Source: Zootoca vivipara (lineage: Eukaryota). Taken from it: a stretch of DNA of 64,000 nt. Position numbers and translations under genes: made by a program. The notes under the pieces are model-generated. The model was given only the letters and a program-made list of their open reading frames with translations, made no database searches and was not told the DNA's origin. Position 1 is the stretch's first letter. Each line of letters begins with the position of its first letter. Shown here one piece after another: positions 1 through 64,000 of the stretch. The DNA lies in the NCBI RefSeq assembly GCF_963506605.1, contig NC_083292.1, positions 31,062,001-31,126,000 of the forward strand. The letters are read 5' to 3'.

Positions 1-279
1 AAGCAGGCGGCTCCCTCTCCCCACGCAAATAATATTGGGGACTGCATCTTACCCCCACCCCCACAGAACTACAATTCCCAGCACCCTCCCAGCTCCCAGG
101 ATTCTTTGGGGAAAGTCATGTGCTTTGGGATAAGTTGGCTGTGCCCAAGGCTGGGTAGGGCTGAACCCCGGACCTGTAGTCATTCAGGTGTTATTGGGAC
201 TACAACTCCCATCATCCTTCGCCGCCATTCTGCAAGTGGCCAATAATGAGGGATGATGGGATTTGGAGTTCAGCTTGTT

Positions 280-660
280 CGCCAGGTCATATTGGGGGGC
301 GGGGCGCGGTTGGGGCGAACCAGCAGCCGCGCCATTCATTAATCGCCTTCCCCTGTGTTGGGAAAAGGAACGCGCCGCTTCCCGCGTTCGAACCCTTCCT
401 TTCATTCAGCAACATTCGATGAGCCACGCCCACCTCCCTCCAGACCCACGCCCTCGTCCTTGGTCCTCGCGCGGCGATTGGATAGCAGACCTCAGCTCCG
501 CCTACGCGTCTTAGTCCTTAAGCAGCCATGGAGCGGGCCTCGCGGGAGCTTCCCTCTTCCTGGTAAGGATTCCGCGGGGGAGGGAAGCCAAGGCTGCCCC
601 ACTTTAATTTTTGCGTGTGACGAAGGGTGTGTGATTTACCCGTTTTCACTCCTTGCATAA
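280..660 (+). promoter_or_regulatory. CpG-rich promoter/5' region of the AKR gene with a GC box
   Basis: CpG density is high relative to the flanks. GC box ggggcggggcgcgg at ~296-309. The region overlaps AKR exon 1. Confidence 0.55.
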
Positions 661-2802
661 GCGTATGCGCCCAACAGTGCTTCCAGAATTGCAGATTCCC
701 GCAGAGAAACCCAAACACACGCCTGATTTTCAGCCCATACCCGCTTAACTTTGCTTGCTAATTATCCCCTCCGACTGCTCCGAGGCTCGGATCTGAAGCC
801 CACTTACTAGGGAGCAGACCCCGTTAAACTTCATCTCCGAGTAGACGTGCTCGGAATCGTTCCAAGCGCAGAAACGGCTGTCTTGGATTAGACCCGTCCA
901 GCTAATTTCCTAATGCTGCATGACGGTGGAACAGAGGCAGTTTCGCTGGTTTCCTGGAAGTATCTAAGCTGAAGCTGGACCAGGTACCTGCCTGGGGCAA
1001 TGGCCCTCGAAATGTTGCTGCACTCCAACTCCCATCTGCCCCAACCAGCATGGCCAATGGTCAGGGATGGTGGGAATTGCAGTCCCAACATCTGTAGGGC
1101 CGCAGGTGCCCCATGCCTGCCCTTCACTTTGCTAGGTGCACATAACAACAGGAGGCATGGTGGGATGGAGAGCAGCAGCCCTGCGGTACCCACAACCTGC
1201 TTCTGTTATCAAAGAGATGGAAGGAGGATAGGCATCCTGTGTTCCTCGTGGGAGGATGCCAATCTGCTGGGAGTTGTCAGGGGCAGGTCAGCAATCCAAC
1301 ACCCAGTGTCAGTGAAGTTAACTTTATTCAAAGAAACCGAAACAGCTCAGGCCTAGTGGTCACCACACCTCTTCCCAGTAGGTCTCTTGGCCCAAAGAGG
1401 AGTCTCCCTAAGACTCCTCTTTCCCGGGACCTTTCCCAGTAACCCAAGACTCCTTTGCCTTGTCTCTCTGCTCCACTCTCTTCGTTCTGGGAGACCAGGG
1501 GGGAGAGTTGTTGTTCACTGCAGGAGGGGGAGACACCCTGGCTTCTTCAGCAGCCTGACCCACCTTTGCCTCTTGCCCCACCCCTCCTCTCCATGCTCTG
1601 ATTCTGAACTGCTCTCTGCCACAGACTCTTCCTGCTCACTAAACCCTGTTACCTCTTCAATTTCCAACGCCGCCTCTTCCTAGTCTTCTCCTTCTGACCA
1701 CCCATCCCCATCCCACCACTGATCCCCGGGCTCTGAGCCTTCTTCCCCTTTGGGGGTTCCCCAGCTGTTGCCTCCCACCATCCCTCTTTGCCCAACCAGT
1801 CCACGGCAGGAGTCCAGCAACATCTTGAGGGGCACAGCTCCTACCCTTCCTGTGGCAGAAAGTTGGACGGCTGAGCACAGCAGACCTTCCTGAGTGGCAT
1901 TGTGGAATATAATGACCCTCACTTTTATCTCTTCCAGGGCACCAGAGCGCACAGTATGGCTGAACAGTGGAGCCCCTATGCCTCTTCTGGGGCTGGGCAC
2001 CTTCCGCTTGCGGGGTGAGGAGGCCGTGCGCCTCAGCCTGGACACTGCTCTCGGGAACGGCTACCGCTTGGTGGACACGGCCGCCGTCTACGGCAATGAG
2101 TCTGCCATCAGGCACGCTCTGAGCGAGCTGCTGCCGCGCCACAACCTGGCTCGGAGAGACATCTTCCTAACCAGCAAGCTGAGCCCAAGGGACCAGGGGG
2201 AGGAGGCAGCCAAAGGAGCCTGCCTGCGTAGCCTGGAGGAGCTGGGCTGTGATTACTTAGACCTCTACCTCATCCACTGGCCCGGGACCCAAGGCAGGCC
2301 GCAGGAGGACAAGGGCAACCGGGAACGGCGGTGGCAGAGCTGGCGGGCTCTGGAGAGGCTGTACGAGGCTGGGAAGCTCCGGGCCATCGGGGTCTCAAAT
2401 TACAGCATCCAGCACTTAGAGGAGCTGCTGGCAGTGTGCCGGGTGCCCCCCTCCGTCCTCCAGGTGGAGTTCCACCCAGAACTGGCGCAGGTGGAATTGC
2501 TGGGCTTCTGCCGGAGCAAGGGAATCCACCTGCAGGCTTACTCCTCGCTGGGGACCGGCCAGCTGGTGGGGCGGCCAGAGGTGGTGAAGGTCGCCGCGCG
2601 ACACGGGCGCCCGCCTGCCCAGGTCTTACTGCGCTGGGCTCTGCAGCAAGGGGTGAGCGTCATCCCCAAGTCTGCCACCCCGAGCCGTGTGGTGGAAAAC
2701 AGCCAGCTCTGGGGTTGGGAGTTGAGCCCAGCGGATATGGAGGAGCTGGGTGCTTTGGATTGTGGGAAGCGCTATTGCTGGGATCCCACCAATGTGGCGT
2801 AG
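528..2802 (+). CDS. Aldo-keto reductase (AKR5/glyoxal reductase/YtbE-like), 2 coding exons: 528-562 + 1938-2802, 299 aa
   Basis: ATG 528 lies in a strong Kozak context (gcagccATGG). Donor TG|gtaagg at 563 (phase 2) matches acceptor ttttatctcttccag|G at 1937, giving MERASRELPSSWAPERTVWLNSGAPMPLLGLGTF. AKR motifs: GLGTF, DTAAVY (catalytic D,Y), TSKL (K), LYLIHWP (H), IGVSNY, QVEFHP, AYSSLG, IPKS, RVVEN. Confidence 0.9.
1275..1800 (-). mobile_element. Solo-LTR-like repeat in the AKR intron
   Basis: Begins TGTCA with a TTTATT ~45 bp inside. The reverse complement of 1700-1790 matches 59660-59770. Architecture is like 24828-25382. Confidence 0.45.
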
Positions 2803-3472
2803 AGCGGGGGGGGGGGGGAAGATGGGCATTCCGGATGTTGCTGGACTCCAGTTCCCACCAGGCCCCAGCCAGCATAATCAGCGCTCAGGGATGGTGGGAG
2901 TTGGAGTCCGGCAACATCTGGCAGACCAGGCGTTCGCCAGAGACATGAGGGAATGTGAGAATATAATAATTTCAGGACTGAATATAATAATTTCAGGGCT
3001 GATCTCCACCCAGTTGGAGAATCCCATTTGAAAAGCAGTGCCTTTATCACATTGCAGTTCCATCAGCCAGCTTTTAAATTAAGAAGAGAAAATACCAGTG
3101 GATGGAGAAACTCGGGCTTCGCTCCTCTCTGCATTTTCCACCTCCCCCTGGAAACAGAACTCTAGGGCAGGGCTATAAATCTGTGGCTCTCCAGATGTGG
3201 TTGAACTCCCAGCGGTCAGGGAGGATGGGAACTGGGAGTCTTAAAAAAGCATCTGGAGGCCCACAGGCTCCCTATTGCAGTTGTAAGACGAAAAGAGTGA
3301 TATTAAACAGGAATTCAATTTCTCTGCGTCCCTTTGAGTTTAATTTTCTTCCGACACATTCATTCCCGAGGCAGCTAAAGCAATCCTGCCCCCACTGCAG
3401 TCAGACTGGCAGTCTGGGGGGTTGTTGAATTGAAGGAATAGGCAGTGACGTGCTATAAGCCAGAAAAGTATT

Positions 3473-3490
3473 TTAATAAACATTTATTAA
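3473..3490. terminator. Back-to-back polyadenylation signals for AKR (+, AATAAA 3475-3480) and BAD (-, TTTATT 3483-3488)
   Basis: ttaataaa-ca-tttattaa is an inverted repeat lying between the convergent stop codons (2802 and 3931). A second minus-strand signal is at 3586-3591. Confidence 0.6.
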
Positions 3491-3930
3491 CATATAATAA
3501 AAGGGCATACAAATTTCTCTAGGCAGGGTTGGTGAATGTCAGGGGTTCTCGTTTCAGTAATCCCATACAGTGGTTTTGTTCAGTGTTTATTTTTCTTTTA
3601 AAATACAAAAAGTACACTCTAGAAAGGGCAGGACAAGATCCCCTCAAAATTAGGGGTCTTATAGGGGAGGTGCAGGGGAGAAAGGGGTGGGATTCCGTGC
3701 ATAGGGGGCAGCAGGTTAAATTCTTAACATGTCATACTAAAGTGGCCTAAGTAAAAAAAGACTCCTAGGGGAGTGGGTGTGGAGGTGCAGAGGAATGATC
3801 ACAGCATCCCCCAAATTTGTGGGGACACCAGCCATGTGCCACATCAACCCTACAGACTTAACCCCGCCCCCTTTATTTTGTTCCTTCAAACCCCCCTCCA
3901 CCATTTGTAACGGACAGCAGCAAGATACAG

Positions 3931-4547
3931 TCACGGGGGGCTTCTTGGACCATTGCCTGGGGAATTCCGACGCCACCATGACTGCAGAACTTCCTTCCAG
4001 CCCAATGTCCGGCGCATTTGGGTAGCTGTCCCTGCACTCTTGGGGCGCGGCAGCTTCTGCAAGAGAGAAGGAAAACGTGGCATCACCCCCTCTTCCCGAC
4101 ATGCACCTCTCAATCCAGCAGGCTGGCACATCAAGGATGAGAAACCTGACAGGTGTTGCTAGACTACAACTTCCATCATCCATGACCACTGGCCATGCCA
4201 GGTGTGGCCGACAGGACCTAGAGTCCAAAAGCGTCTAGAGAGCCACAGATTTTTTGGGTTGTATCTAAAGTTAGTTCTACTCAAAGCACATGACTTTAAA
4301 ATGGCTTTGGCCCTGTATACCTGAAGGAGCATCTCCACCTTCATTGTTAAGGTCCAGCTTGGAGGGCCTTTTGGCGGTTCCCACACAGAAGCGAAGTTGA
4401 AAGCGAACAAGGCAGAGGGCCTTCTCAGTTGTGGCACCCACCCTCCCATCAAATGTCAAACAGACAACCAATTCTATGACCTTTTGTAGACATCTGAAGG
4501 CAGCCCCGTCTTGAGAAACACTTGATGTGTGCTGTTTTGTTTTGCCC

Positions 4548-4593
<46 letters not shown>

Positions 4594-7500
4594 GGATTAG
4601 ACAAATTCATGGAGGATTAGGCTGCTAATGGCCTAATGGAGGGAGAAAAAAACATCTCTACCTACTTGACACTTTAGGGACACTTGTTATCGTCGGTTGT
4701 CAATCGGATGCCTCGGTGGGAAGCCCAAAAATGTGACCTGGGCACAACAGCAACTCTCCCCGCTAGTGATTGGCAGCAGCTGGCATTCAGAGGCAGGCTG
4801 CCCGCGGCAACGAAGCCCACCTCTCCCTTGGGAAGGACGGACCTCTCTGTAAGCAGGCCAGACTCACCTGCAGCTCGCCGTGGAATTCGTCGCTCATCCT
4901 ACGCAGCTCCCTCCCGTACCGCTGGGCTGCCCACAGGATGGGAGGGGCAGAGCGTGAGCGTGCCCGGAAAGTGCCCACCTCATCCAGGGCCTCTGGGTCT
5001 GGCAAGGGAGGGTCGGATCCAATGCGACGCCGGAGCTCTGGCATAGGAGGAGGAAGGGTGGGGTGGGGTGGGGGAAACAGGGAAGGGGGTTATTACACAC
5101 TTGCCACAACATGGCAGCGGAAGTTGCTAGGCCGTAAAACAGGCCAAGGTCCAGTCCTTTCTGATGCAGAGCAGATGTTCTTGGACTCCAGCTCACATGG
5201 GCCCAAGCAAATGCCCAGGAATGATGGGAACTGGAGTCCAGCAGCATTTTTCGGGGCTATTGCTTCTCTGCCTGGCCTAGAGGGTTAAGGTGGTGTATTG
5301 AATAGACATGGCTCAGAGAGGCCGTTCTGCCGCAAAGCCACTGTCAACCAACTTCCAGGGTGGTGATTGTGGAGATCTCACTATTATTATTAGTTCCATT
5401 TAATTACCTGTACTGCACACTAAGGTCTTGGGGTGGGTTGCAACAATTTAAAATACAATGCAGTATTTAAAACAACCCACAGTCGCAAGAGCAGGGTGGG
5501 CACCCCAAAAACACATCTCGGTTGTCAAAAAGCTACATCTTCAGCATAGGGCAGAAACTGACTTCTCCTCTAAGCGTTTGTGGTGATGGGAAGCACCAAG
5601 AGGGCCCCCACTGCTGATCGTAACACTCAAGAGGGTATGTTAGGAAGGAGGTGGTCTTTCAGAACAAAAATATACGGTAATGTGGGTGCTACATTGGTTT
5701 GAGCTGCTAAAAAAAAGGCTGGATAAAAAGCTGTCACCCGACTGAAGAAATCTCAGTTGATCTATCATTTACAGCAGGATCGGAACACCTTTGGCCCTCC
5801 AGATGTTGGGAGTACAATTGCAAACTTAGACTGTACTCCTAGTTTACCTAGAAGTGACATTGAACTCAGTGGGGCTTACAAGCAATCCTCATTTTGCACA
5901 GGGGTTATGTCCCGAGACACCCCCCACATCCACAGGGCCCATGTAAAGCATTCCACACACCCCATTCTGTCCTTTTAGTTTTCGGGTCACTTCTGGGTTC
6001 GGTGCCATGCATGTGCACAATCTTGCATCAATCAGTCATTGAATAGAAAAGTATGGGATTGCACTGATTCTGTCAATTCTACTTGGCACATTTCTCATGG
6101 AAGAAAACATGGCATCTATATATATATAAAATGTAAAAACGGCATGTGGGTGTGTTTCCACTTCACCGAAACCGGTTGACCGATAGCGTTCAAATTTGCA
6201 CACAACATCCCATGCTACCGTGAGATTAATCTTATAAAGTTTGCAAAGACAGATGTCAAACCTATGCCACGTAAAACCCCTAAAACCCTGTGTTCCAGAA
6301 CTTACAAATCACCCGCAAGTGCATGCTGGGAGCACAGGAGAGATTGCAACACAGCGCCCTCTAGCGACGGCTACACTGGTATTACACCTAGGAAACCTAC
6401 CCTCTCCACAGGCTCGGCTTTACAGACTAGGCCGAGTGGAGGTAGGGCCTTGCCTTGGGGGGGGGGTGATGGAGGGGGCGGAATAGGAGGCAGGGATAGG
6501 TAATGAGTCGGAACGGGGGGGGGGGGAGAGACACAGGGATGAAACCTGCCCTCTCTACAGTATCTTGGCTCGCCTTTGCAGACTAGGCCGCTTTCCAGAC
6601 TAGGCCGAGTGGAGGTAGGGGCCTGCCTGGGTGGGGTGGGGGCCAAAAAAGTCATGGGTCAGGACAGGGTGGGCCCAATCACAGGGATGAACCGGGGATG
6701 GGGGGGATGGACAAGGACAGGTAATGGGTCGGAACGGGGGGGGGAGACACAGGGATGCGCCTACATAACACACGAAAAACGGGGACTCTGAAGATGAGGG
6801 GGGTCTCAAGTGGGACTCTGAGGCTCCATTTAACAAACTGAGCCACTGCAACGCGTGGCAGGGCCAGCTAGTTCTTGATAAAAATGATCCCCTTTAATAT
6901 TCTTCTCACAACTCCTTTCATTATAGCTAATTTGTTTTATTACATTTATTATCTTCACTTATTTTTTAAAAATTCACAGCTTAAGCAAGGCAGATTTCGC
7001 CATCCATCCTCTGGGCGCGAGAAAAAGTCAAGAGAATCTCTGTGAATCGGAAGGGACATGCAAATCTTCTAGTCCAATTCCCTGCAACGCAGGAATATGC
7101 ACCCAACCTGTAACCTTGGTGTTATCAGCACCACTGAGCTAACCAACAAGGCAAGTTACTAGCTGGAAAACATTTTCACTGAGGACTGGCAGAAGAGGGA
7201 CCCTCTTGTAAAAACATTTTTGGGGAAGGGCTGCAGGTCAGCAGGAGATCATCTGCCTTGCATGCAGGTAGGCCTGGGAACAGCACCCTGCCTGAAGCCC
7301 TGGAGAGTCACTGCCAGTCAGTGCAGGCAATACTGAGTGAGATGGATCAATGGTCTGACTAAGGCAGCTTCTTGGTTCCCAGGTTAGGCTTCGCTAAGCT
7401 CACACAAAATCATAGAATTGGAAGGAACCCCATCTAGATCTAGTCCTGCAATGCATGAACCTCAACTAAAGCATCAGGAGGGTGAAACGGACTATAAAGA

Positions 7501-9105
7501 TGAGGTGGAGCGGCTGACAGAGTGGTGCAGAGTTAATAACTTGCTCATAAATACAAAGAAAACAAAGGAGCTTGTGGTGGACTTTAGGAGACAGAGGAAC
7601 AAGGTCCAGCCACTTTTGATTGACGGCATTTTGTGTGGAGAGGGTAACGTTTAGATTTCTAGGCACTGAGTTACAGGAGGATCTGTCCTGGAGTGTTAAT
7701 ACAAGGGGGCTTGTGAAGAAGGCGCAGCAGAGACTGTATTTTTTTGAGAATTTTAAGGAAAAACCATCTTCCACAAAAGCTGCTGCTTGCCTTCTATCAC
7801 TGTGCCATACAGAGCGTGCTCACGTATGGTTTATGTGTGTGGTACGGAAGCTGTACTTCTCAGGATAGAGCAGGGCTGTGCAGAATTATTAAAACAGCAG
7901 AGAGCATTATTGGCTCCTCACTCTCCACCTTAGAACAAATCTACACCACCAGGTGCCATAGAAAAGCACTAGACATATCAAGAGATCCAACGCACCCTGG
8001 CCATCATTTCTTTGAGCTCCTGCCATCGGGACGGACATATAGAACTATGCAAGCAAGAACGAGCCGTCTCAGGAACAGTTTCTTCTCTAGAGCGATTTTG
8101 GCCTTAAATGGAAAGCCTGGACTTTGAAGTCATATTATTTTACTTGTTATTTTGTATTATATTTACTGTTTTTAATTAGGTTTTGTAATTTTGGATTATG
8201 GGGAATGCTTTATCAGAGTGGATGTAGCAACCGAGTAATTTCGTTGTTCCCGCAAGGGGACAATGACAATAAAGATATCTTATCTTATCATTTAAGGAAA
8301 AAATGGTTTTTCTTTAGGAAAGGTTCACGGCTCAGCGTTAGGGACTCTGCTTTGCATGTAGAAGGTCCCAGGTTCAATCCCCGGAGAGCCACTGCCTGTC
8401 AGTGAAATCATTATTATTTGTTTACTTGTTTATTTATATTTTAACTTTTTCCTCCAAGGAGCTCAAAATGGTTCCCCCCTCCCCTGCGGCCATTAATCCA
8501 CACAACCACCCTGTGAGGTAGGTTCGGATGAGAGTCAGTGACGGGCCCAAGGTCACCCAGTGGGCTTCATGGCTGAGTGAGGATTTGAACCCTGGTCTCC
8601 CGGGTCCTAATCCAGCACTTTAACCACTACACCACACAAGTCTACTGAGCAAGATGTAGCAATGGTCCGACAGATTTCTATGGTAGGTATAGAGCGGGGT
8701 AGGGGGCTTCCCTTCCCCTGCAGGGTGCAGGAGAGGGGCAGAAGATTCCCTTCCTCCACAATCTAGGTCACCCACTGCCCCACTTCCATGCAGTGGCTGG
8801 TTGCTTCCATCATCCCCAGCCAGCTGAGCCAATGGTCAGGGCTGATAGGAACTGCATTCCAGCAACAACTGGGGAGCCGAGGTCTAGGGGGAACCCTGAA
8901 GAGGGAGAGGGAAATGCTCTTGTTCTGCCCCAGTCCAAATACCTGGATTCCCAGCAGAAGGACTTGCCGTGCTTCCTGGGCTTCCTGGGGCCTGGTCCCC
9001 TCCTACGACGCTCCTCCTGGTCAGCTTGAGATCCTGCGGTTCCTTCTCACCCGGTGGGAATGTCTCTTCATCATCATCATCATCCTCAATGTGGAACATT
9101 GTCAT
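3931..9105 (-). CDS. BAD: BCL2-associated agonist of cell death; coding exons 9105-8943, 5037-4868, 4056-3931; ~152 aa
   Basis: Spliced protein: [14 protein letters not shown]...[11 protein letters not shown]...[34 protein letters not shown]|[31 protein letters not shown]... It contains the BH3 motif (LRRMSDEF), RSRSAP 14-3-3 site and RPKSAG. GT-AG sites with compatible phases 1 and 0. The acceptor of the first coding exon is at 9174. Confidence 0.95.
4290..4540 (+). mobile_element. L2-clade LINE 3' fragment
   Basis: Shares cctgaaggagcatctccacc...gcagagggccttc with copies at 10710, 30113 and 51120. Confidence 0.65.
4548..4592. repeat. (ATT)n microsatellite
   Basis: Directly visible. Confidence 0.95.
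6115..6871 (+). mobile_element. Non-autonomous Helitron-like element
   Basis: 5' TCTATATATATAAAA and 3' CTAG, with a short hairpin (gccac...gtggc, 6842-6859) just upstream of the 3' end. Inserted between A and T with no TSD. Internal duplicated segments. Confidence 0.7.
7474..8290 (+). mobile_element. Rex1/Babar-type LINE, 5'-truncated, frameshifted RT C-terminus
   Basis: [28 protein letters not shown]...LSWSVNT...[19 protein letters not shown] and [17 protein letters not shown] across three frames. The 3' end reads tgacaataaag(atatctt)n. Confidence 0.85.
8420..8640 (-). mobile_element. tRNA-derived SINE (MIR/Squam3-like)
   Basis: Similar to 42430-42625 and 15240-15330 (ggtgaccttgggc core, pol III-like head). 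Confidence 0.55.
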
Positions 9106-10709
9106 GGGGCTGGCATGGCCCCCAACGCCCAACGTGCCGTTCTCCAGGGGGGTGAGGGTTGTCGTCGGCAGAACTGTGGAGGGATAGGAAACACGGAGAT
9201 CAGAATGAAGGCGATTCCTCTGAGAGCCAGGAGAAGGGCTGTAGCTCAGTGGCAGAGCATCCGGAAGGAGCCGAGGGACCCAGGTGTCCGACAATCTGGG
9301 TGGACGCTTAAGGGAACCAGGTATATTGAGGTGTGATCCCTGGCATCTCCAGGTGAGGCTGGGAGGCACTCCCTGTCTGAAATCCTGGAGGATACTGAGC
9401 AAGATGGACCAATGGTCTGATGCAGTGCAAGGCAGCTTCCAATTTCATACAGAACCATGAGGACTAGAATCTTACTTTAATAGACAGGCAGCTTCCTATG
9501 TACCATGCAGAAGGTCCCAGGTTCAATTCCTGGCATCTCCAACTAGAACTGGGAGAGGAATCCCATCCGGAACCCCAGTCAGTAAATGTAGACCAGGAAG
9601 CAGGAACCCATTGCCCTCTGGATATTGGAACCCAGCATCCCTCACCACCGCCCATTCCTGCTGGGGATGATGGGAGTTGGAATCCAGCAGCATCTAAAGG
9701 GTAATGGGTTCCCCGCCCTGGTGCAGACAATTCTGAGATAGATGGGCCAGCGTTCTGACTCAGGGCAAGGCTTCTTCCGATGTTCCTATGACTAAGGCAC
9801 TCAGCTGGGAACCAGGAAGCTGATAACTCCCTGAAAAGCAAGTGATTATCTTAGGTTCAGCCACCCACCGCCACCAGCAGGGAAGACAGGCCTAACTTGC
9901 AGGGCTGTTGTTAAGAGTTTAATGATAGATTTTTTTAATGGATTTTTAAAAACTGCCTTCATGGGCAAATTATCCTCCCAATGCAGTTTATAAATAAGTC
10001 GATATGCAACAACGGCAGCTTATTAAAACAATATAATAACAACAGCAGGGCATGATCAGTTAAAAGTAGCAGCAACATACGGTAAGTAAAATAAGCAGAT
10101 TTTGGTGTATCAGGCCAAAGACCCATCCTGTTCTCTCACAGATCAGCCAGAACAACAATCACAACCACAACACTTTTATTATTTATATGCCGTCCATCTG
10201 ACTGGGTTGCCCCAGCCACTCTGGGCGGCTTGCCTCTGGGAAGCCAGTAATCGGGACTTGACTACATACTGAGTCATTCTTCCCAACATTTCCCCAACTC
10301 CTTCCCTTTCACATCCTCCCCAGCCCACTCTTCTGTATATTCCCCATTGTTCCTGGGGAAGAGCATGGAGCTATGAAACCACGCGGTTTCTTCCGATGAT
10401 GACCGGAAATCTTACTCAGCCACAAACACACACAGAAATAGCGTCTAGGTTTCTGCTCATACATTTCCTTTCAAGATCATGAGGACTAGGAGGGAAATTT
10501 GCCACGCTTTTCAGATTGGTTATGCCGGCTCCACGTTCAGGGCGTGGTTTGTGTAATGTTTCAAAAATGGTAATAATTTATATTATTATTTATATTGAGA
10601 AGAGCCTGCTGGATCAGGCCACCTGGTCCAGCATCCTGTTCTCTCAGTGCCCAATCAGCTGCCTCAGAGGGAAGTCCGCAAGCAGGACAGTGGGGGCAGA
10701 TAACATGGA

Positions 10710-11040
10710 CTTAAACGGCCCAGTATACCTGAAGGAGCGTCTCCACCCCCATAGTTCTGCCCGGACACTGAGGTCCAGTGCCAAGGGCCTTTTGGCAGTT
10801 CCCTCACTGCGAGAAGCCAAGTTACAGGGAACCAGGCAGAGGGCCTTCTTGGTAGTGGCACCCACCCTGTGGAACGCCCTCCCATCAGATGTCAAAGCGA
10901 TAAACAACTACCTGACATTTAGAAAACATCTGAAGGCAGCCCTGTTTAGGGAAGCTTTTAATGTGTGACATTTTAATGCATTTTAATCTTTGTTGGAAGC
11001 TGCCCAGAGTGGCTGGGGAAACCCAGCTGGATGGGTGGGG
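10710..11040 (+). mobile_element. L2-clade LINE 3' end
   Basis: Encodes YLKERL...RAFLVVAPTLWNALP...FRKHLKAALF, typical of an L2 ORF2 C-terminus. Confidence 0.8.
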
Positions 11041-11417
11041 CACACTTCTTCAGATAACAAAATAAAAACTTACGTTGGTCTTTAAGGTGGTGCTGGAAGG
11101 AATTTCTTATTTTGTTTCAACTACGTCAGACCAACACGGCTACCTACCTACCTACCTGTAACTATTATTATTATTATTATTATAGAACAACAATTTGACA
11201 GCAGCTGAAGAAGTTGCTGAAAGAAAGCACTGCAAAACCATCCAACTGGAATAAAAAAGTCTGAAGGCGTCCCTAAAGGCTAATAAAGGGTGCGGCTGTA
11301 ATTTTTTTTTGGGGGGGAGTGTATTCCAGAGGTGCAGGTCATCACAGAAAAGACCTTCCCTCCTACCTACCAGCCTCATTCATGAACCAGTCACCAGAGA
11401 CTCAGAAGCTAAATCTT

Positions 11418-12313
11418 TTTTTCCCAAATAATTTTTATTCAATTTTTCCAATTAACAACAAATTAAAACAAAAAAAACAATCTTTTATATAAAACATCTT
11501 ATATTTTTCCTCTTTCACCTTGCTCTGCCGAGCTGTGACTTCCCCCCCTCCCTTCATGCGGGTTTCTTATTAACTCCATTTTTTGCAGTTCCTTATTGTC
11601 TTTTTTTCAATCAATTCGTAGGATTTATTTCAATCCTGCAAGTGTTTTTAAACTTCTACAATTTTTCTCCATATACCGTGTTTCTCATATTATAAGACAT
11701 GTCTTATATTTATTTTTTCCTCAAAAAAACACACTATGACTTATTTTCAAGGGATGTCTTATTTTTTTCCTCCTCCTCCTCCTGCCGCGGCCGGCATTGC
11801 TGCTGCGCCTATCACTGTCTTATTTTCGGGGTATGGCTTATATTCCTTGAATGCTTAAAATCTTGCTATGGCTTATTTTATGGGTATGTCTTAAAATATG
11901 AGAAACAGGGTAGTCCACATATTTACTCCAGTCTTTTTGGAACCTTGTCTCTCCTTGGTCTCGGATTTTGTAAGTCAGTCTAGCTAATTCAGCATAGTCC
12001 ATCATTTTCATCTGCCACTCTTCAATTGTTGGTAGTTCCTGAAGTTTCCATTTTTGGGCTAACAATGTCCTAGCCGCGGTTCTCGCATACATAAACAGTA
12101 CTTGATCCTCTTTTCTAATCTCTCCTCCCATAATCCCTAACAAAAATGCCTCCGGTTTTTTTGGAAAGGTGTACCGGTATTCAAACATCTTTTTCAATTC
12201 ATTATATAACATCTCCCAAAATCTTTTAACTTTGTCGCATGTCCACCACATATGATAAAATTCCCCATCTTTCTCTTTACACTTCCAGCATGCTTTACCA
12301 CTCATTCTGTACA
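11418..12313 (-). mobile_element. L1/Tx1-type LINE, 5'-truncated, with 15-bp TSD
   Basis: ORF2 zinc knuckle CWKC...HMWWTC. TSD cagaagctaaatctt at 11403-11417 and 12314-12328. Confidence 0.85.
11676..11910. mobile_element. Tc1/mariner-type MITE nested in the L1
   Basis: TIRs ccgtgtttctcatattataagacat / atgtcttaaaatatgagaaacaggg, with TA on both sides. Confidence 0.8.
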
Positions 12314-14649
12314 CAGAAGCTAAATCTTAAGACTTTGACAGTTATACATGGGTGGAGGCGGTCCTTCCGAAATCCTGGTTCCCATTCGTTTTTACTGCAA
12401 GGATGGTGAACTTGTGGTCTTCCAGATGTTGCAGGACTCCTTCAGCCCAGTCAGCCAGGCAAGTGATCAGGGATGATTGGGAGCTGTAGTCCAGCAACCT
12501 CTGCAGGGCCACAAGCTCCCCATCCCTAGTTTACTGGGGTAATGACTGCATACAACCAATGCCTGCCTAGTTCAGCATCCTCTTTTCCAGATGCCTCTGG
12601 AACCCCCACAAACAAGGCATGAAGGCAGCCCCCTCCCAGAAATACACACACCAACCTGCATTCCAAATGGAGGATCCATACAACCAACACAGCAGCTCTC
12701 TTTTATCCCCCATTCATCATCCCCCTTTAAAGCAGCCATGGTCATTGCATCTTGTGACAGTGAGTTCCGCAAGTCCGTTAAGCTTCCTGTGAAATTTTCC
12801 CTGCTTCTGCCCTACGTCTACCACCAATCACCTTTTCAAAACCACAGGATCTAGCATTCTATGTAAGTGGAGCCTGCCTGCTGGATCAAACCAGTGGTCC
12901 ATCTAGTCTAGCTTTCAGTTCTCCTAACGGCCAACCAGAAGTCCGAAGGAAGCCCACAGCACAACAGCCCCCTCCCTACTTGCAATTCCCAGCACACTGC
13001 CTCGGACAGCTGAGGGAGAACACAGCCATTGCAGCTAGTAGCCACTTACCCTGCACAAATTTGTCTAATTCTCTTTTACAGCCATCCTTACACAGAACCA
13101 CATGCATATTTCTTGCAGAGAATCATAGTGTTGGAAGGGACCACGAGGGTCATCTAGTCCAACCCCCTGCAATGCAAGAATCTTTTGCTCAACGTGGGGC
13201 TTGAACCCACAGCCCTGGTCTCATGGTCTACACATGAGGATAAGTTAGCGGTCCAAGTTAGTGGCCATCACTAACTCCTGTGGGAGCAAATTCAACAATT
13301 TAGCTATGCCCCACTGTTTGAAGAAGTATTTGTTTTTGTCTGTCCTGAATCTCCCAACCTTCCGTTTCATTGGCTGGCTCAGAGTTCTAGAATTATGAGA
13401 CACAGAGAAAAGCTATCCACCTTCAAGCTGGTGGCCATCACTACATCTGTGAGATAAGAGGGAGGAAAAGTTTCTATCTATCTGCTTTTTTCCACCCCAC
13501 ATGTCTTTTTACAAACCTCTTTTACCATTCTGAGTATTTAATATGGTAATGCTTCGGGATCTAATTCTCCACTCCCCTAACAGCCCCCACCTTGGGGACC
13601 TGCTCTTCATTCTATTTATTTTTTTAAAAGCAAAAGATAGCCCGGAAGAAGAAAAATCAAAATCCACCTCAGAGCAGCACCTTTAATGTTACAAAACAGC
13701 ATGCAAGCTTTTGAGTTTTATTTCTTACTCACCAATTCAACCCTGAAGAAGAGTTTTGGAGAACTGAGAAGCGCGCGCATGCTTGCGCAACATTTTTGCG
13801 GTTGTACCAGTAAAGGTATTGCCGCAATGTGGGTTTTAGGTTTTGTTTTTTAAAAAAATTGAAAGCATTTTCAACTAACCCTTCAGTCAGAAAGCCTCCC
13901 AAAGCACCTTGGTTTAAAAACAAAAAAACAGAAATAAGACAGTCCCTCCCTGCCCTCAGGCTTAAGGTTAAAAACTCATACAAGGAAGAAGGGGAGGAGA
14001 GAGCAGAAGAATGCAAACCCATGATTTGTGTCAAAGCCCCTTCCCCTAAATAGTAATGATTCCTTCTCCCTCTCCCAACTCCTGTTATTTTTTGCACTCT
14101 CTTGCTTCCTCAGTCCCCTGAATTAGGGAGCCGCACTGATGGTTTTTCTCTCCTTCATTCCCCCCCCCCCTCACTTCCAAATTTTAGGGTCGCTTCCTCC
14201 TTTCCAGGTCAATTCTCTCTCCTCTCTCCTGATCTTGGATTTTCAACTCCTCTTCCCTTCAAAATCTTGTATCCCCATCTCCCTCTCCCTCTCCCCCTCT
14301 ACCCAACCCATTCACCCCCCTCTAACCCGCGCCCTGAATTACCAAAATTAGGATCACTCTTTTCTTTCTTCCTCCTGTTTACAGCCAGCAGAGATCCAGC
14401 CACAGTCGCCGGGGCGATGAAGAACTGCCAGCTTCCGTGCCCAATCAAGGCCGTCAACGTCACGGTGGGAGGGAGAGATAAGAACGCTCCTCCTCCTGCT
14501 ACCTTCGGCTCCTCCCACCCCCTTTTCTACCCCCTCCCTCCTCTTTCCACGCTCATTTGATAAGGTAAATTCTCAAAAATGCTTTTGTAAATCGCAGACG
14601 TACCTGCAAAAAAGGGGGAAAGAATTCTTTCTCAATTATTATAGTAGGG

Positions 14650-14785
14650 CAGGCATCCCCAAAATTCGGCCCTCCAGATGTTTTGGACTACAATTCCCAT
14701 CTCCCCCGACCACTGGTCCTGTTAGCTAGGGATCATGAGAGTTGTAGGCCACAACATCTGGAGGGCCGCAGTTTGGGGATGCCTG
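14650..14785. mobile_element. 136-bp hAT MITE, copy 1
   Basis: TIR caggcatccccaaa...tttggggatgcctg; 8-bp TSD tagtaggg. Confidence 0.9.
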
Positions 14786-15799
14786 TAGTAGGGCTAAATG
14801 GCACTGTGAGTTTACATTCAATTCAAATGTACCTATGCAAATATCACTCTCAATGGAGCCAATTTCTGGGTCTTCTTTCCTTCCTTAAACAAATACCATT
14901 TTAAATATATCCAGATTATTTATTTAGTGGTATATAGCCGTAAATAAATGGCCATCATAATTCACAACTCAATTCTGCATACCAGATACAGTATTCAGTG
15001 GCGCCACACACAGATCAATGGCACAGCTCGCATATTTCACAGTGAAAGGATGTCACCCAGTGTTTATCTGTTTATTTCTTCGGAAGGCTTGGAACCCGCC
15101 CTTTGATAAAGGGATTATGGCTGGTTGCGATAACACAAAATATAATACAAAACTGAAATAGTGCAATGGAAAATAAACCCACAGCCAGTGTGTCAACCTT
15201 TAGTCCCAGGATGGTACAGAAACAGATACAGTGGCAAGATCCTTGGACTAGTGCCTGGGAGTCTAGAGTTCAAATTCCTGCTCAGCCCTGAAGCTCAGTG
15301 GGTGACCTTGGGCCAGTCACTGCCTCTCAGCTTTGGCCATCTTTATTTTTCATTTAAAAGTTATTACAATTATTGCCTTTCACCGTGCAATCCTTTATCC
15401 AGAAGCAATATTTATTATCGAGTTCAATGACGCTTACACAAACGTAAGCAAGGAAGATTGCATCTCTCTCCTCCCTTACCTGGGAATTCAGTAGGACTTA
15501 CTTCTGAGTAGACATGGCTAGAATTTTGCCGCAAGCGAGCACTTTTGCTGCTAGTCTGACATTGGGGGTTTCTGTGATATACAGGCAGGGACAATCCCAT
15601 ATTGTCATCAATAAACGTTGGAACATACTGGAGCAGTTGGGAGTTTCATAGCCTCTGCTGATTTATTGGAAGAATATGGGCAGAAGGTGCCCTTACTGGG
15701 CACTAGGACAGAACTGGGAGGGAATAGTTAGGGGGGAGCATTTCCTGGAAACGCACAGAAATCTCTGGGTCCGTACAGTAGTAAGGGAGGAGGGTCAGC

Positions 15800-16030
15800 T
15801 TCATTCGCCCACACTTAAGATGGCGACCGGAAAGAGCGTAGACGCTCTAGCCGGGTGACTTTCTGCGGCCTGTCCCATTCACGAAGCCGCTTACGTCCTT
15901 TGCGTAAAAGGAGACGAGGGTGCTAGAGCGGGCGCTGGTTTCGTCACGCCAAGCCGGTGAGAGGGAGGGGGCGGGCCTTACTCTGTTTGCGCAGCTCGAA
16001 GCTACCAGGAAGAAACGCAGCTGGGGCTGC
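15800..16030. promoter_or_regulatory. CpG-rich, probably bidirectional BAD/GPR137 promoter
   Basis: YY1-like AAGATGGCG (~15816-15824) followed by ETS CCGGAA, CRE half-sites and a GC box (~15962-15976). It lies between the head-to-head BAD and GPR137, as in mammals. Candidate BAD exon-1 donors on the minus strand at 15894 and 15479. Confidence 0.65.
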
Positions 16031-16139
16031 TTTAGGCCTGGGAACCGTCTCTCTCTCTCTCTGTCTCCTCTCCCCCCCATCCCAATTTTTTGGGCAGAAC
16101 ACAGCAAAAGGAAAGGAAGAGCTGCTTATTGTTCGAGAA

Positions 16140-16635
16140 TCCGGAAGGAGCCCAGGGACCCAGGCATCCGACCATCTGAGGGGAGGCTTAAAGGAACCAG
16201 GTATATTGACGTTTAGTCAGGGAAACAAAAAGGACCCAGGCGTCCGAGGGTCTGAAGCGAGGGGATCAAGAGACCCCGGCGCCTGGGAAGAAAAGGGTTA
16301 AGGGACGCAGGCATCCGGCGCCTCAAACTGGAGAAGGCGAAGAAGCCGAGGGAACCAGATGTCCGATACCGCGGAGAAAGCAGAATGAAGAATTCTAGGT
16401 AACCTGGAAATTTGGAGCGAAGGGCACCTGAGCTTCCGGAAAAGCAAAGCAAAACGGGTCCAGCTCTCTGAGGACGGAGCCAAGTGACCAGGGATTTCCA
16501 GAGAAGGAGGCAATCAAGGGATCCAGACATCGAAGGACTAAGGGACCCTGGTGTCCGAGCACTTTGAACAGATGTGGCCCTGAAATCTGGGTGGTTGAGG
16601 AAGCGTTGCAGGACCTGCCAAGCGACCCAGGCACC
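16140..16635 (+). repeat. Degenerate minisatellite-like array (~10 units with core GGACCCAGGYRTCCG)
   Basis: The core recurs every ~25-70 bp upstream of the GPR137 ATG. Confidence 0.6.
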
Positions 16636-17116
16636 TTTCACCTCCTGATCCTGGGGTGGGATGCAAGAGCCCTAGGTTGGGGAGGGGACAGCCCCTCGGG
16701 AGGTGTCTTGTTATTCCTGCTGAACATTTGACAGGATCAGAACCTTGGAGTAACCCAGCTCATTTCCAGGCATAGGAGAAGTCTTCCGTTTGATTTTATT
16801 CACAACAAGAATTGGATTTGTTTCTCGCCTCCATGCCTTCTTAGCAAAGAAGGGTGGGTGGGCCAGCTGTCGTTTCCCCCCCCCTTCTCTCTCCTGCTTC
16901 CAATCCCTTCCACGCTTCCCATGGAACTTGCAAAAATCCCTTGATTCATCTGCTTGAGGGGCTGGCCTCCCGCAGCAGCCCTGAAGGATGTAACCAACTA
17001 CCGAACCCGGGGGCAGCTCCTCCGTCTTAAGAAAGTGGTGCCGGTTGCCTCAAGGCTTGCCCCCTGGAAATGACGCTTTGCTAACCGGACCGGGGCCCAT
17101 CTCGCCAGGATTCAAG

Positions 17117-20100
17117 ATGGAAAAGACCTTTGGCAACCTTAGCGCGATTGTGCCAGCTTCGCGCCTCACCCCGGCCTTCCCGCCGGCCGTCAAGGTTGGG
17201 CTGACGGCTCTGTACACGGGCCTCTATGCCTTGCTTTTCCTTTTGGTCTACGCCCAGCTCTGGCTGGTCCTCTTCTATCGCCACAAGAAGTTCAGCTACC
17301 AGACTGTCTTCCTCTTCCTCTGCCTCTTCTGGGCTGCACTGCGCACCACGCTCTTCTCCTTCTACTTCAAGAACACCCTCAAAGCCAACCACCTGAGCCC
17401 TTTCTTCTTCTGGCTCCTCTACTGCTGCCCCGTCTGCCTGCAGTTCTTCACCTTGACCCTCATGAACTTGTATTTTGCCCAGGTAACTCTTCTGAGGGGG
17501 TGCTTGCTTGCTTGCCCAGGTGGACTGTGGGTAAAAGAGGGGCGCTTGGAATGCTGGGCCAGTTTAGCGGATGGGGCCTTGAGGGTGGGCGAACTCCGGC
17601 TGCCAGGGCCAAATAGTGGCCCTTCAGGCCTCTGTACCTGGCCCTCAGGAACTCTTTCCACACCTCCCACCCTTGAAAATTTCCAATGCCTCTTGCTTGC
17701 CTAGAAAGAGGATGGAGAGGATGTAGAAACCTCTGTCCTCCCCCCCCCCCATGGCTGGAATGTAGCCTCTTGTACAAAGCCATTTCCATTATTCTGCCCA
17801 CTTTTACCTCTGGCCTTGCCCACCACTTGCATGTGTGTCCACCGGCTCCAGAAGCTTCCGCCCCAAGGAATGTGGTTCTCAGCCTGGTTCTTCCCCCCCA
17901 ATATGGGCTCTGTATTGCTTGCTATGCTGCCCCTGGGCAGATGGGTGCTGGAGTCCGCCAATACCTGGAGGGCCACAGGTCCCCTCCCTCTGGCCTCAAT
18001 CCTTGCACACTTGCTGCCTTGAATTCTCAGCCAGTCATTCTGCCTTGTTCGCCTGTCCTCACGATCTCATGGCTACTGGTCATGAAATGGCTCTTAACTA
18101 ATTAGTTTCAGGATCAAAAGTACCATTCCTCTGCAGAAAAAGGGCAATCAAAATGATCAGGGGGCTGGAACAGCAATGAGGAAATGTTGCAACAATTTGG
18201 GCTTTTTTGGGGGTGGGGAGCAAGTAGTGGGGGGTGGGTGCATGATAGACATGTATAAAATTACATACGGTGTAGAGAATAATAAAAATTTTTTATTTAT
18301 ACCCTGCCCTCCCCAGCCAAAGCCGAGTTCAGAGTGGCTAGCACCAAATATAAAACAACTGGTTAAAATACAACTCAACACAAGACTAAATGCATCCAAA
18401 TTAAATTAAAAATTAAAAATGCAACCTCATACAAAAGGGGAAAAGATAGGAAAAATAGGAGAGGGAATCAGGTTGCCTCCATGCCAAATGCCAGGTGGAA
18501 CAACTCTGTCTTACAGGCCCTGCGGAAAGAAATCAGGTCCTGCAAGGCCCTGGTCTCAGGAGACAGAGCGTTCCACCTGGTCGGGGCCAGTGTTGAGAAG
18601 GCTGGTTCTAGTTGAGGCTAATCTGATTTCCTTCGGGCCTGGGACCTCTAAGGTATTACTGTTTATGGACCTTAAGGTCCTCCACGGGGCATACCGGGAG
18701 AGACGGTCCCGTTAAGTACAAGGGTGCTAGGCCGTAAAGGGCTTTAAAGGTCAAAACCAGCACCTTAAATCTGACCCTGTACTCCACCGGGAGTCAGTGC
18801 AGCTGGAAAAGCACTGGGTGAATATGCTCCCATGGCAGGGACCCCGTGAGGAGCCTCGCTGCAGCATTCTGCACCCGCTGGAGTTTCTGGGACAGCTTCA
18901 AGGGCAGCCCCGTGTAGAGCGAATTACAGTCGTCAAGCTTGGAGGGAAGCTTTCTCCCTGCCCCTCTTTTTACAGTGGTACCTTGGGTTACAAATGTTTG
19001 GGTTACAAACACTTCGCTAACCCGGAAGTAGTACCTCGGGTTGAGAACTTTGCCCCAGGATGAGAATGGAAATCGTGTGGCGGCAACGGGAGGCCCCATT
19101 AGCTAAAGTGGTACCTCAGGTTAAGAACGATTTCGGGTTAAGAACGGAGCTCCAGAACAAATTAGGTTCGTAACCGAGGTACCACTGTCCTAGAATCATC
19201 TAATGAAGCTGAATGCTGGGAGATTCAGGATAAACCAACGGAAGCGGCCTTAAACAGAGCAAGACCACGGGTCCATCTAGTTCAGCAGTGTCTGCACGGA
19301 CTGGCAGCAACTCTCCTGGGTTTCAGACTGGGGATTGAACTGAGAGATCCAGCATGCAAAGCAGTTGTTCTGCTGCCACTGAGTTATGGCTCTTCCCCAC
19401 CGACCTCTGCCCTGGTTTCTGTTTTTAAAGGAAGTACTTATTCACAAAGTGCATAGAACAGGGAGGCAACCAGGTGAATTTTCACAGGGAGGAAAGAAGA
19501 CCCAAAAGCCTTGGCACCACCACCAAGAAGGCTCTGTTCCTTACATCACTGCTTGTGATGGTGCCACACAGGGGTGCCAACTTGAATAAAATATTGTGGG
19601 GGCCCAAGTAAGCCCCGCCCTGCATAACTGATCACATGATGCAGTGCACATATACCATTTGAATGGGAATGTCCACCAGCTTTGTGGGGTCTGAAATTTC
19701 AACTTGCTGCACAAATCTAGTTGTTGCCTTTTCAGGGCAGGGTAGTGGTTAGAGGACTGGGCTAGGACCTGAGAGACTTGGGGTCTAATCCTTGTGCAGC
19801 CCTGCAGCTCGCTTGGTGACCGGTCACAGTCTCTTCAGAGCACAAGAGCAAAATATACACACCAGGAGGCTTAGTTTGGACAGAATCGTGAATATGCTTC
19901 CGGAGTTAATGCTAACTCCATTACTTCCAATGAGCCACCTTAGCCGCTAGAGGGCCATGAACACTTTTGTCTGGAGCTTTTTAGCCTGGTCTACCCATGT
20001 GCCATCAGAAAATCAAAAGGCCACATGGGGTGCCAGATGTGAAATATATTGGCATTCTTTTCAGCTCTTCTACCTGGCTATCTTATTAGCAGGCGAAGTT

Positions 20101-23100
20101 ATGCTATGGTTGCTTGTTGCAGGTCCTGCTTGTTTTCTGTAATTGCTAATCCCTGCCCCTTTCTTCCCTTCCCCTCCAGGTGGTTTTCAAGGCCAAAGCA
20201 AAATACCGCCCTGAACTGACCAAAGGCCTGTGAGTAGATGTGTATTTGTGTGTAAAATCATAACATCTTGCATTCTTCCACCTTGCCATATATCCTCCTC
20301 AAGTGTCAGGGAAGAAAAAAGATAAAGTATTTTAGTATTTTTTTTAAAAAAAACAACCACTTGCATTTTCCATTTAAAATAAAAATTAAAAATTAAAAAA
20401 AAAACACCAATGTGGCTCTTCACATAAAATAGCTGGCAAATAAATGGAGAACGCAGGATTGCAAGTTTAAAAGGCAAAATCACAACATTATAGGAAATTA
20501 AAAATACACTCCCCCAGCAGCACCCTAGCTATAGCTTGCAATACAAAAGTAGGAGACAGGGTGAAGTTTCAAAACTGAGTTGTTTGCCTGGCTGGAAGCG
20601 GGTCCTTGAACTCTGATCATGCCTCTTGTTGCCTGGATGAAGAGGAATTTGTGAGTGTGCGTGTAAAACTAACCTATGGTGCACGGGTAAAATTAACCCT
20701 TGCTCTGCCTACCTTAGCCTCTGGATCCACCCACTGCTGGCATGTGGCCCTGGAAGGTTGGCCAGAAGGTAGCCTGGCCCTCTGTCTGAGAAAGGTTCCC
20801 CACCCCCGAAGTATGGGGAGGAGCTTACCTGAGATTCACAGCTGTGATTCGCTCACTCCCGCACACTGCCATTAGATAGCTTTCAGGGGTTTGGAAAATT
20901 TAGGGAGGACAGGCCTCCCGATGGAGCCTCCATGTTCAGGGGCAATCTGTCTCGGACCACCAAATGCTTCGTGCCTTTGACTTGTAGGCTTGCTGGCTGC
21001 ATCTGACTGGACACAGCTGAACGACCAACTGGACTAGAGGGCCCCTGGGTCTGTTCCAGCAGGCCTCTCTCTTCTGTGCTCTTCCACTTTCTCTTTCTCA
21101 GTGGCCTGGCTCGCAAGCAGCACTAAGCTATGGTTTATAAACCATGCTTACCCTTGCTAAAAGCTGGTTGGCTGAACCTGGCCCTGTGGCCTAACTGTGG
21201 TTCATAAATCACAGTTCACCTTAATTTAATAAACCAACACTAACTGCCGTTTAGCATGGGTGTAAGGAGCTGTCACAACCGGAAAGCTACAGAGCTGCAA
21301 CTGGAGAACGGCTCAAAATCGGAACCTTTCCCAATGCCAGGGGGCTCTCGCTGCACATTAGAAGAGCACACTAGCTCTCTCCCTGCTTGCCATTCCAAGC
21401 ACCTGGCATTTTGGGGCAGTCTGCCTCTGACAATGGATGCAGAGCATCTCCACGGGGGCCAGCAGCCGCGCTAACTCTGCCTCCCCGCTTTCTCTCTCCC
21501 AGGTTGGCAGTGCGAGGGGCGTGCCTGGGCGCCAGCCTCCTCTTCCTGGCAGTGAACGTGGTGTGCGCTGTGCTGGTGCGGGGGCGCCGCGCCGAGCCCT
21601 GGGCCGTGGTCCTGGCGCGGGTCCTCATCAGCGACTCGCTGTTTGTGCTGGGGGCTGTCTCTCTGGCCCTTTGCCTCTGCCTCGTTGCCCGGGGTTCTCC
21701 TTCCACCCGCATCTACCTGGAAGCCAAGGTGAGCATTTGCCAGGGGGCGCGGGGGGGGGGGAGCTGGAGCCTGCTGCGTCTTCTTTTCCCTGTGCTATTC
21801 AACGGTAGGGGGTTGACATTGCTGCGGTGGCATCTCATCCCTGCACCGAGACCGCAGCGTTTCACCTGCTGAGCTGGCCCTGGAACTGGTAGCATGTCGG
21901 AGAAAGCTGCCTTGGAGGTCCTGGCTTTTAGCACTTTACATTGTTGCTGGCATCCTTCTGTCTCGGAAGAACATGGAGGAGTGTGCCTTTGGGAGGTGAA
22001 GTCAAACTGCTGGAAGGTTATAGCTGTAGAGATAGATAGGGGAGAGACATGTTTTGTTGCAGCTGGGGCAGATGAAGGTGTCTGGTTGTGCTGCTGCAGA
22101 TTTACCAGGGCGTTTCTTCTCTCGGCTCTCCTCCCGGCGGTCATTCCACCTCTGCTCACTGCTCCAGATGCATGACCTGACTCCAGGCACTGCGCTCGTC
22201 TGCAAGGGATTCCCACACGGCAGGGTTCAACCTAAATTTGGTTTCCAGGACCTCGTGGTTACATTTCCCCCATAGTGTCGGTGGCAGCACACTCCACAAC
22301 CCCTGATGACTCCTCAGGTTATTTGGGTGGCGGGCAACATCCGCAACCTTTGTGTCAGGCAGCCTGTCTGCCCTGGGATCTGCATGCCCGTCGCACACAC
22401 CCTGCTATCAATATTTGTAATGATTGGATCGGCCGCTACCACAGTGCCCCCGGTCCCCAGAGAAGTACCCTTAGCAAAAGAGGATAGGTGTTCGTCCCCC
22501 AAATTACGGATCCTTTCTAAGGGAATGTTCCCCTCTTCCTCAAGGTGATGACACTCTTCTTCCCCAAGACCCTCCTCCCTGATAGCCACGGAGCTGTCGC
22601 CATGAAGGCCTCGCCCACCTGCGGCCAGGGATGATGGGAGCAGTAGTTCAACGCTATCCAACTGGACTCAAGCTCCCATCAGCCGCCAGCTTCCTGTTCA
22701 GCAGTCAGGGACGATAGGAATTTTGGTCCGATAAATATCTGGCGGGCCACCGGGGTCCTACAGCCAGTTTCAAGGCGCAGCAAGGCTCTCTTGATTTGAG
22801 TTTGCTGAGACCCGCTGACCGGTCTCTCTCTTTCCTGTCTGCCCCTTTTCTGTGACAGGGCACCTCGCTGTGCCAAACGGCCGCCATGGGGGGCATCATC
22901 GTCCTGCTCTACGCCAGCCGAGCTTGCTACAACCTGGCGGCCCTGGCTCTGTCCTCCCGCACCCGCCTCGACTCCTTCGATTACGACTGGTACAACGTAT
23001 CTGACCAGGTGAGCAGGACGGGCTAAGTTCGGATTCCTTAAGGGCCAACCTTCCTACCCGGGAGGAGACCCGCCGCAACGGAACGAAACAACGGACTGGG

Positions 23101-26100
23101 CTCCGTTAAATTCCGCGGGTCGACTCTGTGTTGGATGCAGCCATTGCAGCGCAGAGCTAACTTTGTCCACTCGGACCTGGGGCTTAATCCCAGGTAAGTG
23201 GGGTGGGGGGGAGGCTTGCTGCCTCACCCTGCCTTTGTCCAGCCAGTCAGGGGGAAGCTCTGTCTGTCACTGGCTCTGGCTGGACCAGCTATTGGGCTCT
23301 CTGTCTCCCACCCCAGTGGAGAACCATCTGCTCAGGTGTCTCCCTTCTCCCTCCCCTTCCAGGCAGATCTGATCACGGACCTGGGAGACCAAGGTTACGT
23401 CGTCTTCGGCCTCATTCTCTTCATCTGGGAGCTGCTGCCCACGACTCTGCTAGTCGGCTTCTTCCGGGTGCACCGGCCAGCTCAGGATATGGTGAGTTGA
23501 AGCGGTTGGTTGGGAGAGGAGCAGAACCGCAAAAAGGCAGTGGAAGGAGAGACCCGAAGCGTAGGGGGAGGCAGGGGGCTGTTGCCATTATGAGAGCATC
23601 ACTCAGTGCAGCAGGGGTGGGGTGGGGACGTTTTCCACGGGCCACATTCCCTTCTGGGCAGCCTTCCGAGGGCCACAAGCAGAGGCGAAAAGAAAAGAAA
23701 AGCGCCGCGGCAAATTCCGGTTCTTGTCTTTATGTTGCAAAGCAGAAGGAATTCTAGATTTGCTCATTAGTGTTTTTTAAACTGCTTTCTAAAGGCATGC
23801 CTTCCCCAAGCGCCATTTTCAAGAAAGAGGTGGCAGAAAGGTAACCATAGATACAGCAGGCACTTCAGCAGCTCTGAGCCAGACCACTTCCTATCTAGCT
23901 GAAGGCAGCAGCAAAAATGAAACTCCGCAAGGTCTGCTTAAAACTCCTGTATCGTAGGGACGAGGTGCAAATCAGCCGGAGCCAGCTTCATCCCCCCCCC
24001 TATAGTTCCCAACATCCCTGCCCATGGGCCATGCTGGCTGGGATGAATTGAAAGTCATAGAATCATAGAACTGTAGAGTTGGAAGAGACCCCCAAGGGTC
24101 ATCTAGTCCAACCCTCTGCTGCAATGCAGGACTCTTAGCTAAAGCATCCATGACAGATGGCTACCCAACCTCTGCTGAATAACCTCCAAGGAAGGAGAGT
24201 CCGTAACCTCCGGAGGGAGAGCGTTCGGCAACATTTGCAGGGCACCAGAATGAGGACAGCTGGTGAAAGTCTTTTGGAAGGGAGCTTTGTAGCTCTGGGG
24301 CACCACCGAGAGGGATGGAGCTTTGCAGTCTTCTGGGTGCAGCTATTTCTGTGGGTGCTGCGTTCTCCTCCAGTGGCGTCTCCCAAGGCTAAGAGCTTGA
24401 ATCCCTTGGGCGCAATCCACTGGCAAGGGCTCCTGCCAAAAAACAGGGCACCAGACATGGCCTTACCTTGCCATCCTGCAGGGAAAGGCAGATTGCAGGA
24501 GCAGCGTCCCCAGTAATGGTGCCTTCCTCCCCACAGAGTGCCAGCCGTGTCTTCAACCGGCAGCTGGGGGTCTCCCGATCCTACTTCTTCGACCATCCCG
24601 GGCAGCGCGACAGTGAAGGACTGACGAGCAGGTAATTTCTCTTCTTCCCCGAGGCCGCAATGGTCCCAGCCTCCAGATTCAGGAGCATAGGGAGCTGCCT
24701 TTATACGGCGTCAAGCCAATGGTCAGTATTGTCTGCACTGACTGGCAGCAGCTCTCCGGGGTTTCCCAGAGGGGACATTCCCAAGCAGATACTCTCCCAT
24801 CTGTTCACTCACACGATGTCAAGGGGTTGTCAGGCGAGCCCAGGTCATCCACAGAGCAGGAAAGAATATGAGACAAGGAATGCAGTTAGCTTTTATTCAC
24901 AGAAAGTAACAACACAGCTGGCTGTGTCTTAATCCAGCTGAACACGTTGCTGAAACTGACCGCTGGACCCGCCCTTCCCCTCTAGCCTCTCACTCTGGAT
25001 CCCTCCGAAGCAGACAAAGGCTGTGTCCGGTGTTAGCAGGGGAGGAGACCCAGCAATACTGCTGGAAAGCAGGGGCAACTTCCAACTCCTCTCTGCCTGA
25101 GTCTGCGCTCACACTGCGACTCCAAGCCTCCAACCCTGTCCTGGAAGGCCCTTCTTCTTCTGACCCCCTCAAGCCCCCTGCTTCTAGCACCTCCCAGCTC
25201 GTAGCTTCCCCAGACTGCTCCCCAGTGTCCCACCACCACGATCCGGAGTCTAAGTCTTCTTCTTCCATGTCCTCTTGGGCTGCCAGTGCTCACCTGTCCT
25301 CCTCATCCAGCTAGTCTCTGACCCAGGAGGAGTCAGCTCAATGGCCCGTGCACTTGGGGTGTCTTATGTCCTGGTGGTGACAGAGGGGAAACTGCTTTCC
25401 TGTTGGCCCTTCCCCCTGGCTCTTCATTTCACAAACTCCTGAGAAGAGTCCTCCTGGGGCCCCAGATTCCCATCCCTGACCCGCTAGCACTAGACTGGGG
25501 CAGGTGTGCGGTCCCTGGCTGACAACCCCACTGCCATCCTTGCACTGGCTCTCCCCCCCTCAGAGGTGGAATGGAAATCATTTCCATGCCTGGAAGTTGT
25601 AAAAGCTCCATCGATGAAGCTGGCACAGCATACCAACAGTCGTTTTACTTACAAAAGCATTTTACTATACTGCTGTGTCATAAGCAGCTTACAGCAATAA
25701 AACTTAAAGCCGTACAATAAAAGCAATACAGAAAGGTTAAACGTCAATTAACCATTGTGGAAGGATATATTCCTAAGTTGCCTGCCTAGGCCTGGTGGAA
25801 TAGAAAAGTTGTCTTATCTTCCCGAGTGCTTCAGCATCACTGAGCCCCATCTCTTACCTAATTCAGGGGTTCCCAACGTGGGTCGTGCCACCCCTAGACT
25901 TGGGGGTGAGGGGTGAGGGGTAAATGATTTCAGACTCTGAAAAGCAGGTACCACTGGATCAAGTTCATCCGTAATTAAACTTAAGTAGTTTTAATTGGAT
26001 TTTGAATAAATGTGCCATTAATAGCGACCGTTTTGAATTTTATCGTGTTGATCTTCCTGAGTGGGCCGTACAAACTACTATTCTGAATTACACTTTTTAT

Positions 26101-26426
26101 AGAGGTGGGGGGCGGGTGGGTTATGGAAACAAGGGGGCAGTGGGTTAGAAACCACTGATCTAATTCCTTTCTTTCCTTTTGCTTCCTAACACCCACATTA
26201 ACTCCCCCACCCACCCACCCAAATTGCCTCTCCTTTCCCACCCCACCCGCTTCCTTCCAGCCTGACGGGACGCCTGGGCAGCGTCGGGAGCTGGTACGGC
26301 TCGATCAACCGCAGCGGGGAGCAGGACTGGTTTGGGGGGCCCCCTCCCACGGCCCCCCTTTTGTTCTCGCAGGCCACGGTGTCCGGCAGCCACCACCACA
26401 GCCTCTATTCCACTCCGCAGAACTGA
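17117..26426 (+). CDS. GPR137: Integral membrane protein GPR137; exons 17117-17482, 20180-20229, 21503-21728, 22859-23008, 23363-23491, 24537-24631, 26261-26426; 393 aa
   Basis: All junctions are GT-AG with consistent phases (0,2,0,0,0,2). Family motifs: [92 protein letters not shown], and C-terminal [11 protein letters not shown]. Position between BAD and KCNK4 matches synteny. Confidence 0.95.
18240..18940 (-). mobile_element. L2 LINE fragment
   Basis: Encodes [15 protein letters not shown]...[10 protein letters not shown], a classic L2 RT C-terminal motif. Confidence 0.8.
18973..19187. mobile_element. Tigger/pogo-like MITE
   Basis: TIR cagtggtacct...aggtaccactg, preceded by TA. Confidence 0.8.
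21880..22215 (-). mobile_element. RTE-clade LINE 3' fragment
   Basis: Degenerate C-terminal zinc-finger-like peptide [18 protein letters not shown]. Confidence 0.55.
24828..25382 (-). mobile_element. Solo-LTR-like element
   Basis: TGTCA...TGACA termini, an internal minus-strand AATAAA, and similarity to 60660-61120. No clean TSD. Confidence 0.55.
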
Positions 26427-26967
26427 GGGGAGCGGGGGGGGGGAGGCGGGTTTGTGGGGCACTGATGCAAAGACCCAGGAATCACTACTGATGTAGGACA
26501 GGTTTCTATGAAGGAGCAGGGATCGGGCACACACGGTATTTTAAGCACCAACACCCCATTCCCCAGACTGTAGGAAAACCCAGCTTTATTTCTTTTAGCC
26601 ATTTGGGTGGAGGTGGGGGCTGGGTTGGCTCTTGTTGCTGGCATCTCGGTCCTGATGCTTAAGCTCTCCCCCTCCTTCCCCAGCCCCCCCTCTGCCCCCA
26701 CGCCCACCCTGGGTACTTAACCGGTAGTATACGGAGAACTCTTGGCACTTTAATTTACTCGGATTGAGGAGAGGGGCGGGCTCAGTTTTATCTGTGATGT
26801 CATTATTTAAACGAATTCTGGTCAAATGTGTCTGCGGGGCGGGGCTGGGGGTTTCCTCCTCTCCCCCCCCCTTCCCATGAGCTGGTAGCGGCAGTGTTTT
26901 GGAGTAGCCTTTTGTTATTTGCTAGACATGCTGCAGTTTTGGTGCTATTCCATTCCCCCCACTTAAC

Positions 26968-26973
26968 AATAAA
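26968..26973 (+). terminator. Candidate GPR137 polyadenylation signal
   Basis: AATAAA ~540 nt after the stop, followed by GT-rich sequence. Confidence 0.5.
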
Positions 26974-29057
26974 GTCCACTTTGTGTTAGCGACATTGCGT
27001 GTGGTTTTCTGTAGTTGTGCTGCGGCGAAAATGGGGGAACCTCTCTCTGGCTTTTCAAATGTTGCAGTCCAGGCGGGTTGGGGATTAATGGGTATCAGAG
27101 CCCCGTCTTGAGGGCTACATTCCCCCCCCCCATTCCTTTGAACAAAATTACTTTTTCCAAGCATTCTTACGCATAAAAACATAGCAAAATAAGTGCCATG
27201 GAACAGGTGAATCCGTTTATTTTACAACATTGATATACTATTTGATTGTAACAAAACCTCAGGGTGGGTTTGCAGAAAGAATAAATAAAATTATCGGTAA
27301 AAGACAAGTATTTGAAACATTCAAACACCTATTAAAGTCAACAACAAGGTAAAACCAGATTAAAAAACGTGACAAAATATTTCTTTTCTTTTTGGTAAAT
27401 GTTGGATCTGTAAAGTATCCAGGTCATTCTCTCACACACAAACCCCAACCCCAAAATAAAATGTGCACAGGCATTCTGGCTTTCTATTGGAAAGTATGGG
27501 TTTTTGCTGTCCATTGTGGATAAGTGGAAGATTTATCTCCCCCCCCCCTAAACATGGTGAGAGGGAGGAAACCTTTAAACTGGTTGTGGAGGGGAACACT
27601 GGCTCGCGTACCTGAACATAATTGGACTCTGCATGTGTGAGCCGATACATGGGGGTTCAATCCTGCTTCCTGCAGGGTTCAGGCATGCCAGGTGGGCACC
27701 TGAACTGAGCAGAATTGAACTCCTCTCCCCACTAGCTGATACATGGAGTGTTTTCAGACCTGCTTTCTGCAGCTAGCCTTGTGTGCCAGTAGAAGAGGTC
27801 TCCTTGTTTTAAATCTTTGGCGAAAGAGCCTGTGCTTCCAATGAAAGCAAAAACTGCCAGGAGCACTCCTTGGCCCCCATGTCACTGGCTGCTTTTTCCT
27901 CTTCCGGTTTGGACTTAAGTAGAGAGAGCGGAGCTACAGCCCCTGTTCACTGCTTTTGGAAGACACCCTTCACTCGACACACACCGTAATGGCATCCAGA
28001 AGGCACAGTTTGCCAATGGTGGCCGGCAGGGTGGGTAGGGCGGAAGGCAGGGAGCCTGCCACTAGGTGGAGCCAGAGCCAATGACAAGCAGAACCAACTA
28101 ATGCTAGTTTTGTCCCCGTTCTCCCTCCTGAGTTCCATAAGGGGCGACGCTGAGACTAAGGAGGAAGCTGGCAAACAGGGCCAGCCTGAAGAAGACTGGT
28201 TGTAAAAAGTTAGGAAGGTGTTAGGAAGGAGTTCACTCGAATGACTGCACAACCTCCACTGCAATCCACACCTGAATCGTACAGAGGCAAAGCCACTGTA
28301 AAGTGATATATGGGCTGCTTAAACTCTGCTTCTGATTGAAGGCCTCTGTAGGGCTTGAAACTCCACCCCTAATGTGCAGGAGGCGGGGCTTGGGAAATCA
28401 TGGATGAAGCCTGTTGAAGCAGGAGAGTTTAGTAGCCCTAATTCTTTGCACAAGAATTTCTCTCTTTTGAGTGGAGGTTTAATGCCCCACTCTGCTGATT
28501 CCCCTCTGTGTGTTCTTGTTTTTTAAAGAGCATTTGATGCCCGCCTTGATCTTCCTCATTTTTGCACGCTCCTAGAAGGGAGGAGAAAAGGAAGATTGCA
28601 TGAGAATGTTAAGCAGGGCAAGCTGGAAAAATCAGGAGGATTAAATTTTTAGACTGCCGGGGAAGGCTGAGGTCTGGCCCAGTGGGAAAATTAAAATCGC
28701 CCGACTGTGTGCTCTTAATCCCCCCACCCCACCCTGAGACCAGTTTAAAAACTCCTTTCCCTAGAGATCCCAATAAGGTGGCGATTAGTGGAAGCCCTGA
28801 GATTTAGCTGCTGCTTTTCGAAACGGGGGGTCTTTGCCATGCCCTCCAGCCTTAGGTGGAGGCTGACCTGTTCCTGCCCGGCCGGCTGCACAGGAAAGTA
28901 TCCTGGCAGCTCCTCTGCATGACGCCGCTGTAAGCCCTGGCTGGCTTTTTAATCCCACCAATCTGTCCTTGGGAGGCCAGAGAGAGACCTGGTTGGGGGG
29001 AGAAACGGAAGCCTTTCATGAGCCGGGCCCTGACAGGAGCACCTCCAGAGAAGTACC

Positions 29058-32000
29058 ATGAGCTGGCCAGGCGAGGAATGGAAGGTGGGGCTGCCGTCCC
29101 GGGCCTTGCGGGCCATCGCCGAGGTGGAGCAGCGGCTGGAGCGCCTGCAGAAGGAGCGGCAGCAGAAGCAGGTGCAGCTGGACACCCTCGAGGCCATGAT
29201 GCACAAACAGAGGCAGAAGGTAATTGCAGGGGCCGTGGGGCAGGGAGCTCGTACCTGGCAAGAGTCTCCCATCCTCTGGACACATCTGCCATGCAAGGGG
29301 TTTTCTGTGGTTCCGGTTTGAGGCTTCCATTTGTTATCATAACAATAATGCAGACACCCCCCCCAAGTGTCCCTATTCTCCAGGGAAGATCCCGGATTTA
29401 CAGAATCCATCCCGGTTTCTGATTTGTTCCCAGAATGTCCCGCTTTCCCTTAGGATGTCCCAATTCTCATTGGAGAAATGTTGGACGGTGTGCAGTTATG
29501 TGATCTCTGAGTCAAGGAGATAAGTAACTATACAACCTTTAAAAGACATCTGAAGGCAGCCCTGTATAGGGAAGTTTTTTAACGTTCAATGTTTTATTAT
29601 GTTTTTATATATGTTGGAAGCTGCCCAGAGGGGCTGAGGCAACCCATTCAGATGAGCAAAGTATAAATAATAAAATTGTTATTATTATGGAACAGGGCAT
29701 CCCAATTTTCACTGGAAAATTTTGGAGGGTATTTATACTCTCCAAATTTATTATTTGTACCCTGCCTGTCTGACTGGATTGCCCCAGCCACCCTGGGTGG
29801 CTTCCAACAGAGTATAAAAGAACACAACAAAACATCAGACATAAAAAACTTCCGGATACAGTGGTACCTTGGTTTAAGAACAACTTAGTTTATGAAAAAC
29901 GTGGATTAAGAATGCTGCAAACCCGGAAGTAGGTGTTTTGGTTTGTGAACTTTGCCTTGGAAGCAGAACATGTTCCGCTTCCTGTTGAGTGTGTTCCATT
30001 TGTAAATTGAGTCCTCCGCTGCTATGGGAAAGCACACCTTGGTTTAAGAACGCTTTGGTTTAGGAACGGACTTCCGGAACAGATTAAGTTCGTAAACCAA
30101 GGTACCACTGTACAGGGCTGCCTTCAAATGTCTTCAGAAAGTCATGTAGTTGTTTATTTCCTTGACTTCTGATGGAAGGGCGTTCTACGGGGCAGGTGCC
30201 ACTACCGAGAAGGCCCTCTGCCTGGTTCCCTGTAACTTCCCTTCTTGCAGTGGGGGAACCGCCAGAAGGCCCTCGGCGCTGGACCTCAGTGTCTGGGCTG
30301 AGTGATGGGGGTGGAGACGCTCCTTCAGGTATACAGGGCCGAGGCCGTTTAGGGCTTTAAAGGTCAGCACCAGCACTTTGTATTAATCCAGAGGTGGGGA
30401 ACCTTAGGCCTGCAGGTCAAATGTGGCCCCCAGGCATCTTTCTCTGGCTCTCAGGAATCAGGCTGTATGATATACTCAGCTCCACCCCCTCATCGGTCCT
30501 CCTTTTTTCCCCTGGCTGGCATGTGACCTTGAACTCTGACATTGCCTCTTGCTTGTCTGGCTGGAAGATAGAGGAAAGTGTGTGTGTGTGTGTAAGGTAG
30601 CTGGGATTTTTGTGGCCCTTGATCGGGGGGGGGGGGAATTCCCCTCCCTGAAAACTTTCAAATGTACGCAGTTTATTTTTGTTCGAGCACCTGGGTCATG
30701 GAACTTATACAGTGCTTTTGGGGTGTGCTTCAGAGCTATCCTTACAACAACCCTGTAAGGTAGAACAACATTATTCCCCTCCCTGTTCACTGCAGACACG
30801 CTGCATAGAGTTCCTAGCCCAGAGCGGCCATGGGTCCTACTTTAAAGAGGATGGTCCTCTGTTCTGTTTAAAGACGAAGAGCCTTTAGAACAGGCATGTC
30901 AAACCTGCGGCCCTCCAGATGTTTTGGACTACAATTCCCATCTTCCCCAACCACTGGTCCTGCTAGCTAGGGATCATGGGAGTTGTAGGCCAAAACATCT
31001 GGAGGGCCGCAGGTTTGACATGCCTGCTTTAGAACAAAGAGCACTTGGGAGGTTACTTATCAATAGTCAGCAACTGAGCAAGCCACCTTCAAGACTGCTG
31101 GGGTGCTGAGGCTAAGAAATAATTTGCTTCTAATCTCCTGTGAGCTATGAGGGAGCTGATGTTTGAACCAAACGCAAAACTTATACCATTAACCCAGCCT
31201 TTGCCAACTTGGCGCCTTCCAGAGGTTGTTGGACTACAACTCCCATCAGCCCCAGCCAGAACAGATGGGAACTGTACTCCAACAACTTGTGGAGGGCATC
31301 AGTTGCCGATGGCTGCATTAACCAATATGCCGTCTTGGCTCTTATTCTGCATAGCACTTATGTATTGCTGTTCCCATATGTTCAATTTATGTTGCATACA
31401 CAATTTCAGAGTTCTTGCACGGACCCTGCAAGGTAGGCCAGTGTGGTTATTGCCCCATAGCTCAGGGGTAGAGGATGAAGCCCAGGCCAATTTGCAGATC
31501 CTGGGCTGACTGGAGATTTGCAGTCAGCGAAAGAAGGGTATGAATCTTTTTAAGTTTTCGAAAATTATCAAAAAGCAAGCTTCTAGCTCTCGTGATACTG
31601 GAGAAAAACTCAGGATTATGTCTATAATCTGTGTGCTTTCTTGGCAAATAAAAAAACCAGACTGCAAGCTGGGAAAAAGCACTGGAAGTGCAATAAACCA
31701 GGGGAAACAATGCAGTATCTTTATATGGATCATGAAACTTGATTATTTTTTTAGCGGGGAGTGTTCAGAATGTACCCAGCTGACTCACATTTTGGAGCAA
31801 GGAATATCACTACACTACAATATATAGGCAGGATGTGCAGCAGGAGTGGGGAACCTTTTTCGGTCCGAGGTCCACATTCCCTTCTGGCCAACCTTCTGAG
31901 GGCCGCATGCTAATTGTGGGTGGGGCCCTAGACAAAAGTGGGTGGAGCAAGGAATGCAAATATTACATACAACCCTACACACCTTTCTGTGCTCCATCCA

Positions 32001-35000
32001 AAGAAGCAAGAGGCACGAACAGAGTTCAAGGGCACATTCCAGGCAGGCAGAAACAAGTTGTGTGTGCAAAGGATGGGTATGTGGCTCAGAAAGATTCCTG
32101 AGGGCCAGATAGAGAGCCTTGGAGGGCCACATCCCTGATGTACAACCAACATTGGTTTGCACCCAACAGAGTTTGCACTGAACTGAAATTGGGTGACGCA
32201 TTTTCATTCATTTCGACAGGTCTCCTCTGAGCAGGGCTGGATTGGAGCTGTGATTCCTCCATTGCCGGGGGCTGGACTAGATGTCCCTTGGGTGCCTTCC
32301 AGCTCTACAATTCTATGATTCCGTGGACACAAACCACCTTGCTTTTTTTGGTTTTGTTTTAATGCGGCTCATCTCTTGCTGTTCTTTGCAGCACGAAGAG
32401 GAACGGGCCTCGTGGGCCCTTCTCTCTCAGGAGAACAGGAGTCTGGCCGAGGCGTGTGAGCAAGTGGAGCGTAGCCGTCAGCGGTTGGCGCAGGAGCTGC
32501 AAGCCAAAGAAGCCCAGCTGAGCTGCCTGGAGGCTCAGCTCGCTCAGGCCACCCGACGCCAAACGGAACTGGAAGAAGAGCTGCGTAGGTACAGTGCAGG
32601 AAACGTTGCTGGGATTCGTGGGGTCGGTGGGTTTGGCGTCACACGGACAGAGGCGAAAGCAGCAGTCTGTGCCCCTCGGGTTTGCAGGCTTGTCGGGTGG
32701 AAGCAGAATTCAGTAGCCAGGTGCAGGGATCCTAGGAACAACTTTTAAAATAACAAAACAAGTTTCTAGACCTGAAGGCCGTGAAGGAAGGGGGGGGCGC
32801 CATGCTTGATGAAATCGCAGAAGTCCGAGGGAAGGAGCTATGCTGGATTTCCATGGCTCAAAGGACAGGGCTTCAGTGTCCTAGACAGCCGTTTGGTCTG
32901 CCTGGTGCTTACAGGAGCAGAAGAAATTATAGCACAGTCAGCAGATATATGCAGATTAGTTTGATTTCCATAAATCTGTGCAGGTGGCAAAATCTCTGAG
33001 CTTCCTTTGGTAAATAAAAGCTGGCGTTTGGAGCATGCAAAATGCTCTGTGTACATTCGCTCAGTAAGTCTTACAACAACCCTGTAAGGTAGGACTCTTG
33101 CATTATGGTTCAGGGTGGGTGGGGGTTAAAATGGAAAACATGCAGCCAAGCACCTTCTTCAAAACAGTGGCCAATTAGACAGGGAATCGGAGGTATACGT
33201 CTCCCAACAGTGGCATAGCCATTGTGGCTAGTACCCAGTGATAGCAATGGGTTTGTCTAATACTTTTTAAAAAACCCTCCAAGCAGGTGACCACCACAAA
33301 ACCTTCATTCATTCATTCATTCATTCATTCATTCATACCCCACCCATCTGATTCAATTGCCATAGCCACTTCAGGTGACTTCTTTGTCAAGGACAAAACA
33401 AAAAGCCTGATGGAGAGTTTATACCAGGCATCCCCAAACTGCGGCCCTCCAGATGTTTTGGCCTACAACTCCCATGATCCCTAGTTAACAGGATCAGTGG
33501 TCGGGGAGGATGGAAATTGTAGTCCAAAACATCTGGAGGGCCGAAGTTTGCGGATGCCTGGTTTATACCCTCCAACATTTCTCTGATGAAAATAAAGGTA
33601 AAGGGGCCCCTGACCATCAGGTCCAGTCGTGTCCGACTCTGGGGTTGCGGCGCTCATCTCGCTCTATAGGCCGAGGGAGCCGGCGTTTGTCCGCAGACAG
33701 CTTCCAGGTCATGTGGCCAGCATGACAAAGCTGCTTCTGGCGAACCAGAGCAGCGCACGGAAACGCCGTTTACCTTCCCGCCGGAGCGGTCCCTATTTAT
33801 CTACTTGCACTTTGATGTGCTTTCGAACTGCTAGGTGGGCAGGAGCTGCGACCAAGCAACGGGAGCTCACCCTGTTGCAGGGATTCGAACCGCCGACCTT
33901 CTGATCAGCAAGCCCTAGACTCTGTGTTTTAACCCACAGCGCCACCTGGGTCCCAGGTGAAAATAGTGAAATGATGAAAATAGTGACGTCCTATTCCTAT
34001 TCCATCGTCATCATCATGTTACTGTTCATACCTCATCTGACTGGATTGCCTCAGCCACTCTGAGTGGCTTCCAACATATATAAAAACACAATTAAACATT
34101 AAAAAAAACTTCCCTAACCAGGGCTGCCTTCAGATGGCTCAGGGGTCAGATAACTCCATAAGCTCCAACATTTCTCTGATGAAAATAGGGACGTCCTAAG
34201 GAAAAGCAGAGCCTAGGGCTTGCCGATCAGAAGGTTGGCAGTTCGAATCCCCGCGACGGGGTGAGCTCCCGTTGCTCGGTCCCTGCTCCTGCCAACCTAG
34301 CAGCTCGAAAGCACGTCAAAGTGCAAGTAGATAAATAGGTACCGCTCCGGCGGAAAGGTAAACGGCGTTTCCGTGTGCTGCTCTGGTTCGCCAGAAGCGG
34401 CTTTGTCATACTGGCCACATGACCTGGAAGCTCCCTTGGCCAATAACGCGAGATGAGCGCCGCAACCCCAAAGTCGGTCACGGCTGGACCTAATGGTCAG
34501 GGGTCCCTTTACCTTTTAAGGAAAAGCAGGACATTCCGGCATCAAATCAGAAACCAGGATGGCTTTTGTAAATCTGGGACTGCCCCTGAAAATAGGGATA
34601 CTTAGAGGGTCTAAGTGTTTGAGGGATGCTTTGCTACCCCAAGCCAAATTCCAACGTATTTTGGGGTCATATAATGCCCCTAAACAAAATACGTTGGGAC
34701 AATAGATTTGAACTTCTTAAGTTCTACTTTCCTGGATCAGTTCTTTATTTGGAGCATCCCATGAAACAAAAAAGCAAAAAAAAAAGCTGGTACATTCCAT
34801 TGGCTGGAGTAAAAAGTTCCCCAGGTACAGGATCTCACTGCAGACTGGTACACACAGGTACACTGCCTATGACCATGGAGGATCTCCTTTCTCCTGTTTC
34901 CTTCTCTCTGCCTCCCTCCAGGTGCCAAATCGAACTGGACAAGCTGCAGTCGCAGTCCCACTTGGCCCTCCTGCCCCCCCGCTGGGGTTCCTCCACGCCG

Positions 35001-38000
35001 TGGGCCGAAGGTAAGAAACCGGAAGCTGAGGAAAGGGCACAGGGTCCTCTTAGGCCAAGCCTGCAAGCAAGAGGCGCCTCTTCCTACGTCCGGGGATTAG
35101 AAGCTTTGCCAGATGGAGGTGGAATTAGCGGCTGAAGAGTCACGGGAAAGAGTCAAGGCAGTGTCTGTGACTTCGTGGCGGGGGGGGGGGGGGGAGAGAA
35201 GGGCTTGTCAGTTGAGGGATTTAGATTTAGATTTATTTAGGGCATTTGTACCCCCACTCTTCACCCAAAAAGGCTCCCACAAAGCCTTGCATACAGGACC
35301 GTCCCTGCCCACAGGCTTTACAATATGAAAACAAGACAAAACACGACACACAAGGGAAAAGGGACACGGAGGGAAGAGGAAAATCAAAACTCTGGTGGCT
35401 TGGAGATGGGGCGGTAGTCCACAGCGGAGTAGTTTTGCTCGTGTCTATATAACCTACTACCACAGGTAGGCTTTATTCAGTCTGCAGGCCCAAATTGGTT
35501 CCCCAGGCAACCAGTTCTCCCTCTGTTCTCTAGGTGCCATCGAGGCCAAAGCAGAGCTTAGCAGGACCCTTGCAGCCGGAGCAAGTGTGAGTATTGCTTT
35601 AATCTGGCTTTGGAACAGCCATCGCCAACTGGTGCCCTCCAGGCGTTTTGGACTCTGGCTCCCATCAGCCAGCGCTGGTTGAATCCGATGGGACTTGTAG
35701 TCTAGGACACCTGAAAGGCTTCAGATTGGCAGAGTCTGCTTTTAAAGCTGGTCTTTCTCTTACTCATTTCCCACTTTCCAGCAGATTCAGGATAGCAGCC
35801 CTGCTGTTAGAGGCCCCTGCGGGAAGGAGAGCCCCGCCGCCTCCTGGCAGCAAGAAGCGGCTTGTCCCAGTGCCCCACCTGGGAGCCCCATCCCCACAGA
35901 GAATGGCGAAGGGGCCCAGGCGATGGCATCGGAACTGGCATCCATGGGAGAGAGGCTGGAGAAAGAAAATCAAGGTATCGGAACGTGGTCTGTAGGTTTT
36001 TAAAAACCATGCGGCCCTCAGAATTCCGCCCGGCCCTCAGAACTCTCCCCGGACCACAATTCTCCCTGGCCTTGCTGGGAATGCGTGAGGCTTACCATGC
36101 AAACGCTGCATTTGCATCCTCACCCCACCCACTTTAGACTCTGGCCCCACCCACCATGTGGCCCTCGGAAGGGAATGTGGCCCTCGGGGTGGAAACGGTT
36201 CCCCACCGCTGCCTGAGCAGCTTTTCCTTTTCCCTCCTCTGCCATTCAGAGTTGAGACTCGCTCTTGGCAAAGCGGAAACCCGGATGCAAGAAAAGGAAA
36301 GGGAACTATGGAATTTGCAGGGGCAGCTGGAGTTGATCCGAGCTGAGCTGGCTCAGTGGAAGAAGCAGCGAGGCGGCCAGACGGAGGTGAGTAGGCATGA
36401 GACTCTACATTTCAGGATCACGGGCTCGAGCCCCACGTTGAGCAAAAGGTTTCTGCACTGCAGGGGGTTGGACTAGATGACCATCAGGGTCCCTTCCAAC
36501 TTAAGGTTGACTTAAGGCTGAGCACACAGCTCCAGTGCCAGCCTTTGTCTATGCCATGGTGGCCTGCTTGACCAAACCTCTGGTGTTGAGGCTCTGGGAG
36601 GGGTCTATGCTACTGTTGCCCGGCTGACCAAAGCTCTGGGTCTTGCAAAACCAGGCTGGCAGCAGACTCATACGTTTTGGTGAGACCCTGGTGGGCCATA
36701 TTGTGGAACAAACTGGTATGGTAGTCCAAATTTGCCACATCCACACAGAGAGGGCAGCAGTGGGAGAAAGGGCAGGATGTGGGTGATTGCAGCCTATAAG
36801 TATCTAATCCCAACCGAATTTATGCACACATCTGTGTGGCTCCTTTTAAGAAATACTATTATTAGGCAGGGCTTTTTGTGGGAGGGGTACGTAAAGACAC
36901 TAAACCTGCATGGTTCCAAAGGCGGAAAGGCATCCTCATGTCCTCTCCGAGGGGCGCTGTTAGTTTCGCTTTTTAACTGTGCATGTGCCTCACCGTAATG
37001 GCCTCTTTTGTCTCCACAAGCAACCCTGTGAGGAGGGCTATTAATATTCCAAACAGAGGAAGAGCGATTGCAATACTTGCTCTAGCGGCCCCATCCAAGA
37101 GCAGTAATAGTTGAATGGGGAACTGGGCTGATTTGAATCCAGCCCTTGCCCTCCCTAGTTCGACTCTTCAATTCCTAAACAGCTCCTGTGCCTCTACCTG
37201 CCTGTCCTGTCCTGTTAGGAGTTCAGGCTTCCAGCTTGGTGGAGGAGCTTTGAGCTCCACCACCTGCTTTTCAGAAAGAGGCTTGTCTGCAAAGTGTTAG
37301 CCTCCCCTCCCCCTGCAGAAAGGGTGCATCTATTGCCCCTCACTGGGCTAGCACGGGAGGACTGTGATTATGAATTTGCAAAAGGAAAGGAAGGAAATGA
37401 CCCCCAAACCACCCTGCTCTCTCTTAAATGAGGCATCCCCCTGCCTTGTAAAAAGATAAACAAACCCACATCATGAAGTTCTGGTCCATCAGGGCAATGG
37501 TGAACTGCCCTACCAACCTCGGTCTTTGCCTCAAACAGCCCCCACCTGCCTTTCTTCTTTCTTACAGCCAGTCCAGGTGGTGGCCCTGCCTGCCAGAGTC
37601 CTCCTCCTTGGCCTCAGCGTTGCCCCTTGTAGAACTCAACAGGAAGGTGGATGGGGACCAAACTAGCTTTGGTTGGCTCTGCCTGCCATTGGCTCTGGCG
37701 CCACCTACTGGTGGGCTCCCTGCCTTCTGCCCTACCGGTTCTAATGGGCACCAGCTACTGCTGGTGTGAGAGAGAAAGGGAATCCACGACCACCCCCTAA
37801 ATCCTGGCCCCAGCTCTGCGCAAAACCATGACGAAGCAACCTTGCTGGTTGGGTATTCCCCCCCCCCCTTCCTCGTGCACCGCCTGACATGTTTTACGAG
37901 GCCCCGTGTCCTCGTTGGTTGGCCGGGCACAATTATTAGCACCATTAATTATATCGGCTGTGTTTCTTCGCAGGAAACGCTACCGAAGATAGCAGCCAGT

Positions 38001-41000
38001 GTTTCCCATCACCCACCCTCCCCTCCGGCCCCCAATCTGCAGGTGGAGAGTTTTACAAGGCTGCAGCTCATCAGCCGAGTGCCTTTTTACAAGCTTCTTC
38101 TCGGGAACAGGTCAAGGGAGTCTTGGCAGCGCTGGAGGTTGCAGGGGACGGGGCGGGGGACGGCGGCAGGCACTTTTATGCAAGATGCTGGCTGCAGAGC
38201 AGCCCGATCCAGCCTCTCCGTTGGCTGCAACACCAGCGGAACCAGCAGGGCTTCGCAATTCCTGCCTCTTTGGGAACTCCAGGCCTCCCTATGCAGTCCT
38301 CAGGGCTTTCCCCAGCCCAGGCCCCCTCCCAGTTGACACCCCTCACCAGCCTTGCTCCTCGCTGTCCTCAAAATGGTCCTGTGCTGTGCCCTTGAATTGT
38401 GACCATTCTTCAACTGCCTGGCAACAAGGTGGATAGATAGATGTGTAGATTTGGGGCCTAGACACCTCTGCCTTTCCCCTCATGGCTGTAGCGTAGCCCA
38501 TAATACAACAACACATAGGGTGCTCTTTCCTCTTAATGATGTAAGAGTCTGGCTGCTGGATCAGGCCAATGGCCCATTTATTTCAGCATCCTTCTCTCCC
38601 AATGGCCACTGGGCTATTGCTCAGGTGAGGACGTTTCAAGTGGCGTCGCAGCGGTTGACATTTATTGCCTCCCTCTAATGGATTAGAGTTCCTTTCTTTT
38701 TCTTCCGTTCCAGAGCAGCCCCCTGGAAACCAGAGGGAGCCGGCCGTCAGTCGATGTGGGAGACCTGCGCCAAAGAAGGCACCAGCAAAAGGTGGGCTAA
38801 TCTTCCTAACATATTGTTGCACGCCACCCCAATCTCTGTGCGGTGCAAATCTCCAGTAGTTTCAGGCACTTATCTGGGATTGGTGTTTACTTTTGGAAAT
38901 GAGGCATAGCTGAGACCGTGGTGTCCTTATGATATATGGTTTATTTCCACATATATACAATCCAAGCCTACAGTGGTGGGTTTTACAGCATTTGCATCCC
39001 AATAGGGTCTTGCTTCTCTCATAGCCGCAGCCTTGGATTCAAACAGAAATCAATCACGGCTCTCAAACACACTCCGGCTTGCTGCTTTACTTCCAGGTCA
39101 AATCACTGCGACTATAACGCTGGCTTCGTCCTTCTTCTAACTAACCATGAGTTTGCTGTCTTGCACAGAGCCACTTTCCTTTGTTTTCCTTAATGGCTCA
39201 TCTCCCAGGCTATCGCCTCAACACTAGGGTTGCCATGTTTCAAAAAGTAAAAACCAGGACACCCCGAAAGTTGTTGAGCTGTTTTTTATACAAAAAACAC
39301 CCCCAGAAAGAAGAGTTTTTGATTGACTTCCCTAAGATCCAGCGCCCCCGGATGTATCTAGCCTATTTCCTCCTCCCCCAAACTCATAACTATAATATAA
39401 TATAATATAGTATATAATGTAAACCATACACATGTGCTATGGGCTGCTTTCAAACAGTGAGGTCAGGCAGAACTGCAGTACCAAGAATCCTTGGGTGCAA
39501 AATAAGCAGCAATTTATGATAACGCCATCACTGATATGTCACAAAGTTAATGAAGACTTGTAGCAACCAAATCATCCAATTAAGCTGAATGTTGGATGAT
39601 TCAGGACAGGTAAACAGAAGTCCTCCTTCGTGCAGCGCAAACTATGGAACTCACTCCCACCGGAGGCAGTGATGGCCACAAACCTGTTGCTGTTTAGTCG
39701 TTTAGTCGTGTCCGACTCTTCGTGACCCCATGGACCAGAGCACGCCAGGCACTCCTGTCTTCCACTGCCTCCCGCAGTTTGGTCAGACTCATGTTTGTAG
39801 CTTCAAGAACACTGTCCAGCCATCTCGTCCTCCGTCGTCCCCTTCTCCTTGTGCCCTCAATCTTTCCCAACATCAGGGTCTTTTCCAGGGAGTCTTCTCT
39901 TCTCATGAGGTGGCCAAAGTATTGGAGCCTCAGCTTCAGGATCTGTCCTTCCAGTGAGCACTCAGGGCTGATTTCCTTCAGAATGGATAGGTTTGATCTT
40001 CTCGCAGTCCATGGGACTCTCAAGAGTCTCCTCCAGCACCATAATTCAAAAGCATCAATTCTTCGGCGATCAGCCTTCTTTATGGTCCAGCTCTCACTTC
40101 CATACATCACTACTGGGAAGACCATAGCTTTAACTATACGGACCTTTGTGGGCAAGGTGATGTCTCTGCTTTTTAAGATGCTGTCTAGGCTTGTCATCGC
40201 TTTTCTCCCAAGAAGCAGGCATCTTTTAATTTCGTGACTGCTGTCACCATCTGCAGTGATCAAGGAGCCCAAGAAAATAAAATCTCTCACTGCCTCCATT
40301 TCTTCCCCTTCTATTTGCCAGGAGGTGATGGGACCAGTGGCCATGATCTTGGTTTTTTTGATGCCACAAACCTAGATGGATTCAAAAGAGGACTAGGCAA
40401 ATTCATGGAATAGAGGCCTACTGCTCTGCCTCCGCAGCTGGAGGCAGCAATTCTTCTGAATACCAGTTGCTGGAAACCACAGGAAGGGAGAGTTCTCTTG
40501 TGCTTGGGTCCTGGTAGCAGGTTGTCCACAGGCACCTGACTGGCCGCTGTGAGACCAGGATGCTGGTCTCTCTTTTTAAGTTCTTGGCAGTGGCTGTATA
40601 AGGTCCTCAGGCAGAGAGAATTCCCTTTAAGACTTCTTTAAATTGTGATTGAAGCAGGAACCTTCTGCACACAGAGCAGGTATTCTGCCACAGAACTGCC
40701 GCTTCTCCATGTTTTTGAATTTTTAAAAAATGTACAAGCAGCTCCCCATTTACATACATTCAAGGCACAAGCAACTGCGCATGTGCACATCGCTGCGAAC
40801 CTGGAAGTGGCACGGAAAGGGGCAAAAGCGGCCCTAAGAGAGTGCGAAAATGGCAGAAATGGTGCAAAAACAGCGCCTAGCAATCCCAGGAACCTTTGCA
40901 CCGACCATTGAGGCCTGTGGAGAGTTGAGGTTAGGTAAAGAGAATGGCATTAATGTCAGACCTGCAGACACTCGTGCTTGCTTATAGAGAATGAGTCATG

Positions 41001-44000
41001 AATAGCTGAAGCCTTAGCAATGTATTAAATGGTTCAGTGATTTGACAGTGTCCGCACTCAATTTTTTCCTTACATGTGTCTGATGTAAGCATGGAACAAC
41101 ACTCTGCAGGTTTTATTGGAATGTCATTTTAATATAAGATTAATAAAGTACTCTTTGAGTTGCCTTAACTCAGGACCCTTCTGCCACGATATTTGCAACA
41201 AAGGAAAAGGCCACGGCCTGAAAAAAATTGGTGGACCAGAATAATAGTCTCCAAGAAAACAACAACAACCCAGACTCCTTTCTTTTGCCAACTTTCTCTT
41301 TTGCAGTGGGGGCATCAAAGCAGTCATTGGACAGACATGGGTGCAAAAAGTGGCCTTGTGCCTTGTGCCTCTGACCTCTCTGCTCTTAACACCCACTTTC
41401 AAAACAGGGCCTGCTTGGGACAGAAAAGGTGCCCTCTAGTGGCAGCCGTCGTAGCATAAGCTCTTCCCGCTTGGAGCAGCCGGCTGAGAAACGGGGAGCT
41501 CACACCAAATTGAAAGGTGGGACTCTGCGCATGTTTTTTGTGTGTGTTTGTGTTAGATGGCAGGGATGTAAAGAGCAGTCTGCATTTGTTTTTGTCTTTG
41601 CAAGAATCGCGAGCCTTCAGTCCTTGTTGTATTTATCCCTGGTCATGGCTATATAGAAATGTGTTTGCATATTGTGATTATATTTTGTATGTTATGTATA
41701 GTATTTCATATATGGCATACCTTTCTGGTATATATATGGAATAGTTATATTTTGTATTATATGTAGCTTTCATGCACAGTAGGTGTATGGGTTTGATCCA
41801 GTGTCCTACTCAGAGTTGTTATTGTTTAGTTGTTTAGTCGTGTCCGACTCTTCATGACCCCATGGACCAGAGCACCCCAGGCACTCCTGTAGACCTTTGA
41901 AATTAATAGATATGACCAATTTAGGCCCATTCATTTAAAAAAGTTTCCTACAAGCAGAACTTAGTTGGATTCCACCCTGTTTTGCTTGTATTATGGCATT
42001 TTTCAGTTGTAGGGTAATCCCTTGCTAACAAGGGAACAAGTTTGCAAGTTAATAAATTAATAATATTTTTATTTTTCTTTAAAACTCTGTTAACTGTGCT
42101 TTTCTTTCATGTGTTCATTCCTGGTTATAGTTACAGTGGTGCCTCGCTAGACGAATTTAATTCGTTCCACAGGTCTTTTCTTATAACGAAAAATTCGTCT
42201 AGCGAATCCCATAGGAATGCATTGATTTTTTTTGTGGATTTTTTTTTGCCCATAGGAACGCATTAATTGAATTTCAATGCATTCCTATGGGAAACCGCGA
42301 TTCGCTAGACGAATTTTTCATAAAACGAAATTGTCTAGCGAGGCAACCTCTGCTCAAAAAATCATTTCGTTAAGCGGAAATTTCGTTAAGCAGGGCATTC
42401 GTTAAGCGAGGCACCACTGTATACTCCATTTTTTTCTCCTAAGAGCTCAAGAGTTCATGGTTCTTCTCACTCCCCATTTCATCTTCTCAAAAACCCTGTG
42501 AGTTAGACTGAGAGACTGTGACAGCCCCCTGCCAAGATGACCCAGTGAGCTTTCATTACTGGGTGGGGGGATTCGAACCCTGGTCTCCCAGGTCCTAGTC
42601 CAGCACCCTAACCACTGCACCACGCTGCTGCTCCAGATTTTATTACCTATACTAGTTCTAAAGGAGGAGTAGCCCTTTAAACTAGGGATGTAACCTCAAT
42701 CCTAAATTTGGATGATTTAAGGCTACCTAGTTAATGGATGACAAACCGGTGAACTGGTTCCCCCACTAACTGTGTTTGAACTCCTCCTGAGTGGGGAGGA
42801 ACAGAAATATTTTTTTTCTTTTGATGGATAGTGTCAGAGGTGAGTGCTGTGTCTGTGTGGCTATTTATAAGTGTAATACCTAGTAATAAAAAATACGCAA
42901 TTGAAATGTTGTGCATTCATATTCAGAAGCTTGCATTTGAACTTCCAGGAACTCTAATTAAATCATTTTTCCCCTGTTGTCCAGGTGTAAAGAATTGGAG
43001 AATGGAGGATTTTTTAAATTATATGTTTCTTTAAAAGAAATATATGGGGCTGGATTCAGTGAATGCGTCCCACTAGTGAAAGCTTCCGCTAGTGCCGTGG
43101 GGCTCTCCCCCGTCGGCTCCCTCCTCTGCCCTCCATGTCCCCCAAGACTTTGGGGGGGGTTGGGAGACACACACACCCCGAACGGTGTGTGGGGGGAGGA
43201 GAGGGCAGATCCTTCCACCAGGCAAGCCGTCCGAAATGCTTTTGCTGACAGAGTGATCTCCTTAGCACTATGTTGAATTCCTCCCCAACCCATAATTTTT
43301 TTTTTTAATGCAAGGGAGCATTGCAAGCAAGATTTATACACAGAATGGTCGAACGTAATATTTTTGCCTCCAGATCCTGACTCCTGATTTCGGCACACCT
43401 GATTCAGACTGTGCCCTCAGAGTAGACCCATTGAAATTTCGCTTGCTGCTTTTTCTCTCCACGCACCCACCAGCACTAGCAACTTGCCGCATGCAGTTCA
43501 ATTTTTGTTTTAATTGAGGCTTCTTTCAAAACACATTTGAAGCACGCAGCTCCCCCCCCCAAAACCCTGGGAACTGTAGTTTGTTATGGGTGCTGGGAAC
43601 CACAGCTCCGTACAGGGGTAAACTACGATTCCCAGGATGCTTTGGAAGTGTGCACTTAAAATGCAAGACCTGAATGACAAAATTGTGATTTTATCTCTTT
43701 TAACTACAACGTATCACTGTTCTCAGGCCTTCTCTTCTCTGCCATCTCTTTCCTCAGGCTTTCCCTCACCGAGCTCCCGGGCCCAGAGTACGGAGCGGGG
43801 CCGGGAGGAACTACAGGCCCTCAGAACCGAGGTTTTGATGTTGCGGCGCCGCCTGGATGCCTCGGAGAGCCAACGCAAAACCCTCCTTGAGGCTTGCTGG
43901 CAGCAAGAGAAAAGCCGGGCCTGGGCCCAGAAGAGGCAGTTAGGCCCACTGGTGGGAGCGGCGGGCTGGCAAAAGACAAAGGACTCCCCAGAGATCCATG

Positions 44001-47000
44001 GGGATTGCCAGGCCCCCAGGAGCAAAGGACAGGCCTTGGCGGGCGGCGGGGAAGTCTCTGTGGCAGAAGAGGTTGAGGAGGAAAGAGGGGCACTTGAACC
44101 CGAGGCTGTGGCAGAGCCGGGGAAGGCGCTGGCCTTGGACGTAGAGACGTCTGAAACAGGAGAAGATGCACCAGCGCCAGCCCCACGGCAGGCCCATGGG
44201 AAGACTGAAGCAGGGGGCCAAGGAGGCAGGACCCCCGACCTGGAGGGGAATGTGGAAGGTTTGCAGGAGAACCTCTTGGACTTGGCCTCCGGCAAAGCCC
44301 AAGCTGAGGCCCAAGCCATCTTGGCCCAGGAAAAACTCCAGGTCCTGCAGGCCACGCTGGGGAGGCAGACGGAGCGGTTGGCGCGAGCCATGGAGACCCA
44401 GAGCCGCCACGTGGAGGAGCTGCTGGCGGACGCCGAGGAGAAGGAGCAGCTGATGAGGAGCCTCCGGCAGGAGCTGGAGGAGACCAAGAAAGCCTTGGAA
44501 ATGGCGGACGACGAGGGCCAGAGGCTGCGGGCTCTGCTGGGGCAGAGGGAGGCGGAGGGGCACCACCACGCAGAAAGCCCCTCAAACACCTCGGAGGTAC
44601 GCGGAGGCAGCGAGGCCTCGGAGGTCCCTCTGGTGTCGGCCCAGCTGCAGGGAGGCATGTTGAGCACTGCGGACGTTGGTCTAGCGGGACGTCTGCCCGA
44701 AGAGAAGCAGGTTCAGCCTGGAGTCCAGGAACAGGTAAGTTTATTCTCCTCGAGGCGTGCTAGGAATTTTTTATGGATTTTAATTGTTGAAAGCCTCTTT
44801 GTCCCACTCTCCCGCCAAAACCAAAAAGCCCGTGGACCAGCTTACAAAGGTCATTGATGCTATCAGTCCCTGCCTGTGGTTTGCAATATAAAAGACACAA
44901 AACAAAAGGAAAAGGAATTCGGAGGGAGAAGGGGAGGGCAAGCCAGATCCAAGGCTTACACTATTTAAAGAAAGAGAGAGCATTTGGAATATATATATAT
45001 TGGGGGAGAGGGGGAAGGGGGTGCTGAGCACAAAATTCCTCTTGCCAGGTGTCTGGACTGATCTCTTGCAAGTAACCTTTTGAAATCAGGCCTCAGGCTA
45101 TCCAACTTATTGCACTGCTTTCCCCTGGGGAAAATCGTTCTTAGGCTCTCAATCAGAGCGAGCTGCAATTCTGGTTTTCTCTGGATGGATTGATGTTTGC
45201 TCCAGTTTAGCACTAAAGCTTGGGTTTTCCCTGGGAAAGGATCGGGGCAAGAGGGAAACGGAAAGTGCAAATCAAGCAGGGGGGCAAGCGGAAGTGTGGG
45301 CGAGCTCTTAGCGGTGTCCGTTTTCTGTCTGCAGCTGGAGGCCTCTCTTGCCCAGCTTCAGCAGGAAAACCTGGTCCTGCGCAAGGAGCTGGCTACCTGG
45401 GAGGCCTGGCACCAGAAAAGAGGAGAGGAGGACACCACTGGCCCCTTTGAACTGGTCGGCTCGGGAAATGGCAGAGAAGCAGCCGAGATGGCAGATGGTA
45501 AGGGGGGGGGGCATAGAATATAGGAGGAGAGAATCCAAACTGGGGGAGGAAGAGAAGAGGAATACCTTGTTTCGTGCACTGGGAAATCATCTGCAGCATA
45601 CATTTAAAGCACTATGATATCACTTTCAACAGCCATGGCTCCCACCCCCACCCCACCCCCAGAATCCTGGGAACTCAATCTCATCTTGCGCCTTTTTTTA
45701 TTCTTTTGTTCGTCAGTATACCTATTTCCTTACTGTCCATTTTGATATTCAATATTTTGGGCCTTCCTCTCCCCCCCCCATTTATCCCTTTAATTTCCGC
45801 TGCTTTTGTTGCCAAATTATAATATGATATCATTTTTAGTAGCCAATCCTCCTTAATTGGTACCCCATTACTCTTCCAATTGAGATTGGTTGGAAGCACT
45901 AAAGGGTGGGTGGAGAGTTGGGTGGTGGGGGAGTTTGTTTTCTTTTTAATTAAGTAAAGATTATTTTTTAGTTCTTGTATCTTAGGTTAGTTTGCGTTAT
46001 TTTTCCTTTATTTTGATTTATTGTAATAATATTTTGATTATGGCAAAAAAAATTGTAAATTGTGCGAAAAGTTAATAATTTTTTTTAATTTAAAATAATA
46101 ATAATAATAAAAAGAATCCTGGGAACTCCCCTCAGAGCTACAGTTCTCAGAGTACTTCCCAGGGAACTCTGGGAATCTCAGCTCTCAGTACCCATAACAA
46201 ACTACATTTCCCAGGATTCCTTGGAGGAACATGGAGCCAAATATTTCTCCTTTTTTTGAAATGGCAATGTTTTTCTTTTTAGCACAGGAAGGTCATGGGG
46301 GAAACCGGACATCTCTTCTTTTGTCACCGCACAGCTGCCCCAATAACCCCAGTTTGCTAAGGGTGCTGGGAACTGTAACTGTGAGGAGCAAACTACAACT
46401 CCCAGGATTGTTGGGTAGGGTGCTTTAAATATCTGGTGTATATGTACCCTAATTCAAGGCCTCTGTGTCAACTTGCAGTTCCTGAAGCTTCCCAGAAGAG
46501 AGAGCCCTTGTCTCAGGGGAGCCGGCGAAATGTCCAGACCCAAACTGAAGGACTAGAGTTTGGCCATCGGCGCAGGGAACGTGTCTCCGTGGCCTTTGAT
46601 GACACTCAGTATGAACCCTACGGGCTCCCTGAGGTGGTCATGAAAGGTATGTGGGGAATCGGGGAGGGGAAGAGACAAAGGAAGCACCACAAGGCCATCA
46701 GTGGTACCATGAGGTGAGTTTAGAGCAGGCATCCCCAAAAAGCGGCCCTCCAGATGTTTTGGCCTACAACTCCCATGATCCCTAGCTAACATGACCAGTG
46801 GTCAGGGAAGATGGGAATTGTAGTCAGAAACATCTGGAGGGCCGAAGTTTGGGGATACCTGGTTTAGAGTCTGGACTTAATGTACTTATGGTGGAAACCA
46901 AACAGCCATGGCTCCCCGCATAGAATCATGGGAACTGTAGTTTGCTGAGAGCTTTTTTAGGAGGCCTCTCTATTCCACTCACAGAGCCAGAATTCTGAGA

Positions 47001-47629
47001 GTTCCCAGTGAAGAGAGATGGATTGTTACACCACTCTGAGAACTGCAGCTTTGTGAGGGGAGTTGCTAGTCTCCTAATAGCTCTCAGCACCTTTAACAAG
47101 CAACAGCTCCCATAATTCTTTGGGGGAGCTTGTAGCTGTTAAAGCAGTATAACAGTGCTTTAAAACAGAGACGGATTTAAGGCAGTGCGACCGGTTCCAC
47201 TGCATTGGGAGCCAAGCCTAGCTGGCACCACAACTATGACACAATGAATTGAGCAGAACAAAAATGCAGCCAGAAATACGGTTAGAAAGTATATAAAATG
47301 TTTGTTTAATGGGAAAGTGCATTGAGGAGCATGGGATGGTACTATTTTAGGGTGAATGCATACGTTAGTTTGCATGCAAACCTTTCAGCTGAAAGGAGAT
47401 TTTTTCAACTTGAAAACGTACCAGAAAAGGACACCCCACACCACTGTGTCTGCTTTAGCAAATCTGGCTTCGTTTCTCCCCTGCAGGCTTTGCTGACATC
47501 CCATCCGGTCCCTCTTGCCCATACGTTCTCCGCCGGGGCATTTTGGGAAGTGCCCCCGTTGCCCAGCTGGCACCGCGAGCAGAACCAGAAGAGGATTCCC
47601 CTGAGGCAGAGGAGGGGACGGGCGTCTGA
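29058..47629 (+). CDS. Centromere protein F-like (miniature CENPF paralog); exons 29058-29219, 32392-32588, 34922-35010, 35534-35586, 35782-35974, 36250-36386, 38714-38791, 41408-41516, 43758-44734, 45335-45497, 46479-46646, 47487-47629; ~822 aa
   Basis: The N-terminus MSWPGEEWKVGLPSRALRAIAEVEQRLERLQKERQQKQVQLDTLEAMMHKQRQK aligns with recalled CENP-F MSWALEEWKEGLPTRALQKIQELEGQLDKLKKEKQQRQFQLDSLEAALQKQKQK. Further matches: R|CQIELDK, SWQQE, EKENQ|ELR, and C-terminal YEPYGLPEVVMKG|FADIPSGPSCPYVLRR (CENP-F FEPEGLPEVVKKGFADIPTGKTSPYILRR). All 11 introns are GT-AG and the phases chain into one stop-free ORF of 2469 nt. Exons 35534, 38714 and 41408 are supported only by splice signals and phase. 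Confidence 0.85.
29859..30110. mobile_element. Tigger/pogo-like MITE inserted in an L2 3' fragment
   Basis: TIR cagtggtaccttggttta...taaaccaaggtaccactg with TA TSD. The L2 fragment continues at 30113-30380 (-). Confidence 0.85.
30891..31026. mobile_element. 136-bp hAT MITE, copy 2
   Basis: TIRs; TSD ctttagaa. Confidence 0.9.
33425..33560. mobile_element. 136-bp hAT MITE, copy 3
   Basis: TIRs; TSD gtttatac. Confidence 0.9.
33594..33957 (-). mobile_element. Sauria (POM-type) SINE, full length
   Basis: tRNA-like head, (ACCTTT)n tail, and tgaaaata repeated on both flanks. Confidence 0.85.
34210..34516 (+). mobile_element. Sauria SINE, 5'-truncated
   Basis: 13-bp TSD taaggaaaagcag (34197-34209, 34517-34529). 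Confidence 0.88.
39686..40362 (-). mobile_element. BovB (RTE) LINE, 5'-truncated, inserted into a CR1-like fragment
   Basis: Uninterrupted 216-aa RT C-terminus (DFIFLGS...EIKRCLLLGRKAM...IDAFELWCWRRLLRVPWTARRSN...HGVTKSRTRLND). 11-bp TSD gccacaaacct (39675-39685, 40363-40373). Confidence 0.92.
41815..41890 (-). mobile_element. Short BovB 3' end
   Basis: Near-identical to 39686-39760. Confidence 0.75.
42134..42419. mobile_element. Tigger/pogo-like MITE
   Basis: TIR cagtggtgcctcgct...agcgaggcaccactg; TA TSD. Confidence 0.85.
43758..44734 (+). CDS. Large coiled-coil exon of the CENPF-like gene
   Basis: It lies inside the 406-aa ORF 43637-44857. Strong polypyrimidine acceptor at 43757 and donor CAG|gtaagt at 44735. 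Heptad-rich E/L/Q/A/R segments. Confidence 0.85.
46726..46861. mobile_element. 136-bp hAT MITE, copy 4
   Basis: TIRs; TSD gtttagag. Confidence 0.9.
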
Positions 47630-47783
47630 GAACAGCCTACCAGGTAAGAGATCCTGGTGTCTAAAACAGCTGCACCGCCCCGGAGTCAGCTGCAGTTTTG
47701 AGTCGGGTGTGGAAGCCCTGTTTGCATTTTAATGCAATAATAAATTATATGCCTAGCATATGGGGATTAGTGGCAGGAGAACA

Positions 47784-47817
<34 letters not shown>

Positions 47818-47839
47818 GAGGATTTTGCAACCCCTAGTA

Positions 47840-47975
47840 CAGGCATCCCCAAACTGCGGCCCTCCAGATGTTTTGGCCTACAACTCCCACGATCCCTAGC
47901 TAACAGGACCAGTGGTCAGGGAGGATGGGAATTGTAGTCCAAAACATCTGGAGGGCCGAAGTTTGGGGATGCCTG
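47840..47975. mobile_element. 136-bp hAT MITE, copy 5
   Basis: Same TIRs and body; the TSD is not preserved. Confidence 0.85.
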
Positions 47976-48568
47976 CCTGTCTGTTACCATCTTCAAATAT
48001 CTAAAAAGCTGTCACATGGAAGTTGGAGCAAGCTTGCTTTCTGCTGCTCCAGAGGAGAGGACCACAACCAATGGATTCTCCTTCACTGGAGGTTTCCAAA
48101 CAGAGTTCAGGTGGCCATCTGTCAGCGGTTCTCTAGCTGTGATTCCTGCACTAGGTGTCCCTTCCAACCCTACACAGTATTATGATTGTCTGAGGACCTC
48201 TCCGTCCTGCCTACATTTGAGCATATGCCATACAGTATTTCAATTTCGTGCGGATGCCTATTTGGATGTTTGCAGGGCTTACACATTAACTTACCTGTTT
48301 AATATAAATGCACAAACTGATGGTTCCTTTGTCTGCAATGTCAGTTGATGATGGGGGTTTTCCCCACTGCTGTTAGACTCATTAAGCATTCTGTTCAAGT
48401 GAAAACAGAGTGGGGTGAAAGGGAAAGAAGCGACAGCTCAGTGGTCGAGCATGCCAGGCACCTCCAATTTAAAAGGGTCTGTGTTAGCAATTGATGGAGA
48501 AGACAAAACCCTGGAGACAAAACTGCCAATCTGAGCAGACAATCCCGAGTCTTCTCCCTCACTGCATA

Positions 48569-48808
48569 CAGTGGTACCTCTGGTTAAGAACTTAATTCGT
48601 TCCGGAGGTCCGTTCTTAACCTGAAACTGTTCTTAACCTGAGACACCACTTTAGCCAATGGGGCCTCCTGCTGCCGCCGTGCAGCCAGAGCACAATTTCT
48701 GTTCTCATCCTGAAGCAAAGTTCTTCACCTGAGGTTATTTCTGGGTTAGCTGAGTCTGTAACCTGAAGCATTTGTAACCTGAAGCATTTGTAACCCGAGG
48801 TACCACTG
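48569..48808. mobile_element. Tigger/pogo-like MITE (same family as 18973, opposite orientation)
   Basis: TIR cagtggtacctc...gaggtaccactg; TA TSD. Confidence 0.85.
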
Positions 48809-51546
48809 TACTGGCAGTGCAACTTCCTCCTTCTTTTAGTATGTGACCTGTAACATTTCCCCCCTCCCTCCCTACCCCCCCAATTGTCTCAGCACAGGTT
48901 ATCCTTCTCTCCGTATTGTACCACAGGAGTACCTGGCCTTTCCCACCTGCGCCAATATTTCTGCACCAGCCACCAAAAGATGAGTGTCTCTGTGGGAAAC
49001 CGCTGCTGTGGGCTTCCTTGGTTCCTGACCTGAAAGGAGATGGGCTAATGATCTCTGCCACTGTGCACTAGAGTCTCCTTTTCGGTTCCCTGGCTGCCAC
49101 GCTTCGTAAGTTTCTGAAAAGATGATGTTCCTTACAGGCATTCTGAGCCGAAGGGGGGAAAGTGTTTTCAGTCTTCATCCTCCCCCTGCCCCCCACCCTC
49201 CCTCTCCTGCATCCTTCTGATACCCAGAGGACCATTTGGAAATGAGGAAGGATATTTGGGGAACATCCACTGGAAGAGACTAGACGAAAAGGCGGAATCA
49301 TCCCTCCTGGATTTATACCACCCCTCGCCCATCATTGGAAGAGACCATCTTTCCACAGTGGCCGTTCCTATTTGACAGCCAATCACAGACTCCATAGCTC
49401 CGAGTGAGAAAGCAGTAGCGAAGAGGATGGAACACATGCCTGCAGTTGGTTTCCTGCCCTCTACATTTATTTATTTTTACCTGGAAGAGCAGGGGTTGTT
49501 GCTGCTTTCCGATCAGCAATAAACAGGACAGCCCAGAGACCCTCACCTTGCCAGGAGAATTGCGCTGTTTAAAAGAGGGTTTTTTTTTGTTTTGCTATTG
49601 GAGCAATGCAAATGATGGAAGATGTGGCAAAATCAACACGGAGCAGTGCAGTTCAGATAACCGCATGTGATGGGCTTACACTGCACATACATGCTGTGTG
49701 GATGCTGGCAAGCCACGAGTGTTTGTCACTTGCGACGGCCAATATAGTGTTTGCCCCCAAAGCCAAGTGCAAAAAAAAGGGTAAGGATTCTGAAGCTACT
49801 CAATAGGCAAAGAACAAAGCCATCCTAAGCAGAATCACTATACTGTACATAAATATTACACACAAACACAGGTTTCAGAAGGGGAGACATTTATATCTTT
49901 GTGGGAGGGTGAGAATCTACAGCTTTATTATTAATAACAATTACTGGATTTCTTACCCACCCTTGTCCATAAGGTCCCAAGATAACAAGATTAAAATCAG
50001 TTAAAATAATTTGCGGTGGCAGGGAAAGGGCGGGTAAATAATAATAATAAACCTTTATTGTCACTACACCACCTGTGTGCAGTGAAATTAAACAAGCCCC
50101 CCTCCCACATACACCCAGTCTTGTTCGCACTCTGTGTGCTTGTCGGAAGTCAATTGCACCACTATTGCTGCGGATCCAAAACACGGGGTTGTCTCCAGAG
50201 CTAGCCCAACTCAGGAGTAGACTTGCTGAAATGAATGGCCAGGGTAAAGAGGCGTGTATTCAGCATATGATGGAAGCTCTACGCCGAAGGTGTCATATGG
50301 CATCTCTGGCAAGAAGGAATCCTGCAGCTTAGGGGCTGCCACAGAGAATGCTGGCTGCTCTGTTGCTCTGCCCACCGCCGGTATCCAACTGCCCAAGGTT
50401 GCCCCAGAAGATCAGGTGGCCTTCAAAAGCCTCCCCTGATTCATCAGGCAATGCCAAGAATTGAACCTGGGACCTTCTGCAAGCAAAGCAGGTGCTCTAC
50501 TGCTGAGTGATGATAGTTCCTCCTGCTGCTCCTCTACCTTCACTGGGGGCTGCTGGAGACTTGCATGCCCTTGAGGACAGGCAGAAGCAAGGGGAGCCCA
50601 AGGCATACATACCCATCAACTCCCGGACTGAAAAATCCGGGATCAGCAGCGGCGCGGCACCGGAAGTCGCTTCTACACATGTCCAGACATGCGTAGAAGT
50701 GACTTCCGGTGCCGGCGCTGCCCGATTTTTGAAAATCCAGGGGAATTACGGGATGTTTCGCCATTCGGGACAACAGCGGGAAACGGCTTTAAAAACGGGG
50801 GTTTCCTGCGGAAAACGGGAGACTTGGCAGGTATGGCCCAAAGCAGGGAGCACACAGACTACCAGCAACCCGCTGACATGAGTGGACTCTGCCAGTCTTT
50901 CGTTCCATATTGTGTGTTTCTTTTGGTGTCTAAACTGTGAACCACCTTGGGTGCCTTGGCAGAAAGGCAGTATCCAATCAGTTAATCAATAATAAAATAA
51001 ACCACACACACCACTCTGTCTTGGATTCCTCAGTATGAAATGGCAGTGGGGGGAGATATTTCAGCCTTCCTGAACCATCCTGACATTGCATTTAGCAGGG
51101 TAGTGGTAATAATAATAATTTTATTATTTATATGCCACCCACCTGACTGGGTTGCCCCAGCCACTCTGGGCAGCTTCCAGCAAAATATAAACAACACAAT
51201 AAAAATATCAGACACTAAAAACTACTGGATTAAAGGGCTGCCTTCAGGTGTCTTCTAAAAAAATTGTATAGTTGTTTATCTGTTTGACATCTGATGGGAG
51301 GGCGTTCCACAGGGAGGGCGCCACTAACGGGAAGGCCCTCTGCCTGGTTCTCTGTAACTTCACTTGGGAACTGTTGTTTGTGAAGACTGCTGGAAATTGT
51401 AGCTATGTGAGTGGAAGATTACACTTCCCAGAGCTCTTTGGGGGAAGCAGTGTGTTTTAAATGTGTGGTGTAGATGTTTTTCTACTTAGTTTTAGGGTAG
51501 GAAAGTGTAGTAATAGTAATTAAAATAATATTTAAATATATATCCT

Positions 51547-51837
51547 GCCAGTGTGATTAAGAGCGGTAGACTCATAATCTGGGGAACCGGGTTCTCGTCT
51601 CCGCTCCTCCACATGCAGCTGCTGGGTGACCTTGGGCTAGTCACACTTCTCTGAAGTCGCTCAGCCTCACTCACCTCACAGAGTGTTTGTTGTGGGGGAG
51701 GAAGGGAAAGGAGAATGTTAGCCGCTTTGAGACTCCTTAGGGTAGTGATAAAGCGGGATATCAAATCCAAACTCCTCCTCCTCTTCTTCTTCTTCTTCTT
51801 CTTCTTCTTCTTCTTCTTCTTCTTCTTCTTCTTCTTC
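51547..51837 (+). mobile_element. Squam3-type SINE with (CTT)n tail
   Basis: tRNA-like head, ggtgaccttgggctagtcac core, gccgctttgagactcc 3' part, and CTT tail at 51781-51837. Confidence 0.7.
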
Positions 51838-52859
51838 AAGGAGACTTGGGGGAGGGGGGGCAGGCACATAAATAATTTTTTAAAATCTAAAAATGACTCC
51901 ACTACAGATGCAGGCTCAGAAAGATTCATCACATTTAGTCACCCAAAAGATTAACTGGCTATGCCATCATCAAGCACCCTTTGCCTATCTCCACAAAGGA
52001 TGCTCCTTTGCACCCTATGTAAACACAGGGTTGTTTTTACCAGTGATGGAATGAGTCACTACTAAGCTCATTTATATTCCACCTTCCCCACCATGGTGCC
52101 CAAAGTAGCTCACGACAAATGTCCATGTTATCAAAATACCATCAGGTGGTACGGAGAAATGAAGTTAAAAAACTAGCAGTAAATTCCAAAAGGCAGCAAT
52201 TCAGCAAACATAGAATAAATGTAATGCTATGGGTGAAATCTGGACAGTGCAAAATAAAAAAGGAAGCTAGTTGACATCATTATATTACTATTATTATTAA
52301 TTACTTTCTTGTGATGTCACCTTTTAAAAAATCTTTGCTGGCACTTTTGTCAATATAGGAGTGCCTGCACCTCTCTTTCTTTACCTCTCCCCCCCCCCCG
52401 CCCGCAAAAGCCACCCATTTATTTTATTTTCTACCCAGCCCTTCCTCCCAAAGTAGCCCAGAGCAGCAACGAATCAAGTGGTAAAACAATACAATTTAAA
52501 ATAAAAACCTGTAGAAGATAGAAAAAGTGTGGTATGTCTGTTGAGGCACCCTGCACCCCAAGGGGGCTGATAAAAAAGTGTGTGTGTCCCCCCCCTTAAG
52601 ATTTTTCCACCTTTTTCTCCAAAAAGCAAACTTATTTCATTCCCTAAATCGTTTTGAGGTTGGAATTTGGTGTGTGTGTGTGTGTGTTGGGATTTGCCAC
52701 TTTCAATTATTCACAATGCTTTGCGAATACGTGTGTGTTTTATCTATCTTGGTGATAAATCTTTAGCAATGGACACCTGGCTTCCCCAGGCAAGGCAAGC
52801 CGGCTCTCGCCTCCTGAAAACCTCTGCCCCAAAACCACCCCCTCCCTCCCTGCTCCATT

Positions 52860-53312
52860 TCCCACCCCTACCCCCAAAGGGTTAACACCCCCACCGCACC
52901 TCGCTTGCGTCTCCCCGGGCTACGCTGGGGCTCCATCTGTCTGGTGGCGAAGTGGTACCGCCTGGGCAAGGAGGAGGTGGGTGGGTTGTCGGGCGAGCTA
53001 TGAGTGAAGGTGGGGCAGGCTGACGGTGGGGTAGGGTGGAGCGGGGAGGCTTCACCTGCCCGGGGCAAGCCGGCAGCCTCAGCACCAGGAAGGGAGGAGG
53101 AGGAGGAGCTGCTGTTGCTGCTGCTGCTGCTGCAGAGAGCGAGAGTGAGTAACTGCAGGGATGCTCGGGCGGGTCCCAGGGCTGAACGCTGCACTCCCCC
53201 CCCCCAACCCCACCCTAGCACCTTGCATCCTTGCACCCTAGCACTTTGCAGGGAAAGGGAGGCCTGGGGTTTGTGGGGAGGGGAGGCTGCTCTCCAGTGC
53301 ATTGTCTGCAAG

Positions 53313-53348
<36 letters not shown>

Positions 53349-53480
53349 GCAGAAGCAGGGATGGTTGTGTCGGTGGAGTGGCTTCTGCCTATGCAAAGCA
53401 GCGCAGGCGCCGCCGTTGCGAAGCATGTTGTTTACTAGGGAGCAAGTCCCGTCGCTTTTAGTGGGGCTGCCGGCTTCCAG
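52860..53480 (+). promoter_or_regulatory. GC-rich candidate promoter / non-coding first exon(s) of KCNK4
   Basis: GC/CpG-rich with (GAG)n/(CTG)n tracts. Strong donors at 53145 (gtgagt) and 53481 (gtacgt). NRF1-like GCGCAGGCGC at 53401-53410. No in-frame ATG could be joined to the next exon. Confidence 0.45.
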
Positions 53481-53778
53481 GTACGTACCGTATGCAGCAG
53501 CCACATGCCAAGGGGATGCTGCCTTGTGGGAACAGGGTGGCGAGGGAGCGTGCGGGAGAGGCAGCAGCGCAAGACTGACATAGGCTGAGTCAGCAAAGTT
53601 GGGGGCTTGGAGCAGGGTAGGGGTTTGTGGGTGAGAAAGAGGCAGGCGGAAAGGAGCACAAGTGTGTGAGGGTTAGAGAGGAAGTGTCGGAAATAGTGAA
53701 CCTTTAACAGCGTCTGGGGCAGTGCAAGCGTGTGCGTGGGAGGGACAGGGGAAAGTGATAGTGCAAGACAAACAGGCT

Positions 53779-53921
53779 NNNNNNNNNNNNNNNNNNNNNN
53801 NNNNNNNNNNNNNNNNNNNNNNNNNNNNNNNNNNNNNNNNNNNNNNNNNNNNNNNNNNNNNNNNNNNNNNNNNNNNNNNNNNNNNNNNNNNNNNNNNNNN
53901 NNNNNNNNNNNNNNNNNNNNN
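53779..53921. other. Assembly gap (143 N)
   Basis: Run of N. Confidence 1.
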
Positions 53922-54177
53922 TATATCTGTGCATGTGTGTTTACATGCAAGGTTGATTTGTGTATGTAAGGAGAAACCAGTGGGATGGGACACTACAAAT
54001 ATGTGTGTCTGTATGTTATGAAATGAAAGCATAATCAATGCACATGCATGCTCTCTTTCTTTCTCTCTCACACACATACATACATAGAGCATGTGTGTTG
54101 AAACTGACAAAGAGGATGTGAAAAGAGGGAGAGGGGAATTTTGTGTGTGTGAGAGAGAAGTGCATGGGTGTGAGTGC

Positions 54178-54215
<38 letters not shown>

Positions 54216-54764
54216 AAAGATAGTTGCATGCCTAACACCAGGGATATAAATTGCAGGGTTCTGGGAAGGATAGCTCTGTGAGGGGCAAACTACAGTCCCC
54301 AGGATGCTTTGGGGAAGGAAGCCATGTTGCTTTACATGTATGGTACACAGAGCCTCAGTCGCTAACCTAACCTACCTCAAGGGCAGGTTGTGTGTATAGG
54401 AGAACCATGTATGCCACCTTGAAGTCCTTGGAAGGATGAATAACTAACTAGAGGGGAGCAAGGGATAAACACCATATAGTGATTAAAAAAACAACAACAC
54501 ATGGAGATTGTGAGTACGTGTAGACGCCGATTTCTTTCCACACACATCTGCATCTGAAATGTGGTGGCATCCCATAAAGTCCTACTCAGGGCAGACCTGC
54601 TGGAATCAATGGGTTAGTCGTGGACATGGATTTCAACGGGGCTACTCTGAGTAGAGCTTACTTGGACACAACCCAAGGCTTGTAGAGTCCAGCATCCTGT
54701 TCTCACAGTGGCCGAACAGATGCCCCAGTGCCAAGCCCACAAGCGGCCTGAGCGCAACAGCAGC

Positions 54765-54941
54765 CAGGGCAGTCTCGAGCAGGTCGGGCGCCCTGGCGCT
54801 GAGGCGCGGAGATCGCTCTGACATCCCTGCCCTCGCAGCGCGCAGCATGGCTTCCGCGCGGCTTTGCCGTGCAGCGCCCCACCTGCCAGACCGGCGCCCT
54901 GGCACCCCACGCCACCAGGACTATACCTAGAGCCGGCCCTG
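54765..54941. mobile_element. CpG-rich hAT-type MITE
   Basis: cagggc...gccctg termini; near-perfect 8-bp TSD acagcagc/atagcagc. Confidence 0.7.
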
Positions 54942-57455
54942 ATAGCAGCTCTCCTCTGCTGTGATTCCCAGCAACTGACACTCAGAGGCACATACTGCAC
55001 ATGCCTCTGACAGTGGAGGGAGAACATATAGTCTTCTTGTTCTTAATGAATTTGCCTAATCCTCTTTGAACACCACCCAGGTGGGTGGCCATCACTGTCA
55101 CTTATGGGAAGGGATTCCGTATTTTAACTAGACACCAACCTAAGCCTGCAATCAGCTCCCACCTGCCTGCCCTCTTCACTTAAAAACCAAGCAGGAGATG
55201 GGCCGGCTCATTGTAGGCTCTGGCGCCACCTGCTGTTGAGCTCCCAGTCTTCCACCCTACCAGTCCTGGCGGGCTACAACCTGGTCACCACTGGTCCATT
55301 GAGTCCACCACTCTCTAAACTGACTGGCAGCATCTCTCTCCCATGTTTCAGACTGGGGTCTTTTATGGCCCTGCCTGGGCACTTTGGGGACTGAACCTAG
55401 GACCTTCTTCATGCAAGGCAGGTGCTCTACCCTTGAGCTGCCACCCTTCCTGTTTTGTCTGGGTGCAAATGAGCGATATCCCGAGTAGGTATGTAAGAGC
55501 GATGGTGAGATTGGGAGTAAGGGATGTATAGCAGAGGTGCTCTATGTTATCAACAATGGGTGTATAAATGTTGTGTGAAGGGGAAATGGAGTGCAACACC
55601 TGTGGCCATATGCCTCAAAGATATGCAGCTGGTAGAGCACAAGGTTCTTAATCTCAGTGTTTTGGGTCCGAGCCCTGATTTCTGCATTGCAGGGGGTTGG
55701 CACAGATGACCCTCGTGGTCCCTTCCAACTCTGCAGCTCTGTGGTTCTGTTATTCTACAGCGCTGTACCAAGGGTGGGCCTACCCTAGCAAGCTTCCATG
55801 TTGCACAGAGCACTTCTTCGGGCAGGATGGACAAATACCTCTTTTTCCAGGAATGGCAGTGGAGAGTCTGTTTTCTGCTGCCCCCTCCGAAAATGCATAA
55901 CCCCCTTTCCTTGATCGACAATTAGTGGCAGGTACACTGCCCTTACCAAACAGCCTTCCCCTGGTTTCAGTGACCCCCGCCCCCATTCCAATATATACTA
56001 TGGGAGAGGTAGATCTGGGGAACACAGGTGTGGGGAGGTGCTTGTCCCTGGCAAAATCCACACAAGCACTTTGCATCCATCTTTGGTTGGTTGGATGTGC
56101 CTGGGGAGTTGGGTCTTGGAGAGAGGGTAGTGTATAATTGAATTGTCTTCAGTTTAATTGGAGCCATCCTTGGGATCTTGGGGGTTGGCAGGGGGCCCAC
56201 TGCACCGCAGACATTACCCTCAGCGCAGTGCTGGGAAGGGCTACCAGCTGCTACACAGCAACCCCCCCCCCCCAGATCACTGCAATAAAAGGACCAACCC
56301 ATTTGTGTAGCGACCATGTCAGGACTACAATCGGTGGCCTTGAAGGTGAGTGTATAATGCCGGTGGGGGGGAGGGCACTGGGAAGAATGCGGGGGGGGGG
56401 AATCATAGGCCTCCCCCATCCCTTGCACCCATCACTGTGAAATTTCCCCCACTGTGAAAGAAAGTGTGCCCCAGATACAGAGTGGTGGAGTCTCTTTTCT
56501 CCTTCGTCCCGGCATGTTAATACCAGACACCTTCGTCCCTTGGGCTGAGTTTGCAAATGCACTAAGTTTTGGGAGAGCTGCCTTGATTTGTTCCTGCTCT
56601 GCATTTTCTGATTTTGCCGGTCCGTCTTTGACCCTTCTTTGGGGAACAGCAATGAGTGAGTGGGCAGTTCCTGGGCATGCGGACCTCCGTACAGGACCCG
56701 GTGGGGGTGGTATGAGACAAGCAGGATGGGGGATCTGTGACTTTTGATGTTTTGTGAATACAATATTTCATTCTTAGGGTTTTCCTTCTTTTTAAGAACT
56801 CTTAACTAATACAGTGTCCATGCATAGATCAGGAATAAGATTTGCAATTTTTGCAAATAGCCGGGGGTTTTTTTTGGGGGGGGGAGCTTAAGATCTGCAA
56901 TGTAACTAGAAAATGAGTGTGCATTAATAGGAAGTGTCTGTTTCTGCAGTTCTTACACTCAGCCATTAAAAAAACCAAAAGCAAAAACCTGCAACATAAC
57001 ATTTCCCCAAGTCTCAAAGCTTTTTATCTGTCCACTTGGAGGAAGTTAAGTTTTGTTGGGTTCTATGTGGCTTGCTTACTCCCAAGTGAAGTGGCGCAGG
57101 ACTGCAACATTCAATATTTGGGGTGTTACTTTATTGCTCCAGGTTTGAAATCAAGGTTTATTGCAGGGATAGGGAGAAGAGGAAGAGTTGAAGTACTGCA
57201 CATTGGTTGCTTCTGTAGGGAAATTTTAGGAGGGGGTGAAACAACATACCATTCCCAGTTAGCTGTACACAGAGAAGAAGTGGGAAGTGTGGAGTCTACA
57301 TGGGGGAAGCATAGCCTGGGGTGAAATGTTGGGGAGTGGGTGCTTTGTTTTCTACTCTTCCACCCAGCCTAGGCGCTGGGAGCAAGCTGAGCAAAGAGAT
57401 TATGGGATAGCTCGAGCCCCTACCCTAGAAGACCCAAGGAAGGAATCATTATAAG

Positions 57456-57801
57456 CAGGGCCGGATTTAGGTTTGGTGAGGCCCTAAGCTACTGAAGGTA
57501 ATGGGGCCCTTTATATGTCCAGCTGTCCTTTGTTAACAACAAATTGTCGCTGTTTTTTGTGTTAAATATATGCTATATGGTAATTTATGGACCTAATAGG
57601 TATCTAAAGCCATTTGCACACAATAAATAGGAGCCTACACAACACAAAACACTGTTGCTGTATGTAGGTTTTATTTTATTGGTTTTTTATCTTATATTTT
57701 GGAAATGTACACCCAGGTTTTGTTTTTCTTTAAAAAAAAATTGGGGCCCCCAAGAGAGTGGGGCCCTAAACTATAGCTTGTTTAGCTTAAACCCGGCACT
57801 G
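57456..57801. mobile_element. hAT-type non-autonomous element
   Basis: TIR cagggccggattta...taaacccggcactg; 8-bp TSD attataag. Confidence 0.85.
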
Positions 57802-58339
57802 ATTATAAGGATGAGTCTGTGCTCAGTTTGGGGAATATTTTTTTTTAAGTTTTGTTCTGTGACCAGGAACAATCTTGTTTTTAAACGCCGCAGTTCCCCT
57901 GCTGTATTCATAAAATCAGAATAACGTTTATTGACGAGACTGCTCAATGCTAAGTTGTTTGGGTCAATATTTCTAAGGTTAAGAAATATCACGTTTCTGC
58001 TGATTTAAAGGGGTGGGAAGATATTAGACTTAGGCTGTGCACGCACCATACAGTTAAAGCACATTGCTCCCCCCCCCCCAAGAATCTTGGGAACTGTAGT
58101 TTGTTAAGGGTGCTGGGAATTTTAGTTCCGAGAGGGGTAAACTACGGCTCACATGAAAGAATGTGTTTTAAATTCTGCCTGTATTGGGGGACAGGAGGAA
58201 AGAGGGAACTGCTCTCCCTTTCTAAGCCATGGCATCTACGTTCTGGCATCCTGGATCCGAACCATGCTGTGTCTAATGGAGTGTTCTGTACCCAGATGCG
58301 CCCAGCAAGGGATGAAGGCAATAGTCCTCATCTGATCTG

Positions 58340-58480
58340 CCTCTCAGTTGGTTAGAGCACAGTGCTGATAACAACAAGGTTGCAGGTTCGATCCCCGATA
58401 TGGGACAGCTGCATATTCCTGCATTGCAGGGGGTTGGACTAGATGATCCTCAGGGTCCCTTCCAACTCTACAATTCAATG
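58340..58480 (+). mobile_element. tRNA-head/CR1-tail SINE (Squam2-like)
   Basis: A and B boxes followed by gggggttggactagatgatcctcagggtcccttccaactc. Related tails occur elsewhere in the window. Confidence 0.65.
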
Positions 58481-59215
58481 TTTCCTGCTTCCGGTGGTTT
58501 TGGAAGCAGGTGGTTTTGGAGCGCCCTTGAACCAGAGGTCTTGAACTGCATGCGCATCATAAATTCAAAGCTTATGTAAAGTAAACCACCACCACCACCC
58601 AAAACAAAAAGAATCACAGGAACTGTAGTTTACTCCTCACAGAACTATCTTTCCCAGCATCCTTAACAAACTACAGTTCCCAGGGGATCAAGTCTGGCTT
58701 GATGGGCACCAGCCACCACCGGGGGGCGCTGTCAGTGCAGAAGCTGGCTGGCCACCTGGTCAGGGATGCTACCACTGCATCCTGCATTGCAGATTCTGCC
58801 TTGAGCAGCAGGGAGCGACGACTAGACCCCAAGACCCCTCCCCACTTTGTGATTAGTCAGCAGCACAATTCCCCTGCTGCTGAATCTGCCACAGCTTCCT
58901 TTTTCCAAAAGGGGTTCAAACTAGTAGTAGGGGGTTCCAGAGGCTAACGGCAGAGCCGTCTTCTGAGAATGTGTCTCCTTTTCAGAGTTGTCAAGGATAG
59001 CGACTATGAGTTCTAGGGATTAGCAACAGACCCATATTCCATGGACTTGTCTCCTCCTTTTCTCCCGCAAGCTGTCCTAGCTAGTGGTAGGAGGTTCCAG
59101 AGCTTAACAGTGTGAAGTACGCCCGTTTTGTCAGTCCTCAAGGGGGCGATCCCGAGACTTTTAAGGCATGATGTAGACTGGGGATTTTGGGGTGGAGCAA
59201 GGTGGACTCACCCTG

Positions 59216-59305
59216 TTCTTCTTCTTCTTCTTCTTCTTCTTCTTCTTCTTCTTCTTCTTCTTCTTCTTCTTCTTCTTCTTCTTCTTCTTCTTCTTCTTCT
59301 TCTTC
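59216..59305. repeat. (TTC)~30 microsatellite
   Basis: Directly visible; ends ~17 nt before the KCNK4 acceptor. Confidence 0.95.
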
Positions 59306-59322
59306 TCACCCCCCCCCCACAG

Positions 59323-61551
59323 TGAATTATCCTCCACCGCCTTTACCCCCTGCCATTTGCCCCCCCGACCATCATGGCTCTATGCCCGTAGTCTGCTACC
59401 CGTCCAAGGAGTCTATCTTGAGCCCACGGCCGCAGGAGAGCAACACTGTGATGCGCCGGACCACCGTTTTGGCCCTCTTCTCCGTGGTCCTCATTTACCT
59501 GGTCACAGGTGCCTTCGTCTTTCGCCAACTGGAGCAGCCCTATGAGATCCACCAGCAGGGGAAGATCAAAGCCTACCTGGAGCAGTTTTTAAAGCTACAC
59601 CAATGTGTAGCCGCTGAGGACCTCGAGGACCTCATCCAGGTGAGAGCTGGAGGCCAAAAGGTTGGGGGAGAACAGGGTTCGGGGATGGGTTTGGACCCAG
59701 AGGAATGGTGGGAGGAACCAGCTGGGAAACCACCAAAGGAAGAAGGCTCAGAGCCCAGGGGTTGGTGATGGGTAGGGGCGGCTGGGCAATACCTTGTTTT
59801 CAACATTGTGATACAGTATATCAACAGCTAAATATTGCGAAATAGCAATATATCACAATGTCCGAAATAAGGATGGAGCTATGTAGACGCATTAGCTGGC
59901 TTCACGGTTTTTCTTGCATCCTGATTTTTGCCAGCACCTGATTCGCTGCCCCCTGCAGAAGACCGGGCGTGGGGGGCTGAGCTGGCAGAGTTAATGGGGC
60001 TGCAGGAATCAAGAGAAGCATTGGCCGGCTTCACGGTTTTTCCCATGTTCTGATTTTTATATAGTCAAACCTTGGTTGTCAAACTTAATCCGTTCCGGAA
60101 GACCGTTCGACTTCCGAAACGTTCAACAACCGAGGCGCAGCTTCCGATTGACTGCAAGAGCTTCTTGTACTCAAGGGGGACCCACGTCAGACGTTCGGGT
60201 TCTGAAAAATGTTCCAAAACCACAGCATTTCTTTCTGGGGTTTCGGCGTTCAGGACCCAAAACGTATGACAACAGAGGTGTTTGGGAACCGAGGTTTGAC
60301 TGTGGGAACCGAGGTTTGACCATGATTCGCGATATATTGCCAGGTTGAAATGATGTAACCGATATCACAATATGGAATACCAAACCGGTTTTGAACGATA
60401 TTTTGATATATTTCCAGCCCTAGTGATAGGACGATGATAAGCAGGACCGTCTTAAGCGCCCCTGGCGCCGTGGTGCACCAAATCTCTCCGGCGCCCTCCC
60501 GCCCCGTTTCCCAGCGCGGTGGGCGCAGCGCACAGCTGCACAGCAGACCAGCCGGCCAGCGGGCGGGCACAGCTCGCGGCGCCCTCCTGGTGGGCCGGTG
60601 CCATGGTGCCCTGCGCCACCCAGCCTGCACGTAGGGCCAGCCCTGATGATAAGTGGTCACAGGGAGCAGACTGGGAGGAGGCGATGTCAGAAGCTGAAGG
60701 GGTAACGGGGCTTAGTGAGGTGGGAGAGTCCGTGGCAGAGAGCAGCTCAAAATCGGCAGCAGGAGAGTGGGGTGAGGGAGGCCAAGCGGCAGAGATGAGT
60801 CAGGCTGCTGAACAGCCACGGGGTCTCCCCCTCCTGCTGCGACATGCACCCCTCCCCACTGGTCTCCTGGAATCCAGAGAGGCACGAAGTGGGAGGAGCA
60901 GAGGTAGACACACAGGTGCAGTCTCAGATTGCTTGGGGAAAACCCAGGAGAGGAAGGCACTTACGGTAGGCAGCTGTGGGAAGGCGAGGACCCCTTCTGT
61001 CTCTACAACTGCCTCATTAGGGGCAAGATTTACCAGGACGAGTTGCTGTGCCTATTAGGCCTAGCACTCCTGTGCAGATCCTGTGGTTTCCCCCCCCCCT
61101 AATAAAGAGTTAGCTTTGCCTACTCCATTTGATTTGCTGCTGACTTGCTCCTGGCAGTAGCTCAGTGCACCTGCCTTGCCTGCAAATAATAAAACCAGAT
61201 TCAATCCCAGTCTCCAGGTAGGGCTGCGAATGTCCCCTGCCCGAAACCCTGAAGAGCCACTGCCAGCCAGTGTAGACAGTACTGAGCTAGATGGATCAGT
61301 GATCTGACTGTATAAGACTGCTTCCATGTGGGCGAAGGGGCCTGGCTCAGTGCTCTGGGGTTACGGCTGCGCTGGAACGCTGAGCCCCCAGTGGCTTTGT
61401 CCTAACCTTTTCCTGTGCCCTTCCTCTCAGCAAGTGGGCGATGCCATGGGCGTCGGAGTGGAGCCTGCCATCAACAGCACAAACGTCAACAGCTCGCACT
61501 GGGATATGGGCAGCGCTTTCTTCTTCGCTGGCACCGTGATCACCACCATCG
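59323..61551 (+). CDS. KCNK4: Two-pore K+ channel TRAAK, first two coding exons (59323-59639, canonical ATG 59451; 61431-61551); partial, continues past the window
   Basis: MRRTTVLALFSVVLIYLVTGAFVFRQLEQP (M1), cap cysteine HQCV, and WDMGSAFFFAGTVITTIG| (pore helix 1, with the filter split by a phase-1 intron). Downstream of GPR137 as in human 11q13. Confidence 0.92.
60062..60302. mobile_element. Tc1/mariner-type MITE
   Basis: TIR agtcaaaccttggtt...aaccgaggtttgactg, followed by a tandem duplication of the terminus. Confidence 0.7.
60442..60645. mobile_element. CpG-rich hAT-type MITE
   Basis: 8-bp TSD atgataag (60434-60441, 60646-60653). Confidence 0.8.
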
Positions 61552-61926
61552 GTATCTGGGGTCTGATGGGGAGGAGGGAGGAGACAGGGGGAAGGTGTGG
61601 CTGTCTCCCTTACTTTGCTACAGGGAAGCCTGGCAAAGGCTGTAGCGCAGTGTTTTGGAGCACGTGCCTTGCATGCAAAAAGGCCCAGGTTCAATCCCTG
61701 GTTTTGTCAGGTCTGAAACACTATGGAAAGCTCCTGCCAGTCCTGGGAGCCACCTGCGTGCATTTAGACACCCATTTCTTAATTTTTAAAAAAGAGGTTT
61801 TTGCCATTTATCTCTATGGTGGTAGTGCTGCTGCTGCTGCGCCCCACCGTAGGTCAGGCCGTGGATTTGATCATCTGTTTCATCTAGGCATACCTGCTGC
61901 TGATTTGCCACCACAACCCTCAAAGG

Positions 61927-62290
61927 TAACGCGGGTGGCGCTGTGGTCCAAACCACTGAGCCTCTTGGGCCTGCCAATTGGAATGTTGGCGGTTCGAATC
62001 CATGCGACGGAGTGAGCTCCCGTTGTTCTGTCCCAGCTTCTGCCAACCTAGCAGTTCGAAAGCACGCCGCTGTGGTAGGAAGGTAAACGGCGCTGCCGTG
62101 CGCTCTGGTTTCCATCACGGTGTTCCGTTGCGCCAGTAGCAGTTTTGTCCTGCTGGCCACATGACCCAGAAAGCTGTCTGTGGACAAGCGCTGGCTCCCT
62201 CGGCCTGTAAAGCGAGATGAGCACCGCAACCCCAGAGTCGCCTTTGACTGGACTTAACTGTCCAGGGGTCCTTTACCTTTTTTACCTTTA
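61927..62290 (+). mobile_element. Sauria SINE
   Basis: gcgggtggcgctgtgg head and (accttt)n tail. Confidence 0.85.
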
Positions 62291-62479
62291 CCACCCTCAA
62301 CCACCTTGCCCAGGAAAGTAATATTATAGTTTTCCAAAATATCTGCATCTAGGGAGGACCTCTTTAGGAGGAGGCTCACCACCGCCTCTTTCAAGGCAGA
62401 AGGCGTAGCTCCTTCCAACGGCACAGCATTCACTCATCCATTGAATCTATCCAATCAGTCCCCTTCTGTTAGATTTGGC

Positions 62480-62820
62480 CCAGGTGGCGCTGTGGTTTAA
62501 ACCACTGAGCCTAGGGCTTGCCGATTAGAAGGTCGGCGGTTCGAATCCCTGTGACGGGGTGAGCTCCCGTTGCTTGGTCCCAGCTCCTGCCAACCTAGCA
62601 GTTTGAAAGCACGTCAAACTGCAAGTAGATAAATAGGAACCGCTACAGCGGGAAGGTAAACGGCGTTTCCATGTGCTGCTCTGGTTTGCCAGAAGCAGCT
62701 TTGTCATGCTGGCCACATGACCTGGAAGCTGTACGCCGGCTCCCTCGGCCAATAATGCGAGATGAGCGCGCAACCCCAGAGTCGGTCACGACTGGACCTA
62801 ATGGTCAGGGGTCCCTTTAC
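62480..62820 (+). mobile_element. Sauria SINE
   Basis: Highly similar to the 34210 and 33594 copies. Confidence 0.85.
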
Positions 62821-64000
62821 TATGGGCAGGGATGAAGAGGGCATGCTGTTGGCCTCACGGCCATAATCGCCTGGTCCACATCCTCAGGTTGCAACAACTG
62901 AAGCTGACCCTGCAAGGTATAATTCATGAATGGTCCACAGCCCTTCAACGAGCCTGAATCAATTGTGGCACCTGGTTCAGCATGGATCCAAGTGTTATTT
63001 TGCCCTCAAAGGTGTTTGGCAAATCTCTCGCGGAGACAGAAGTCGTAGCCCAACATCTGGAGGGCCACACGTTCCCCATGCTAGGCGCATGTCCCAACCA
63101 ATCAGGGATCACATGCTAAATGTACTTCCCAAGGTGTAAAGTGGGAAGGTGGAACCTGTGGACTTTCCAGGTGTTGTTGGTTATTTGAGATAGCGCAGTC
63201 GGTACAGCATGCAACTTTTAATCTCAGGGTCATGAGTTTGAGCCCCACAGCCAGTCTGTTTATACTGAGTAGATTGCAGTCTCTTGGGAGTTGGACGTGC
63301 CTGAGCTAGATGGACCCCTGGTCTGGCTGTGTGTCTAGCTGCCTCCTGCATAACTGACCTAGGAGTGGGTATATCAGGGTGATCAATGGAGCCAGCTGGC
63401 TGCAGCTTCAAGACGGTGCCAGGGAGCCACACAAAGGATTTACAACCTGGGGCTGAGCAAAGAAGCTAAGAGGCTTTGCTTGCTTATTTTTGCTGGAGTC
63501 TGCAGGATTGGGACAGAGGCTGATCCAGGCATTTCTCCAAAAATTAAGGAAGCAGAAATGGAACAAGGGGGTTGGATTTTTGTGTGTGTACATCCTTGTG
63601 CAACATTATTATTTTTTGAGCCAGGCCTCGTCCCTGGAACAATGACTAGGGTAATAGTAAAGAAGCAAAGGTTTCTTCTGAGGATATGAAGAGTGCATCT
63701 TTCTTATCCCACAGAGTATTAAGGATGTAAGACCCATCTAGTCCAACACCCTGTTCTCACCGTGACCAACTAGATGCCTGTGGGAAACCCCCCAAGCAGG
63801 ACAGGAGTGCAATGGTACTCTTCCTGTTCTTGCTGCCTGGCAAGAGGTAGACTGCTTCTGAACTGAGAAGCTCCATTTCTTTTTTCATGGCTAAACGATC
63901 ACCTCCGTGAATTTGCCTAACCCCCTTTTAAATCTGTCTAAGCTTGTGGCAGTGAATTCCATAAGTTAGTGGTACGTTTTGGTACAGGTCTATTTTCTTT

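What the first reader, a model, noticed from the sequence alone, without database searches (positions are those of the whole stretch)
29058..47629. Miniature CENP-F paralog between GPR137 and KCNK4: a probable whole-genome-duplication ohnolog of CENPF
Seen: an intact 12-exon ORF of ~822 aa, versus ~3,100 aa for CENP-F. It has CENP-F homology in the N-terminal ~280 aa and in the last two exons. Intron positions match my recollection of CENPF (after aa 54 ...QRQK|, within ..LR R|C.., NQ|EL and ..KG|FADIP). Established: human CENPF lies directly upstream of KCNK2 in the same orientation on 1q41. That region, with ESRRG and GPR137B nearby, is paralogous to GPR137-KCNK4-ESRRA on 11q13, and the human GPR137-KCNK4 interval has no CENPF-like gene. 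Inference: this is an old duplicate of the CENPF-K2P block, retained in this lizard, lost in the human lineage, and shortened by losing most of the central coiled coil. CENPF is usually treated as single-copy, so a second family member would be notable.
Basis: partly seen in the sequence, partly recalled or inferred. Interest (0 to 1): 0.92.

Follow-up and report, generated by a model that had tools for sequence, protein, structure and literature searches.

The report
Short ancient CENP-F paralogue gene
This lizard gene is a real, intact, shortened copy of the centromere protein CENP-F. It belongs to an old second CENP-F gene family that sharks, fishes, salamanders, turtles and lizards have, that was not seen in mammals or birds, and that databases list but no paper I could find has studied.

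Summary
A 12-exon + strand gene runs from ATG 29058 to stop 47627-47629. Every intron is GT-AG and the reading frame is 2469 nt (822 aa). Pfam finds CENP-F_N in exons 1-2 and CENP-F_C_Rb_bdg in exon 11.

The gene is neither the CENPF orthologue, nor a recent copy, nor a pseudogene. It sits in a well-supported clade ("L", the CENPF-like proteins; zebrafish name si:dkeyp-115e12.6). That clade holds rays and sharks, sturgeon, teleosts, caecilians, salamanders, turtles and squamates. It runs parallel to the true CENPF clade ("F"), which also spans sharks to mammals. AU tests reject a recent origin. The duplication therefore predates jawed vertebrates, which fits a whole-genome-duplication origin. 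The gene also lies 11.8 kb upstream of a KCNK4-like gene on the same strand, as CENPF lies beside KCNK2 in human.

Reptile L proteins are about 750-1200 aa, against 1340-2230 aa in fishes and amphibians. They keep the N-terminal coiled coil, one central coiled coil and the Miro-binding GFADIP motif. They lack the leucine-zipper repeats, any detectable kinetochore-targeting region and the CAAX box.

A related lizard's transcript contig is spliced at my exon 9-12 junctions, and dN/dS is about 0.28. RefSeq already lists the gene as "centromere protein F-like". I found no paper on the family. Function is inferred only.

The parts
29058..29219 (+). Exon 1: start codon and first 54 aa (MSW... start typical of the CENP-F family)
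   Evidence: Pfam CENP-F_N E 3.8e-19, profile positions 1-54. The donor is GT. 54/54 identical to Podarcis models.
32392..32588 (+). Exon 2: continues the N-terminal coiled coil and ends in a split Arg codon
   Evidence: Pfam CENP-F_N E 2.2e-13, profile positions 55-121. AG/GT borders.
34922..35010 (+). Exon 3
   Evidence: tblastn with the Elgaria orthologue P0005; AG/GT borders and phase.
35534..35586 (+). Exon 4 (53 nt)
35782..35974 (+). Exon 5 (mostly predicted disordered linker)
   Evidence: 64/64 identical to the Zootoca RefSeq protein P0164.
36250..36386 (+). Exon 6: second helix, the end of the region alignable with CENPF's N-terminal domain
   Evidence: Predicted helix 224-288 in P0152.
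38714..38791 (+). Exon 7 (78 nt); missing from the RefSeq model of this species
41408..41516 (+). Exon 8 (Ser/Arg-rich linker)
43758..44734 (+). Exon 9 (977 nt): holds two helices, including the central coiled-coil block shared by L proteins from rays to lizards
   Evidence: The central block of P0152 (about 516-630) aligns with axolotl, sturgeon, ray and carp L proteins at 31-43% identity. Contigs of a related species' run cover this exon.
45335..45497 (+). Exon 10: short coiled coil found only in reptile L proteins
   Evidence: The exon 9-10 junction is seen in a spliced contig of run X1.
46479..46646 (+). Exon 11: first half of the conserved C-terminal block (YEPYGLPEVVMK)
   Evidence: Pfam CENP-F_C_Rb_bdg E 6.8e-7. 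The exon 10-11 junction is in the X1 contig.
47487..47629 (+). Exon 12: GFADIP Miro-binding-type motif, acidic tail ending GTGV, stop TGA at 47627-47629, no CAAX box
   Evidence: The exon 11-12 junction is in the X1 contig. 46/46 identical among lacertids.
47641..48923 (+). Intron in the 3' untranslated region, followed by a 13th non-coding exon from 48924, as seen in a related species
   Evidence: X1 contig joint 47640 to 48924, GT..AG.
4790..5089 (-). Upstream neighbour: BAD exon carrying the BH3 region
   Evidence: Pfam Bcl-2_BAD E 1.1e-17.
59451..59639 (+). Downstream neighbour: first coding exon of a TREK/TRAAK-type K2P channel gene, read as KCNK4
   Evidence: Best PDB matches are KCNK4, E 2.2e-11, narrowly ahead of KCNK10 and KCNK2. 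ATG and donor positions. A second exon near 61400 hits Ion_trans_2.

Best explanation
This is the common lizard's (Zootoca vivipara) copy of an ancient second CENP-F family gene. I call the family clade L; databases call it 'centromere protein F-like', or si:dkeyp-115e12.6 in zebrafish and carp. The L gene and CENPF separated before sharks and bony vertebrates diverged and after the amphioxus lineage split off.

The most likely mechanism is the early vertebrate whole-genome duplications. The L gene lies just upstream of KCNK4 on the same strand, and CENPF lies beside KCNK2, the paralogue of KCNK4.

On the reptile stem the protein shrank to about 800 aa. It is predicted to be five long helices joined by disordered linkers, with a disordered C-terminal 125 aa. 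It keeps three parts:
- the N-terminal CENP-F_N coiled coil, which binds microtubules in CENP-F;
- one central coiled coil specific to the L family;
- the short C-terminal motif, with the G, F and D of GFADIP, through which CENP-F binds the mitochondrial GTPase Miro.

It lacks the leucine-zipper repeats, any detectable kinetochore-targeting (Bub1-binding) coiled coil, the basic C-terminal tail and the farnesylation box.

Inferred mechanism (not shown): a coiled-coil adaptor that links Miro-bearing organelles to microtubules, without CENP-F's kinetochore role. My confidence is about 0.9 for 'real gene, ancient paralogue', about 0.7 for a whole-genome-duplication origin, and about 0.35 for the Miro-microtubule adaptor function.
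For: - Gene model: intact, with Pfam domains.
- Orthologues: named in 13 lizard and more than 12 turtle species. Longer L proteins occur in ray, sawshark, sturgeon, teleosts, caecilians and salamanders.
- True CENPF: present separately in catshark, bichir, gar, coelacanth, caecilian, axolotl, frogs, gecko, bird, turtles and mammals.
- Trees of the N (330 aa) plus C (75 aa) blocks: L clade SH-aLRT 95 and F clade 96 under the PMSF model. L 99.1/98, reptile L 100/100 and vertebrates 100/100 under LG+F+G4.
- AU tests: reject reptile L grouped with sauropsid F (p 1e-4) and reptile L grouped with all F (p 0.002).
- L-specific C-block signature is shared from ray to lizard.
- Synteny: BAD lies upstream and a KCNK4-like gene lies 11.8 kb downstream on the same strand. 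In human, CENPF and KCNK2 flank the same intergenic SNPs (PMC10115645).
- Constraint: 17 synonymous against 15 non-synonymous differences to a related species, dN/dS about 0.28, binomial p 5e-4. Exon 12 is 43-46/46 identical across squamates.
- Expression: a 1098-nt contig of run X1 is spliced exon 9|10|11|12.
- Miro motif: G2988, F2989 and D2991 of human CENPF are required for Miro binding (PMC6428352; PMC10897228), and all three are kept here.
- Anatomy: AlphaFold2 secondary structure. hhalign of the L and F C-terminal regions aligns only the 62-column motif block. Precomputed Pfam lists PF10473 for F proteins and never for L proteins.
Against: - Three RNA runs of the same species gave zero depth on exons 9-12, with about 6% of each run read and tissue unknown.
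- Expression evidence comes from one run of a related species whose RNA status is only a guess, although its contig lacks the introns.
- Synteny of L with KCNK4 is shown in this window only.
- GPR137 was not verified.
- A full-length CENPF in this genome was not shown.
- The lamprey sequence does not resolve which duplication round is involved.
- The tree uses 416 columns of mostly coiled coil, and reptile L sits on a long branch.
- The list of differences behind dN/dS is incomplete.
- No binding or localisation data exist for any L protein.
- Mouse work shows that the CENP-F-Miro link is dispensable for development (PMC6428352), so the motif's importance is uncertain.
Confidence: 0.8

Rival explanations
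1. The gene is an ancient paralogue, but it arose by a small-scale or segmental duplication before jawed vertebrates rather than by whole-genome duplication. Its position next to KCNK4 would then be a block copy or a coincidence.
For: Only one L locus (this window) could be inspected. The lamprey sequence is unresolved.
Against: Both clades span sharks to tetrapods, and amphioxus falls outside both. The neighbour pairs CENPF/KCNK2 and L/KCNK4 are parallel. The further BAD-GPR137-KCNK4-ESRRA versus GPR137B-KCNK2-ESRRG paralogy is from general knowledge and was not tested here.
Confidence: 0.12
2. The gene is a recent, reptile-specific partial duplicate of CENPF that lost its middle.
For: The short architecture is seen only in squamates and turtles. 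The reptile L branch is long.
Against: AU tests reject grouping reptile L with sauropsid CENPF (p 1e-4) or with the whole CENPF clade (p 0.002). Reptile L shares the L-only C-block signature and the central block with ray, sturgeon, carp and axolotl L proteins.
Confidence: 0.02
3. The gene is the true CENPF orthologue of this lizard, rearranged and shortened.
For: A separate CENPF was not demonstrated in this genome. The findings index had no note on one.
Against: A gecko has a 2606-aa CENPF in the F clade. The turtles Chelonia and Mauremys, and the axolotl, each have both genes. The tree places the lizard protein in L.
Confidence: 0.01
4. The gene is a decaying or unexpressed relic in this species.
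For: Three same-species RNA runs gave zero depth on exons 9-12. An out-of-frame ATG lies 40 nt upstream of the start.
Against: The 822-codon frame is intact with 11 canonical introns. Intact orthologues occur across squamates and turtles. dN/dS is about 0.28. A related lizard has a spliced transcript contig.
Confidence: 0.04
5. The protein still works in mitosis like CENP-F (kinetochore, nuclear envelope, G2/M) rather than as an organelle adaptor.
For: It shares the N-terminal domain with CENP-F. The zebrafish L gene appears in a G2/M marker module list (PMC12891946), although that list looks like an orthology translation of human cell-cycle markers and not an expression result.
Against: No PF10473 repeats were found. 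hhalign found no similarity over CENPF's kinetochore-targeting coiled coil. The protein has no CAAX box and no basic tail.
Confidence: 0.2

Closest known systems
CENP-F (mitosin, LEK1, CMF1), the canonical vertebrate centromere protein F of 2400-3750 aa
   Same: It has the N-terminal CENP-F_N domain with the MSW start, aligning over about 250 aa at 30% identity. It has the C-terminal PF10490 block with the G, F and D residues of GFADIP that CENP-F needs to bind Miro. The intron inside the Gly codon of GFADIP is shared with mouse Cenpf. It has a K2P channel gene as its downstream neighbour.
   Different: It is a quarter of the length. It has no CENP-F_leu_zip repeats and no detectable kinetochore-targeting coiled coil. 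Its tail after the motif is acidic rather than basic, and it has no CAAX farnesylation box. It falls in a separate clade that diverged before jawed vertebrates.
Long CENPF-like proteins of fishes and amphibians (carp and zebrafish si:dkeyp-115e12.6 at 1711 aa, sturgeon 2091 aa, ray 1720 aa, axolotl 2227 aa, caecilians 1340-1431 aa)
   Same: They are in the same clade (L). They share the C-block signature AFDDTxYEPYGLPEVVMKGFADIPSGPxCPYVLRRGxLG, the central coiled-coil block, and the lack of a CAAX box. Tetrapod members share the G-[TS]-[GS]-V end.
   Different: Reptile members are about 750-1200 aa. Most of the coiled coil between the N domain, the central block and the C block is gone, and they sit on a long branch.
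Other Miro clients that use an FADI-type motif (TRAK1/2, MYO19, MTFR1/2/1L, VPS13D)
   Same: They share a short linear motif with a Phe or Leu predicted to insert into Miro's ELM1 pocket, set in a disordered region (PMC10897228).
   Different: The rest of these proteins is unrelated. Here the motif is inherited with the whole CENP-F C block, not acquired independently.

Membership tests
CENP-F protein family (Pfam architecture) | N-terminal CENP-F_N domain (PF10481) | tested here: met
   Exon 1 E 3.8e-19 and exon 2 E 2.2e-13, both above the gathering score.
CENP-F protein family (Pfam architecture) | C-terminal CENP-F_C_Rb_bdg domain (PF10490) | tested here: met
   Exon 11 E 6.8e-7, 29.1 bits against a cut-off of 21. 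hhalign of L against F gave E 7.6e-20 over 62 columns.
CENP-F protein family (Pfam architecture) | CENP-F_leu_zip repeats (PF10473) | tested here: not met
   No hit in any exon scanned at E up to 1. Precomputed Pfam lists PF10473 for F proteins but for no L protein.
CENP-F protein family (Pfam architecture) | C-terminal CAAX farnesylation box (C-x-V-Q end) | tested here: not met
   The protein ends EEGTGV. True CENPFs in the set end C-[KRQHNMT]-V-Q.
CENP-F protein family (Pfam architecture) | Kinetochore-targeting (Bub1-binding) coiled coil upstream of the Miro motif | tested here: inconclusive
   hhalign over the 300 aa upstream of the motif found no alignment. jackhmmer with the exon 10 helix found only reptile L proteins. 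Lack of detectable similarity in a coiled coil does not prove the domain is absent.
CENP-F protein family (Pfam architecture) | Miro-binding residues (human G2988, F2989, D2991) | tested here: met
   GFADIP is present at the exon 11/12 border. The residue requirements come from PMC6428352 and PMC10897228. Binding itself was not tested.
CENPF orthologue (clade F) | Groups with CENPF of other sauropsids in a tree | tested here: not met
   The lizard protein is placed in clade L. The constrained trees are rejected (AU p 1e-4 and 0.002).
CENPF-like paralogue family (clade L, si:dkeyp-115e12.6 type) | Groups with shark, fish and amphibian CENPF-like proteins in species-tree order | tested here: met
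   L clade 95 and 99.1/98. The order within it is sharks, then ray-finned fishes, then amphibians, then reptiles.
CENPF-like paralogue family (clade L, si:dkeyp-115e12.6 type) | L-type C block (Y-E-P-Y, V-V-M-K, S-G-P-x-C-P, R-R-G-x-L-G) and conserved central coiled-coil block | tested here: met
Ohnologue pair from the vertebrate genome duplications | Both copies present in cartilaginous and bony vertebrates, and a single-copy invertebrate chordate outgroup | tested here: met
   Catshark F and ray/sawshark L. Amphioxus falls outside both clades. Lamprey is unresolved.
Ohnologue pair from the vertebrate genome duplications | The two copies lie in paralogous chromosome blocks | tested here: inconclusive
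   L lies upstream of a KCNK4-like gene on the same strand, with BAD further upstream. CENPF and KCNK2 are neighbours in human. Only one L locus was seen, GPR137 was not verified, and the wider paralogy is from general knowledge.
Ohnologue pair from the vertebrate genome duplications | L-KCNK4 adjacency conserved in other vertebrate classes | not testable with these tools
No other tool here fetches eukaryotic loci.

The most novel reading that the evidence does not exclude
Vertebrates ancestrally had two CENP-F genes. The second (CENPF-like) is a natural separation-of-function version. It keeps only the microtubule-binding N-terminal coiled coil and the Miro-binding motif, and it serves organelle-microtubule coupling rather than kinetochores. 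It would have been lost in mammals, and apparently in birds and frogs, where CENPF alone carries the Miro link. In tetrapods it also gained a conserved PDZ-ligand-like C-terminus.
Probability: 0.3. Interest if true: 0.7.

Novelty: new variant of a known kind. Interest (0 to 1): 0.55.

Why it matters
CENP-F is a very large protein with several functions, and its kinetochore, nuclear-envelope, vesicle-traffic and mitochondrial roles are hard to separate. A second, ancient family member that keeps only the N-terminal domain and the Miro-binding motif would help in three ways.
- It would be a natural experiment on which functions belong together.
- It could explain why the Miro link is so conserved yet dispensable in mice.
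- It is open to knockout in zebrafish, where the gene exists.

There is also a practical side. The family's annotation is chaotic. Turtle copies are named rootletin-like, PAN1-like and WW domain-binding protein 11-like, and Lacerta splits the gene into two models. A zebrafish G2/M marker list carries the L gene where human lists carry CENPF, which suggests that orthology tables conflate the two genes.

The gene's existence is not new, because RefSeq already lists it in this species. What appears undescribed is the family as a distinct, pre-gnathostome paralogue with its own architecture.

Tried and rejected
I therefore fetched no orthologous loci, made no synteny check in other species, made no codon alignments, and did not compare CENPF intron positions.
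- The third homology search, with the caecilian L protein, returned only 7 proteins and added little.
- The ESM Atlas gave nothing for the putative GPR137 exon. For P0152 it gave only generic coiled-coil look-alikes.
- Pfam found nothing for the GPR137-like ORF.
- The findings index had no note on CENPF, KCNK2 or kinetochore genes elsewhere in this genome.
- jackhmmer with the central block drifted onto residues 60-130 of all family members. I take that as coiled-coil similarity and not as evidence of an internal repeat.
- The careful PMSF tree did not finish in two 5-minute runs. I replaced it with an LG+F+G4 run with 1000 ultrafast bootstraps.
- Literature searches for a CENPF paralogue, ohnologue or CENPF-like gene in vertebrates found nothing relevant.
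Exons were searched one by one by reference, and the database orthologues P0152, P0164 and P0005 stood in for the whole protein in trees and folding.
- Human CENPF entries (P0300, P0301) came back in a listing and were left out of all analyses.
- The N run at 53779-53921 was left as it is.


Full report
**1. What is in the sequence**

The + strand between 29058 and 47629 carries a 12-exon gene. I located the exons by translating the window. I then ran the Elgaria orthologue P0005 against the window with tblastn and read every border.

A script checked each exon separately. All eleven introns are GT-AG and no exon has an in-frame stop. The exon lengths sum to 2469 nt, which is 822 codons plus TGA at 47627-47629.

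Pfam was run exon by exon by reference. It finds CENP-F_N in exon 1 (3.8e-19) and exon 2 (2.2e-13), and CENP-F_C_Rb_bdg in exon 11 (6.8e-7). Exon 12 begins with the second half of that block, FADIPSGPSCPYVLRR.

Database orthologues stood in for the whole protein.

**2. Which species, and is the gene already annotated?**

Exons 5, 6 and 8-12 are 100% identical to P0164, 'centromere protein F-like [Zootoca vivipara]'. The window is therefore from the common lizard, and RefSeq already has the gene. That 632-aa model lacks exons 1-4 and 7, so the 12-exon reading is more complete.

A search of 1.84 billion representatives with exon 1, plus name look-ups, found full-length orthologues of 746-931 aa in these lizards:
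- Podarcis, Elgaria, Varanus, Sceloporus, Anolis and Hemicordylus;
- Lerista, Heteronotia, Paroedura and Eublepharis.

Copies of 536-1227 aa occur in more than a dozen turtles. Their automatic names vary widely: CENPF-like, rootletin-like, PAN1-like, and GRIP and coiled-coil domain-containing protein 1-like. The family is evidently not recognised as a unit.

**3. A second, ancient CENP-F family**

The same search returned proteins of 1340-2230 aa that start like CENP-F and carry the FADIP block about 40 residues from the end, with no CAAX box. They come from:
- a ray (Hemitrygon) and a sawshark (Pristiophorus);
- sturgeon and teleosts, including carp, where UniProt names the protein after zebrafish si:dkeyp-115e12.6;
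- the caecilians Rhinatrema and Microcaecilia;
- axolotl and a newt.

True CENPFs of 2400-3750 aa, ending C-x-V-Q, were identified in catshark, bichir, paddlefish, gar, coelacanth, a caecilian, axolotl, many frogs, a gecko, a hawk, turtles and mammals. Axolotl, Chelonia and Mauremys each have both genes.

**4. Phylogeny**

I aligned the first 330 aa and a 75-aa window around FADIP, then concatenated them.
- A PMSF quick tree gives clade L SH-aLRT 95, clade F 96 and vertebrates 99. Amphioxus and other invertebrate sequences fall outside.
- An LG+F+G4 run with 1000 ultrafast bootstraps gives L 99.1/98, F 91.8/82, reptile L 100/100, tetrapod L 97/100 and vertebrates 100/100.
- Within L the branching follows the species tree: sharks, then ray-finned fishes, then amphibians, then turtles plus squamates.
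- The lamprey sequence is unresolved.
- AU tests reject reptile L grouped with sauropsid CENPF (delta lnL 123, p 1e-4) and reptile L grouped with all CENPF (delta lnL 76, p 0.002).

The gene is therefore not a recent duplicate and not the CENPF orthologue. The split predates jawed vertebrates and postdates the amphioxus lineage.

The C block gives independent qualitative support. L proteins share Y-E-P-Y, V-V-M-K, S-G-P-x-C-P and R-R-G-x-L-G. F proteins instead have E-P-E/D, V-V-K-K, T-G-K-x-S-P and R-R-T-T.

**5. Synteny**

In the window:
- a BAD exon lies at 4790-5089 on the - strand;
- the L gene ends at 47629;
- a K2P channel gene starts at 59451 on the same strand, and its best PDB matches are KCNK4, narrowly ahead of KCNK10 and KCNK2.

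In human, CENPF and KCNK2 are the two genes flanking intergenic 1q41 SNPs (PMC10115645). The parallel pairs, L with KCNK4 and CENPF with KCNK2, fit a whole-genome-duplication origin.

The limits are these. No tool confirmed GPR137. The shared orientation in human and the wider 11q13/1q paralogy are from general knowledge.

**6. Is it functional?**

Intact frames persist across squamates and turtles. Conservation is strongly uneven. Against Caretta, exons 1, 2 and 12 keep 68-76% identity and most other exons 20-35%. Exon 12 is 43-46 of 46 identical across all lizards compared.

Reads and contigs were laid on 43001-49000.
- Three RNA runs of the same species gave no depth on exons 9-12. About 6% of each run was read and the tissue is unknown.
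- Run X1, from a related lizard, has contigs covering exon 9.
- X1 also has a 1098-nt contig spliced exon 9|10|11|12 at my junctions, within alignment ambiguity. The same contig shows one further intron in the 3' untranslated region (47641-48923).

Of the 32 listed differences between that species and the window inside exons, 17 are synonymous and 15 are not. With 252 synonymous and 774 non-synonymous sites this gives dN/dS of about 0.28, with binomial p 5e-4 against neutrality. The list of differences is incomplete, so the value is rough.

**7. Anatomy and likely mechanism**

AlphaFold2 on P0152 with 16 reptile sequences predicts five long helices: 27-144, 224-288, 363-412, 529-622 and 672-708. 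They are joined by low-confidence linkers, and the last 125 aa are disordered.

BLAST shows three blocks shared with the long L proteins: the N domain, a central block at about 516-630, and the C block. Only the N and C blocks are shared with CENPF.

hhalign of the L and F C-terminal regions aligns only 62 columns around the motif (E 7.6e-20). Nothing aligns over CENPF's kinetochore-targeting coiled coil. PF10473 is absent.

Published work maps Miro binding to human CENPF 2977-3020. G2988 and F2989 are essential (PMC6428352), and D2991 forms a salt bridge to MIRO1 R263 (PMC10897228). All three residues are kept here. The intron inside the Gly codon also matches the start of mouse exon 17.

What is inferred, not shown: the protein is a coiled-coil adaptor whose N-terminal domain contacts microtubules and whose C-terminal motif docks on Miro, without a kinetochore role.

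The acidic tail is nearly invariant. It ends G-[TS]-[GS]-V from caecilians to lizards, which resembles a class I PDZ ligand and hints at a further partner.

**8. Novelty**

I found no paper on a vertebrate CENPF paralogue. The only text naming si:dkeyp-115e12.6 lists it in a G2/M marker module. That list is probably an orthology translation of human markers.

The gene's existence is already in databases. The recognition of a distinct, pre-gnathostome CENPF-like family with a reduced architecture, shortened further in reptiles, appears to be undescribed. No L member from mammals, birds, crocodilians, snakes or frogs appeared in my searches, but those searches were not designed to prove absence.

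Noticed in passing
window 1894-2799 (+): A single-exon 302-aa ORF with a full aldo/keto reductase domain (Pfam E 1.4e-46) lies upstream of BAD. It may be an intronless gene or a retrocopy.
   Followed up: partly
window 29018 (+): An ATG lies 40 nt upstream of the MSW start and is out of frame here. In the Podarcis lilfordi model it lies 39 nt upstream and in frame, which adds 13 residues. The conserved start is the MSW one.
   Followed up: partly
window 29058-47629 versus P0164, P0001 and P0163: RefSeq models of this gene are incomplete or split in lacertids. The Zootoca model lacks exons 1-4 and 7. Lacerta agilis has a 190-aa 'CENPF-like' model plus a 732-aa 'GRIP and coiled-coil domain-containing protein 1-like' model for what looks like one gene.
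   Followed up: partly
window 47641-48923 (+): A related species' transcript contig removes a further GT-AG intron that starts about 11 nt after the stop codon, so the 3' untranslated region is spliced.
   Followed up: no
window 39694-40344 (-): A 216-aa ORF in intron 7 looks like the tail of a retroelement protein. It has no Pfam hit.
   Followed up: no
window 46601-47000, 47801-48000 and 48401-48800: These are interspersed repeats with very high depth in all RNA runs. Most reads fit only partly and run on into unrelated sequence, so they are transcribed from many copies elsewhere.
   Followed up: no
C-termini of L proteins (P0071, P0321, P0016, P0023, and reptile members): Tetrapod L proteins end G-[TS]-[GS]-V/I, which is like a class I PDZ ligand. 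Fish and shark L proteins do not. Pogona ends EEEASL.
   Followed up: partly
window 53779-53921: An N run of 143 bases is flanked by CA/GT microsatellite-rich sequence between the L gene and KCNK4.
   Followed up: no
PMC12891946 (zebrafish G2/M module): The L gene si:dkeyp-115e12.6 stands in a G2/M marker list where human lists have CENPF. This suggests that orthology tables treat it as the CENPF orthologue.
   Followed up: partly

Follow-up and report, generated by a model that had tools for sequence, protein, structure and literature searches.

CENP-F (also known as mitosin or LEK1) is a protein of about 3000–3200 amino acids with long coiled coils that acts at kinetochores, the nuclear envelope, microtubule tips and mitochondria. 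N-terminal fragments of CENP-F bind microtubules (PMC4477864), which has been demonstrated only with human fragments of at least 385 residues. Both microtubule-binding domains are highly basic, the C-terminal one being formed by the last 187 residues, and localization at the kinetochore is favored by a Bub1-binding coiled coil and by farnesylation (PMC6028960).

The C-terminal part of CENP-F also binds the mitochondrial GTPase Miro. G2988 and F2989 are essential for this interaction, which is abolished in G2988A and F2989A, and D2991 forms a salt bridge with R263 of MIRO1 (PMC6428352, PMC10897228). Residues ILR 3001–3003 form a trans β-strand that pairs with the GTPase1 domain of Miro (PMC10897228). 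A 44-residue CENP-F peptide by itself binds Miro directly, and single changes of the G or the F abolish binding. One pocket of Miro, the ELF pocket, serves many clients (PMC10897228), namely CENPF, TRAK1/2, MYO19, MTFR1/2/1L, VPS13D, Parkin and yeast Mdm34 (Covill-Cooke et al. 2024). Since CENP-F has so many tasks the interaction with Miro is hard to study. Mice carrying the CENP-F Phe-to-Ala change are healthy (PMC6428352).

We analyzed a window of 64,000 nt from the lizard Zootoca vivipara, in which a preliminary description had pointed out a short CENP-F relative at positions 46590–47540. This interval belongs to a genuine, conserved paralogue of the CENP-F family. Literature searches using the fish placeholder name of the gene (see below) and "CENPF-like" returned nothing relevant on the paralogue, and one for CENPF in lizards added no information.

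Gene structure

The CENP-F-like gene is located on the forward strand with a coding sequence (29058..47629) of 12 coding exons, comprising 2469 nt or 822 codons plus the stop. The exons of the window were searched singly, and the protein P0009 of Podarcis lilfordi served as full-length proxy for whole-protein results. Identity per exon to the orthologues of Podarcis, Lacerta and Elgaria ranges between 81 and 100% (tblastn against the window); splice sites were read directly and exon phases are consistent with the tblastn frames. Exon 1 (29058–29219), taken from the list of open reading frames, opens with MSWPGEEWKVGLP, contains the start of the CENP-F_N domain and is 100% identical to residues 12–67 of P0009. 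Exon 2 (32392–32588) encodes coiled coil of the same domain (Pfam PF10481, E 4.1e-13, profile positions 56–122). Exons 3 (34922–35010), 4 (35534–35586), 5 (35782–35974), 6 (36250–36386), 7 (38714–38791), 8 (41408–41516), 9 (43758–44734) and 10 (45335–45497) were placed by tblastn and splice sites, the last of these coding for a short helix in the P0009 model.

The C-terminal block of the protein is split between two exons, so that the interval first pointed out runs from the last part of exon 11 through intron 11 into exon 12. Exon 11 (46479–46646) carries the first half of the block, ...RRRERVSVAFDDTQYEPYGLPEVVMK (PF10490 positions 4–22, E 1.4e-6), and closes with ...TQYEPYGLPEVVMK and the first base of a Gly codon, a G at 46646, followed by the GT donor at 46647. 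Intron 11 (46647..47486, GT...CAG) thus falls between the Lys and the Gly-Phe of the motif and splits the Gly codon of GFADIP (G | GC), giving ...YEPYGLPEVVMK followed by G|FADIP...VLRR across the border. The exon boundary at 46646 is a small correction to the earlier reading. The CAG acceptor ends at 47486, and exon 12 (47487–47629; PF10490 positions 23–42, E 2.3e-8) continues with (G)FADIPSGPSCPYVLRR and 30 residues up to EEGTGV, before the TGA stop at 47627–47629. A palindromic interspersed repeat of about 150 bp is found within intron 11 at 46726–46861.

Downstream of the stop a donor-like GTAAGA preceded by CAG (47644..47649) is located at a distance of 14 nt and may mark an intron in the 3'UTR. 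An AATAAA at 47739..47744, 110 nt past the stop, is the sole canonical poly(A) signal in the following 1.3 kb; with the donor at 47644 unused, the resulting 3'UTR would be short. Partial neighboring open reading frames in the window gave no Pfam match; we take the flanking genes to be GPR137 and KCNK4.

Family membership and distribution

The protein combines an N-terminal CENP-F_N domain with a C-terminal PF10490 block and thereby belongs to the CENP-F family. Both exon 11 and exon 12 score above the 21-bit cut-off of PF10490, and full-length P0009 matches PF10490 with E 5.9e-20 and PF10481 with E 3.6e-38, the latter covering only profile positions 1–132 of 304. Full orthologues showed no Pfam match beyond these two terminal domains. 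Searches of the PDB with exon 12 and with the reedfish protein P0008 gave no match, and the N-terminus retrieved generic coiled-coil neighbors only from the ESM Atlas.

Proteins annotated automatically as "centromere protein F-like" are present in at least 13 lizards and 13 turtles, and homologues were also found in caecilians, lungfish, sawfish, reedfish, sturgeon and more than 100 teleost clusters, some of the teleost members bearing the placeholder name si:dkeyp-115e12.6. Other labels on homologues include "centromere protein F", "rootletin-like", "trichohyalin" and "GRIP and coiled-coil domain-containing protein 1-like", so that many members of the group currently carry wrong names in genome annotation. 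A full-length orthologue of 740 aa with the same ending, from a skink relative, is encoded on a Logan contig of 2959 nt that can only be a spliced transcript. No canonical CENP-F was among the homologues listed, the best 120 of 220 matches all being of the paralogue type. Our comparison with canonical CENP-F therefore draws on the Pfam profile and on published residue numbers. Lizards have presumably kept canonical CENPF as well.

The lizard protein is about a quarter as long as canonical CENP-F, with which it shares PF10481, PF10490, long coiled coils, the Gly-Phe-Ala-Asp-Ile-Pro peptide and a hydrophobic-Leu-Arg strand 12 residues past the Phe. In contrast to canonical CENP-F no leucine-zipper or internal-repeat domain is matched. 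The "centromere protein F-like" proteins of fish and amphibians (si:dkeyp-115e12.6 type, 1200–2138 aa) have an orthologous, nearly identical C-terminal block and the same N-terminal start as the lizard protein; fish and caecilian members reach two to three times its length.

The C-terminal block and the putative Miro-binding motif

The GFADIP-containing block reads as originally described and, as had been proposed, exceeds all other parts of the protein in conservation. Across 24 orthologues it reached 0.98 in sliding windows, versus 0.65–0.78 for the N-terminus and 0.18–0.71 for the remainder. From fish to lizard 27 of its 33 positions are invariant in an alignment (A1) with a mean column identity of 24%. 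Invariant positions of A1 include G788, F789, D791, V801, L802 and R803. All mapped determinants of Miro binding in CENP-F are thus kept at identical spacing: the Gly and Phe of the (G)FADIP codons (47487..47503), with the Phe codon at 47489–47491 as equivalent of human F2989, the Asp two residues further on (47495–47497) as equivalent of D2991, and Val-Leu-Arg 12 residues past the Phe (47525..47533) as counterpart of the β-strand ILR 3001–3003 (residue roles from PMC6428352, PMC10897228).

Upstream of the mapped contacts the residues of DDT-x-YEPYGLPEVV are invariant in A1 as well. Compared with CENP-F, EPYG, VVMK and SGPxCPY are invariant only in the paralogue. Five positions of the motif differ from human CENP-F, among them an invariant Cys at the place of an S-P site Ser in CENP-F; these differences may influence affinity or regulation.

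The AlphaFold2 model of P0009 consists mostly of long coiled-coil-type helices (residues 27–147, 224–285, 363–412, 523–623 and 672–705) with disordered linkers between them and a disordered tail. Residues 706–834 are mostly below a pLDDT of 50 and none is helical; 742–777 and 798–834 are below 50, and the block between them is in the 40s without secondary structure. Predicted disorder around the motif is what one expects if a binding motif acquires its fold on contact with the partner. Like the clients of the ELF pocket, the paralogue has a Phe in a disordered segment, with Gly before it and an acidic residue behind (FADI, shared with CENPF and MTFR2), and like CENPF, TRAK and MTFR it has a downstream x-Leu/Arg-type strand. 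It would be a second CENP-F-type client, as predicted from these features, and one limited to some vertebrate lineages.

The short acidic ending

All of the about 190 homologues end 29–46 residues past GFADIP, and in all 33 lizard and turtle sequences the distance is 41 residues, whereas human CENP-F extends about 120 residues further. In the window the 30 residues following LRR (47537..47629, including the TGA) carry a net charge of −6 and end in Thr-Gly-Val. The statements of the preliminary description on this region hold: the stop lies 30 residues past the block at EEGTGV, no CAAX box is present and the tail is not basic. The last 187 residues of lizard and turtle proteins have a net charge of −13 to −14 and a pI of 4.6–4.7, in contrast to the basic microtubule-binding domain and CAAX box of canonical CENP-F. 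A Cys at position −4 was found in one of the about 190 homologues only (Platysternon, ...CTSV). We considered this as a remnant of an ancestral CAAX box and rejected it: all remaining turtles have GTSV or GTSI, so the Cys is a change in a single lineage.

The absence of the CAAX box had been pointed out for the "mini" form. It is no trait peculiar to lizards, because the same ending is found in every homologue, proteins of 1300–2138 aa included, and fish and amphibian proteins of 1200–2138 aa share it. Since it is common to all homologues from sawfish and teleosts to lizards, the short, acidic and CAAX-less ending is ancient and dates back to the origin of the paralogue.

The Thr-Gly-Val end agrees with the pattern of class I PDZ ligands, [ST]-x-[VIL], and is thus a candidate ligand of a PDZ domain. 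Of the 37 sequences from lizards, turtles, caecilians and lungfish, 36 show the pattern, the remaining tail differing between classes; it is absent from the homologues of ray-finned fishes and sawfish. While the lizard protein ends in Thr-x-Val, fish and amphibian tails end acidic (EETD, IDP).

A YCSLL-like string, reported missing from the start, was absent from every homologue examined, although this negative result carries little weight. Upstream of the block no segment is conserved across vertebrate classes, and the helix of exon 10 lies at a distance comparable to that of the Bub1-binding coiled coil. No Bub1-binding or kinetochore segment was recognized in these comparisons.

The N-terminal domain

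In lizards and turtles only the first 132–147 or so of the 304 CENP-F_N profile positions are recognizable, whereas reedfish and caecilian members have positions 1–304 complete. Conservation is second highest in the N-terminal 130 or so residues, which must therefore have a function of their own. The lizard N-terminus is near neutral in charge and not highly basic. Of the two tubulin cross-links of human CENP-F, K83 falls within the part retained by lizards and turtles and E174 outside of it. The earlier claim of a retained microtubule-binding N-terminus therefore holds only in part, the match being confined to the beginning of the domain. With the domain reduced to this extent microtubule binding is uncertain in lizards and turtles, and as the part kept amounts to less than half and is not basic, the proposed adaptor role is weak on its microtubule side.

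Discussion

The paralogue is real but little studied. Gene, motif and stop are conserved, and the protein contains an almost unchanged copy of the Miro-binding peptide in a segment predicted to be disordered, followed by an acidic tail without lipid-anchor signal. What had been stated about CENP-F itself, the Miro-binding Phe, the microtubule-binding N-terminus and the role of farnesylation and the Bub1 region, agrees with the literature (PMC6428352, PMC10897228, PMC4477864, PMC6028960). We propose, with a probability of roughly 60%, that the CENP-F-like protein is a Miro client that carries a CENP-F-type coiled-coil head to mitochondria and not to kinetochores. Gly-Phe would fit into the ELF pocket, which lies in Miro's first EF-hand (ELM1) domain, the Asp two residues past the Phe would form a salt bridge with a Miro arginine, and the Val-Leu-Arg strand 12 residues downstream would pair with the GTPase1 domain. 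The motif would thereby recruit the protein to the mitochondrial outer membrane, bringing the N-terminal head to mitochondria instead of kinetochores. Binding to Miro is a well-founded prediction from the motif and probably correct. Mitochondrial localization and absence from kinetochores would be expected to follow, and a bridge to microtubules is possible but doubtful. Given that Phe-to-Ala mice are healthy, even a genuine interaction may have subtle consequences.

The same motif evidence is compatible with a protein that binds Miro without a working microtubule site. It could compete for the ELF pocket with TRAK, MYO19, MTFR, VPS13D, Parkin and canonical CENP-F, or, as a presumed dimer, cross-link Miro molecules into clusters. 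The shortened N-domain (positions 1–132 or 1–147), the near-neutral N-terminus and the acidic last 187 residues, where both microtubule-binding domains of CENP-F are highly basic, fit this explanation, as does a single pocket shared by many clients. The conservation of the N-terminal 130 residues, the retained K83 and the full N-terminal domain of fish and caecilian members speak against it, and we regard it as improbable while giving it some weight. Alternatively the block could serve another partner, either pocket proteins of the Rb family, after which PF10490 is named, or some unnamed one. The Miro-binding region overlaps partly with the reported Rb-binding motif (PMC6428352), and the invariant DDT-x-YEPYGLPEVV exceeds the conservation which the published Miro contacts require. 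However, the Rb interaction was undetectable for Peterka and Kornmann, the 44-residue peptide binds Miro directly and fails upon a single G or F change, and the paralogue retains exactly the G, the F and the spacing of the downstream strand. Another partner is therefore unlikely.

Two further explanations concern the kinetochore and the end of the gene. The protein might still be targeted to kinetochores or the nuclear envelope, by pairing with the N-terminal coiled coil of canonical CENP-F or by an unrecognized targeting helix in exon 10. That helix (P0009 residues 672–705) is moderately conserved in lizards and turtles (0.65–0.67) and located about 90–110 residues upstream of the Phe, at roughly the position at which CENP-F has the end of its Bub1-binding coiled coil. 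As the helix of sauropsids cannot be aligned with fish or caecilian sequences, no YCSLL-like string was seen and Pfam matches are limited to the terminal domains, we consider such targeting very unlikely. It is hardly credible that the stop at 47627 is not the true end and that exon 12 is spliced to a downstream exon with a longer C-terminus, possibly including a CAAX box. The strong donor-like CAG|GTAAGA suggests that a downstream exon may exist, but it lies 3' of the stop and its use would create only an intron in the 3'UTR; exon 12 has no good donor upstream of the stop. The tail is conserved up to the stop, its length being constant across the 33 sequences of lizards and turtles and similarly short in all fish, the skink-type transcript contig encodes the same ending, and AATAAA follows 110 nt downstream.

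Extending the proposal of a Miro client, jawed vertebrates, apparently except mammals and birds, might have carried a second CENP-F gene for more than 400 million years, kept essentially for an N-terminal coiled-coil head and an unchanged Miro-docking peptide. It would be a dedicated Miro client free of cell-cycle regulation, with the invariant Cys replacing what we take to be the S-P Ser. From lungfish to lizard its C-terminus would also be a PDZ-type ligand, so that the protein would link mitochondria or peroxisomes both to the cytoskeleton and to a PDZ scaffold. This scenario as a whole is a long shot.

The paralogue represents a natural separation-of-function version of CENP-F. It has lost the farnesyl box and the basic microtubule domain at the C-terminus, and in reptiles the greater part of the coiled coil is gone as well. 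The Miro-binding peptide is near letter-perfect from fishes and relatives of sharks to lizards, which argues that the contact with Miro is itself under strong selection. Zebrafish carry the paralogue under a placeholder name and thus offer a tractable test system. If Miro binding proves true, the list of proteins that share the single ELF pocket of Miro would become longer by one.

Gene structure

Podarcis, Lacerta and Elgaria proteins were compared with the window by tblastn, which placed 12 coding exons of the CENP-F-like gene between 29058 and 47629 on the forward strand, with 81–100% identity per exon, which assigns the window to a lacertid lizard. Splice sites were read directly and their phases compared with the tblastn frames; the coding exons sum to 2469 nt, corresponding to 822 codons plus the stop codon. 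By splice sites and frames exon 9 ends at 44734. Exon 11 (46479–46646) ends in ...VAFDDTQYEPYGLPEVVMK and the first base of a Gly codon, with a GT donor at 46647. Intron 11 (46647–47486, 840 nt) runs to a CAG acceptor ending at 47486, and exon 12, beginning at 47487, completes the Gly, continues with FADIPSGPSCPYVLRR and contains 30 further residues up to EEGTGV, followed by TGA at 47627–47629. Coordinates and sequence letters of the preliminary description agree with this direct reading, the sole correction being that exon 11 ends at 46646 and not at 46647.

For the domain analysis the window exons were searched singly, and the full-length protein was represented by the Podarcis lilfordi orthologue (P0009). 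Exons 11 and 12 match the CENP-F C-terminal block PF10490 at E 1.4e-6 (profile positions 4–22) and E 2.3e-8 (positions 23–42), respectively, and the ORF containing exon 2 matches the CENP-F_N domain PF10481 at E 4.1e-13. Since both protein ends give Pfam matches, the resemblance to CENP-F is beyond chance. No Pfam domain was detected between the two terminal domains of full-length orthologues. In a predicted Podarcis muralis isoform (X3, P0016) exon 10 is left out; as its 163 nt are not divisible by 3, the frame of exon 11 shifts and the GFADIP block disappears. Such a variant may be non-productive or have a regulatory role.

An interspersed, MITE- or SINE-like repeat of about 150 bp is palindromic, aligning with its own reverse complement. 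Sequence comparison placed copies, 73–94% identical, at 14645–14785, 30880–31033, 33412–33568, 46726–46861 and 47840–47976, one of them within intron 11 and one just 3’ of the CENP-F-like gene. ORFs at 39694–40344 on the reverse strand, inside an intron of the gene, at 7744–8127 (forward) and at 11838–12314 (reverse) appear by eye to be reverse-transcriptase or LINE-type fragments. The window also holds an intronless ORF of 302 aa (1894–2802, forward) with a complete aldo/keto reductase domain (PF00248, E 1.4e-46), and 143 N at 53779–53921, an assembly gap or masked stretch.

Distribution of the paralogue

A search of 1.84 billion representative proteins with the largest exon returned six clear relatives (E 4e-64 to 1e-15), which all start with MSWPGEEW and finish with the same block. 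At least 13 lizards (746–931 aa) and 13 turtles (about 800–1227 aa) carry the gene, as do three caecilians, the lungfish Protopterus, the sawfish Pristis and paddlefish; longer proteins are encoded by reedfish (2138 aa), sturgeon (2091 aa) and more than 100 teleost clusters (1222–1966 aa). Members from mammals, birds, crocodilians, frogs, salamanders or snakes were not among the matches of these length-limited, word-matching searches, which is not proof of absence. A full-length member of 740 aa with the EEGTGV ending is encoded on a Logan contig of 2959 nt, its nearest relative being the skink Lerista (67% identity); since a 12-exon gene would need far more sequence, this contig represents a spliced transcript.

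Database entries are labelled ‘centromere protein F-like’ or bear assorted wrong names, and some fish members carry the zebrafish clone-based name si:dkeyp-115e12.6. Unrelated automatic names within the family include rootletin-like, trichohyalin, PAN1-like and WW domain-binding protein 11-like; others are testis-specific serine kinase substrate-like, GRIP and coiled-coil domain-containing protein 1-like and plain ‘centromere protein F’. A literature search found no mention of the gene. It is a real, widespread and unstudied paralogue of CENP-F.

Conservation of the CENP-F determinants of Miro binding

The GFADIP-containing stretch, noted in the preliminary description as the best-conserved C-terminal block, proved to be the most conserved part of the whole protein. 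When 24 orthologues spanning fish and lizards are compared, majority identity reaches 0.98 in the 25 residues around this block, against 0.65–0.78 for the N-terminal 100 residues and 0.18–0.71 for the remainder. In an alignment of 22 paralogue members (A1), 27 of the 33 positions between Tyr776 and Gly808 of P0009 are invariant, against an average of 24% identity per column. AlphaFold2 predicts five long helices for P0009 (27–147, 224–285, 363–412, 523–623 and 672–705) and no secondary structure from residue 706 to the end, where pLDDT is almost all below 50. Highest conservation inside a segment that has no fold of its own is what marks a short linear binding motif.

Human CENP-F binds Miro1 and Miro2 directly through residues 2977–3020, which are both necessary and sufficient (PMC4538849, PMC10897228). 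Binding is abolished by Ala at G2988 or F2989, an effect not seen with T2997A (PMC6428352). F2989 enters the ELF pocket of the first EF-hand (ELM1) domain of Miro, D2991 pairs with R263 of MIRO1, and ILR 3001–3003 forms an antiparallel strand with the Miro GTPase1 domain (PMC10897228). The lizard protein contains Gly-Phe-Ala-Asp-Ile-Pro followed by Val-Leu-Arg exactly 12 residues past the Phe, invariant across the paralogue (sequence and A1), so that the proposed retention of the Miro-binding motif holds for its residues and for the spacing to the strand. Compared with human CENP-F 2988–3004, in agreement with the residue numbers of the papers, the paralogue differs at five positions only (2994, 2996, 2997, 2998 and 3001). 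An invariant Cys (codon 47516–47518, A1 column C798, context x-C-P-Y/H) is found in the paralogues from sawfish to lizard where canonical CENP-F presumably carries a Ser followed by Pro. With this exchange proline-directed phosphoregulation may have been lost, which we consider a lead, and a redox or regulatory difference from CENP-F is possible. Judged from its sequence, the lizard paralogue probably binds Miro via the GFADIP motif (probability about 0.65) and would be, beside CENP-F, a putative second CENP-F-type client of Miro.

The C-terminal end

All of the approximately 190 motif-bearing homologues end 29–46 residues past GFADIP: 41 residues in every lizard and turtle, 32–39 in ray-finned fishes, 34 in caecilians, 46 in lungfish and 29 in sawfish. 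As previously described, the lizard protein ends in EEGTGV with no CAAX box, and among these homologues a Cys at position -4 occurs only in Platysternon megacephalum (P0006, CTSV). This CAAX-like ending arises by a Gly-to-Cys change; other turtles have GTSV or GTSI. The lack of a basic tail was likewise borne out, as the 30-residue tail has a net charge of -6. In the homologues examined no YCSLL-like string and no segment conserved across classes was found upstream of the block. In CENP-F the last 187 residues form a microtubule-binding domain reported to be highly basic (PMC6028960), whereas those of the lizard protein are acidic (pI about 4.6). Since the same short, acidic, CAAX-less end is found in all homologues, it is an old character shared by the entire paralogue group and is not tied to the small size of the lizard protein.

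A candidate class I PDZ-ligand pattern, [ST]-x-[VIL], is located at the free C-terminus of 36 of 37 lizard, turtle, caecilian and lungfish sequences (TGV or TGI in lizards, TSV or TSI in turtles, SGV in caecilians, SIL in lungfish; window 47618–47629, P0009, P0022, P0181, P0193), and is kept even as the remainder of the tail differs between these classes. The exception is Pogona (EASL); ray-finned fishes finish acidic, with EETD, IDP or similar.

Direct reading of the forward strand past the stop codon revealed a strong donor-like CAG/GTAAGA at 47643/47644 (to 47649), 14 nt downstream, which may belong to a 3’UTR intron or be a relic of an ancestral exon boundary. An AATAAA at 47739–47744, 110 nt past the stop, is the sole one in the next 1.3 kb. 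As both sites lie past the stop, use of either yields the same protein. A hidden CAAX-encoding exon beyond the stop at 47627 is very unlikely, since exon 12 has no good donor ahead of the stop, in every relative the tail is conserved as far as the stop, and the skink-type transcript also encodes the EEGTGV ending.

Microtubule binding by the N-terminus of CENP-F is documented only for fragments of 385, 436 and 558 residues, with tubulin cross-links at K83 and E174 (PMC4477864). In the Pfam analysis lizards and turtles match CENP-F_N profile positions 1 to 132 or 147 of 304, reedfish and caecilians all 304, and the N-terminal 150 residues of the lizard protein are near neutral in charge. Of the microtubule-binding N-terminus that was thought to be kept, the start of CENP-F_N is thus present, but only that part and with little net charge. 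That the paralogue bridges mitochondria to microtubules is therefore at best a tentative reading of the sequence. A role as a competitor for the Miro pocket or as a clustering factor that does not bind microtubules seems unlikely.

In summary, the observation made in the lizard, a CENP-F paralogue with the GFADIP motif and no CAAX box, is confirmed and extends beyond the lizard. The paralogue is of moderate interest as a natural separation-of-function form of CENP-F, and zebrafish, where the gene is present, offers an easy genetic test of its function.
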